A DNA stretch of 64,000 nt from Takakia lepidozioides. Lineage: Eukaryota; Plantae; Bryophyta. The stretch covers positions 44,764,001 through 44,828,000 of the forward strand of contig CM060734.1 in the NCBI GenBank assembly GCA_030704615.1, given 5' to 3'. Of the stretch, positions 1-64,000 are shown piece after piece. The notes below the pieces were generated by a model, which had not been told where the DNA came from, did no database searches, and saw only the letters and a program-made list of their open reading frames with translations. The position numbers and the translations under genes are program-made. Position 1 is the first letter of the stretch. Every line of letters begins with the position of its first letter.

Positions 1-858
1 TTTGATTATATCTCTCATGTAAAATTGCTAATGAATCAATATTGTGCACACACAACTTTGAGACTTCTACTTGACATTAATACAAAACAAACTCTATGTG
101 CAAAACCGTTGAAATTATTGGAGGAATCCAAATTGAAAGATTTCAAGTCTCCAAGATGGAGAGCCGAACTTAAACTTGTGGCCGCACCACCTTACATAAG
201 AGTTTGGTTACCAATATTGCCAGAGAGAATTATGAGAGAATACAATGAGATATTTCATCATAGACCAAATTTGATTAGACCATGGGCATCAATTTTGGAG
301 TCTATCTATGGAGCCATCACTCATCAATTTGATAGCATATTTTCAGTAGAAGGAAGAAATGGAGCTAAACTGATTGTATACCAAAACCGTGATGTTAGAG
401 AGTTGAATGTGTTTTGGCCATTATTTTACTTTGGTCAAGGTGAGAAACAACACATATTATACATGTTGAAGTTGGACTACTTGGAAACAAGGTGGGCAAC
501 GGTGAACCCAACTTATGCAACATCGTCATGTTCATTGAAGGACCACAAATGTACTTATTTTTTGGAAAATTGTGATTATGAATATCACCGAAGAAAACGA
601 TGGGATTGTCGGTGTTATAGAATTAAATCATGTGGGTGTCACTGCCATAACCGACAACCATGCAATTGTCATTGTCACAATATACAAGTATGTGAATGTC
701 ATTGTCACAAGGTTCAATGTTGTACTTGTCATAATTTAGAAGGCAATGGGTCAAGTTGTCAAAGACGGGAATGTCATATTTGTCATAGCACACGAATTGT
801 AAAAAATTCTTTGTTCAAGGGAAATGGTATTTGTAATGTAAATAACGTAAATTTATAA
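1..858 (+). CDS. Orphan protein (5' incomplete, >=285 aa) with C-terminal Cys/His-rich CxCHCH repeats
   Basis: Frame is open from base 1 (TTT GAT TAT...) to TAA at 856-858, with no intron in view and AT-rich codons. The C-terminus reads DCRCYRIKSCGCHCHNRQPCNCHCHNIQVCECHCHKVQCCTCH. No family recognised. Confidence 0.6.
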   Translation, partial: FDYISHVKLLMNQYCAHTTLRLLLDINTKQTLCAKPLKLLEESKLKDFKSPRWRAELKLVAAPPYIRVWLPILPERIMREYNEIFHHRPNLIRPWASILESIYGAITHQFDSIFSVEGRNGAKLIVYQNRDVRELNVFWPLFYFGQGEKQHILYMLKLDYLETRWATVNPTYATSSCSLKDHKCTYFLENCDYEYHRRKRWDCRCYRIKSCGCHCHNRQPCNCHCHNIQVCECHCHKVQCCTCHNLEGNGSSCQRRECHICHSTRIVKNSLFKGNGICNVNNVNL

Positions 859-2324
859 AGTGATTTTTTATGTCAATATGTACTAGTATGTTTTGAATGA
901 TAATATTGCATGCATCCGTATTTATATCAACGTATGATTGATATAAATACTTAGATTTTACATAAAATAATAATTATAGCAACCACCAAGTTTAAGATTT
1001 AAGCATTTGAATATGTGTACCTATATTGTTTTCAAGTTGTGAAATGAAAATTTGAAATAAAAATACGAAATAATATAAAAAATCAAAGCTTTTCCAAAAT
1101 CCACAAAACATTATAAAATTACATCCACGGTGACCTTGTGCTTAGTGACGTTCTAAATGTAAATACAATATGAATACGATTGCGTTCTTGTCTTGGGCCC
1201 GATTAGTCTTATAGCTAATAATTTTCTCTATTAGTGCAACATACCCAACAATTTGGGTAATTATGAGAACATTATAGTTCTAAAAAGATTGAGTGATGTT
1301 TGGGTCTCTTTAGATGAACAAAGTAAGTAGGTAATGGGGCACTTGCAATTAGGCACACATTAGTTAGTGATCAATTTACTAACTATGGGGGAATAAAGGC
1401 CCCACCTATAGTTAACTTATAATTAGCAGTCGTTAAAATTATGGTGTCACTAAGCTGGCCCTGCTGCATATTGGTTGTTAGTTAGCAGGTCATAACCAGC
1501 TGTTATAGCACCTGTTAGCTAACAAGGCTGCGAAGCAAAGGTCACGTATTTAAATGGTAACAAATTGTTGCATAAAAAAATTTGTTGCATCTACCCAAAA
1601 TGTTTGTCAGTCTCCCCTCTTTTCTCTCCCAATGCGGATTTGGTAGATTGACGACTCTTGAACTCATCATCGGTTCATGTTAGAACGGGATGATAGTCCA
1701 TTGTGAATTATGTATTATTTCCTTCTGGCAGTATGTCTATCTATATTCTCTTGTTCTTGCCCTGGGTTAATTCATTATAGTGCATTGATCACAAAAGAAA
1801 TTGCCAAAGCAAGCGAACTTATAGCCGTCTGAAGGGACTACTGCCTTCCAATGGAAAGATGGACACCTTTATGACATCCAACAAATATATGTGCTTTTGA
1901 ACACACAACCACTAATGAAATGGTATTTTTTTCTTAAAAAAATGGTATCATGCCCTAACCATATATGGTCACATGTGTATTAAGAAGGAGGGTACATAAG
2001 TTCAGCTGCAGTCAATTGTATTCTATAGGAGTACATTGTCATTTGATTTGTTAAACTTGTAATTGGGTTGTCAACAACTATCTATAAACCCATGGCAATT
2101 TTGTATCCCTACAAAAACCATTTTGTGATGTTACAAGATAGTAAGATGGACTTGAGCAATAAAATATGGACAAAACTCCACATAAATAGTTTGGCATATT
2201 ACGATATAATGTTGTTTTTAGGACTAGTTCATATGATTACACAGATAGAAAAGCCGAGTCAAATTAAGAAACTCATGTAATTTTCAAAGAACTGTTTTAG
2301 AATGATGTAGAGAGTGGGGCCTCT

Positions 2325-2985
2325 GGATACATAGGGGATTGCACTTGGAGATAGATGACACTGGACACTTGGGCCAACGGCACCGGCTACACTAGAGGTC
2401 GCACTTGGGCCTCGACATAGGAGACGCACTGGGATACATAGGGGATTGCACTTGGGCTTAGATGACACTGGACACTTGGGCCAACGGCACAGGCTACCCT
2501 AGTTGAACCTATGAAGGAAGCCAATTTGTTTGTTTTGTTTATTTTGTCACGTTGAGATGTCCTGAACCAGTGCTAGTGCTTGGTACCGTTGGAAAGCCCT
2601 CGATGAGGAGGGGTGCAATGACCTGGTCTCATGATTTTTGGACGTGCGGTGTGGGAGATACGGAATTTCAAGTACTTTTGGTTGCTGGAAATTCACGAAA
2701 AATAGCGAAAATGACAAAGTGGGCATTCCTGGGACAATGGTTGGAGCCTCGACGGGAGAGATATCAAGGGAAACGTCTCCGGTTCGAATCTGGTCGTAGG
2801 CTCTGTGGAAAAAAACTGTCTTAGATGACATTGGACACTTGGGCCAACGACAAATGCTACCCTAGAGGTTGCATTTGGGCCTTGACATAGGAGACGCACT
2901 TTGATACATAGGGGATTGCACTTGGACTTAGATGACACTAGACACTTGGGCCAACGGCACATGCTACCCTAGTTGAACTATAAGA
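2325..2985. repeat. Degenerate ~105-bp direct repeat (about 3.5 copies, interrupted)
   Basis: The unit GATACATAGGGGATTGCACTTGG..TAGATGACACTGGACACTTGGGCCAACGGCAC recurs near 2325, 2433 and 2903, with a partial copy at 2821. An unrelated ~300 bp lies at about 2520-2820. Confidence 0.8.
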
Positions 2986-4327
2986 AGGAACGAAGGAAAA
3001 AAGACTCTTGCCGAAACACAGGTAACTTATGGTGTCCTTAACCCTTAAACGACTAGCACTATTTTGGTGGTCCCACTAAAAATAGTGCATGCCCTCATGG
3101 ATAAGAGTGTAACTTTTTACCCCCAATCATCCATGGGGATGAACCTTTTTAATTTTTTTCCCTTCAATAATTCGAATAAAGTCTTAACCGGCTTCCTCCC
3201 CATTCTTAAAAAAAAAGAAAAACACCCAAAAATATTATTAGTGCCAAAAGGCAAAACAACGCATAAAATGGAGAACACTAGGAATAATGTATGAGCAGAC
3301 GTGTGATTTCTATGATCTCTAACAGGACGAACGGTAGGCTAGTTTCCGGCTTGTCATATCTTTCCCAGCCCCAATCGCAAATTGGAACGTGGTTACACAC
3401 TAGTGATGGGGTGACATGGAAAGGGGTGTCACGCCACTTGGTGTAACTCCTACTTAGAGTCGTCTGGTTTGAAATTTGACTAAGTCCAAATTTGGCTAAA
3501 TATATAATTATTATGAGGAGTTATACAATGGAGTGACATGAATCATAGAAGCCACACTGGGGTAACACTACCACCCATCATAATCGAACCCTGCACCTCA
3601 TCGCCTCCATTACCATCACCTTACCAATAGGCTATTTATTACTCTGACAAATTCTTGCATTCTAAAGTATACTAGGGCTTCGAGTTGCTCCGCACTACTA
3701 GCGACGAATTCTGAGAACTCCGTTCAATTTTTCACAAAAAAGGGGTGGGTCATCCCCACTGTGTTACATGCAGAGATCCCGTGTTTTGTTTTTTTCTGGA
3801 AGAAAAATGGTGGATCTGCATTTCAATGTTCAATTTTCACAAGCCGCATCAATCAATATCAACATACCCAAATACCCTTCCATTCACTATATGAACTTTC
3901 AAGCATCCACTGTGGGATTGGATTTTGGTGGGTTAACGCTAGCTTTTGACAATATTCATGTAAGTTCATCAAGGGCTCCATCCAAAGCCACACCACGAGA
4001 AACAACAAACATGTCCAAATTCAAGATGCTGAAATTTTGTGCACAGGGCTGCCCCTCTCATCAAGCTCATTAAAATTCGTATTCACTTCCATTTTCAAGC
4101 TTTGGAGAAGCTCTACCACCCAAACCCAGAATTAGGACAACACTCTGATTTCCATCCACTGTCACCAGAATTAGTAAAAAATCACCCTTTCAGTCAAGTG
4201 CAATTGTGGGCTGACTTCCTACCTATGCCGGGTAGACCCCACTATCAGGAAATGGTGGATGGTATGAGTAGATACACAGATCAATGAATGAAGCAAGACA
4301 CTAGCATCTTTCCAAGAAAACATCCTT

Positions 4328-6515
4328 TCACAAGTAATCACCACAAGAACAAATCTCATCTTCAAAGTGGTGGAAAGTAGTTAGCGTCCCATACAACAAT
4401 TGCTCGGCCAACAATCTTTGAGATGAATTTGGTGGAGGTGTGGCAGTCTCCACACACTCGAAGATTCTTGATGAGTCGTGCTGAGCAGCCCAAAACCAAT
4501 GGCCAGCTTCTTACTGTGGTGGCTAAGAGAAAATTCCTTTCCTCCACATCATGCAATAAAAAAAAGTCGTGGCATCCTGTTCATCCCACTTGAGGATAGA
4601 TGTTGCCACACATTCAGCCATCTCCACATTGCCATGGATTCTGCAGGCACCAAGCAAGGCCTTCCACACCACAACATCTGGATTGATTGGCATTTTATTA
4701 ATCAGGTCCACTGCCTCATCTAGTTGGCCCGCATGTCCAAGAAGGTCCACCATGCAGCCAAAGTGCTTTACTATCAGATTGATACCATGATCTTCACTCA
4801 GGGATCGAAGTAGCATCTTCCTTCATTCAGTAGGTCAGTGTGGCTGCACGCAGAGAGAGCAAAAGATGCGGAAGCATTCAACATAATGCCTCAACGATCT
4901 TGATCACGTGGAATATAATGTTGGCAGGATTTACCAAGCATGGGTGTGCAACCATGCACCTCTTTGCCCTTTTCCAGGGCTGCCAAGCTTGCACACGCAC
5001 TGCAAACGCACACAAACGTGATGTGGTCGCGGTTCACCCCTTCCCCCATCATTTGCTCATGAATAGGTCTCCAAGTCCTCCATCCCACGCCCTGTTGTGC
5101 ATATCCTGCAAGCATCACATTCCACGACAACAACGTTCAGCCATATTGTTGAACACTCCCTCTGCATCCTCAATGCTCCCACATTTGGCAGTGTTATGGG
5201 CTCACCACTCAACCTGTTCAAGGCAGTTTCTTCACCGCCACCAAAGCCAAACACAATAGGCTCATGTCTAGGGCAGTGTTCAGGATCACACCTGCAGTTC
5301 CAGCTTTGGCGATGCAACCATGCACCTCTTTGCCCTTTTCCAGGGCTGCCAGGCTTGCACACGCATTGCAAACGCACACAAATGTGATGTGGTCGGGCTT
5401 CACCCCTTCCCCCATCATTTGCTCATAGGTCTCCAAAGCCTCCATCCCACGCCCCTGCTGTGCATACCCTGCAAGCATCGCGTTCCACGACACCACATCT
5501 TGTTTAGCCATTTGAAAACTCCCTTCGCATCCTTCATGCACCCACATTTGGCATACATGTCCACCAAGGCAGTGTTCAGGATGACATCTGGTACAAATCC
5601 AGCTTTGACAATGTCACCATGGACCTCTTTCCCCTTTTCCAGAGCTCCTAGGCTTGCACACGCATTGCAAACACAAACAAATGTGTTGCGGTTGGGCTTC
5701 ACCCCTTCGCACATCAATTGCTCATAGGTCTCCAAAGCCTCCATCCCGCATCCTTGCTGTGCGTATCCTGCAATCATCGCACTCCACGACACCACATCTC
5801 ATTCAACCATACTGTCGAACACTCGATGCACTCACATTTGACATACATGTCCAGCAGGGCAGTGTTCAGAATGACATCGGGTACAATTCCAGATTTGACG
5901 ATGTCACCATGAACCTCTTTGCACCTTTCTAAGGCTGCCGGGCTTGCACATGCATTGCCAATGCAAACAAACGTTATGCGGTTGGGCTTCACCCCTTCGC
6001 ACATCATTTGCTCAGAGGTCTCCAAAGCCTCCATCCCGCGCCCTTGCTGTGCATATCCTGCAATCATCGCACTCCACGACACCACATCTCATTCAGCCAT
6101 ACTGTCAAACACTCCCTTCATACATGTCCATGAGGGTATTGTTCAGAAGGACACTTGGTACACTTGCAGCTCTGACAATGTCGCCATGGACCTCTTTCGC
6201 CCTTTTCCAAAGCTGCTAGGCTTGCACACGCATCGCAAATGCACACAAATGTGATGTGGTCGGGCTTCACCCCTTCCCCCATCATTTGATCATACATCTC
6301 CAAAGCCTTCATACCACGTTCTTGCTGTGCATACCCTGCAAGCATCGTCTTCCATGACACCACATCTCGTTCAGTCATAGTGTTGAAAACTCCCTTCGCG
6401 TCCTTAATGCACCCACATTTGGCATACATGTCCACCAGGGCAATGTTCAAAATGACATCTGGTACAATTCCAGCTTTGACGACGTCACCATGGACGTCTT
6501 ACCCCTTTTCAAGAG
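4328..6515 (-). pseudogene. PLS-class PPR protein with E/DYW domains (C-to-U RNA-editing factor type), 5'-truncated pseudogene
   Basis: Repeated P-L-S motifs of ~303 nt (VVSWSAMIAGYAQQG, PNRITFVCVCNACASLAALEKGKEVH, NTALVDMYAKCG); E region HFGCMVDLLGHAG..VWKALLGACRIHG; DYW remnants HSKKLAIGFGL, KNLRVCGDCHTSTKFISKI, HHFEDEICSCGDYL*. Many frameshifts and deletions. Confidence 0.93.
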
Positions 6516-6623
6516 AATAGTCACACTACTGTGTGGGAATGGTGGCGAAGTTTTACGGGTTTCGGAAACGCCCAACCGAGTGAGAGGGCGAATAAACGTG
6601 CTGTCAGCAAAGGAATGGGCCGT
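6510..6623 (+). mobile_element. Ty3/gypsy chromovirus pol fragment A (protease-RT linker), left target of the nested insertion
   Basis: FKRIVTLLCGNGGEVLRVSETPNRVRGRINVLSAKEW joins in frame across the TSD to AVEKPHEPQFLLYVRQV at 19475. Confidence 0.75.
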
Positions 6624-7681
6624 TGTCGCGCGGCTTTTACTCACCCATCCCTTTGCTATCCGAGGCGGAAACTCCAAGATAGAAGAGTTGGAAATCTCTA
6701 AGTACTCAGCCCGCTCAGAACAATCAGTCATGACCTACAGCTAGTGTATCATGGGGGTGTTTCCTATTTGTTTTCCTTCCCGCATTCATGTTAGCTAGTT
6801 ACCTTACTGTTGGTAATTAAGTATCAGTTTGCTTCATCAATTTATCGGATTCCATCAACTCATCAATTCATTCCACAGCTTCACTCAGATCTCTCTACAC
6901 AGTGTGAGTATGAGGTGTGTATCAGATTAATATCTATCAAGTATCAGGCTGAAGCCATGGAGTCTCTAATCTGCTTTACATTACAATTCTACTGCCTGCA
7001 TTCATTAAGCATCAATAGATCCTCCTCCTACTCCGTGCTCTCCCTCTTTCTGCTAAGAGATACGCTCTCTCCTCCTTTCCCCCAGTGATATCCGAAGTCT
7101 TCCCCAAGAAGTGCTCCTCCCACTCCTTCCAGCAGTGATTCCCCCCCGAAGTGATCTAAGAAAATCCCCTTTTTCAGTCCTTGCTCCTAGCTTTATCTTC
7201 CTACCTGTTGTTCTAACCGTTTCCCTCACTAACCGTTGTCCGTGAACTAACATGTTCCATTCGCAGGTGTTGTTCCCCACAGTCGTTCCCTGTCTTGCTA
7301 TCCGTTCCCTATGGTCGTGACAGCTGTGTGAAGCTGTGACTGGCTGTGTGAAACTGTGACGGGCTGTGACCGGCTGTGTTGGGCTGTGACTGGCTGTGCG
7401 ACTGTGTTTGGCTGTGACTGGCTGTGTGGATGTGTCGGCTGTGACGGGCTGTGTTGGCTGTGATGGGCTGTGTCGGGCTGTGACGAGCTGTGTTGACTGT
7501 GTCTGGCTGTGTCGGCTGTGTTGGACTGTGACGAGCTGTGTTGGCTGTGACGGGCTGTGTAACCCTCCCTAAAGTGCGCTGCTGTCACCCCTAATGCTCC
7601 TGTTGGTCTCAGTCTGTGCAAAAATTAAGGGTACTCCACAGATTCCGTATAAGTGTCTAAGTCCCAGACAGTCCTCTAACA
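6624..7681 (-). repeat. 3' LTR (1,058 bp) containing a GCTGTG-based tandem array
   Basis: On the minus strand it starts TGTTAGAGGAC directly after the PPT and ends CGCGACA at the TSD. 7193-7681 aligns with 18990-19474. A ~10-bp GGCTGTG repeat array spans about 7320-7560. Confidence 0.88.
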
Positions 7682-7699
7682 TTACCCCTTCCCCTCTCA
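7682..7699 (-). promoter_or_regulatory. Polypurine tract
   Basis: Minus strand GAGAGGGGAAGGGGTAA lies immediately 5' of the 3' LTR. Confidence 0.88.
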
Positions 7700-7719
7700 A
7701 AAAGCCGTGTCCTCACGGT

Positions 7720-10700
7720 TTACTGATTGGGATTAGCAAACCTTTGTGATCGAGCACCTTTCTGACGTTGAGAGTTTCGTGGCGGATTGTGTGTACGAGC
7801 CCGAGGTCTGTCACTGGTTGACGGAGATGATTGAACACTACCTGGATATGTGAGGCCCTCTGGAGGCTGATATCGAGGTAACCTTTCAGGCATAGAAGAC
7901 CCCCATCGCTTCTTTTCTGCCATCTGAACTGCATAGTCTTCTTCCATGTCAAAAGAGTCCGCTGAAGAAACGGTTGTATCAGAATCCTCATCGCCTCTCA
8001 GGTGTTTTAATTGTCGAACTTTTTGTGGAATCCTCTGAGGCATACAATGTTGTCCTACCATGTCTGGAAGTTTATATTTTAAAACTTGTTGTAAACGCTG
8101 AATGGCAAAATTGGTGAAGACCCTGAGCTCCTTCTCTGTCCAGGTGAGTGGGGTACCAATGACTTGTGAATTGTGTAAGTATTTCCATGCCACTTGTCCC
8201 TTATAGAAAATATCATCAATGCCAAATTTCTGTGTCGACAAATTGTTTCAGGCTGCATGAAACCATGAACAAATTTGAGAATCCTTTTGTATCATAACTT
8301 TTGCCTCATATAGGTACATATGAGGTGACACTGAAGGTAAGACCCAATGATCCCCACTGGAATAACTCAGAAAGCGCGATTGCATCTTGTGCTGCTCAAT
8401 GTGATAACGTACCAGAAAACAAGCAGCGTAGTATAACCCGCATCCCATGACAATACTTGCGACCTCCTTGGTCTTGGTATAAATGAATCCATGTACAACT
8501 TGGAAAGCAATTAATTCCTTCAACATGGTACCTGCCTCATGCCAGTACTGTGCAAAATGATGATCCTCAATTGGTCGATTGTTCGGAAGAACTTTAGTCC
8601 TAGTTGCCACTGGCAGCCATATGCGCATGATTTGATAGTAATGTGCCAATGACTGCGGAGGACTAAATTCTTTCCAAACCAAATCCAACACAATGGGAAT
8701 TTGGTTGAAGGGCATAATCATAGCCCTACTGTACTCCCTTGCAGCTGGAGTTTTAGGTGGGTTAAAAGCAGCATTGTCCCATACGTCAGGCTGTGGTGGC
8801 TGTGGTGTTGCTGTAGTAACAACAGGGTCAGCTACTGGCACAGTGACTTGTGCTGTTGGTGGCACTGGCTCTTGTATCATTGGCATCTCCTGCACCTGCT
8901 GTGAAGAAGATTGAAAAGCCAAAGTTCTGGCTTGTAAATAAGAAGCCATTAGCTGTTCCTCAGGTATATAGACTCTTTTGTCGATATCTGAAGTTAGGTC
9001 CTCCACTTGAGTCTGTAGTCCGTCTACATCCTCCTGTAACTCCGCTATCCTACTATAGACATTGTCTATAGTAATTGTGGCAATGTTCTGCACTTGCAGT
9101 CTGAGCTCATTCATCTCGTTTTGGGTGAGCTTTCGTGGTGCTTTGCCCTCCACTGGCCCTTGTGCTAACCAGACCTGCATAAGGTGGTTATCCACCAAGT
9201 TGCTTGTGGTTCCTCTGAGAGTGTGCTCCTCTCTGAGTTTGTACACATGTAACTGCTGTTGTAAAGCCTCCATGCGCTTCGCATGAGGTTCAACCAAATT
9301 CGCATAAGGAGCAAGCAGATTATTGGCTTCCTTCCAAGCTTTGTTAGTGACCGAGATTTCATTTCTATTGGCCATGACCGTTTGTTGCAACTCCAGGATG
9401 TGCCTCTCTTGGTCAGCTTCAACCTGCCTGTATTGCTTGAAAGTATCCTCATTGCGACAGATTGTATTCTTCATATCGACAATGAGTTTCATTTGCTCAA
9501 CATTCTCTTCCTCTGCCTTCGTACATTTTTCCGCTTGACTGTTTATTTCTTTTGTAGATTGGTCAAGCATAGTTGTGAGTGTAGCACATTGTATGGCCAT
9601 CCTGTCATGCACTGTCTGCAACTCCATATGTAGTGCATTTACTTCTTGCAACTTGCTTTTATGCTTCACCTGCATTTGGTATAACTGTTGCTTATGTGCT
9701 TCGTGCAAGTGGTCTTGTGCGAGGCCTGCTTCAATCAATTGTTCCTTGGCCAACTGTACTCTCCAAGTCTTGCTGCATTTTGAGAGTGACCTCTTCATCG
9801 ACCTTGTTTGCACACTCTGTGGCAAGTCGAGCCTCAAACTCTTTCCTGAGTTCCTCCCTCAAAGCTGCCAATTGAGTAGTGGGACCATGGGATTTGACAT
9901 AAGTACCCAACAAATTCAGTGTCCTGCTTATGGAACTCATAAGCATAGCCTGTTGAGGGTCATCATGGTGAGCTTGCTGCTGTTCTCCCTGATCCTCAAC
10001 AGTGTGATGCCTTACGAACCATTCAGGCCATTGGCCCACCAGATTTTCTTCCTGAACCACTTCATCCGTCACTGGTGCTGCAGTGTCTTGGCATTCTACC
10101 TGTGGTACCTCCGTCACAGGTGTGTGTATTATATGCGGCATAGGGTTTCCCTTGGACAACCGTTGCACCTCCGGAATCACTGTGTCCTTGACCATACCAG
10201 AATATTCATAGAGAAGGTCCCCCTTCTCTGTAGTGGGAATATCTAACCCTTCTTTTTCTAAATCAATTATTTCTGGTTGAACTGCATGGACAACTTGTGG
10301 TAACCTTGTGACAAGCCGATCCTCTGGCTGTGATGGCTGTGATACTGAAGTAACTTCCTCTTCCCTCTCTGAAGGTCCTGCTTCCAGTAATAGCAGTTCT
10401 CTGTGCTGCTGTGCCCCTTCCTGCACAAAAACTTGGGAAACATTATCATGCGGATTCCGTGAAGCCAGTGGATCCGCCACTACAGTCTTTCCCCGCCTCT
10501 GTCTCTTATTCTCGGGTTGCCTTGCCAGTCCACCCTCACTGTGTGAAGAGCCTTGCTCTTCCATTGCAGTGGTTTCTGGCTCAAACACTCCCATCTCCTT
10601 TCTTTCTCGCGCATCAAGTATGCCAGAATCAAGAATTATTTGAGCAATGATTGGGCCAGACACTATGATAGGAGACTTTGCGGCAGTACCCTGTAATCTT

Positions 10701-11237
10701 TTCATCTCCTCTACCAGTGCGTTGTACATTATGTCCGCCCATTCTACCTCTTCTCCTCTCAGGGCTTTGAGTATTTCCTCTGTGAAGGATCTGCTCAAAT
10801 ACTGTTGGTTCTGTTTCATGGCAAACAGAACGTTCAATACCTGGCCTACCTCCTTTAGCCCTGGGTACACGGCCTTGGTACAAGCATAACCTGAGTTTTA
10901 AAGAAACTCCCTTCTTGGAATAAGTCCCCTATTTGCAGTCTTGCCCTGTGCTCCTCCACATGCACCTGGCCTGCTGGCAATCGAAACAATTGCTGTAGGT
11001 ATAGGGGAGTAATTACTAATTCAACTCCCTTCACCGTTGTTGCTCATGTCCTTGGCTCAAAGTTCTGCAAGAATTGTAACATGTACTGTCTATGGTGCAA
11101 TGTCCAATCTTTGCTTTGCAATCCTTGCAATCTCAGCTCCTTCAGTATTGTATCGCCTGTGGGGTAGCAATCGTTTGTTTCTGCAGAATTGTGGTGCTCT
11201 TCACCCTGATTTCCTCCATTCCTCTCACTCTCTTCAT
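7720..11237 (-). pseudogene. Extra (env-position) ORF of the retrotransposon: plant-transposon-protein-like N-terminal domain, coiled coil and unknown C-terminal domain; about 5 lesions
   Basis: ORF pieces 11142-11915, an unlisted frame at about 10895-11145, 9731-10870, 8248-9837 and 7720-8241 join by single frameshifts or in-frame stops. Motifs LQFLQNF..TVKGVELVITPLYLQQLFRLP and ALRGEEVEWADIMYNAL. Confidence 0.72.
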
Positions 11238-11939
11238 TCTAGACCCACAGAAATGTTTTGGCTGTAACAATTGAAGAAATGCCTGTAGTGCACAAAGCAT
11301 AAACGTATGGTTGCCACAAAAAGCTATGGGTAATTTCTTGTGCGGGGCTTGCAAGCATCGCTCAAGAGAAAAGATCCGCTCTGTTGTTTCGTCCCTATGC
11401 CACTGCGTAAGTAATATTGCGAGCGTATAGTCTGTTAGTTCCTCCATAGCTTCAAAGCTATAGCATTGATGGTTTGTCCCGTCGAGACGCCCGTTACTCA
11501 GAACGACGCCGACTCTTGCGCTTAATTTCCCTCCAATTTCTTGATCCCTTCTCTGGCTTTCTATTGGCTGTAACCGCTGTGACTGGATTTTAGATTTAAT
11601 TTTCTTTAGTGGACTTTCCCTGCTGGACTGTCCACTAGGATAACACATGTGACAAGAATTTCGCTTTTCTGTACTTGCCGTTTGTTCTGTTGCTCCTTTT
11701 CTGTATTCATTAATGGGCCCGCCATTCATCCAATTTGACGCACTGATTAGGTATTTTGACGGCCATTCTTGTCCCCTTTCTTGATGACATCCGTTCTTGC
11801 ACTTCCTTCTCAGCTGTGTGTTGCGCCTTGACTTCCACGTGTCCCTTTGTAAACTGGCTTCCGTCCTTTCTTCTGCCGGCCATTTTACTGAAGTTATCAT
11901 GCGTCCACCTGTCACTGATTCTATGGATTGTGTAACCCT

Positions 11940-12152
11940 AGTAGGCTGTGTTAAGCTGTGATAGGTTGTGTCATACTGTGGTATGTCGTGATAGGCTGTG
12001 ATACACTGTGGTAAGCTGTGATAGGCTGTGACACGCTGTGGTAGGTCGTGATAGGCTGTGTTGCGCCGTGCTGGGTGTGATATGCTGTGTTACGTCGTGA
12101 TGGGCTGTGATAGGCTGTGTCACGTCGTGATGGGCTGTGATAGGCTGTGTCG
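11940..12152. repeat. GATAGGCTGTG-type tandem array between pol and the extra ORF
   Basis: ~30-bp higher-order unit of GCTGTG motifs, with the same core and orientation as the LTR array. Confidence 0.85.
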
Positions 12153-15100
12153 CGCCTGTTCTGTCCGCCCTGGTCATATATGCTCGGCCTAGCGACAAGT
12201 GCTCCATACTCCGTTGGTAACACTGGCGCAGCCCGTGACTGCTTTGCGTTTCAACATGCAAATCATGCTGCAATGGTTTGTCATGGATACCACTGTACCC
12301 CTTCAACTTATTAGCATTGACTCTTCCCAGCATCTCTTTGTTAATGGTTTGTAACATGGCGGTGTTGTTATCATACATCTTTTGTATGACATAAGGTCCT
12401 TTCCATGGTGATTTAAGCTTAGAAGCTTTAATCTTTCCCTTCTTCTGCAACCATAGAACCAAATCTCCCGTCTTAAAAGTCTTTAACTTGCCTTCATCAA
12501 ACTGTTCCTTCCTCTTCATCTGAATTCTGGTCATATTATCAGCTGCATCAGCACGTACTTCTTCCACATGGTATAATTCATGTTTCCTGACTTTAATGGA
12601 ATCTTGCAATTCCATTCTCTTTCCCCATTCCGTTCTCATGGTAGGTAACAGGAATTCCACTGGAAGTAAGGCTTCCATACCATAAACTAATTGGAATGGT
12701 GTATACTTAGTGGTGACTTTATATGAAGTCTGTATGACCACAAAGCTGTCAGCAGCTTTGTATCCCAATCCGTTCTGTTTGCATTGACTATCTTAGCCAA
12801 GATAGTACATAGTATTTTGTTGGTAGCCTCTGCCTGCCCATTACCCTGTGGGTAATATGTTGTACTCTTCCTATGCACAATCATGAACTCTTTAGTCAAC
12901 AATTCAATGGTCTCATTAATGAAGTGACTTCCTTGATCACTGATAAATTCCAAGGGACAGCCAAATCGTGTAAGTATGTTCTCATACAGAAACCTTGCTG
13001 TGGACTTGGCTGTGTTGTCCCTCAAAGCTTTAGCTTCCACCCACTTCGTAGTATAATCAGTGGCTGTAATTATGTACCTGTTCTGTGTATTCTTGGCTGG
13101 TGGGTTAATTGGTCCAACAAAGTCTAGTCCCCATTTCTGAAATGGTTCCGTAGGCATTGTAGGATGCAAAGACATTTTCCCAGATCTCTGCAAAGGTCCA
13201 GCCTCTGACATTCATCACAACTCTGACAATACTTGTGTACATCTTTGAACAAAGTAGGCCACCAGTAACCTGCATGTAGTATTTTCCTGCTGGTAGTCTC
13301 TTCTCCAAAATGACCTCCTGCCACTCCTTTATGAACTTCCTCCAAAACTTTATTAACTTCATGGTGGTATAAGCATCGTTTCAGCACTCCATCTGGTCCT
13401 AGCTTATACATTCTGCTCCCTACCATAGTGTAAGGTAGAGCCTTGATAGCAATTCTCTTTCTCTGCTCCTTTCCATAACTTGGTGGGCACTGACCATGAG
13501 CAAGGTAGTATCTGATTGGCCACTGCCAATCTAACCAGTCATCTGCACTTCCTGCACCTCCACTGTAAATAGACTCGCATCTGGTAATTGATCATCTACT
13601 CCCGTGGCTGGTTCTCCTGTTGATAACCTTGACAAGTGATCCGCCACAAGATGCAGTCTCCCAGGCTTGTAAACAACCTCGAACTCAAACTCGTGCAAGA
13701 TTATTAACCATCTTGCTATTCTTCCGCTTATCAGAGGTTTGTTTACCAGGTATATCAGAGCCTGGTGATCCACATAGAACATAAACTTCTTGCCCAACAG
13801 GTAATGCCTGAATTTCTTCACTGCATAGATCATTGCCAATGCTTCTCTTTCCGTTGTGCTATAATTTCTTTCGGCATTGTTCATCAATCGGCTAGCATAG
13901 TACACAGGTGAATCTATCCTTCCTGTACATTTTGGGCTAACACCGCTCCTAGTGCTTCTCCAGAAGCATCACAGTGAACATGAANNNNNNNNNNNNNNNN
14001 NNNNNNNNNNNNNNNNNNNNNNNNNNNNNNNNNNNNNNNNNNNNNNNNNNNNNNNNNNNNNNNNNNNNNNNNNNNNNNNNNNNNNNNNNNNNNNNNNNNN
14101 NNNNNNNNNNNNNNNNNNNNNNNNNNNNNNNNNNNNNNNNNNNNNNNNNNNNNNNNNNNNNNNNNNNNNNNNNNNNNNNNNNNNNNNNNNNNNNNNNNNN
14201 NNNNNNNNNNNNNNNNNNNNNNNNNNNNNNNNNNNNNNNNNNNNNNNNNNNNNNNNNNNNNNNNNNNNNNNNNNNNNNNNNNNNNNNNNNNNNNNNNNNN
14301 NNNNNNNNNNNNNNNNNNNNNNNNNNNNNNNNNNNNNNNNNNNNNNNNNNNNNNNNNNNNNNNNNNNNNNNNNNNNNNNNNNNNNNNNNNNNNNNNNNNN
14401 NNNNNNNNNNNNNNNNNNNNNNNNNNNNNNNNNNNNNNNNNNNNNNNNNNNNNNNNNNNNNNNNNNNNNNNNNNNNNNNNNNNNTTCCTGGGATCCACAA
14501 GAAGTCCCTCTTACACACAATGGTGCCCAGAAGCACCCTGAGTTCACACAGAAAGTACACTTCTCTGGATTCAGGCCCAGACCTCTCATCCTGCATCTGG
14601 CCAGACATAAACTCCAATTTATGCAAGTGCTCATTCTTAGAGCTGTACACACTGAAATCATCCAAGAACACTGCATGAAATCATCCAGATACTCATGAAA
14701 GATTCACTTATCACTCTCTGAAAGGTCGCTGGTGCATTTACAAAAGTCAAAGGGCATGACTTGTATGCATAAGCACCCCAGTTTGTGATGGTGTTTGAAA
14801 GCTGTTTTCTTGGTCTCCTTCTGCCACTTGCACTGATTATAACCACTGAAGCCATCCATGAATGAGTACCATCTCATGGCCTGCCACAGTGTCTCGACTG
14901 CTTCTGTGAATGGCAAAGGGAAAGGATTTTTCTTGACAAGCATTCAGCTTCTTGTAGTTCACACAAACTCTTAGTTTACCATCTGGGGGGAACTATCACA
15001 ATGGGTGACACCCAAGTTGTATATTCTATTGGGTATATAAACTTAGCCTCAGCCAACTTCTTGATCTCTTCTAGTGGATTCATCTGTACCTGCCTGCTTG

Positions 15101-17650
15101 ATTGGTATGACCCGGTTCCAGTTCAATCTTATGTGACAGATTTCAGGTGGTATTCCTTTTAAATCCTCATACGCTCCAAGCAAATACTCTCTGTATTTGA
15201 TGAACAAACTCTTAGCTTCTTCAAAGAATTCTGGCTCCAAATCAGCTCCTACCTTCACCATCCTTGGTTCTCTCTTTAGTTCCAACACTTTCACTTCACT
15301 CACTTGCTCAGCAGCTGTGATTGTCCAACCAGTCAGCCACTTCATCCTTTAAACTCACACTGGCTAGTTCCTCTAGGATTTCCATTTTTCTTCTTTTCTT
15401 TTTTTCTCATAGAAATGTGATGGGTAACTGCTGGTTTCCTCATCAATCGGTGTGTGACACTACACCACATCAGTACCCCTTAAACAACTTAGGCCTTCAG
15501 CGCATCTCTGCAACCTGCTCCCACTCTGGGTGTGCAGCAAACAGGGTAGCTTCCTGCTCTTCATCCAGTCCTCATCTCCAGTCATACTCTCTGACTCCTC
15601 GAGGTCTTCTCGTAGCTAGGTCATCTACTAGATTTCTTTGTGGTAATTTGTATCTCGTGTATTCCCTATGCACGTTAGTAACTGAGAATTCCAGTCATGG
15701 ATACCCTGGGCCTGTTTCACCAGGACGTACCAATAATAAGGAGAGTAAGCCTCCATGACTTCATTCATCTTCAACAAGTTACTGTGATCATAAAGATCAT
15801 CTTCTGTATTGTATTTAACTCCTCTTATTAATCCCAATGGCTGCTACTTCTTTGTGTGCCATTGTTAATGTTAAATGGGGCTGGTTTCAATGTTACTTGA
15901 CCAAGTTCTTCCTTTAATTGGTTGTCATGATAGTTACTCCAGAACCTCCATCTATAAGTATATCAGTTAGTCTGTGTTTCCAATTATCAATTGGATTACT
16001 GGCATAGAAGATCATCAAGTCCATGACTGTTTTCGCCCTTCCGGCGTCACATATAAAGGTCACCTTCTGTTCAGGTCTTTGTGTTTCAGTCTGCCTGGGT
16101 CATTTCGATTGATGTTGATAAGCCCTGTGCCTACAATCAGGTGCCACAGCCAATAGCTGTCCAATGGTAATCTTGCTTTGGTCTGGCATATTACTCAGCC
16201 AAAGTCTCTGCGTTACTTTGCATGTCTGCATCTTCTTCTTCCTTTCATCCTCACTCACTTCTTCTTCTCCTTCAGAATAGAGGAATCTGCCACAGGAATA
16301 TCAGTACTCTTTTGCATTTCCCTTATGGTACTGTCACTCCTGTGGCAGTTCTTCTCATCTCTCCAAGCCTCATTTCATCTTAAGGCAATCACTGCAACCT
16401 TCATTATCATCTTCTTCCTCTACTACTGGAGGTATTAGTTTGGCTTTAATTTTGTTACTATCATTGTACTACTTCTGGTACAACACATGGCCTAACCATG
16501 TGAGCTGCCACCCACTGGGGCCCTCATTCACAGGAGCTCTCATCTCATTCTGGTGTCTAATCCAGAATGAACAGGCTTGCCTTGCGATGTCCTGGCTGAT
16601 TACAATAGTAACATAGTTCTTTCACATTGGGTCCTCGCCCTTGGTCTCCTCTGGATATTTCTGTATCCTGATTCCCGGGTGGTAATTCCCCCTTGGATAC
16701 CCTGATAGTTGCCTCTGGAATTTCCTTGGTAATTCCCTCTTGAATTACCCTCTCCCTTCCATGCCATTGTTATAACCACCCAACCTACCATAGTGGTCTG
16801 ATCATTGTTCTTCTTGGCTGGGGCGGCACCTGATGCACCATTACTTGCCTAGGTTCTCTTGCGACTTCCTTCTGTTGTAGTAACAATTCTCAATAGACTG
16901 GTTATCCATTTTACAGATAGTACAGTTGTTTCTCCTTCATGTGGCATTCTGTGGTGGTATGGCCTTCCTTCATCTGCACTTTGCAACACCATAACACCTT
17001 CCTCCAATGTGTTGCAGCCTCTGGTGTGGCATACGTCTTCAAGATTCTTCCAATCTTTATCATAGGATCCCTCTTCAACTTCTCCTTTCTCTTACTCTTT
17101 CCTTTTTAGTTCTTGCTCTCTTCGTCATCTGACTCATCCTCAGAGTCCTCATCATCTTTTTCTCTCTCCTGAGCATTCCCAATTGCTCAATTAGGTTTGC
17201 AGTTTCAAATGCCTCTCCACTGTATTATGGGGTAACATTATCCACTTTCTTTTGCAAACTCAGTCTTAGTCACTCACAAACCAGTCTTCTGTAACCTGGT
17301 CGGGTACTGCAGCCAGCTTTTTCATCATCAATTTCCATTCTGTTCCATATAATCTCAACAGTTTCATGCTTTCTTGCTTTAACTGTTGTAAACTTCCATA
17401 CACTTAAACTCAGTTTTACTTGTCATAACCTATTTCGGAAGCTGTATTCAGCCATTACAGGTTTGTTAGGAACTGATATCAGGGAATCTTGCATACCATT
17501 CACTTGCTTTCTTTATAAGTGAAACAAGGGAAACAATCTCATCTTGGCATCATCGCCATATCATTGTTCACTATACACCATGTGCTCAAATTGGCTATGT
17601 GTACATCAGATCCTTTTCCTGAATATATGGAAAATGTGGTTTGCCCGTGT
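11971..17650 (-). pseudogene. gag-pol of the Ty3 element (frameshifted; RT partly in the gap)
   Basis: Protease LIDGGSG (~15945); RT FMDGFSGYNQ, NAPATFQR, FLDDF; RNase H HCDASGEALGAVL, YSTTEREALA; integrase HKGVAGGH..CDEC, WGLDFVGP, SDQGSHF, GNGQAEATNK, WKGPY. Confidence 0.93.
13985..14484. other. Assembly gap (500 N)
   Basis: Run of N. Confidence 1.
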
Positions 17651-18989
17651 TGGTTGTAACGCCATCTGTGGCCCTACTTCTGCCCATTGACAGGTGCTGG
17701 TCCTTTGGACCTGTTGTTGTTGTGGTGGATTTCACAAAAGTGGTGGCCCTTGAGCACTCCCTGTTCTGGCCCCACGATATTCACAGTATTCCCAGCTTAG
17801 TTGCACTAACTTCCCACACTCTGTCCTCCCAGAGCCAGATCCAGGCAGCCCGCATGATCCCCCTGAGCCGAACACCTTCGTTGGCCTGTGATCCAAGTGC
17901 TCCACTTGATCTAGGTCCCACCCAACGGGTTGGGATGTCCTGGTTGTAGTCTCAACCTCAGCTGTTGCGTCTACTTCTCCAATTTCTTCTCTCTGTTTTC
18001 ATCCTCCAAGTTCTGCCCTTGGGTTTCTTCTTCACTCATGTAACTCAAACTGCAATGGTGTTGGAGAGTCTGAACTCTCCGTTGGCTCCTGCCACATCCT
18101 CTCCTCCTTCTTCACCTTCCCGCTTCAGAAACTGGAGTTCCTGCTTTTGGTGTTCCATGCCAAACTCTTATCAAATATTCTGTCAAATCTTTTATCCAGG
18201 GATGTACCTCAGATCTTCACCTCGTGATTGATTCTTCTGCCCGTACCAATTTCCCTAATCTTCTTGCAAAGAAAACAGAAGGAGTGGCATCCAACTCTAG
18301 TTCTTCCGGTATGGTGATGTACTCTTTGATCTTAATGGTGAGAGGTCCAGATGATTCCTATGTCTATTCCTCTCTCCAAAAGATATGGATAATTAGCTTC
18401 AGATAACTTTCTCTTTTGCTGAATATCTCAGGCGTCTAGCTCCTTTCATCCACTCATGTCCCATGTCTTTCATGTCTTTTTAATGTGGCCAATAACCAAA
18501 CTCTCTCTGTCATAATCTCTCGTATATGCCTGGGTCTTTCAAGCTTCAATGCACCCCTTGGCTATACTTGAAGTCTCCGTTACCATATAACCATATGGCA
18601 AAAACAAGTCTGGAAAAGCTGTTCTTGGGTGTGAGTTTGATCCACAAAATATCCTTTGGAATCCAATTCTTTAACAGTACAAGCTCTTCATTGCATATGA
18701 GTATAAACATCACCTATCTTTCCTCCCAGCCTTCAAACTAACGCTTAATGGCTAGCAATGCTATCACATGATAAACAAATGTTGGTAACCACTTGCTCTT
18801 CCTCTACAGGCCACCTGATAAATCTTTATCACTCTTTCTCCAGACCCCACTCTGGGTCAGCATCATGGCACTCTCTTAAGAATGTTTTCTTTACAACCGT
18901 CTGGCAATTCCAAAAACCTCTGGAAGAATCGTTGGACAATCTTTCCTTCTCAGTTTCACAAGGAATTTGATTCACATCAAATTCTTAAT

Positions 18990-19474
18990 TTTATCTTCCC
19001 TACCTCTTGTTCTAACCGTTTCCCTCACTAACCGTTGTCGTGAACTAACATGTTCCATTCGCAGGTGTTGTTCCCACAGTCGTTTCACTGTCCTGCTATC
19101 CGTTCCATATGGTCGTGACAGCTGTGTGAAGCTGTGATTGGCGTGTGAAACTGTGACCGGCTGTGTCGGGCGTGTTGAAGGGCTGTGCGAATGTGTTTGG
19201 CTGTGCGGGTCGTGTGTGACTGGCTGTGTGGTGGCTGTGTAGGCTGTGACGAGCTGTGTTGGCTGTGATGGGCTGTTGTTGTTGGTTGTGACGAGCTGGT
19301 GTGTTGACTGTTGTCTGGCTGTGTCGGCTGTGTTGGACTGTGACGGGCTGTGTAACCCCCCCTAAAGTGCGCTGCTGTCACCCCTAAGGCTCCTGTTGAT
19401 CTCAGTCTGTGCAAAAATTAAGGGTACTCCACAGATCCCGTATAAGTGTCTACGTCCCAGATAGTCCTCTAACA
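18990..19474 (-). repeat. 5' LTR, truncated (about 485 of 1,058 bp; 3' half and PBS missing)
   Basis: Aligns to 7193-7681. Similarity ends abruptly at about 18990 and no PBS is seen. Confidence 0.85.
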
Positions 19475-19850
19475 GCCGTGGAGAAGCCACATGAGCCTCA
19501 GTTTTTGCTTTACGTAAGACAAGTGGAAGGAGAAGTCGATAGGGAGCCGAGCCCAGTTGGATCAAAGGGATCTTGGAGAAATACCAGGATGTGAATGCCG
19601 GAGGACTGCCAAGCGGCTTGCCACTGCGAGAGGAGTTGGACAAACCAAGATAGAGGTGATACGGGAGGGCTCGGAGCCATCTGCCAAGGCGCCCTACAGG
19701 TTGAGCCACAAAGAGTTGGTCAAGCTGAAGGCCCAGTTAAGGATCTAATGTCAAAGGGGTACATCCGGCCGAGTAAATCACCTTACGGAGCCCCGGTGCT
19801 ATTCGCAGACAAAAAGGATGGGACGTTGGGTGGATATTGTCGATTACAGG
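19475..19850 (+). mobile_element. Chromovirus pol fragment B (start of RT)
   Basis: GSEPSAKAPYRLSHKELVKLKAQL, DLMSKGYIRPSKSPYGAPVLFADKKDGTL, ending GTC GAT TAC AGG (VDYR) at 19839-19850. Confidence 0.85.
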
Positions 19851-20509
19851 AGGTTACTTGCGAGAAACTTGAGTGCTTGTATGAATGGAGTGTTGGTGTA
19901 GTGGATGTTGCACTTTGTTGTGTCCTCTATGAGAGATTCTGTCCTCTTTGTCAAGCCCACTTTATAGACTACATTCCCACGTTTCTAAGCTAAACCGGTA
20001 GTGGAAGGGGAATAACGCCCTGCCTGACGCCGAATATGGTGGAGATGCGGGGTAATTGAGTTCATTATCAAAGGAAATTTTCATCTTCCTCTTACCATCA
20101 CCACGGGTAGGCACCACCACTGTCCCTGCTTTGTCGGTGCAAATCCCACTGCTTGCCATAAGCTTAGCCACGAATGCATCAAGCTCTTGAACACAAAACC
20201 CACAAAATTAGAAACAAAACAGAAAACAAATGAAAGGCCAAGGAAAGAAAAAAAGATGAAGGAAAGAGGCTCACCTTTGCGTACGTCCCACATCAAGGAG
20301 TTTGTTTCCGTACCATGGCGTCTCATGGCAAAGAACCAAACCCCCACTGACTCTACTCTCCATAGCTAGTTTGACGACTTCTCCAAGTCCTGGCCAAGGT
20401 GGAGCCTCTCAAGCTCCACCCAGTGGCACTCTTCTTGGCCCACTTCAAGGCCAAAGAACGATCCTCCCCGAGGATCAAATCGCCTTACTGCAACAACATA
20501 TCTTGCGAC

Positions 20510-23500
20510 CGCTCATGATACCGCTTTTGGCATCAACTTGAACCCTTTTTTTACAGGAAGATAACCTTGAACCAACCGCGCGCCCCAATCACTACAATTG
20601 GGTCCGCCTTGGAATGCTGGCCTGAGGTACGGGAACACGGCCAAAAGCCGCACTACGACTTCGTCCCAAGGTTACACGATTATAGTACGTGAACGGAAGT
20701 ACGTAGCTTCCGCATTAATCCGCACACAATACAACCCCCTCGTAGTACAGTTATAGACGCGCATGCGCTAGGTACGCACTAGCGCTAGGTACGCACTAGC
20801 ACATGAACTCCCAAAGAAGGCGTAAGTTTCCTTGCTCCTGGATGGGAGTCACCCGATTTCGACACTGCGCAAACACACGACCATTCAATTTACCTCTCCC
20901 ACTTTTGTAAGCTAGCATGCATTCTACACACTAGCAAACCATATCATTGCATCACCATTCCAAAAAAATAGGAAGCAAAATATTTGGAAATCATTTCATT
21001 TATAACACTTTTTGTACAATCACAAGTTTTTGAATCGGATTCCTGAGCTAGTTAAGCCGGACTAAGCATGCATTTCCTCCCCACGAGCCTAAGTTTCGTC
21101 TTTTTGACAGGTCGCCATATTCCGACTTTTGTAAGCTGCATGCATTCTACACCTAACCCCATATCGCATCACTTCGGAAGCGCAATTTCCCGCATTTCTT
21201 TTGAGGCACCACCCAAGTGCGCTCCACTTGATGATACCCTTCCGCTTTCACGAGATACTCCGTTTCTCGATTCTTGAACCCTCCATTTCACGAGATACTC
21301 CGTCGACTTAAACCTACCACTCCACCTCGTACTCAGGTCCATTTTCATGATCCAACAGCACAGGTGGCGGACGCAACACTTGATGCCGATTTGGACGCGC
21401 TTCATCTTTGAAGTAAGGCTTCAAAAGGAAAACGTAGAATACCGGATGCACCTTGTTGTTTACCCGGTAGCTCCAATTCATCACAAATCCTCATTCATAC
21501 CTTCCGGATGCGAAAGGTCCCCGCCCGCATACGGAGGTTACAAACCTTCATACTCACTTTCCGGAGGTAGTACAAAAATTCTCGATGTTCAACCAGACTC
21601 CGTGTCGCGGCCTCAAACTTAACTTCCCTCCGCTTCCGATTTCGCCTGCCATTCATACCGTTTCCTAGCTTTGGCAATGTTGTACTTCGCGAACTCCAAT
21701 TAACGCTCACGGTTTCTATAGAAAAGCACCTCTGGTGCTGACCAGTTGGGCCGCAACAACCGCGGCAGTGCTGGAAACTCCCGTTGCGGAGTGTTTTGTG
21801 TTATTATAATAGAACTCTGCCGCATCCAAATGCTCCACCCAGTCTGATTGGTCTGCCGACACATAATTCTCTGCAAGATCTGCTTCACCACGAAATTCAC
21901 TCTTTCCGTTTGGCCATCCGTCGTAGGTCGAAGGCGGTGCTCATTTTGAGCCTTGTCCCATTTTCTTCCAAAGTGCTCTCCAAAATTTACTTGTAAACTT
22001 TGGATCGCGGTCGGAGACAATGTCCTTCGTGAGTCCACGATGCTTGAAGACGTGGGCGAAGTAAAGTCGCCCCGTCTCCTGTGTCGTTGCCGTCTCTTTA
22101 GTGGAAATAAAATGACCCATTTTACTGAACCTACCCCCACCATGATTGCATCGAATCCTTTTGACAATGGCAATAATTCTGAAATCCATTGAGTCATTTT
22201 TCCCAAACCCCTCTGGAATCGGCAAGGGTTGTAAACAGCCCCGCTTGCTTTTTGTACTTACTCTCTTTTGTACTCGCTCCGATTTGTTGGCATGTGTGCA
22301 TGTCTTGACATACTCCTCGGCCTCCTCCCTCAGTTTGGGCCAGAAATACTCTTTTTTCAAGAGTGCCGCGGTGCGCTTGGCCCTGCCGTGGCCCGCAAAA
22401 GGGCCATCGTGGCACGCAAGCGGGCCATCGTGACATTCTCTCAAGAGACTATCTCTGATCCCTTCCTTCGGCACGTAGAGGCACTTTTGCTTGTACCGAG
22501 TCAGTCCATTGCGTAAGTGGAACTGTGATTTAACTCCCATCCTCAAGTCCCGCATCACGGACTTCGCCATCTCATCATCCTTCCGGTAAGCCTTCCGATC
22601 TTCCTTTGGAGCGCCGTCTCGCCCTTGTAAACCAACATGAGCTGCTGCTTTCTACTTTAAACATCGGCCACACATTGTCCCGTCCTGGTTTGTATTAGAT
22701 ATCCACGTCGAACACTGCCAAAGTGTCCTGCCACCTAAGTTGTTTTGGGAACAACTTAGGCTGTGTGGCAAAATACTTCGCCGTGACATTGTCCGTGAAC
22801 ACCTTCACCAGGTTTGGAACAACATAGTGGCCCAAAGTCAAGGCAATGCACCACCGCCTTCATTTCTTTCTCGTGCGTAGGCCACCGTCGTTCCACTTCA
22901 TTCAGTTTTTTACTTTCGTAACCCACTGGACGTCCATCCTGCATGAGCACACCCCCAATTGCGAAGTCCGACGCATCTGTATGAATCTCAAATGGACGGT
23001 CGAACTCCGAGATTTTTCAGGACTGGAGCTTCCGCCATCCCGTGCTTGCTTGCAACTCGGCAAAAGCTTAGCCACAAAAGGTGTTCCATACCCATACCTT
23101 GGACTCCTAGGAAGGATTGCAACTCCCGGACCGAAGTCGGAGGCTTCCCGTCCAAGATCACCCTCACCTTTCTGTCATCATTTTGATCCCATCCGTGTAA
23201 TCACATGCCCTAGGAACTCCATTTTTGTGACCCGAATTCGCACTTTGAAGCTTTGGCATACAGCTTCCCTTCCCGCAATTTCTGGAACACCCTTTTGAGG
23301 TGCTCTAGGTGCTCCAGGTGCTCTTCTTTTGTTTTCGAGTACACCAAGATGTCGTCGATGTACACAATCACAAAATCATCCAACCACTCCTGGAAAAGGC
23401 TGTTCATTAGCGTGCTAAAGGTCGCGGTTGTGCGTTGGTGAGCGCCCAAAAGGCATCAACCGAGAACTCATATGAAACCCCACAAATTGTCATGTGCAAC

Positions 23501-23655
23501 CGTCTTTCTCCTCATCTTCCTTTCCGCCACTCGGATTTTGATGGTACCTGAACCAAATCGATCCGGCTGAATACTTTGCTCCTGCCAACCGATCGAAGAT
23601 GTCCGTTGATCCTTGGCAAATGGTACTGTTTTTTTTTAGTCACATCCTAGGGCCC
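20510..23655 (-). mobile_element. Chromovirus pol fragment C: RT-RNase H-integrase-chromodomain, plus a probable short LTR
   Basis: YIDDILVYS; DASDFAIGGVLMQDGRPVGYES; CHDGPFAGH; LQPLPIP; SDRDPKFTSKFW; TDGQTERVN; chromodomain-like STEYLVKWR (~21290); PPT-like GAGGGGGT at ~20734-20741 and a degenerate Met PBS at ~20512-20524. Confidence 0.85.
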
Positions 23656-23898
23656 CATGGCACGCATACATTGGGTAGCCAGATGTCGTTCCAGCAGAAT
23701 CATAGAAAGAAGCCACATCATCTAGTGTAATCTTAATCTTATCCTAAACTAGCTGTTAGAATTAGACAAATCTATATTTATACCCTAATTTGTTCCAGCT
23801 CATCCTCATAACATAAAGTGTAAGTTCATCCAAGCTTCATCCTACATCCGTTCATCCATGCCGAATAAGCTAGTGAGGTGGAATCCCGCCTTCACAAG

Positions 23899-23900
<2 letters not shown>

Positions 23901-23941
<41 letters not shown>
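23901..23941 (-). repeat. Poly(T)41 tract, probable retroposon poly(A) tail
   Basis: Pure T run. The associated element body was not identified. Confidence 0.55.
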
Positions 23942-23943
<2 letters not shown>

Positions 23944-24483
23944 TCTCCCTTTAATAACCATCAATAAAGTTTCCAAGGGCTACTTCCCACTTTCCCCTTC
24001 TGAACAAAAAAAGAAAAAAAAGAAGTGATGTATTTTTTTGATTCTTTATGAATAGGTTCTGAATTGTTTTCCCCCCCTGTCTCCTAAAGTGGGGTGGGGT
24101 CATAGCAGGGATGAACTATGCTTAATTTGGACTTTGTCAATGCCCATGTGAGTTAATGAAAATAGCAAATGTCACATGAGTATGATAAGTTCAGTTAGCT
24201 TTAAAGAAGTGCAGAACTTCCGAGGAAGACACCATATATTAGTGAGACATGTACTTTGTGAAGAATTTATATTAGTGATGAGGAGTCCTTTCATAAAAAC
24301 ATGTTCCTTAATTCCAAAAAAAAGTGTCATATGGCGAGTTAACTGAGGCTACAGCCTATCTTGTTGCATCCAAAAAAACGAACGTTCGCGGATTCACCTT
24401 GGCTACCATGTACATCAACTCCACAAATTGCGGAGAAATTCACTATACGACTCGAGAGATTTTAGTGGTTTAGTAGGGATTTT

Positions 24484-24715
24484 TAAAAATAAAATAAAAT
24501 AAAGGGAAACACTTGGGAGTGACAGCTCACAAATCAGGCCCCTTAATAGTGAGAGGAGAAAATAATCTCTTTCACAGTAACCCCGCCATGAGGCGTAGGA
24601 ATGGGAACCACCCAGGAACCGAGGAGAAGAGTATACTACACCCGTAAGTAGATTTGACCCCAGAATCATCTAGGTGGCACTCAGAGCACTCAACCAACTG
24701 AGCTACTCAATGTTG
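24484..24715 (-). mobile_element. tRNA-derived SINE, copy 2
   Basis: Minus strand TAGCTCAGTTGG (A box)...CTGAGTGCCACC...GATTCTGGGGTCAAATC (B box); homologous to the copy at 30381. Confidence 0.75.
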
Positions 24716-24830
24716 GTTTTTTTCTTTGTGTTTTTGGATTTTGCAAAGTATAATCTGAGCTTGACCAAGCTATTTGAGTGAGGGGTTGATTTTTCTTGTT
24801 TCTGCCTCCCACATAGAAATGTGCTATATC

Positions 24831-27800
24831 GCCTCTCATTTTAAGATAATAGGGTCTTCAATGGGCACGTCGTTGGCCGGTGGGCGCCGGTGGGCCCCGT
24901 GCACGGACGCCCGCTCCCAGCACCACCCCCGCCCGTCGTCTGCTCGCGGTTGTCGCCCAGCCGCGGGCGCTTCTGCAGCAACCCGCGCCCACCGCCCGAC
25001 CCCCTTCCGCCACGCGGCCAGTCCCCCGCCCATGATGTCCGCTGCCCTCCAATTATGCCAGTCCGCTGTTGGCCAGTCTTTTGCCCAGCAGTGTACCAGT
25101 CCTCCATCTTTCCACCAGTCCGGTTCTGGCCAGTCCTCTGCCCAGCAGTTTGCCATTCCGCCGTAGTCCCCGCCAGTCCGCTGGCCAGTCCCCTGCCATC
25201 CCAGTCTGCTGACGCGCAGGATCGCCACCGGCCCCTTCCATTCCCCATAACCCATCCGAGCCCTCCATTTTTAGGGCTGCAATTCAAACCTGCATCCCTG
25301 CCTGCCGCCCTGCCTGCCACTTTGCTAACAGCCGCGAACGTGCGCACTGTTCTCCTGGCACGTTGTCGATCGTGTCTTGTACTACGGCGCGTTTCTTGCA
25401 TGTTCAGAAGCGTGTCCTTTGTACTGTATAGGGCATGGACGTGGAAGCAAAACCCGATGATATAACTGATCACGGAAAGCCGCTTATATGGCCTCTTCGA
25501 CAATGTTTGCAAACAGCAAAACCAGGACCCTTCAACAGGAAGGATCTCCATTGGAAGAGTGAGATGCAATATGGGTTTATGGGTGTGCGAGTGAATGTTG
25601 AAAAGGCCTGCATACCTTGGATAGAGTTGGTGACTTCGTCCTGGGAGAGGAGAGTTTGGAGGACTACCCCACTCAGTTTTGGGTGAATGTCCATTCTAAA
25701 GTGGAACCACGGCTCGCGAAAAGTACCCAGAGCCAACACATTTCTGTCCAGTATTATGTGTGCACCATCCTCAGTCCTTTTGACGTTTCATCATTGCATG
25801 TCTGTTGTCATTTTTTGTTTCACGAGTTCCTCTGATTTTATGCTTCCTCAAGTCGTTGGATATCGATTTTAGAATTTTTTGTCCAGGTATCAATGCTGCT
25901 ACGGTCCTGATGACAAGCGCACCAACAAGGCAATAGTGGAGGATCCAAAACAGAAGGACCTCTTGTGGGTGCTGGAACATCTTGCCCATAAAGGCCCAAG
26001 GAGAAAGAAGTCGGAGTATGGAGAGTCTTACAAACGTGGTTACCAATGCTGTTTCAAGGTCCAGCAATGCTATCTCGCCCCTGACATCTGTGTCCTCACG
26101 TACTACAACAACATGGAGCATACAGATGTGCAAGGGAAACCCTCGCATGGGAAGTCCGCAGAGTTCAGGAACACCCGCCACGCCTATGCACCACACATTA
26201 GCGAGGAATTGAAAGCCTGGGTCGTCGAGTGTTTGTGCCGAGGCCTGTCGGTCGCCCAAATCATGATGGAGCATAAAGAGCACGTGATGAACAACACCGG
26301 CTTGGGCAATGCATGGACCCGCGATGATTTCTTATTGGAGCAAGATGTTCGCAATCTTGCCGAGAAACGTGCGTGGCAAACCTTCAAAAAGCACGCCGAT
26401 GATGCAGAGAGTGTGCGCATGTGGAGAGACCAGAATCTTGCGTCCGTTTTTTTCTATCAAGAGGAGAAATTAGAGCCAACATTTGAGCATTTTGATGGAG
26501 ATTTGACATTCACTATTGGCATACAGACTCCATGGCAAAAACAACGAATGCTCGAACTAGGACATGACCGTATCGTTGCATGTGATGCAACCTTTGGGAC
26601 AAATCATGACAAGGTACTATTCGAATGATTCCATGGACTTGTACGAGCATGATAGCATAGTACCATGCAACATTCACATAATATTTGGTGTGCTGACCCT
26701 TTCTGTATGTTTAGGGTTGTGTACGTTGCGGAAGACCAAGAGGCAGACCCATTCTGAACCGCTACAGACCTCATCACTCTTATGAAGTCTTCTCGTGCAG
26801 AACTGAGCGGAATTTGCATGCTCTAACCATCTTACATTGTGCATTCCAACAGTTCCCGTTGTACACGTTGATGGTCTTCGACAAGTGGTTGAACGGTATA
26901 CCAGTTGCCTATATCCTATCCGCGAGGAATCGGACAAGAGACCTGGTTCCGTGGATGAGAGCCTTGCGCGATTCACTCCTCGCAGATTTGCCAAGCTGGC
27001 GACCCAATGCCTTAATTGTGGACGATGCCGAAGCAGAAATCAACGCTATTCGGTAAGTCTGTTGGTCCACAGCACCGGTCCATTGTCGAGGTCCACTTCA
27101 GCAGTCCATTGCTACAGTCCACTGGCAGACTCCTGTGGCAAAACCCGATGGCAGTTCGCTGGGCAAATCCACTGGTAGTCCGCTGTCAAGTCCGGTCATC
27201 AGTCCCTGGGGTCGGCCGTCCGCTGCCAAGTCCACTCGGCAGTCCCTGGCAAGTCCGCTCGGCAGTCCGCTGTGGCAGTCCAATGGGGCAGTCCGCTGAT
27301 GCAGTCCGCTGCCCCAGTCCTAGCTAGGGGAAGTCCAATGGGGAAGTCCACTGGGTAGTCCAATGGGGTTACTCCAGCACATCAACGTCATGACATTGTA
27401 CTGTCCACTGGCCGAGTCCAGTGGCTCTGCCCGCTGATACAGGTCGCTGTTACAGTCCACTCCGGCAGTCCACCATTGCAGTCCGATCCCAAGACTCTAA
27501 TGTGTACCATGTGTGTTGTGCAGAATTGTTTTTGAAGGAGTACTCATTTTCCTCTACCTTTGGCATGTCCGCAAGGCATGGGTGAAGCAATCATGCAAGA
27601 AAACGAAGGATCCGGTGACCGCTGTAAACTTGTTGAAGGATATGGGAGACCTCATGTACTTTAGAGGGGGACCACGCAACGAGAAAAGAGCGCTTCGGTG
27701 GGTTGTAAGGAGAATCCGTCGTATGAGGTCAAAATACCCGAAAGGACATGAATTTCTTGACTATATCGAACAGTACTGGAAGCCCAAAATAACAATGTGG

Positions 27801-27912
27801 TGTACAGCAGCCCGCCATGTCCCTCATGCGAGCCAAGACACAAACGCAAGCATTGAGGCATACCATGGAAATTAGTGCCCATTGAAGACCCTATTATCTT
27901 AAAATGAGAGGC
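24831..27912 (+). mobile_element. Mutator-like (MULE) DNA transposon, internally deleted
   Basis: Perfect 38-bp TIRs (GCCTCTCATTTTAAGATAATAGGGTCTTCAATGGGCAC; 24831-24868 and 27875-27912) and 10-bp TSD GTGCTATATC (24821-24830, 27913-27922). Confidence 0.95.
25435..27875 (+). pseudogene. MULE DDE transposase, spliced, C-terminally truncated
   Basis: Exons at about 25435-25760, 25887-26613, 26853-27052 and 27524-27875 with GT-AG introns. Motifs ACDATFGTN, FPLYTLMVFD..GIPVAY, IVDDA, LYLWHV (CxxH Cys lost), TNASIEAYH. Confidence 0.88.
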
Positions 27913-28654
27913 GTGCTATATCCTAGCCAATTATTGTGAAAATTTCAAACCAAACAACATTTGTTCTATTATGGTCTTTTGTATGTGTTTGAGCGGGGGT
28001 CAAGTGGACTTCCATAGCTTCGCAATTCAAGGTGAGCCTATCCAAAAATTTGACCCATTGATAATGAGATGTTTTACTCAATCCCTCTCGTGAGGGTGTG
28101 GAATGCACTACAATAGTGAGCCTCATCAAGAACCGGTAGAATTTATAAAAGTCACCAAAGTGAGCCCAACTATGGGCCAATTATGTCTCGCCATGTGGGC
28201 AGTTACCTCTACATGGCCCCTCGGGCATGCTCCAATTTCATGACCCATGCGATTTCTAAAAAATCTACAGGTCAGATGATTCCGTAGAACTTACTAGTTT
28301 CAATATGTGAAGGGGGGCCATGTTGTCAAAATGTAAATGCAGTTGGAACCATGAAAAAATTATGAAGATCTGTAAAAAATACATAGAAAAATCTACTTCA
28401 TCAAAACCTGCAAGGTCTCTCCTGGGCCATTAAAGGTTATCTGTTAGCATTTACATACATTTGCATGCTCTATTGCAAGACTAATATGTTGGTTTAATGC
28501 ACCATCCTAGATATATTAATAATACCAATTTTATTTTATTTTATTTAAACTCCATAAACTTCCCTGATTTCTATTTATAGTTACATGTGATTGTTAATGG
28601 TACCCCATCTCCAAAATGCATGCGAGCAAAAAACACTCAAGCAGACATTAGTCG

Positions 28655-29610
28655 TTTTTTTTTTTTTTTTTTTTTTTTTTTTTGGTTAACAGGGGATAGT
28701 GGCCCTGGTTTAGTTTTATTAAGTTTATTGCGGGGAAAAGTTTTAAAACCCCTGATTACACCATGAGGTACACACACCGTAGTCAGTGATGGACGAAGTA
28801 GCCTCCTGAAAGGAGAAGAAGAAAGAGACCTAGGATTACAAGCCCTATGGAGAAGCCACACCCGTAGGGGGTTGACAGAAACTTAGGCAGTCGCTACTGG
28901 ACTGATGAGACCACGAGGAAATCATGAAGAAATGACTCTAGAGCTTAGAAGCAGCTGCGGACCTATCCGAAGCAAATTTAGATAACCAAGAGATCTCAAC
29001 GAAATTTCAATCTAGCAGCTGATTTGATGTGGCGCCAATTGATATCCTTGTCAAACTCTGGGGATGCTGCCATGGAGGGGTGTGTTGAGGTCTCTCCATT
29101 GATCTGGCGGTTGAGCTGCCCGGGCACAGTGAGATGGTGACAAGCTAGTGGAGAGAAGACCGTTTCTTGCCCAGGTGCGGGAGAAGTGAGTGTGGATTGT
29201 TGCTGCTTGCTGGGGTCTCTTTGCGACATCTGCACAGAGTTTTGTCCAAGCTTTCCTCCCCACAATCTGCAAGTCCCAGAACACCCCAGACAACAAGGTG
29301 GGCAAGGTGCTGGTGGCACCCCAGAGGATCCAAGCACATCTAACTTTCCATATATGCCATAGTGTAGAGTTGCGAAGGCAATCAAAGATTGGGCAGTCTG
29401 ATGCCCTTGCTTTTGAAGCTATGTCGTAATTGAGAAGCAGGTGGATAACAGACAAGTCTTGGGTGTCCCGCTCTCTATAAAAATCCTTAATAGAAGAGCA
29501 AAGCAAGACTTCCTAGAATTGTAGCCATTCCCCTACTTTAAGGACTCTGTTGGCTATTTGCCATAAAAAGGCAGACATTTTGGCTGGCCTTGCTTTTTCC
29601 AGATGCATGT
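28655..29610 (-). mobile_element. 5'-truncated L1-type LINE with poly(A) tail
   Basis: T29 run at 28655-28683; ORF2 C-terminal motifs PAKMSAFLWQIA and LRNSTLWHIWKVRC. Confidence 0.8.
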
Positions 29611-30179
29611 CCAAATGTCTTACATCACGTATTTCTACTATGGTGCTAGATGCCATGTGGAGCTTTAAGTGTGATAAAACAAATGTTATGCCATTGTAAC
29701 AGGTAGTTACTATAGATAACGGGAATGGGTAAGGTCACGGGAATGGGCATATCCACCCCATGTCATAAAGGCATGAAGCCTGACTAGTGACCTGCATTAG
29801 AGTGAGATTGTATACTACTTAGACCAAATGCGACAAAGGAGTAAGAGAGGAATGTGGATTGACTCAGGAAAGAGGTTTCAAGTGCATAATCCAGTTGATG
29901 TTTTTGGTACACATTCCCCCTAGTAGGTGTCATGAGTGACTACTTCAAATGCATTGAATGCGGCATTGCAGTATGCATCTGCTTTGTATGTGGTTTTGAA
30001 AGCAGATTTTGATGGGGTGAAGTCTTTGGGTCGTCTTTTGAAAACATTGTGGTGCTTGAGCACTAGTGATTTTAGGGTATAGAAATAGTTTATCACTTGG
30101 AATCTGATAGATATTTTGACAAGCACTTCATGATGAGTATAGTAGTTGCAAATCATTGTGACTCTCTTACCTAGTGTAC

Positions 30180-33102
30180 TCAGCTGCTTGATCCTGCCAT
30201 GGCAGTAGTGTATTCTGCTTTCTTGCGGTGCAGGATATCCTCAAGTTTACCTAGCAATCTCTGCTCCCATTGTCCAATTGTTACCAGCCTTGGTTAGTGG
30301 AGATATATAATTCCAGAGAGTATAGATATAGAAACATTAAGTTAAATTTGAATTTACAAAATGCAACTAGAGTAGAACTAGGCCACCAGAGGGTAGCTCG
30401 GTTGGATAGAGCACTGAGTGCCACCGAGGTGATTCTGGGTTCAAATCCTGCTATCTTGTCGGGTGTGGTATGGTCTTCTCCAGGTGTCCCTTGAGCCTTG
30501 TGATGGGCCCCTCATGGCGAGGGTACTGGAAAAGAGGTTATTTCTCCTCTCAATATAATTAAGTGCCTGAATTGTGCCGGGTCGCTCCCTGGTGTATCCT
30601 TTTAAAATAAAAATAAATAAAATATTTCCAAAGTAATATAAAGAAAAGCATATGTGTGCCCTACACATCCCCAAGCTTCGGCAAGCCCAGGAAAATCAAA
30701 GAGCACTCATGAGGGTCAACAAGAAACTACCCCTTGAGAGGACCACATCAAACAAAAGGCTGAAGTGCTAGAATATACCGAACACTTTGTTCTAAGACAC
30801 TAAGTATGGGAAGGAAAACTTATATACAACTTATATTTCCAGCTATACCAATATAGAATTGAAACCTGCAAGGTAGAAGCAAGACCTGTAACAAGCCAGG
30901 AACTATGCTGCATATCTCTGCAGACAACTCCCGGCAGAGGTACATCCTTTAGTCCAAGGGGAGGGTGGAACTACTAGTGCACCTATTAGGTACAATGTGC
31001 TTTGTGTCGGGCTTCCTTTTGAATAAGTCAAACTGATTGCTATTCTTGATAGGTCCTCATGATGTGCCTGCTTTGGAGCACCTGGCTTTCTAAATATGCC
31101 AATGGTTCTTGAGGGATTATTGGACCCAGATATTTTGGTCTCACGGCAGCAAGGAAGCTATGGTGTCTCCAGCCAGTCACACCACTTTTAAATAAACAAT
31201 AAAATCTAGCCTGTAGGCAGTGTCTAGGGGCAATTGGCCCATAAATCAATTTAGGCCTCACAAGGACCATTCCAAATTATTGAGCAATTTGCTTCAGTTT
31301 GGGAGAGGCCCATGTCATAGACCAGGATCAGGAAATCAAAGGTTTCAGCCGCATATTGTAAGCAATCTTGGGATAGAATTTCAGATAGAGTATATTATTT
31401 GGTTCTTCTTGAGACATGCATGTATTCCAAGAGCACTCCAAGATCCTTGAATGGACATTCAACAAACAGGACGAGTTCTTTGCAAAACACACAGCTCTCT
31501 CAGGGGCAGGTGCACAGGTTTCAAAACCCTAGTTTGTTTTGGGTTGCTTTGCCACTATCTAATTCAAACAACAAACTCCTTGCAAGAAGACCATGCCAAG
31601 ATTCTTCTGTACTTTACCAGGGCTCTTTGGCCTTCACCTGACCGGAACCGAAGTTTCTTTCTTCCTTTCTCTACTGTTCTCTGTTTGTGAGAGGCTACAG
31701 TGAGCAAAATGTAATGAGGACAAAATTTCTCTAGATAAAATGAGTGCTTGTGAGGGCACTAACCTTGAAGCTGTCACGGTTGATAGAGACAACCTTGCAC
31801 TTTGTGACAGCTGCCACTGTGGCAGCTCGGGGTTCATCATTGAGCAATGCCAATTCACCAAAATAGTCACCTCGACCGTATTTCATCACTACACTTCCTT
31901 TTGTTTTTGCCTCTGCCATCCCCTGCACATGTCATTATGCTCCCTTGTAGGCAGGAAGGGATGGCTGGTTCATTAGTGATGGATACCCAACTTTGGGTCA
32001 CATTTTAGCATCCTATCACCTTGTGATTGGTGCAAACTGGGCATATGCATATGGCTACAATAGAGACTTATTTAGTACATTTTCACTGATACTGATTGGT
32101 ACACATAATGCAAGGGATGCTGGGGTCTGACCTCTTCAAGAAAATAAAACTTATCTCCCGGCGTGCCCTCCAGAATAATATTCTTGCCCACTTCAAAATA
32201 CTCAGCTTCCAGCACATCTGCAATAGCTGATCGCTCGTACTTGTCCAGTGACTGCCACACATCCAAGGTTTTACAGCACCAAGTTGTCAAGATTGAAAGA
32301 TGGGATCGTAACCTTGATGAAGTAGAGGCTTTCCTAAATGTATACAATATACTAAATCTATTGACAAGGAAAGAAACAAGAAAACAGAGACAGGAGGAGG
32401 GAGGTATAGAGGGATCATTCTGAATGAGGTCTCTTCATCATGATGACATCCCTTGTTAGCAAACTGAAAAAACAGAGGAAAGGAGAAGGGACCTTCAGAA
32501 GGGGCACGTTCTCAAAAAACTCCTCATAGAGTGCCCTCTTTTGACTTGTGGATGTCATTAAAATTGCTCGAAAGGTGGAGCGGTCCATAGCCCAAAGTAC
32601 ACAATCGGTGCTTGCCTGCACCCGTGTACACCCTAGCTTAGAATACAAAGATAACTATCTGAACTTCCACCTCCATAATTTGTTTATATTGGAACCTCAC
32701 CACACAAGAGAGAGTGTACTCACAAGAAGTTGACCCCACACCAGTTTGGGCGGACCAAGAGGGAACAGACATTGTTTGTATGTATAAGGGGCTCACTCCA
32801 GTACTTGGACTTACCTTGGTAAAAAGAAGCAAACCTTATATCGTCCATAGGGGACCACGAGGGCCCATGGGACAGGGTAGAAAAAACCAATGACTACTTC
32901 AGGTTACATCAGCTGTCGCCCTAAGATGAAGGGCCTCTAGTAGGTTAGCTGCAAGGCACTTCTAATCTTCAAGGCTGAAGGCCTCCAAAAGAAAGAAGAC
33001 ATTTTATTATGTCCGTGAGAGGCCCGAGAGAGAATGTACTCATAAGACGTTGTTTGCCGAAGCCTTATGGCCATAGACCCCGCACCCAATTTGGGTGGAA
33101 TG

Positions 33103-33145
<43 letters not shown>

Positions 33146-36100
33146 TACTCATAAGACGTTGTTTGCCGAAGCCTTATGGCCATAGACCCGGCACCCAGTT
33201 TGGGTGGAATGATCCTGGAGATGGAGAGAGAGAGAGAGAGAATGTACTCATAAGACGTTGTTTGCCGTAGCCTTGTGGCCATTGACCCCGCGCCCAGTTT
33301 CAGCCAAACACAAAGGGACAGAAACTACCTTTGTTAGGGGCTGACGCCGGTAGTATGACTCACATAAAAACAGACAATTGATCCGAGTTTTCCAGATATC
33401 CTCTAGAAATCCTTCAAAGTTCACACAAACATCAATATGACGTGTGTGATTTGCCCAATAACCAGACCCCAAAAGGAAGGGCCTGGGCCTTTTGCTCAGC
33501 CTTGAGATTTTCAAAGTTGGTGGAATTGAATAGGTTGTCTATTTGGTGAGATTACCCAGGACAATCAATCGGAAAGTGGATATTGTCTTCAGGTTGCCCA
33601 CACAACGGGCATTTGCAATAGCCTTTCCCGTGCATCTGCTTGCTGTTCAAAGGTAGGCTTGCCGCCCTGAGTTTAAATTTCAGTCTAGTGCCAAGAGTGG
33701 GTAAACCCCTGGAGGTCATCCATGATGGCCTTACCCATGTCAGGGATTGGAAAAAAAGTCCAGGGAAGTTTTCTGCCTAACTTCATTTTCATCAGACAAT
33801 TTCTTGGCATGGCGAAATCTAGTAGGGTCAAGATTGCAGACTTAGATTCAGATACTTGAAAATTTCTTATACCCTGGGATTTTGCCTATTTGACAGGGCG
33901 ATCCCGCTTCCAAGATATAGAGTCGTCTAACTTAGGATATCTGATATTAGTCATACGTTGCAGCTGACCTGACCATCAAACCTTGAGTTCATCTCGTCCG
34001 GAGCTTAAGGGAGGAATGCCAAACTCACCCCGAACAACCACATTGGCTGTTTTGGAGCTGTTTTAGAGCATGCTGTCATTCACTCCTTGAGCATCCCCAC
34101 TTGAATGGATTCTTGAGACTTATGGTACGTTCACATTTGTCAATAGCATCGTCAGGAAACCCCGTTTTCACTATCGCCGTTCAGACCTAACTAAGTGCCG
34201 TCGACGTGTCATTGTTGATCATCTGCGCTATCACCCAGAGTTATGGTGAGTGATAAACTAATGGCGGGGAGATAAAAAAATTCAGAATATGTAGATTCTC
34301 GGGCTTGTCTCCGTTGATAGGGTAACAATCCCAAATACGAACTAATAGCTTATCGGTGCTGCTTCGCTCCTCCAAGCTCCTGCTTCGTTGCTTCACTCCT
34401 CCGAGCTCACCTGCTTTGCATCGCAAACACTCATGATGGCGAATGCAAGCACAGATTTCAGCATCGATGGAAGGCACAAGAGAGGATATAGCTTGTAGAG
34501 GTGGAAGAGGGGGTGGACGAGGGAGAGGATGAGGAGGGGAAGGAGGGACCTCACGACTGCGAACTCCAAACTGGACTCAAGATGAAGTGATGGTATTGAT
34601 CGGTTGCAAGCACAAAAAGCATGTGGCTCAAAAGCAACTCATTGATCCATGGTGGTAAACGTTGATGTACTATACCTTTGCAGCCATAATTGTGTGTTGG
34701 CCTTCAACGACGAAGAATTTTGAATTGTTAATATCTTTCTGATGCCTTGGTTTCATCGCTCGTTCCTCGGCGCCAGATAGACGGGATGTTTTGTATCTAA
34801 AACCCGCAACTGGTACAGACAGGCTTTTACTTCATCTTTGTGATTAATATTCAACGGACGATACACCATGCTTCTTGGAGCTCCCCTCCGTCCAAAAATA
34901 GAACAAAACAGCAAAAGCGCTTCAAGCAATAACAAAAGCAAAGACCCAACGCAACGGCAGAATGCGTAAAAAATGGAACGTGTTGAATGGAGATTATATA
35001 TATATGACGCCTCCCGAATGAAGCGTAAATTATGGTGTCTCTTCACCCCTAAGGGCTACTACCTTCCCGCATGAAGGTGGACACCTTAGTGATACCAATT
35101 GGTGGTTGTGGTTCAACCACTTCCGAGGTGGTTTGTGCCCATTGCCACTGGGCTACTACTTGGTTGTCAAATAGTGATTATAAGTAGATTAGTGACTACC
35201 ATAAATGTACCGGCCACAATACCTCATATTCGGACATGTCTACACAAGACAAGGGACAAATTTCATTTACCTAGAGTGTTCAATGAAGATTGCTATGATG
35301 CCATTGAGGCATTCGGCGGGGGGGGGGGGGGCTACTAATCTTCCCTTGTACGTGAGAGGTTCACAATCACAAGGAGGTTTGGTTTATGTGCAACCGAGAG
35401 AAATAGAAGAAAATCACACCCCTGCGCATTCACATCAGTCCTTAATAGGATATCTGATTGGAAAAGACTTCATTCGTGAGCCAAGCACCAAGGTAATCAT
35501 AGAAGTTTGACCAAATGTGGTCATTCGTGATGACCTCTCATAGTCTATTGATGGCCACCAACCTCCAATCATTAACCTCGATGATGGACCTGATTTTATT
35601 TTAATACACCTGAGAGAAACAATGTTACGATTGCAAATGGCACTACAACAACTCCTGGAAGCACAAGGTGAGACAAAAAAGATCTTGTGTATTTCTGCCG
35701 GTAATTGAAGCCCGATAAGCAGAGCAAGATTATCGTGGACGCCATGGACCGAATTACTCCAGAAGATAGATATCGGCAAGGACAGAACCAATTCACAAGA
35801 CAAAACAACAAAAGAGCATCTCAAATATATCAAAGGAAAAGACAAGAAGGTCTATAGAATGAGCAAAATATGGTTTTTGTGTTGTCCAATATTAGCACTG
35901 CCATGTGTTATGCATTCATCAAGGATCAAACAAGATGCCTCCGCCAATCGACATTTCAGACTTTAACTTCGAAGACAATCACGACCCAAATGGAAAAGAC
36001 TAGCGATTCAACTAAAGACAAACATTGAAGACTCTATTGTAGACAATTTGTTGCAGGCTTCAATTGAAGGCAACCACTAAACTTAATAAAAAACAGTTCA

Positions 36101-39100
36101 ATCATTTATATAGCATTCGTAGTTACCATTTGAACAAATTTGTTTAGACAATGTGAAATCCATTTGAACGTTGACAAACTTGTATAGATTGTAATGTAGT
36201 GTAGAACATTGAATTCCGAACCTCTATTTCATAGCTAAACTCCGAAGCTTGACTTTGAAGCTTAACACTGAAACTCGATTTTGAAGATCAATTTTGAAAG
36301 CGAAACTCCTTTTTCGAAGTCATTTCTATCAGTGCTGTACTTGTCTTCTGTGTGGTCATGTCGTAACCCTTTACCTTGAGGGAAGGGGGTTGGGACACAG
36401 GAGGGGTTGTCCCTGTGGTGGGGGCAGTGGCAGCAGTAAGAGTGGGGCGGAACGACGTTTGAGTGCCGAAAGCACTCAAGAGGGCGGAGGTGCTTAGTAC
36501 GTGGAGCCCTCCAACCGGGTTGCAGTGGGGTGGTCGTAGCATGGTAGTCGTAGTGGGGGTGACGTATGACTCACCGCGGGGTTGAGGGCTTGTGGTGGGA
36601 GTTGTGGGGAGTCTTGGGGCTCACCACGGTCCATTGGGGCCGTGGTGGCCTGGGAGGGCCAAGACTCACCGTGACTCATCACAGGGAGTTGAGGTTCACG
36701 GTGGTGGTTCACCAAAAAGGACTTGGGCTATTTGTGAGATCCCCGCGAATGCCTATAAAAATACATATAGGGAGTAGTATCCCTGAGAACGGTGCAAGCC
36801 CATTAAACGACCGAAGGCTATTGAAACAAACAAACGAGCCGAAAAACAGCCGAGTGTGGGAGCTGTTCCGGACTACCTATAACCATATGGAATTTCCACT
36901 CGGCCCGCATAGTCGAGGGTTGCATGAGGAGCAAAGGGGGACCATTATGTCCCAGTGAGCAGCCAAAGTTCCAAAGTTGGTATGTGCGGCCAGTTTGAGA
37001 GTTAGACGCGCGCACCAAAACGAGTAACTATAACATGAAGGGGAGTTTACCAAAGTGAGGTGTACAACACGTGGTATTAGAGCTTGGATTTGAGTACGCG
37101 ATTGTCCTTGAGATCGGCCTCACCTTGGGGTCGGACAAAGCCAAGCAAAAGCGGAATGGCCCGAAAGCCGACGAACCTAGTGAGCCTGGTGGGGGCGACG
37201 TGACGTCGGAGCAGCATGGGGAAAGAGAGGAATATCTCGCGAGGATGATGCTTCCCAAGATCAAGAGCCACATGAGGAATCGGAGCCCGAGGATTTTGCT
37301 GAGCCGCCTCCAGACAATCAAATGTCCCAGATGCCATAGGCACTTTCGGAAAAATTGTTGGCTCAATTCGGTGGGACTTTGAAGGATGTGGTGAAGGCTG
37401 CCAATGCCACTTCCACAAAAGCAAAGTTCAACGTGAAACCAAGGAACCCGACACTTGTGAGGGTGTCCGGAATTGGAAAACGCTCAATATTTGGCTCCTG
37501 GAGTTGGAGCAGTATTTTCGGGCAGCCAAGTTGAGTGACGAGGACCGAGTGGAGGTGGCCCCCCAGGACTTCGCTTGTTTGACGGACGATCATGCTTCCA
37601 AGATATAGAGTCGATTAACTTATGATATCTGATATTCGTCATGCGTTGCAGCTGACCCCACCATCTGACCTGGAATTCATCTCATCGGGAGCTTAAGGAA
37701 GGGATGCCATACTCAGCACGAACAGCCACATTAGTTGTTTTGGAGCATGTTGACATGCACTCCTTGAGCACCCCCACTTGGATTCTACAGACTTAGCCTA
37801 GTTGGAATTATCAACCCACACTGCAGATGCGTAATCCAAGGCATGCCTAATAACACGGCAAAACATGGTTCGTTTTACTGCAGAGTTCATCCCTCTGTAG
37901 TGGAAAAATTTAGTGAGACTCAACGCTTTGCACTTGCCAGATTGAACAACTTTAGGAGAGAGAAAGAGAAGGTCAAAGAGACACCTTAACAGTAGCCGCA
38001 CGGGGAGCATCATACAGGAGGGCAAGCTCACCAAAGCTGTCACCTGCAGAGTAGTTCTTCACCATCTCTGGATCTTTGCCCTGGACCTTCTGTATCCATA
38101 CCTCACAAGACCCTGCCTGTTCACAATTCAATTTCCTGGTTAGGTTCATTCTACCCGTAGTTGGATGTCTGTTGCTAGCAGTAGAGAGAGTTAGGGGTTC
38201 TTATTAAAAGTATGTGTAAACAACTTTCCAATTATGTGATGTTGGCTACTTAGCCACCCATGATCATCCATTAAAGTGGACTGCTCAGTACCACTTGTAA
38301 AAGTGAACTCTGACAAATCATTTCCTAGACGTCTTTAGTGGTGATATAAGGTTCAAAATAGAAAAACTCTGAACACTTTCTTCACTATGGGAGCCCCTTA
38401 ACCTTGTATTTAGATATATGATAGAACATTGAACATGTAAACTAGGTGACCAACTATTCCCATTGGACGTAAGGTCAGTCAACAATCAGCACCCTGTCCT
38501 GACCATCATTTCCAGAGAACTAGATTGGGCTAGTGACAACAAGTTGTTGGATGCCTCCGGAAGAAAACAGAAGGAAATTCATAAGACTGCTTAGAACCAT
38601 TCCGGAACATAACTTAATGAGACGGCATGGACATAGATATCATTGAAACTATGGTTAAGCTAAGAGCACTGGCTACGGCTGGCAATTTCATGGCTGGCAA
38701 TTTCATATCTTCTTCCTACACGGATTTTCCTTTTGCTCCAGTGAGAGTCAGATTGGCTCCTTACATGGTTCATCACTTGGAACTCACTTGCCCCTGGATT
38801 TTGCAAAGATTTCTCCTTTCTGAATTACTCTCCCAAGCTTGCAGACAATATGCAACTGAAACCTATAAAGGTGTTGGTCACTATGGAGATGCCAGGCCTA
38901 ACTAGAACTTTCGAACCTGCACTCCCGCTTTAAGAGAACCTTGAGAGGTGGTTTGACTCCCCTCCCTGGGCTGGAGGGATTGATTTGGGGAGTGCTCTGC
39001 AGGTGCATTTTAATAATATACACCTTGGTTTCCTAGCTTGCTGGTGGCCCTGCTTCTGCTTGGTTTCAATTGTTATATGATTGCTAGCTGGTCCTCTTGG

Positions 39101-41972
39101 CTTTGACTTTTGCTTCCCATATCTGGATGCCTAGGGGTTCGTGTAACTGGGCTTTTCTTTGATCAGAACTCTTCCCCGGTCAGCTCTTCTGGTTGCTGAC
39201 CCTGCCTGTGGTAGTAATTCTTAGCTTGTCAAAATTTTGTTTTCTGAAGTATGTTTTGGGATGTTTCCCTTACCCCTACAAAAAACAAGAGAAGGTGACG
39301 GAGAGCACCTCGAGGAGGTAGAAGTTTAGACCAGATTCCCCTTGTTTGATTATAACATCGCCTTTTTTGTGCTTCTCTTCCTCGACTGCATCAATCACCT
39401 GTTTTGAGCAAGCTTCACCTAAAAGTTTATTAGCTTTGGAAGGATATACAAACAATGCACCTGTGTGGTACTTGAGGATCTTACGACTTTGTAAATGTTG
39501 TCTCTGGGGAGGAAAATTGAAAGGAATTGCACAATGCACTGCACAACAAGACCACATCTTGCAATGCTGATCACATGTACACATACAAAGACAATCTCTT
39601 TCTTTCTCTCTTGCTCTGGATGTTCTCTCCCCTTACACACAAAGGGCCATTGGTCACCTCAATTGGTTAAACTCTGAAGTCCTACAATGCTGCACGGCTG
39701 ATAGTATATTCTGTGTTCACTGGCTTTTCTGTTGGACGCCTAGGTCCATAGTGGTAACGTGTGTGACAGACACCACTTCACCAGACCTAACAACCCCTTC
39801 AAAATATTTTTCTTCCTTCCACATTAGATATATCTCAATAATTCATTTCAGAACTTTATTTCTGAGCTCTATAAAATCAATTACCGTGGCAGTCTGCTCC
39901 TTGTCTAGAGCTTTGAAGATATAACTTCTCTCCAATGCTTTCTGAATGCGGAATTTGGCTTCATTTGTCTTTGGGATCACCTGTAACCCGGGATTGTCAA
40001 GAAGGTTCAGGCCCAAGGCTATTAGTACGCCAATGCATTGTCTTGCAAAGCAAACACTGATTAGCAGTGAGAGAAAAACTGGTTTACTTGGGAATCATGG
40101 CCACGTTACCTTTTGTAAGAACATAATCCATCCTTCCACTTAACATGTACAAAGTATGTAAATCCTTCGCGCTTCAGGCGCTTTGCGGTCAACTATCGTA
40201 GATTAGCGATCGGCGACCAGCCGGTTATTTAACAAATTCATTCGGTACGCTCGAGGAAGTTATAAAGTAGGTGTACCCTGCTTCAGATTGAAACGAAACA
40301 ACTTAGGCGTCGCAGTGCATTCAAAGGTGATCGAGTTATGTGTACCGAGACTCTAAATAGGTTTCATAGGGTCTGAAAAGTTCCTCGTCAAGCCTCTGGA
40401 AAATATCTTGATGGATAAAAAAACATCAAGCAAACTAACTGTTTTTCCTCTTTAGTCGTAAATAAGGGCCCCGGGTTTGAAGTTGGTGTGAAGATTAGAG
40501 GGTGGTCTAGGAATTAAAAAGCGGGGGTTAGAGTATGCTACACCAGGAGTTAAATTAATAACTGCCATGGGGGTTTTAAAAAAAAAATGATAAGACCTAT
40601 TATATAGGGGATGGTTCATGTGCCATGGGGGAAGCAAGTGTCACCTAGGGGTGACATGTGTCCCAGGGCAACCTTCTAGAGGGGTCCCACCGCTGGACGG
40701 GTCGGGCGGGCTTCTAGAAGGTCCCATCGCCCTCTGAGGGTATATAAAGAGAGTCGGGCTCTCTTCCCCTGCGTCTTACTATTTATTCACTTATTACTTA
40801 CTAGTACATAGGGGCTCTGCACACGCAAGGCCCCAAAAAAAACGCAAACCATGACATGATAGATTAATAGAAGTAGAGCAAATGATGAATAAGCCCCCTT
40901 GGTGAGCATTTTCTTTCAAAGGGTGGCCAAGATAGTTGTTGCATGACATGATTTTGTTCATCTTTCTGTCCCTGCTCTTTCGTAATTGAAAGTGCCAACA
41001 CCTACCTTGGGGACATACTTTTCGTCGGTAAGAGCGCATTCAGCACTCACGCCTGTCCTTCGAAATGAAAGCGTGTGTTTTCGTTTTTCCCTGGCTAGCT
41101 GCAAATGCACCCGACACAAAACTTTATGATGGTCATCATCAGTAAAACAAAATACAAAATAAAAGTAGATGTTGGCATTTTGGCACTTAGCATTTGGTTA
41201 GAGAGAAATGAAATGAAATGAAATGGTGCTTTATAACGTCCGCATAAAGCTCATATAGCTTATGGGACAAAGTGGAAGAAAACATGAGAGAGGAAAGAAA
41301 ACTAGAGCCAAGAATAAAAACTATTGCTCGATTGATTGTCTAAGGGTGAAGGCCTTGTGCAGGTAAGCTACCAAGCATTTCTGATCCTCATAGTGGAAGA
41401 CTTTAGTGAGAGATTGGGGTCCGTGGAATAGACAGTGTCCAACGGATCTCGTAGTATAGAGGGCAATAGAAGAAGTGTTCTTCAGTTTCAATTTCCCGGT
41501 TGCGCCCTGTGCAAATTGGACATAGGCGAGGTTTTTCCATCTACCAATCTCTATCCGTAGGTTGTGGGAGCCCACCCTGAACCGTCCCAATGCCCTCAGG
41601 AGGGAAGGAGATAAGAAAGGAGTAGGAGATTCACAAGAAAGAGAGAAAGAGAGAGGAGCAGAAGATCACAGGAAGCCCATAGAGTCACATAAGAACAAAG
41701 AAGAAGGAAAATCTTCCTTGATTTGTGGTTGCTTCTGAGCATATCACCTTTCCTTATTATTTATTTTCTTATAGAAAGGTTGACTTCTGGCAAGCGTAAA
41801 CTACAGGTGTCTCGCAAAGGCCTACTCGTCGAAGGTGGACGGACACCTTCTCTGGTTGACTAGTCTATAGAAAGGGAAGAGAAGGGGGAAACGGAGCAAG
41901 TGAGAGGGAGAGTACTTGGTCCGGAGTCATGTTAGAAGCTCTTTTGGCCTTCACGCTACTAGAAGCTGCCAT
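30180..41972 (-). CDS. PKAR: cAMP-dependent protein kinase regulatory subunit (PKA-R), 9 exons, about 316 aa
   Basis: Exons 41916-41972, 41006-41098, 39885-39980, 39309-39398, 37985-38116, 32493-32615, 32132-32251, 31764-31922 and 30180-30260; all GT-AG, all phase 0, no stops. Inhibitor site RRTGVSAE; N3A-like IPKTNEAKFRIQKALERSYIFKALD; two cNMP cassettes FGELALLYDAPRAAT and FGELALLNDEPRAAT; C-helix RLLGKLEDILHRKKAEY. The first exon is less certain. Confidence 0.93.
30381..30623 (+). mobile_element. tRNA-derived SINE, copy 1 (in the last PKAR intron)
   Basis: A box TAGCTCGGTTGG (30394-30405), B box GGTTCAAATCC (30438-30448), A-rich tail; no complete cloverleaf. Confidence 0.78.
30690..31690 (-). 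repeat. Dispersed repeat, copy 1 (probable non-LTR element 3' region)
   Basis: TCTGAAATTCTATCCCAAGATTGC..GAAACC and GGTTTCAATT..TAGCTGG match 38820-38865 and 39060-39091 in the opposite orientation. Confidence 0.55.
33026..34125 (-). mobile_element. LINE 3' fragment with (TC)n tail plus two stacked extra 3' ends
   Basis: RLKFKLRAASLPLN..KCPLCGQPEDNIHF zinc motif; the terminal ~75-bp unit plus (GA)n occurs three times at 33026-33300. Confidence 0.82.
34240..34890 (-). pseudogene. ParB/Srx-like domain gene fragment (probably transposon-borne)
   Basis: VYRPLNINHKDEVKACL..HPVYLAP / frameshift / KPRHQKDINNSKFFVVEGQHTIMAAK followed by a GT donor; a downstream piece reads LVRIWDCYPINGDKPENLHIL. 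Confidence 0.45.
36359..37593 (+). mobile_element. Ty3-type 5' LTR (36359-37069), Met-tRNA PBS and gag fragment
   Basis: Termini TGTCGTA...TACAACA; TATAAAA at ~36754; PBS TGGTATTAGAGC at 37072-37083; gag-like KFNVKPRNP..IWLLELEQYF; cut by a LINE at ~37594. Confidence 0.78.
37594..37950 (-). mobile_element. LINE fragment, same family as 33026-34125
   Basis: 37594-37780 closely matches 33907-34105; VKRTMFCRVIRHALDYASAVW. Confidence 0.8.
38720..39270 (+). repeat. Dispersed repeat, copy 2
   Basis: Homologous to 30690-31690 (SELLSQACRQYATET versus SEILSQDCLQYAAET). Confidence 0.55.
41206..41600 (-). mobile_element. LINE 3' end (RTE-X/CR1-L2-like) with (CATTT)n tail
   Basis: RFRVGSHNLRIEIGRW motif followed by a degenerate CxxC..EH zinc finger; (AAATG)4 at 41206-41225. 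Confidence 0.8.
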
Positions 41973-42299
41973 CGGAGGAGAAGCGTCTGTGGACGTACTA
42001 CAACCTATGTTGGATCCTACTTTTCAGATCAAGCTGTTTTATTTGGCCCAACCTCTTCATGCACACTACTCTTTTGTCATCGCTTTTGACTAACAGAGAT
42101 TGTAAATTCATATGAACTCTTGTTGACAAAATTGATGACAAAAATCGTCCTCATTGTTCATGTGGGGGTGTTGCCTTTACACACAGACGACATATCACTC
42201 GTCCAATTGCTCTTGTCCACAAATCAACTAATATTTTCTATCTCCCTAGGTTGAAGGAATTTCCGCGACTTTTAAGGTTCTGCATCAATTCCTCTCTGC

Positions 42300-42555
42300 A
42301 ATGCTCATCCAACATTCCTGAGTATGATCAAGATCACGCACAAAAGAGTTAGATGTTTTGCAAGTAGATGGTAGCATTCAAAGATGCCAAAAAATGGCCA
42401 TGGCTACAATTTCTCAATGTTTGGAACAGAGGCCTTATGACTTTATGAAAACTATCGCAGCCATGAAACGCCTAGAGAAAGAACTCGATGATATGCATAT
42501 TAGAGATACTCAACAGACCACAATCGATTCATATTTCCTACCCATAACTGAATGA
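42300..42555 (+). mobile_element. Possible pogo/Tigger-type transposase C-terminal remnant
   Basis: A helical segment ending QQTTIDSYF, resembling pogo/Tigger C-termini; no DDE core or TIR was found. Confidence 0.35.
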
Positions 42556-42669
42556 CTCCATATAATTACACTTTGTTTCATAAGTGTTAATTTCATAAAT
42601 CTCATATTTGTTAAATATTACCTTCTGTAGATGTTAATGTTGTTACTATTAGCCCCTTCATAACTGTTG

Positions 42670-43720
42670 TGTTCTGTGCACGCCAAGACCCTCCTCCACA
42701 ACACCCTCTGCACCTTATGCAATGCCCAGCCCTAGTCTGTTGAGCATTGCTTGGTTGAGTGCCATCTCCCTATCAGAATTTGGAGAGTGGTATTAAGGTT
42801 CTATGCCAGTTGGCTCTCTTTCCCATCCCCCCCCCCCCTTCTTCTCTGTTGCTTTTGAACATGTTGCGTGCTCGGACTGCTTCAGCCTGCCCTGTTTGGG
42901 CCAGTCTAAGGACACTCTCATTATGGAACTTGTGGAAAAGTAGATGTTCATTTGTATATGATGGGAAAGCCCCCAGGGGCAGGTCTATTCTCTTTTGCAC
43001 ATACTAGGACCTGCTTACTGAGGGGAGGAAGGCATGCAGCTGTTTCCAGGTCTTCAGAGCAACGCGGGAGAAAGCTCTTCAACGATTTTCAGCACTCCTG
43101 GGGTACAGATGGCATTCTCGGAACCGGTCTTCCCAACGGGGGGGTTTGCTGGCAAGTCTCCACTCTTGCCGCTTGGGATGTCCCCTGGTGAAGGTGATGA
43201 TGGAGACTTCAATTGGCGGCACAAGAAGCCTCGGGTCACCAAGTTTAAAACCCAACTTCGTTTTTAGATAGCTAGCTTTGGCTGTCTTCAGGCCCCTGGT
43301 GTTTGCAGGTGGCTGTCCATGGCAATCTTTCCTGCCTGTTTCCAGACTTTTCTGGTTTTGCAGATTTACCCTCGGCTCAGCCATGCACTTGTCACCAGCC
43401 TGCTGGGCTCTGGTCTCGTCTTGTACCTTGCAGACATCATGGTTACTTCCCTTTATCTTTTGCTACCTGTATCTCCTCTGTTTAGACTTGCACATACTGC
43501 TGCTTAGCAGCATTATGCAGTTCCTTTCTCAGTTCGTTCTGCCCTGCAGCTTTGCTTAGAACTTCTCCCCATTTTATCCCACTCTGCAAAGAGTATCCCT
43601 CTCTTTAGATAGCTCGTATGCTATGGTCACGGGGAGCCTCCCTGGTGGTTATTTTTTCCACCTGTTTGTGAACCGTTATTTAATTAATTTGATTAAGAGG
43701 GCCCCTGTCCCCTTTCCTTT
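42670..43720 (+). mobile_element. 5'-truncated L1-type LINE
   Basis: CPVWASLRTLSLWNLWKSRC; collinear with the 28655-29610 element; T-rich 3' UTR. Confidence 0.72.
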
Positions 43721-44461
43721 AAACGCAATCTTTGTCTTCCAGAAGTGCCGTCGAGACTGCGCTCGTCTTTTATTTTTCGTTCGTTCCGTCCTTCAGCCGA
43801 CAAATCGCCGTGTATTTGATGATCCGCACATTGAATGAGCTTTGCATCGTATCTCTTAGCTGTGCAGATTTATAGAAACAGCGTGTCCTGAAAATTCAGG
43901 ACGTCTTAGTTGAATGCGTGCGGTTCATATTTGATAGGGCTGATAGAAATCTAGTGTAGACCTTGGATTTATTGTAAATTGTTTCCATGGAGGAGGGAAT
44001 CAATAGTACGGAGGATAAAGATTGCAAGTGGAGTAGAGGCATCTGAGCGGAGTGAGGATAGGAACTGTAGCACGGAAGCCTTCTGGTGAGATCATATCAC
44101 ACGTTCTTCCGAGATGATAAACAATTTGCTCGATAGGATCGATGACGATGACATTGCAGATGCAACAATACATACAGTCCAACTTGAGCAGACTTCCATC
44201 CCACGAATCTTGACCACATCCATGGAAAATGGCTCCAATGGAGTGTCGACCAGCCTGTGAGATTTTTTGAATAAGGAAGTTCAATTTGTGTGACAATGGT
44301 GGAGCCAATTCGTCCGTGCTTTACCAGAGTCTGTCAGAACGAGGCGCATTCGGCGTTGTCAATGAGAGAGTAGAGAGTGAAATTTGCTTGCTTCTCACGC
44401 ACTATCTCTGCATCGTCAAGCTCAACTACTTCGGTTGCAGTCAGTTAATTTTGCGTAAATT

Positions 44462-45505
44462 ATGGGGACGAAATCTGCCTCTCCCTGAATCGAACGCTAA
44501 TAATGAAAGTCATGGGGTTCAGGCTAAGTCCCATTTGAGAGAAGAGTGAGGGATGCAGTCCATTTCCAGGATTCTCTTTCAGGTTTGCAGTGACCTAGAA
44601 CTAGACTTCTATAATCGCCTTCACCACTTTTGCCCATAAATGAACAGCCAGCACACGCACTTGATACTGTTGCGTGGGGCACAGTTGTCCATTTTCACCG
44701 AAGGGCAAAAGAGAGTAAGAAACTGGAGATCGATAGCAGAGAAACAGAATGCCTATCAATAAAACATGCAGCTCTGGGTTTCAGAAGTTGATTCCCTGGC
44801 CATCCTGACGTTTGTACGTAGGGTCTGAGTTCACGTTCCTCGAGTGCCAGAAAATAAGAAAGAAAACTCCTTAGAAGCAACTGCAGGATGGTGGGTGAAA
44901 CAGTGGAAGCTGAATTCACAACAATCCAGTCTCGCTCCCTTTCTTGAACAGACAGTTGGAACTACCCACACAACTATATATGGTTGCAAGACGAGAAAAA
45001 ATTTGGTGGGCAATAAAGAGCACCATCCCTATGATCAACTCAAAAGTCATCTGTTATATGATAGCTCAGAGTGAAAGAATAACTTATCCTTAAGCCAAGG
45101 ATAAACATGTTGTAATATAACTCAGAGGTCATGCGTCTGTCAAAGTGCCTTGTTCACACCATGCTCTCTTTTCCTTAGGAGCGGGGAAAATTGTTATTCA
45201 GCTTACCAGCCTTCTTCAATGACCAAACATCTCCTTCACTCCTGGAGCTGATGCAGGTCTTGGGAGCATGCATGCTTTAAACCTTGTTGGCTTGAATCAG
45301 ATGGTTTGTTAGAGTTAGGCCCTCCAATTTGTATCATTGTTCATGGGCATAATTACTTGTTTATCTTGATGCAGGAATTCCAGAGCATTGACTCTGGGGA
45401 AGGGGGCAGCACACCACCTCCACTGGGTCGGACACCAGAGCCCTCACGGAGGTGGCGTGATGTGTTCTGGTTGGTTGTGTTTGTGGTTCACTTGCTCGGC
45501 TTTGG
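44462..45505 (+). pseudogene. Choline transporter-like (CTL/SLC44/PNS1 family) 5' fragment
   Basis: Exon from about 45374 (after CAG) encodes PSRRWRDVFWLVVFVVHLLGFG, the family N-terminal motif, then homology stops. The putative first exon at 44462 is frameshifted and no further TM exons were found. Confidence 0.65.
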
Positions 45506-45675
45506 AATTTGGGCATGGACAGATTTCGGTAATGACTCTACTGAATATCAAACTCATATACCCACCAGATACAGATGTGTACCAGGATAAAAGGATAGGC
45601 ACAAGAAAGGAGAGCATTTTTTGTCAAAGGAGTGGTAAATGTGAGTCAGCAGAAGGTTGAGAGATATAGTGATAG

Positions 45676-48600
45676 AGAGAATGCACTCATGCGGTTCCCT
45701 GTGAATGTTGGCTTGCCATAGCCTTATGGCCATTGACCCTGTGAGAAACTAACCCTCCGGATCCTTTTGTGGGGTTCGCACTTCACACCCGCCAGAGAGG
45801 GAGAGAGAATGCAGATGTTGTTTGCTGTAGCCTGTGACCATAGACCCCATGCCGAGTTTGGGCAGAACGACAGGGAATGGACACTACCTTTGTGAGGGGC
45901 TCACTCCCGTAGTGGGACTTACCTTGGTATAAACAATTCTTCTGGGCTTTCCAGATTTCCTCTGGAAGTCCCTTCACACATGCATCAATCTGCTGTGTGT
46001 GAGCTGCCCAGCAATTAGACCCCTTTAGGCTCAGCCTCCAGATTTTGAAAGTTGGTGAATGAGGTGCGGGGACTATGTTCTTGATGGTCCTGAAGAGGGT
46101 CACTCTCCGATGAGAATACCCTGGACATTGTATCAGAAAATGGATATTGTCTTCAGGCCGCCCGCACATCGGGCATTGACAATCTCCCTTTTCTCTCTGC
46201 ATCTGTTTATTGTTCAATGGTAGACTCCATGCCCTGAGTTAAATTTCAGTCTAGCACCAAGGATAGAAAGGCCCTTCAGATCCTCCTTAGGTCCTCACCC
46301 ATGTCACAAACTGGAAACTAGTTTTATGCCTAACTTTGTTTTGTTTGAACATTCTTCGTGCTTCCAACATGGCCTTAGACACTTCAGCCTCCAAGTCAGC
46401 TTCATCTAGCAGGGTCAGTTCTTCCTGCCAAATATTCAGGTACTTGAAAATCTCCTCTTCCTTTTCCCCTCAGGACTTAGCCTGTTTAACAGGACGGTCT
46501 TGCTTCCAAGAAATAGAGTTGATCATCTTAGGGTATCTGGTATTAGGCATGCGATTCAGGTACTTGAAAATCTCCTCTACCTTTTCTCGTCAGGACTTGG
46601 CCTGTTTAACAGGACGGTCTTGCTTCCAAGAAATAGAGTCAATCCTCTTAGGGTATCTGATATTAGGCATGCAATTGAACTGACCCCACCATCTGACCTT
46701 GAACTCATCACGTCAAGAGCTCAAGGGTGGTACGCCGAACTTACCCTGAACAGCCACGTTAGCAGTTCTAGAGCACCGAAAGTTGAATGGATTCTAAAGT
46801 TTTAGCATGGTTGGAGTTGCCATCCCACACAGCAGATGTGTACGCCAAGGTAGGGCTAATAACGTTGCAAAGCATGGTCCTTTTAACTTCAGTATTAATT
46901 TGAGTGAGACCCAAAGCTTTGCGTTTAGCGGTTTGAACCACTTTTTGTATATTTGCAACTCGAGGAAAACACAACACCAAGATATGCACTGGTTGCACGT
47001 TAATCAACTCCTGAAGATTGGATGGGATATGCCCTAGGCCCGCAAAGTCATCAGCAAACATAGAGCTGTTAAGGTAGGGCATCACCCACCTTTGAATCCC
47101 AAATCCCTCGCTTTCCACATCCGCAAGGAGCTGATTAATGAAAACATTGAACAGCAGTGGGGAGAGGGTACAAGCTTGAGCTACACCTTGGTCAATGTCA
47201 AAGAAATTAGATTTCTGGCCACTCACCATAACACAAATAGAGTGACTTCCTTCTCTTTCGAATTGTAGAAGAAACCCTCTCCAGTTTGACTACCTCTCTC
47301 CCTCTAAGTGCGGAAACTTGAAAGACAAAGTGAGTTGCGTGCGTGTGTTGGGGATTGCCTCTAGAAGCATCGGATTCCCTGTCGCATGACTGTTACACAA
47401 ATGTCGCTCCCTTATTAGGTGTTCGCATACAGGTTGTGAACCATCCTCCGCATCTTTCCACTAACCCAGCAGACCACAGACGAACCACAGCCTGTTGCAC
47501 CATACAAGCCTTTTTGACATCCAGGAAGACAAAGGTGGGTTTTCCTCCTTTTTTCCTTCCCTCAATAGTCTGGCTTAGGGTAAAGATATGGCCAACGCAG
47601 CCACTTTTTCTCCCGAAGCCTGACCTTCATGGGAAACACTTCTTGTCTCCAAATCCATTTTCAATTTTCAATTTTCTTATTATCCTACAAATCAGCATGC
47701 CACCTTTGCAGAGAAGTGTAATGCCAAGGTAGTTCCCAGGCTCTTTATGTGTTTCCATTCTTATACAAATTGACAATGACACCCTCTCTCCAGCGAAAGA
47801 GTATCATTGCAGTCGTCCAAATAAAAGAGGAGGGCAAGGGCCTCTACCATAGAATTGGCACCATGCTTAATTAGCTCATTGACAATGCCATCATACCACT
47901 GGCTTTATAGCCCTTTAGATGTCCTATTGCTTCAGCAATCTCAGCAGACCGTTGTATCCCTTTGTGATATACTCCAATTCATCAGGGCTGTCTTGGATCA
48001 TAGGAACAGTGCTTTCTACTGTTTCCTTCCTTTCTTTGAAACCCCTCACTATTAGAGTTGGATTCACTGCCAAGAGTGTTGTAGTGCGTTTCAAAAGTTT
48101 TCACAATCTCAACCATAGAAGTCACCGCTGTTATTCCTTAAAGCATGTACTTGCTGACCATTTTTCAGCCTGTACAAACACTGTAAGGCCAACCAGAATC
48201 TTTAATACCATTGTGGTGGTTCAAGCTAATGTCATGCTGCAACTCTTCCCAATACATCTTTGATATTACAGCAGTTCTTCTTTCCTATGCACCTAGTTTG
48301 GGCTTTTTTGCAAGTCCTCTTCTTTTGACCTATTAAGCTTTTCCAGGCAATTGATAAGCTGCTTGCCGTGAAATTATCCTCATCCTCCCCAAAAAGCCCA
48401 ATGATGTCGTCCTGTTGTAGACCCTTGTCTACCTGGGCATTGAAGTCTCCCAACAAGACCATTTGGCCTTTGGTGCACAACTGAGCTTAGTTCCTGGGAG
48501 GCGTTATTAGGGTCGACACTAAGGGCTCCCTCTGTAGACATGTAGAACATCCCACAATGAGGTCCTCAGCCACCACGCCGCCCTTCAGATTCAGTCTCAA

Positions 48601-48790
48601 GGTCAAATGAAGCTCTTCCAGGCAATTGACAAGCCGCTTGCTGTTGGAATTATGAAAAAGCCCAATGACGTCGTCCTGTAGTAGACCCTTGCCCACCCCG
48701 GCATTAAAGTCTCTTAACATAGACCATGTGGCCTTTGGCGAGGAACAAGTTCCTTGGAGGCTTTATCACCAAAGAGTGAGACGGACAAAC
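45676..48790 (-). mobile_element. Degenerate LINE (APE + RT + Zn finger), (TC)n-tail family
   Basis: APE LLGDFNAQV (duplicated); RT HIFTLSQ..FLDVKKA, GVAQACTLSPLLFNVFIN, MFADD; CPMCGRPEDNIHFLIQC; two 3'-end units at ~45676 and ~45800; 120-bp tandem duplication at about 46434-46675. Confidence 0.88.
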
Positions 48791-50070
48791 TGTCCCTAAG
48801 TATGCGGAGTCTGAACGTCGTGTAACTGAAGGATTTTGGTACTCTGAATGGTTCACCAATTCTCAAAGTTTACACAAGACGAGCAAAACCTACACACAGG
48901 TAACTGTCCCCCTTTTGCAGAACAGTTGGCCGTACAAGTAAGGAAGGAACTCCACAATGCATGCTCCTTTTTTAGAGGGCCTAAATCAGATTTTCAACTT
49001 CAAGCTTTGCTTGGAAAATACATATAGGAGCAAACTACCTTCATGCGTCAAGGACTTGGAATTTTTTTGGCATATGAATTTTACAACTACCTCCATGCAG
49101 GTAATTTTAGGGTTTTCTACATGAAGGTAGTTGCAAAACCAGGCTGAACTACCTGCATGAGAGTAGTTGCATACCACCTCCGGGGTGGTAGTTAAACTAA
49201 GCGCCAACGACCGGAACTACGTTCGAGGAATGGAATTCGAGGCCTGCATCGTCACATCGCCATTGACCTACCACCAGACCACAACCTCCGCCGTGCCATA
49301 CATTTGACGTTTTTTCAATGTATAAGAGAAACAGGGGAATAGGGATCCTTTTAATGTAGCGGGGCCGCTGTCAGGTCCTGTCCCCTCTGCACCCTGCGTC
49401 CTCATTACGACGAGGCCACACAAAATTCTGAAGCGATGCCAAAGCAGCAGCAGAGCTGCTGCTGCAAGCCCACACGTTGTGGGGTGGTGTATAACTTAAT
49501 CATTGGGCGTGCACACACGAGAGAGACGGCGAGCGTGGTAGAAGGGGCGGGTGGGGGTTGGGGCGCAGCGACTAGCGAGGCACTACTTTCCGGCAGCGAA
49601 GTTACTTGTTGGACTCTTTTGGCGCTGCCGTCCCGTTGGCGCGTGCGGCCCTTGCGAAACGCACGGTAGTACGAACCAGAGGTACGGTTCTGTCCCGTCC
49701 AACCCCCAGCTGCCCTACTTGACTCGGTCGGAGCTTCCTCTCTCTCGCACCGGCGAGCCTGTGTTCAAATCCCGGTCATCAGGTCATGTGTCGTCTTACG
49801 TACGAGAATGCTTTTGACGTGACCGGCTCCACCTTATATCCCAACCGGGGGTGAGAATGAAATTGATGTGTTTCATCCGAGTAGAGATAACCAGGGTCAA
49901 GGGGAGGGCCTTGAAAGGGCGCGGAGGGGAGGCAGAAGAGAAGACGATCGGTGTGGTGGCGATGGCGGGGAGAGGGCAGCGAGGATTGGGACGGGGAGAA
50001 ATGGCGCCAGTGAGAAACCTCGCAGCGGGATTTTCCTAGGAGCGGGAAAACCGGGCTGGCGAGGAGGGGG

Positions 50071-53000
50071 ATGGAGTCAGTCTCACGCTCTCGCAGAAGG
50101 CGATCAGATCGGGGAGAGGCATCGCCAGGCTCTGGGGAGGAATCGCCGATCACTCTCTCGTCCCCGGGTGGTCTTGAAGTGATTGGGCAAGATGGAGGAG
50201 GGCATCAGCCAGTGAGTGTGTGGGGGGTGCAGGGGGGAGGGAGAGGGCAAGAATGCAGCGCATGGGAGAGCCCGCAGTCCAGTCCGGGGGATGCTTGCAG
50301 GTTTTCCGTTCCGCAGGCTCCTCAATTTCTGGCGCCGCCTTTCTCGCCAAGCTTCGGGGGGACGACGTCTCTCTTCTCCCCACTCCATGTCTTCTCCCCG
50401 CAGTCCACTTATCAGCAACCTTACATTTCGGGGTTCAATTGGCAGGGGCTAGTTGGTAATTCGCCGTCCGTGCTGCCTGGCTTCATGCAAGGGTTTACTA
50501 TCTCTTCGGATCAGGGAATCTTACCGGGGGGCTTGCAGATGCCAGTTTTACAGGGGGAGGGGAGTTGGCAGAGAGGCAGAGGTGGGGAGGGGGATGGCAC
50601 TAGCGATTTGTCGCTTGGCGACGAGTTTAGTGGTAGCGAAGAATCGAGCAGAGACGAATTGGATCGTTCATCTCTGAGAACGAAGGAAGTCACGAAGAAA
50701 GGAATTTCTGGATTGGAGACAGTGCGCACACACACAGGTAGACATGGAGAACTCAAAAGCTGTTAAAGGTCTTCATTACGCAGGCCGTTGCGCTTTTCCA
50801 TACTTGCAAGAGCTCGTATCTAGGATGTAAATGTGTCGGTGGACACTTACCTAGAGACTTAATTTTGCAAGGGTCCGATTTGAAAATAAGCACATTCTTA
50901 TGGCAATGCCTGACTGGCCATAGCGTGAATTTTAGCTAGGCCCTGAGTTCTTGTTCACATCAATCAGTTTTTGGTTTCTCATGAAAGTCCTTATAGATGC
51001 AAATATTAAATACGAGTACGGCAATCTACATGAATGTGAGTACATATGCGAAATATGCTTCAAAGGTTTTGCTTAGTATTGAGTTATTTCCCTCGTCTAG
51101 TATTTCTCCAGATCACTCATAATGTGTGCAACTCCTGTCTCAATCTGTCTTTTCAACAGACCATATAGGAAACACATGGTGATAATGACAAGTCAGATTG
51201 CCTGAGCACCTTACAAGGGGCAGTTGAGTCTCAAGCTGACACAAGTTTCAACCAATTTGATGCAGGTGGCCGGAAAAGAGATTTGAAGAGGGAGGCAGCC
51301 AAGGAGAAGTCTAGAGAGGTTTCTCATACACACAGGGATATCCTTAAGGTAATTCCTTAGCGTGTTTGGCATAATATGTGAATCGTGGTACAACACCCCT
51401 TGTTGCATGGTTCAGGCCCTATGGAAGGAGAGAATCCCCAAGGGGCAGAGGAATGAGGATTTGCATATAGGAAGGTCACACAAGCCACACAAGCACACTA
51501 CTGATTGCTTCAACATTGTGAAGGCAGGATGGTGAACATTGTCCAACCCATGTGACTAGTTGCGGCCACAGGAAGAAATGAAAACCGATAAGGGATATGT
51601 CCTGTAAATTCTCAGGTGTCTTCCCTGGGGCAGTCAAGGAGGCTCCCTGGATAAATAATGACGAGTAAGTTGAGTTAAGAGTGGATAATATTCCAAGTTT
51701 TCTACTCACATCATGATTTCGATTCATATTGTTGATGCTTATTGTATGCTCTCTAATGTTTAACGAATCCAGGTGGGAAAGAACAAACTGAAACGGAAGA
51801 AACAACGAGAAGCACACCATGTTCTTGAGACAGGACACCATGAGGACACTATGGATTGTGAACAGTCAATATCATCCTCGGAGACAGAATCTAGTAGCAC
51901 TGATACAGACAGAGGGAAGGCAGAGGCTGCCAATAAGAAACGGAAAAAGGCTGGACAAGATGCAGATGGCAATGTCACATGGACTGATGAATCTGTGAGG
52001 TTCCTGTTTGAGACATATGATGCTATACACCGCCGGCTATGGGAGGAGAGTAATGGTCAGGTCAAATATCAGAAAAAGTGGACTCCGATTCTCAAAGCTA
52101 TGCAGGAGAGATTTGGAAAGCATTTCTCTAAGAAACAATGCCAGAGCAAGTATTGGAGTGTGAGGCGTGAATGCACAGATTACAAGTAAATCCTTTGCTC
52201 AACACACGCAGCTCTAGCTATAATAACCTGAAGGATTGTCACTATGGAGTCATTGACAGTTTTCCTACTCATCCTAGGGCATTTGATTATTTAGCACTAC
52301 AGCGAGGACTGCCAGACGACATGGCCCTATTGTGCACTTGTATTATGGCTTTGCAGCACTTTTGGAGGTCAATCAATGTCCTTCTAGATGCAGGGTTTTT
52401 ACATATTTCTGAATCTGGACATGCCTATGAGAAAACTGAGGAGCTATTGCCACTTGTGTATTAATGTAAGCATAGCGTCAATCATTTGTGAAAATCTCAC
52501 AAATTTTGTGTATTGTTATAATGTGTTTCAGGTATATGACTGCCAAGATTGCGCGGTCTGATCCATCCTGGAATCCCAGCATTGTTGGGAGGGAGCTGCT
52601 CAAGCCCAAGTTCTATGATGTATGGTATGGAGTCTCAGGGAAAAACCAGGCATTGCTACCAAAAATGGACCCTGCACCCATCAGCTGCAGAGAAGAACCT
52701 CTCACTGGCCAAGCTCCTAGGCATGAAGCTTATACTGAGCATTCACGGAGTTTCCTTGGGAAGGAGGTTCCTTCCTCACAGCACCGACTGAAAGATTGTG
52801 GTAGTGCTATGAGAGAGATGCAGCGACTAATGCATGTCCAACTGCAGGTAGGTGTTTCACTGTATTAACTCCGTGGTGGTTGAATGTTGACATGTTGATT
52901 GTTCTTCAGCACATGCTTTTGTAGGCTGCTGACATATATCAGCAAATTCTTTGCATGTCTGGATTGTGAAATGATCTGTTTTTCTGTGAGTTGAGGAGGA

Positions 53001-53349
53001 TGGGGTTCTATGGTTGGGGCCCTTGACTTTGGTAAAGAGACAGGCTTGACAGCACAGTTGGTAATTATACTCCTGTAGACTTAATAGGTAAATTTTTTTG
53101 CTGCAGGCGTCAGAGAAGAGGGAAGAGGCCATGAAGTACCGTGCAGAGCTCATGATGGAGCTGCTGACGCAGCATATGGAGCATGTGGAGAAGAGAGTAA
53201 GCAATTTGGAGGAAGGCCGACAGCCCCAACTATATCTGCTTGAACGAGTAAACCACAAACTTGAAAAAGTGCTGGAAGGCTTCACTTCGTTGAACGAGAA
53301 TCTGTCCACCATTGCATATCGAATATCCAAGGGCCTCAAGGGCCAGTAA
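50071..53349 (+). CDS. Trihelix (Myb/SANT-like, GT-1 type) DNA-binding protein with C-terminal coiled coil
   Basis: Exons 51773-52185, 52532-52847 and 53107-53349 splice in frame; WTDESVRFLF..KKWTPILKAMQERFGKHFSKKQCQSKYWSVRR. Linkage to the Ser/Gly-rich exon at 50071-~50737 is likely but unresolved. Confidence 0.78.
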
Positions 53350-55149
53350 GGTGATAATCTCTCAAGTATATTTTATTTCCTACTATTTACCTTCTTTCCT
53401 TGTTGTGCATACTTTTGTCCCTGTCTGTAAGTTTTTTTCATCTTTTGGTTTTGACAGTTGCCTGGTGTTTACCAGAGAGGAAGCCGAGGAGTCAATGCAT
53501 TTTAGTCTTCAAATGTCAGCCTCTCTTGTCTGATTGAGGTACGTTAGCCGCATTGCAGAAGGGATAAGCTTTGCATGATCGCTAATTTTATTGTTATTTG
53601 GCTGGGGAGTATCTTGGAACAACTATTTGCTGTTCTATGGTGGTTCTATGGGCTTTTTTCTTAACTGCTATTTTCGTAGGTTGTATCTTATGGGTCCATG
53701 GCTAATGAGATGCAAGGGTCAATGAGCTAAGGACAAGTTTGGGTGCAAATTACCCACCTAACATGTGTGTCCTGCTCATATGACTCTTGTTGGCATCCTC
53801 TTGTGGAAATCTGCCTTGGTGGACCCAAACCTAGATGGTATTCATGGTTCAATGCTTTACATTTGCAAGACTTTTCCCCCATAAGCAGATTGCAGATGTC
53901 TTCCCTTTTTATAGCTGTCTTCATTCAGTGTTGGAGATGTTTACTTCGATCCTGCACACTCTGGCCATCCTCATTTGTGGGAGTGGAGTAAATTATGGCT
54001 CATGTATATGTCAATATGTCTAAGTCTCTGGGGCCCTTTGATCATAGCAGAAAATATTTTCAATACAAAGTCGGACGTCAGGAGCGGAATCTCAACCACC
54101 ATTATATTCACAGTTAAGTCCCCTGCAAAGGGACACCGACCCTGACACTTAGCACTGGCCTCTTTTCACTGGGAGAACTGTTTGGCTTGTTTTCATCCTA
54201 TCGGTAAATGTGACCTGCTTGTATCAAATTTGTCCTGCATGCAGCTTCCAAGTGCTCGCATCAGAGATTGGCTTGATGGCTACATTGGTTTCTTGTTCAT
54301 TTAGAGTTGCAGTGTGGTGTAGCGCAGTAGAAACTTAATGCTACAGAACCACCCTTGTTCCTGTTAGTGATGTCTATAGATTGGTGCCTCCATTCCGTAA
54401 AGAAGCATCGTCAATTTTGTGTACCATACAGACCAGAAATATTGAGATCTTGTTGCTCACGTCTGAAACACCAACAGTGGATGGTGTCTTGGCACTAAAT
54501 AGCATTGCAAACCAGGTTATTTGGCCATACTTCATACTACAGGCCTTTAAGACAGACTTTCCAAGTTTGAAATTTGAGTGTACTGTATTCATGGCTATCA
54601 ATGATAAGCTATTGTGCCTCTACTAGCTATTGTCTTTCTGAACGGGAGAGATAAGGTGATAGAATACCACAGAGACCATGAGTTCATATGAACCTGTAAT
54701 ATATAGGAACTTCCCTGTGCCTGCCACCTGCGGATGAGGGCAAGCATATTAAAATTGATGTGGATAGACAGAGCTACAACTAGCAGTCAGGAAAGTTTAC
54801 AAAGAACTCTTGTCTGGAACTTAAAACTTAGAAAGTTTATTTTGTATTTTCTAAGTGTCCACATTCCTTCCTTCACTGAAATGACTTTGAACCTGTTGAA
54901 CCGAGGAAATCTGGTAAATTGTCCCTTGGGAGATGTGGATTCAGCAGAAACAAAGATAGTTCCAATATGCTTATAAGATCCAATGGGAAGAATGTTAAAT
55001 CTAGTTGATATAACTGTAGCTCTCAAACGTTGCATGAATAGCTCCATCTTTCCAGCAGACTTCCCAACAAACTTAATGTACACTTCTTCGTTTGCTGTAG
55101 CCTAATTGTCAACAAATAGAGTGAGATAATGAAATAGCACATGTTTAAG

Positions 55150-55181
<32 letters not shown>

Positions 55182-57795
55182 TCACTTCCGAGGCAAACTA
55201 TATGCGGCGTATGCACTATCTCTCCCTGCCAAAGCATCTTTCAGGTGGTTAAGAATGCGCCTCTCCCCTGGCAGTGCCTGTGTATCTTTAGCCCCCTGAC
55301 GCCGAACTGTAAACATCCAACTGCCATCACCGTTGCCTCTATTTTTAGTGCCCTCGGAGGGGATAAATGGGTCACCCAATGCTGCACTCTCAGCATCCTT
55401 AGAGGATTGTGTAGTTTGCTCAACAATTGCAACAAGAGCCCCAAGAGACGTTAGCACTCCATTATCTGCTGTCACAAGGGTGAGTTGAACACCATTGGGG
55501 AGAAGGTCGGTGCGGAAAGGCATGGGGAGGGGAAGCTCACTAGAGGATGCAAATGTGACTGCCCAATCTTGTACCAGGGTTACTACCTGGGAAAATGTGA
55601 GCGAAGAAATTGGTGTCAATACCTTACAAGACATACACCATTTCCATTATCTATCCTTCATTGAAAATCCAACACTCCAACGGTGGTGACTCTTCCTCTT
55701 ATGAACCTGGCAGCAGTAAGTCCTGACGTAATCTACCCTGCATAAGAGGGAACATTAAGGGAACATTTACCTTAGGAACTTCGGCTCCGCTCAAGGAGAA
55801 GCTGAGGAGTTCAGATGTGCAGGAGCGTCCAAAGAGAGCCTTCCAAGGCCACTCCCTATCCCTCCCATTGCCTTGATGACGCTCAGCTGGCATAGGTTGT
55901 TCGGACATCTTAAAGTGCATTCCCCATGACCATAGCCTCCAAAATGCTCCAGCCCTGATCTTCAAATCAGCATCTACTCGTGCTTGCTTTTGGGCAGGGG
56001 TCTCATCCATTGCTGCTGATTTTGTCCATTAAACATGTCAACAACTAAAAGGGTCAGTAAGCAGCACTAGTCCACCTGCAGAGGAGAGGATCTGTCCAAT
56101 GTGTATTCTGGACGCAGAGGCGACAGATCATATTTATTTTTCCTTCAGCTATGAGGATGCTCACTGCAATGACTTTCAGCCAACTGATGGAGTTATTCTC
56201 CTGGATATATGATGATAAGGCTACTTCCTCTAAAGGAAGACTTACTTCCAAGATGATGATGCAACAAAGATAGATAAATAGAAAGCAAGTATTCACCAGG
56301 GTTGTAGCCTTGGGTTTTCTTTTCTTCCATTTGGCGCTTGAAAGTGCGAGCAGCCATGAAAACATTCGAGGGACGCTCCCACCCACCCCCGTACACTCCA
56401 TTGCTTTGCTTCTGTTGAGGGCGGATCATATACTCCAGAATGGGCAAGTCTTCTCTCTCCACATAGTGTATGCAATCCACAGGACATGACTCAATTGCTA
56501 CCTGATTCCATCGCACACAAGGCCATGGGTGAACACTCTCTCTTCCTTCCCAGCTATGGAAAAGGCCTTCACTTTGAAGACCAGCAGTGTTTGGCGGCTT
56601 ACCTGAATGAGGCAGTCTGTTCCTGTATGACATTTGATGTGGCTTTCTTTTCTTGATCTGTTCTGTCCCTAAAAAGATATCAGGGACATTGACCTCTAAG
56701 TGAACCCAAGGAAATTAGAAGTCAAGCAGACCTTGATGGAAGGTTCAGGATCACCCCATTGTGTCCTGACACGGGCTGTACCCTCAGAGTCATCCATTGT
56801 GAAGGTGTTGCTGGCCCTGAACACACATTCACGGCACCCTGCCAATAATATACAAGCAAGGAGACCCATGCTTTCAGTGACGCAGAAGTAATATAAATCA
56901 CAGAGAGAGGGAAAAATACTCATAAACCTATCAATCTGCTGTTACAACAGATGGTAGAGCAATGCCACACACCTGTGGAGTATAACCCCTCTGATTGGAT
57001 GGGAATCTGATTGGGAAACCACAGATATTCCAACCAAGAGGCTCTGATTTGGAAGATTAAGCTTGGGTGAAAGCTGATGCAACATAACAGCACCACAAAG
57101 GAGAGACTCAAAAGAACTGACATAGTTCTACTTACCATCTTAGGCTATTTTTAACAATCTTGCCATGATTGCAGTGCCAGAAATATTGATAGAGAGTGTG
57201 CAATGGACAGCATACCAATACAAGTATGCTCGTCTACAAAGATGCCTTGAGGTCGATCAGGGCCGAGCCAATCACTATAAGAGGACCCGGAGAAAGACGA
57301 GTGCCCTGCTGCACGCATTGCTGCCTTGTGAGAATGGGCCATGTTATAAGCCCCCCGAAGATTGTCATCCATCAACGTTCTGTATGCCTCATTCAGCAAC
57401 AATGTCATCGTGTGTCCCTGTTCATTCATTTACTTTTAAGTCAAACAGGAAAAATGCTACTGATGCATCAAATACAGTGGAAGCCCTGGAGGTATAAAGA
57501 TTGAAATCACGTTCCTTTAGCAGAATCTCTTTTCTTTTTGGCCCACCTTTTCCCCCTCTCTCGCCACTAGCACTGGAAAAACAAAACATAGCAAGTATAA
57601 TTGGCTGAAAGCAACCTGCAAACAGGACACATGGAATCATTTGGTCATTCAGCTCACCTCCATTCCTACGATGTCAGGGTGGTGCTGCTTTTGCAGCATT
57701 CTATATGCCTTCCGAATGTCACTAGGAGACGTGTCCACCGAAACCCCCAGCACATCGTAGTAGTCTTGTGGCCCATCCCCTGTATCCGTCACTCT
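55182..57795 (-). CDS. DJC76: Chloroplast DnaJ-ferredoxin co-chaperone (DJC76/CDJ3-5 type); N-terminus disrupted
   Basis: Exons 57658-57795 ([12 protein letters not shown]), 57216-57417, 56732-56838, 56297-56501, 55771-56015 and 55182-55586 splice in frame. 4Fe-4S motif [20 protein letters not shown]; C-terminal [15 protein letters not shown]. In-frame TAA at 57796-57798. Confidence 0.85.
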
Positions 57796-60417
57796 TTACA
57801 TAATTATTTGCCACCCAACTACAACCATTTCCCCCCTTGTCTGTCTTTCTCCCTCTTTTCATATTGAACTTAATACCAGCAGTATCCCATTGTGATCTTT
57901 TTTATATCCTCCACTCGTCACCGAACCACTTAGATTACCTCTTAATCACCCAGAATAGAACATTGTTGGCTGAGGAGAGCTATTGCCACGGTGTGGGATA
58001 GATCCTGCTGGGACAATCTCTAACTCTGTAAATGGCAAAGCATCACACTTATTGGTACATTCTCTCAATCAGAAATAGTTGGAAGGATCAAAGCAAATAG
58101 CAACCAGATGGCTTTACTGAAATCCTTTCAAATGAATATAATCATGCACACGCTCATGCTGTCCAACGTACATCAATAGGGGGCCCAGACAAAAAAAAAA
58201 AAAATTCGTGCTGAATACCGCTTCTTTCAGTTTGACCAATTCTACCTTTATTTCTGGTGCTTCCGCTTTGCGCCCCTGTAGCCGCACATGTCACACTGCC
58301 GACCCCCCTGCCTCATTTACGAGAAACATAATTTCAAACTCTGCAGAAAGGATAACATCTTACGGAGATGACAATCAGACGAAAGAGTCACTGGTTAAAC
58401 CGTCCTCCTTGCAACTGAGAATGTACTCGCAAGACGTTTTTGCCGTAGCATGTTGCATATTGAGAGAGAAAGAGAGAGCGAGAATATTCACCGGTGGCTG
58501 AGGTCCAAGAAAGCGGACCCGCTCTCCACACTCCATAGTTTCCTTCCTGCTCTCAGAGGCAGAAGTCCAGAAGCAGAACTTCCGAGGAGCTGTGACCAAG
58601 GGGCAGGTGAGAGGCAAGGTAACACGAGACCCGCTGAGTGCCTCACCACTACATCCATCTTCCCTCACTGGCTGCCCGCTCTCCTTTTACTCTTTCTTTA
58701 TCACAGCAATGAATATGAGCTTTGGAGTTTTGAATGTTTTGGCTGCCAAACTGAATACAATACAGCAGATGAAGAGTTCTTCTTCAATTCAGCAATGGAG
58801 ATAATAAAGTATTCACGATTCAGCTGCCGCACTGCAGAATATGACTAAATCGAACTGTAGTACAGATTAATTTCCTTATTCAATTCACGGATCAAGATAA
58901 AACATTTCATTGTCTAGCTGTAGTTGCAGGGATGCACGGATGACGATCACACTGTTGTGACACTATTTCCGCTATCGGTAAACCCCTGCAATCAAGATTT
59001 GAAGAAGATATCAGCTTCTCTGAAAAGGAAATATCATCAGGCTCGCGAAGAAGATGTAATTACTAACTTCCCCGTAAGTGCAGAAATCATAACAAATATG
59101 CCTACCGCCAAACCACCGCACACACAGAATGGCAACGAGACAACTAACAACAAGAGGAAGAGGGCTCATTACCTTGCGAACGAGTGAACGAGGAAGGCGC
59201 GCGAGCTTCCTCCGAGTGAACACATCCAACGAAGCGAGACGACCAGAGACAACACAAAAGCGTTTGCTTTGCAAGTGGCGATGCGCTACCAATCGCCGTC
59301 AGTCAAGACGGACGCCGTCAATGTGCTGTCGCTACATCCACCGTCGATGGTCCCGATCCCGTCACCTAGCGACGGCGAGGCCCTGAGTCCGCCGTCGGGC
59401 CAGCAAATATCTTCCCGGAAAGAAAAAGCGCGGTACGAGCGGTTGGTATTACACAGCGTGGTGTTCATGGATGAATGAAACATAACTACCGAGAAAGGGA
59501 TGTCGGATTTAATGAACAGAAGCATCCGTCCAAGCCCATGCCTATTTCAAAAAGACGAGGGAGAGAGAGAGAGAGAGAGAGAGAGTTATTAAGGTGCTGC
59601 TTCTTGCGATCTCTTCTTCGAGCCGCGTGATCCTCAGTGATGCAGCTCCACGCTGCGCAATTTCTATACATGTGAGAAAAAGATTGCGCATAAACAGAGA
59701 AATGAAATATTTCCAATGCTGGTTGATCAACAGATGAAGAGCGTGTAGCGAGCAGACAAAGTGTGTTTTCGGAGGACAACTATGACAAAACTTCCGTCTT
59801 CCCATCAATTCGGGCAGCGTTCCATTCTCTCGATGTTCTCCAATCCACATCTTACGTAAGTAGTGGTCCAAAAGTTCTCTCTCTGTAGTTTCTGTTGTTA
59901 TACAATTTCCTTTTGGTGGTTATGTGTTGCTTTGCTTGTGTCCCTTTGGTTTTCTTTCTTCGTTTCTCATGTGGACATAATAATTTTCTTCTTCCCGTTT
60001 TCTCTCTGTAGACGTATTTGTGTACCACAATGTCCTGTATGCGTTTGTCTCCCGCTCATCGTTTCCGTGAATGAGTCACTCTGTCTATCCGTCTGCCTTC
60101 TTACTAATACCTTCACTAAGCTACGGATATGATATGGGAGTTGAACTACCGGGAATCTTGCAGGACAGGGAAGGGAGTGGCAGGTTCTCAAGATGACACT
60201 GGCATACCTCTCATGGAATTTCTAAATCGTAAACTGAACAAGCGCTCGTTTAGAAATCAGGTCACCCCTTATTCCTTGAATCTCTTTACCAGTCTGTTTT
60301 CTACATCCTGTCCGCTCTAAGTTATGATGTTAAAAAATTGGAATCCTATTCCAAAGTAACGCCTACATGTCCTTATGTCTTGTGAATCTTGCGTCCATCT
60401 CTCTCTCGCCTCCTACA

Positions 60418-63400
60418 GAAGTCGACGAGACTGAGGCTATCCTCTGTCCGATATGTAGTCTGACGGCAAGGATAACGAATATTTTCTGGTGGATCACAAT
60501 TGGGTACACCTCTGAAGGAGACTGCCTCTGCACCTCTTCCGGTTCAGTTGAAGAGTTTCAAGACTGTCCAAAAGCTATGGCTTTCCTTAGACCTGAAGTT
60601 TGAAGCGAAGTTCAGTGCTTTCAGAAATTTGTAAGGCGAGAATCATTTTATTTTCCAAGGGGTCCACTTAGTGGCACTAGCCTCCTGCGATGGTAGTGAC
60701 TTCAATTCTATACCAACAAGTCTAATAAGCGCAAATTCCTCTTTATCACTGTTGTTCGGTATGAAAAAGTTAATATCATGGTTGCACCAAGGCTCATTGT
60801 GGAAACCTTGTAATGCTATCTGGTGCAGGGACGTCGAATCCATGCAGGTATAACTCCAACAGTGGAGAACAAGCTGGAATATAATGGAAGGGGTCACTCT
60901 GAGAAATGGTAAGTTGAACCTCAGCCTCAACCTCATACTGTCAATTCTTTTATAACAGACAGTTTACAAGTCTAGTGTTTATGATATATCTACATGGAGG
61001 AAACCTGTGGTAGGCCTGGTCAACTGCGGCAGGGGGTGATCCTCTGTCACCAATCCCATAAACAAGACCAGGAAAAAATCAGACCAGAACATCACCAAGT
61101 TATGAATAGCACACAAGTTCCAGATGTAATGAAATGCCAGCCCATGTTGCTAATATGGCTTATCTTGTCAATGATAGTTAGTTCTTGTCGCTTTACATCA
61201 TGCTGGATAGGGTACTCTGTCGCACAGAATTACACAGAGAAAAACAGGAGTTGCAGCAGAGCACAGAGAACCATGACACTCCAGACACACAGGTATGTCT
61301 ATATTTGTCTTGCTGGGAGGGTTTTATGTAAGAAAATACCAAATATCTCTGCACTGAACTTATCTGTCCATTGCAAGATGTACCTCAATACTTGTGGATG
61401 GAAATCCTATGGGACTTTAGTGAGCATAACCTAGAGCAAGAGGTTGGTATTGTATGAACATGAAGATATTTTCCTAGGAAATGCCTTTCTGTAAGACTGT
61501 ACGCTCTTATGTTGAAGGCCCTGCTTTGGTTAAGAGCATAAAGCTGATAATAGCCTGTTAGAAGCAGAAGCACTTCAAGGAAGACTTTGCACTTGTATTA
61601 GAGTAAGACAGCCAGAGATGTGCAGAAGGGGCCTATGTTTGCGGTAGCTTATCAATGCTATCCTGCAAATTCCAACTCTTAACAGTAATGTCTTCCTGCA
61701 GCCTAACCAAGCCTTTTTGGACACGGTTGTTGCTGAACACCTCAAACCAAGATTTTTCACTCCATCAGTGAGGAGTGATGCTCTGAAAAGCCAGCAATGT
61801 GCTGGGAAACGGCAGTTCCGAGAACTTCCTGATATAGGAGATGATGCAGCAAAGGTCCAAAGATGTGAATCTTTACACTGTAGAAGGCCTACAGATACAG
61901 AACAAGTTATCGATTCTCTTTCCAGGGACAAAAAGGAGGATAGACGGATATGTGCTGAGCTGGACAAGCAGAAGAGGCCATCTAGCAGTGGCAGGCCACA
62001 GTGGCAGGGTGCCCAAAGGGGTGCAGAATCTTATTCTTCGGATTTCATAGACTTGACTACCGGCAAAGATGAGGCACTGGGAATAGAGGTTTTTGAGCAT
62101 GATAGAGCTCTTAGATCTACAGATCCAGGAAATTTGGCAGGAGAGAATTTCCAGCAATGTCCAGTCTGCAATGATTTGGTTCCGGAAAATGTATACTCTC
62201 TTCCCGCCTTCCCCACCCTTTTAGTCATGAGTGTCAGAGAAAGATTTAGTGTAGTGTTTCTCTGTGTGAACTGCTGTGAAAGGAGTCATAACACAAGATT
62301 AAGAGTATGCATGCATCCATGACTTCAAAAACAAAAGCATATATGCCTGAAGCTCAGATATGACTGACTTGACATAGATGTGGAGTTCCAGTTTTTGGAA
62401 GCCCAGTTATTGAGGCTGCAGCCCCTGCTCCCCTAAGGAGCAGTCCAGTTTCATTACATATTGACAATCTGCTTGTTGAGCTGATCTGACAAGTGAGTTT
62501 TCTGCAGAGTTTACAGGAGCATGTGGAATCTGAGCTGGATGGCCTGGTACCCTTCTGTCCCACCTGTTGCCCCATTTCAGTGCTAGAAGCACTTGATCCA
62601 CTTGTGTAGAAGTGTTGTTTTCTCTTCTAGGTAGGTATTGGAATTGGAGGGAGGATGCAGTCAGACAGTTCTAAGCTTAGATGTCTCAAGTATTGACAAG
62701 CCTTCAATCTTGAAAGTTTTGTATTTTTTTGAGAATGATTCAGACCTGGTAGATCTCTACACTCACTATACCAACAATAGGCTTTCTCCCACATTATTTA
62801 CGCTAATTCCGGTTGGCGTCATCTGTCTCCGTAGGTAGATTTAGTCATATTCCTGACACACTCCAGGGTTTCCACAGCCATTTTAGTCTTATTCCATATA
62901 CTTCCATGCTCTGATTGAAGGTGTGCCAATCAGGGAAGAGGTTCTGCCTGGAGGATACTAATCTAGCTTGTTTGAGTTTGTCACATTGTAACGGGTTTGT
63001 TACATGGGTCTTGACAGCCCCCATCCTGGTGCTCATGTTTTTTTCAATATCCTTCAACTTATATTATGCAGAGTCTAGTGGACAGCAATACAGCAGATGA
63101 GTTAGCTGCAAGGCCAAGATGGGCACCCTGTGGCTCAATCGAGAAGAATCATGATGGACGAGGTTGGGATTGGCAGCACAGACAGCTACCTCAAAGAAAC
63201 ACTAAAGCAGGTAACTAGAAATTAGCGACTAGAAGTTAGCCAGCTCTTTATTGCCAGTTTGACATTTTCCATTCTGGATTCATTGATGCAGGTTTGATAT
63301 GCTGGTGCCTTTTGCAGAAGTTCCGTTGCAATCTCACGGGGTCAAAAACAGGTCCAGATGTGCCTCTCAAAGTTTGCTGGTGCTGGGGGATGACCTGAAG

Positions 63401-63450
63401 CCACGGACACGACCGAAGAAGACTCCAAGACCAAGTGCTGTCTTCAATCA
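60418..63450 (+). other. Unresolved multi-exon gene or pseudogene with several UBZ-like Cys-pair motifs
   Basis: LCPICS (~60445), QCPVCNDLV (~62160), LQEHVESELD..FCPTC (~62510-62570), plus exon-like segments with AG/GT ends. Frames do not join cleanly. Confidence 0.4.
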
Positions 63451-63630
63451 TTGTATGTGTCTATGCTCCGTCTTGAAACTTACACTAGTTGACTTGTTAT
63501 ATGTTCTATGCTGGTACATTGCTTTACTCAGCTCCTCTGAAGGCCAGTTTGGAGGATTATGAAGAACATCAACGATCTCTTACTAACTGCGCTAGGAATT
63601 TTTGGTCCAACCTAACGTAAGTCGAGAAAT

Positions 63631-63942
63631 CTAGTTTATGAACAATGGAGAGGGGAGGGCACGGGGTTGTGCAGATGCTGATGGGGGAGGCTGGTGGGAC
63701 GAGGGGACCGTGGGTGTCGACAGTGAAGCTGTGGGCTGTGCTGGTGTCTGGGAGGGCTTAGGTTCCATGAGTTTTGGTCCTTCAATTTGAAGAGCCATCT
63801 TGTTGGAGTTTGTTTTGCACCCTATTCTATGACATGAACAGTAAAGCAACATCAGCAAGAAGATTATTGACCTCCACCGCTCACGGAGGGCCATAAGCTC
63901 AAGTGATGTACCCCCAATGTGGTTTTCGGCTTCGGAGTCCAT
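63631..63942 (-). CDS. Possible small secreted Pro/Ser/Thr-rich protein or fragment
   Basis: ATG start, hydrophobic IIFLLMLLYCSC, then a P/S/T-rich tail. No family recognised. Confidence 0.3.
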   Translation of the reverse strand: MDSEAENHIGGTSLELMALRERWRSIIFLLMLLYCSCHRIGCKTNSNKMALQIEGPKLMEPKPSQTPAQPTASLSTPTVPSSHQPPPSASAQPRALPSPLFIN

Positions 63943-64000
63943 TGTCTACTTCCCACAAATATGGCCGTACCAGACAAAATATTGGGAAACCCTCCCTACA

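Follow-up and report, generated by a model that had tools for sequence, protein, structure and literature searches.

Gene structure and genomic setting

The window analysed here, a 64,000-nt stretch of Takakia lepidozioides DNA, carries a gene on its minus strand that spans 41972 down to 30180 and is divided into nine exons (Table 1). The exon boundaries were set by script after all frames had been read, and the joined model was assembled from the window coordinates, also by script. The joined frame runs through 316 codons to a TGA without a stop, with all nine exon lengths divisible by three and every junction in phase 0. All eight introns begin with GT and end with AG, leaving the 16 splice sites intact, and measure, from first to eighth, 817, 1025, 486, 1192, 5369, 241, 209 and 1503 nt. 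A stop codon lies in frame 18 codons upstream of the ATG. This rebuilt model reproduces the preliminary description of the DNA, which had read nine phase-0 GT-AG exons and an uninterrupted protein of about 316 residues. Each of exons 2 to 9 is 55-90% identical to the corresponding part of a Sphagnum protein and every exon adds to the similarity; exon 1, whose N-terminus aligns with Sphagnum MAAYSSAKGRKAT, is the weakest-conserved part of the model (7 of 19 residues identical). The Marchantia orthologue (locus L001) is likewise split into nine coding exons, and its eight introns fall at identical positions. Given this shared intron placement and the identity of exons 2 to 9 to Sphagnum, the gene model lies far beyond chance.

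Table 1 Coordinates of the gene, its motifs and other features in the window
Feature	Coordinates	Strand	Description
Exon 1	41916..41972	-	Start codon at 41972; 19 codons (MAASSSVKAKRASNMTPDQ); GT donor; KRAS motif
KRAS motif	41931..41945	-	N-terminal tail, exon 1
Intron 1 ORF fragment	41403..41540	-	Cys-rich C-terminal 'CPxCG...EDNIHF'
Exon 2	41006..41098	-	31 codons; linker with inhibitor (pseudosubstrate) site TLSFRRTGVSAE
RRTGV	41048..41062	-	Pseudosubstrate, exon 2
Exon 3	39885..39980	-	32 codons; N-terminal helices of domain A; 24/32 identical to Sphagnum
Exon 4	39309..39398	-	30 codons; first beta strands of domain A; Pfam cNMP_binding positions 2-23
Exon 5	37985..38116	-	44 codons; remaining domain A barrel, phosphate-binding cassette A
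Cassette A	37988..38035	-	FGELALLYDAPRAATV, exon 5
Intron 5	32616..37984	-	5369 nt, by far the longest; repeats, GA microsatellite, LINE-like zinc-knuckle ORF fragment
Intron 5 ORF fragment	33552..33719	-	Cys-rich C-terminal 'CPxCG...EDNIHF'
Repeat	32716..33500		Very high copy, intron 5
Microsatellite	~33000..33250		GA-type, intron 5
Exon 6	32493..32615	-	41 codons; B/C helix of domain A, joins both domains
Exon 7	32132..32251	-	40 codons; start of domain B; Tyr at RI-alpha capping-Trp position
Tyr of LDKYER	32237..32239	-	Candidate aromatic cap
Exon 8	31764..31922	-	53 codons; domain B barrel, phosphate-binding cassette B; Pfam cNMP_binding 45 bits
Cassette B	31815..31862	-	FGELALLNDEPRAATV, exon 8
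Repeat	30304..30571		Very high copy, intron 8
Exon 9	30180..30260	-	26 codons and TGA; C-terminal helix, candidate capping Tyr
Tyr of KKAEY	30210..30212	-	Candidate aromatic cap
PPR gene pieces	4840..6450	-	PLS-type pentatricopeptide repeats; PPR and PPR_2 matches on 5418..5795
Long ORFs	8248..10870		Adjoin LTR pol region; no Pfam match
LTR-retrotransposon pol region	11000..14700	-	Integrase core match 12690..13211; RNase H/RT-like ORFs
Assembly gap	13985..14484		Exactly 500 N
Long ORFs	25879..27875	+	'CDATFGTN' motif
LINE (non-LTR) fragment	45783..47229	-	Reverse transcriptase, RVT_1 match; upstream of the gene

In the DNA run the very high-copy repeats in introns 5 and 8 reach depths of thousands to hundreds of thousands (summed), and in the RNA-labelled runs depths of tens of thousands, against approximately 30 for unique sequence. 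Elsewhere in the window, the pieces of a PLS-type pentatricopeptide-repeat (PPR) gene consist of ORFs of approximately 110-135 residues with near-duplicate segments, and this gene has probably decayed. The assembly gap breaks the pol region of the LTR retrotransposon. The two Cys-rich ORF fragments, one in intron 5 and one in intron 1, are related to the LINE fragment upstream of the gene. The plus-strand long ORFs resemble MULE/FAR1-type transposases by their motif alone, with no Pfam match at E <= 0.01. The preliminary description also referred to decayed neighbouring genes. That remark comes down to transposons and to the broken PPR gene, the one decayed neighbour that we observed, at a distance of 24 kb; neither has a bearing on the nine-exon gene.

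Family assignment

Searches of Pfam, the PDB and the HMMER libraries were made with single exons. Pfam cNMP_binding matches were obtained with exons 4, 5, 6 and 8. Against solved structures the best matches of exons 5 and 8 were to apicomplexan and animal regulatory subunits (PKA-R) belonging to cAMP-dependent protein kinase, with PKG close behind. For exon 6 the best 26 matches were all PKA-R (best E 4e-9), compared with E 3e-3 for PKG, and for exon 7 the best match was RI-alpha (E 8e-13), compared with E 4e-4 for PKG. Exon 2 alone is too short and gave no match in the PDB.

As exons 5 and 8 taken alone match apicomplexan PKG well too, we considered whether the exons might form the regulatory portion of a PKG or PP2C-CNB-kinase gene, or stem from a contaminant that is not a plant. 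Both possibilities appear extremely unlikely. The stop codon follows directly after domain B, at the same end as in all moss orthologues, with no fused kinase, and the orthologues that we checked contain two cNMP_binding stretches and nothing else. The phylogeny described below also separates the protein from the kinase-fused families. A foreign origin of the contig, which the preliminary description had named as a possible objection, is contradicted by the PLS-type PPR repeats in the window, the position of the protein among the mosses, the liverwort-like gene structure with intron positions equal to those of Marchantia, and uniform DNA depth. In DNA contigs of the probable source sample, depth over the gene, examined across 29500-33500, is even at approximately 30 and equal to that of the unique sequence downstream, and the gene is therefore part of the main genome. 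We also observed a 240-nt contig from a 'plant metagenome' run (X5) that equals the 3' flank of the gene (29911-30150) with no mismatch, so the species seems to be present in that environmental sample.

Orthologues and phylogeny

Relatives of the PKA-R-like protein were collected with a full-library HMMER search using exon 8, followed by local BLAST of the joined model. The closest full-length matches to the joined model were two stand-alone proteins of 330-351 residues, from Riccia and Chara. When the Riccia protein was used in a word search, it returned orthologues in Riccia, Marchantia, Calypogeia, three Sphagnum species, Ceratodon (two loci) and Physcomitrium, and further orthologues in Selaginella, Adiantum, Ceratopteris, Ginkgo, Cryptomeria, Chara and prasinophyte algae. 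Several of these carry the name cAMP-dependent protein kinase regulatory subunit in NCBI or UniProt. In local BLAST the model is 80% identical to Sphagnum magellanicum CY35_08G137400 (P0156) over residues 1-308 and 74% identical to Ceratodon purpureus KC19_11G057800 and M758_8G098100. Identity is 70% to Physcomitrium patens P0166, named by NCBI 'cAMP-dependent protein kinase regulatory subunit isoform X2', and 64% by BLAST to the Marchantia protein P0152, or 61% of 316 residues in a global alignment.

We calculated a maximum likelihood tree with IQ-TREE from 57 sequences, of which 14 are kinase-fused proteins and the others stand-alone R-like proteins, either unnamed or from plants, algae and fungi; the long-branch rows P0136, P0143 and P0123 were left out. 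The window protein pairs with P0156 of Sphagnum magellanicum (95/81) and is nested successively within a moss clade (100/97), streptophyte PKA-R (97/98) and a green-plant clade (94/97). A split supported at 98/92 sets every stand-alone R protein apart from the kinase-fused ones. If the window protein is constrained to group with the latter, the log-likelihood falls by 56.5 units and the AU test rejects the arrangement (p-AU 0.007), and a grouping with PKG or PP2C-CNB-kinase proteins, another objection anticipated in the preliminary description, is thus not what the tree returns. The proposal that this land plant carries a PKA regulatory subunit therefore holds, given the moss clade within streptophyte PKA-R and the Ala-type cassettes described below. 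What had been overstated is its novelty: annotated orthologues already exist for Physcomitrium, Ceratodon, Sphagnum and a large number of further seed-free plants.

The mosses in the tree seem to have two PKA-R lineages, represented by P0156 versus P0157/P0181 in Sphagnum and by P0162 versus P0165 in Ceratodon. The pairing of the Takakia protein with just one of the two Sphagnum lineages, the chromosome-8 type, hints at two old moss paralogues, and a second PKA-R copy may be present elsewhere in this genome. We also noted that the PKA-R orthologue of Cryptomeria japonica (P0167) groups with that of Ginkgo (100/99). Cryptomeria is a conifer with non-motile sperm. Its possession of a PKA-R conflicts with a strict rule that the protein occurs only where sperm swim.

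Inhibitor site, cassettes and capping residues

The inhibitor site encoded by exon 2 has Gly at the phospho-acceptor position, making it type-I-like, and its RRTGV motif is followed by SAE as in RI-alpha. RRTGV is invariant among the mosses compared, and the alignment shows it also in liverworts and Chara. Both phosphate-binding cassettes read FGELALL..PRAATV, with the canonical Glu and Arg kept and Ala after the Arg. An Ala at this place marks selectivity for cAMP rather than cGMP. Two Tyr residues are candidate aromatic caps. The first lies in domain B, where SLDKYER aligns to SLDKWER of bovine RI-alpha, which contains the capping Trp. The second, in KKAEY, aligns Tyr-on-Tyr with RLLGPIEDILHRNVENY of Plasmodium PKA-R in a weak match (E 0.57). 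Conservation among the orthologues aligned extends to the inhibitor site, the two cassettes and the two candidate caps, and all of them, including the two PRAAT cassettes, LDKYER and KKAEY, lie where the preliminary description had placed them. From these residues we infer that the protein would bind cAMP and inhibit a kinase.

Some protist R subunits have been described with a changed job, having another ligand or no PKA catalytic subunit. The moss protein might likewise be R-like with a ligand other than cAMP, or act without a PKA catalytic subunit, and the absence of a dimerisation/docking domain could be read in that direction. We regard such a change as very unlikely, as both cassettes keep the canonical Glu, Arg and RAA of the cAMP type and as mosses and liverworts strictly conserve RRTGV, a constancy to be expected only where the protein binds a PKA-type kinase. 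Marchantia, moreover, possesses a PKA catalytic subunit gene, MpPKAC (PMC11032487).

The N-terminal tail also carries a KRAS motif, of the basic-basic-x-Ser, PKA-substrate type. Sphagnum has RKAT at this place and the liverworts have KAKSIS. It is possible, though speculative, that KRAS serves as an autophosphorylation site.

Absence of a dimerisation/docking domain

Only 32 residues precede the inhibitor site. A search for the RIIa domain gave no match in the Sphagnum, Marchantia and Physcomitrium orthologues, while a fungal control matched PF02197. Among the matches listed, the plant and green-algal orthologues have only PF00027, and PF02197 occurs in fungal proteins alone; we therefore take the docking domain to be lineage-variable and no bar to membership of the PKA-R family. 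We also considered an upstream exon encoding a docking domain. A three-frame reading of the minus strand across 41973-45800 contained nothing RIIa-like, and the N-termini of the orthologues are equally short.

Without this domain, the moss protein would probably form an R:C heterodimer that lacks AKAP-type anchoring, in place of an R2C2 tetramer. The words dimerisation, docking and AKAP are absent from the main text of the 2024 paper on plant PKA-R (PMC11032487), and we found no published account of the biochemistry of plant PKA-R, including cAMP affinity, the PKA-C partner and the stoichiometry of a docking-less subunit. A wider proposal, to which we would give a small chance, is that streptophyte PKA-R is in general a docking-domain-less, type-I-like monomeric inhibitor, with the gene staying intact and slowly evolving in this moss; if flagellar genes prove to decay here, cAMP-PKA signalling in mosses would reach beyond sperm motility.

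Constraint and expression

Constraint was gauged by relative branch length, in place of dN/dS. The terminal branch of the Takakia protein is 0.082, compared with 0.13 for its Sphagnum sister, and there is therefore no sign of relaxed constraint. Turning to expression, we observed no RNA contig over exons 6-9 in two small runs (X6 and X7; 29500-33500), whose tissue is unrecorded and whose designation as RNA is a guess. Within this interval the RNA-labelled runs cover only the two high-copy repeats. The first 1.5 kb upstream of the gene contains no DUO1-type MYB site (AACCGYC), and the whole window contains five such sites compared with 6.9 expected.

The lack of RNA contigs would be in keeping with a gene that is intact but silent, or only recently disabled, for instance in a rarely sexual lineage, and that has no pathway role left. 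We think this very unlikely, however, for a gene whose 316 codons contain neither a stop nor a frameshift and whose 16 splice sites are all intact, with a terminal branch shorter than that of its sister and with all functional motifs retained. The RNA runs are small and, because PKA-R in Marchantia is expressed almost only in antheridia, no contig is expected from another tissue. The missing RNA contigs are thus no evidence of silence, and an intact PKA-R gene without signs of relaxed constraint remains our preferred reading.

Proposed role in sperm

Plant PKA-R proteins were reported in 2024 from bryophytes, lycophytes, ferns, Ginkgo and charophytes, together with their monophyly and a role in the motility of liverwort sperm (PMC11032487). 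In Marchantia, MpPKAR1 and MpPKAR2 are expressed in the antheridium and almost nowhere else, and the double knock-out impairs sperm swimming (PMC11032487). The Marchantia enzyme CAPE both supplies and removes cAMP (PMC11032487), and its distribution has been described (PMC5159850, PMC8115329). Orthology to MpPKAR1/2 makes a role of the Takakia gene in sperm motility a reasonable proposal.

The following mechanism is modelled on the PKA-R family and on Marchantia. In the absence of cAMP the pseudosubstrate and domain A would keep the PKA catalytic subunit inactive. In spermatids or sperm, cAMP supplied by CAPE or another cyclase would bind both cassettes and free the kinase, which in turn may phosphorylate flagellar targets and so set the motility of the sperm. 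The gene is intact and belongs, as a moss member, to the bryophyte PKA regulatory subunits of the MpPKAR1/2 family. We regard this reading as a whole as very likely, with a product that is predicted to bind cAMP, to inhibit PKA-C and to contribute to sperm motility.

As a further orthologue in a published and widely annotated family, the gene is an ordinary find. It adds one moss lineage to the PKA-R family, which is of small discovery value; its value for annotation lies in the exact nine-exon model of a gene that ORF-based views miss.

Comparison with known regulatory subunits

The moss protein shares tandem cyclic-nucleotide-binding domains with PKG and with the PP2C-CNB-kinase proteins of plants and algae, and all belong to one superfamily. 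Unlike these proteins, it has no fused kinase or phosphatase and its cassettes carry RAA, not RTA. Identity to a fungal PKA-R control is 43-47%. The likeness to mammalian RI-alpha (PDB 1RGS, 2QCS) extends to a pseudosubstrate without a Ser acceptor, the RRxxxSAE context, the PRAATV cassettes and the aromatic cap that the first helix of domain B provides. In contrast to RI-alpha, however, the cap is Tyr instead of Trp, Gly replaces Ala at the acceptor position, and there is no RIIa domain.

Among plants, MpPKAR1 and MpPKAR2 of Marchantia share with the Takakia protein a short N-terminus, the FRRTGVS inhibitor site, two cAMP-type domains, nine exons and a place in the streptophyte PKA-R clade. 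The liverwort protein differs in its N-terminal tail and in its C-terminal tail, which exceeds that of the moss protein by approximately 20-30 residues, and knock-out has shown its function in sperm motility, a role that is predicted for the moss gene. The moss orthologues have the same start and the same end as the Takakia protein and are similar along the whole length (70-80%); they come from different species, and identity to the closest of them is 80% at best.
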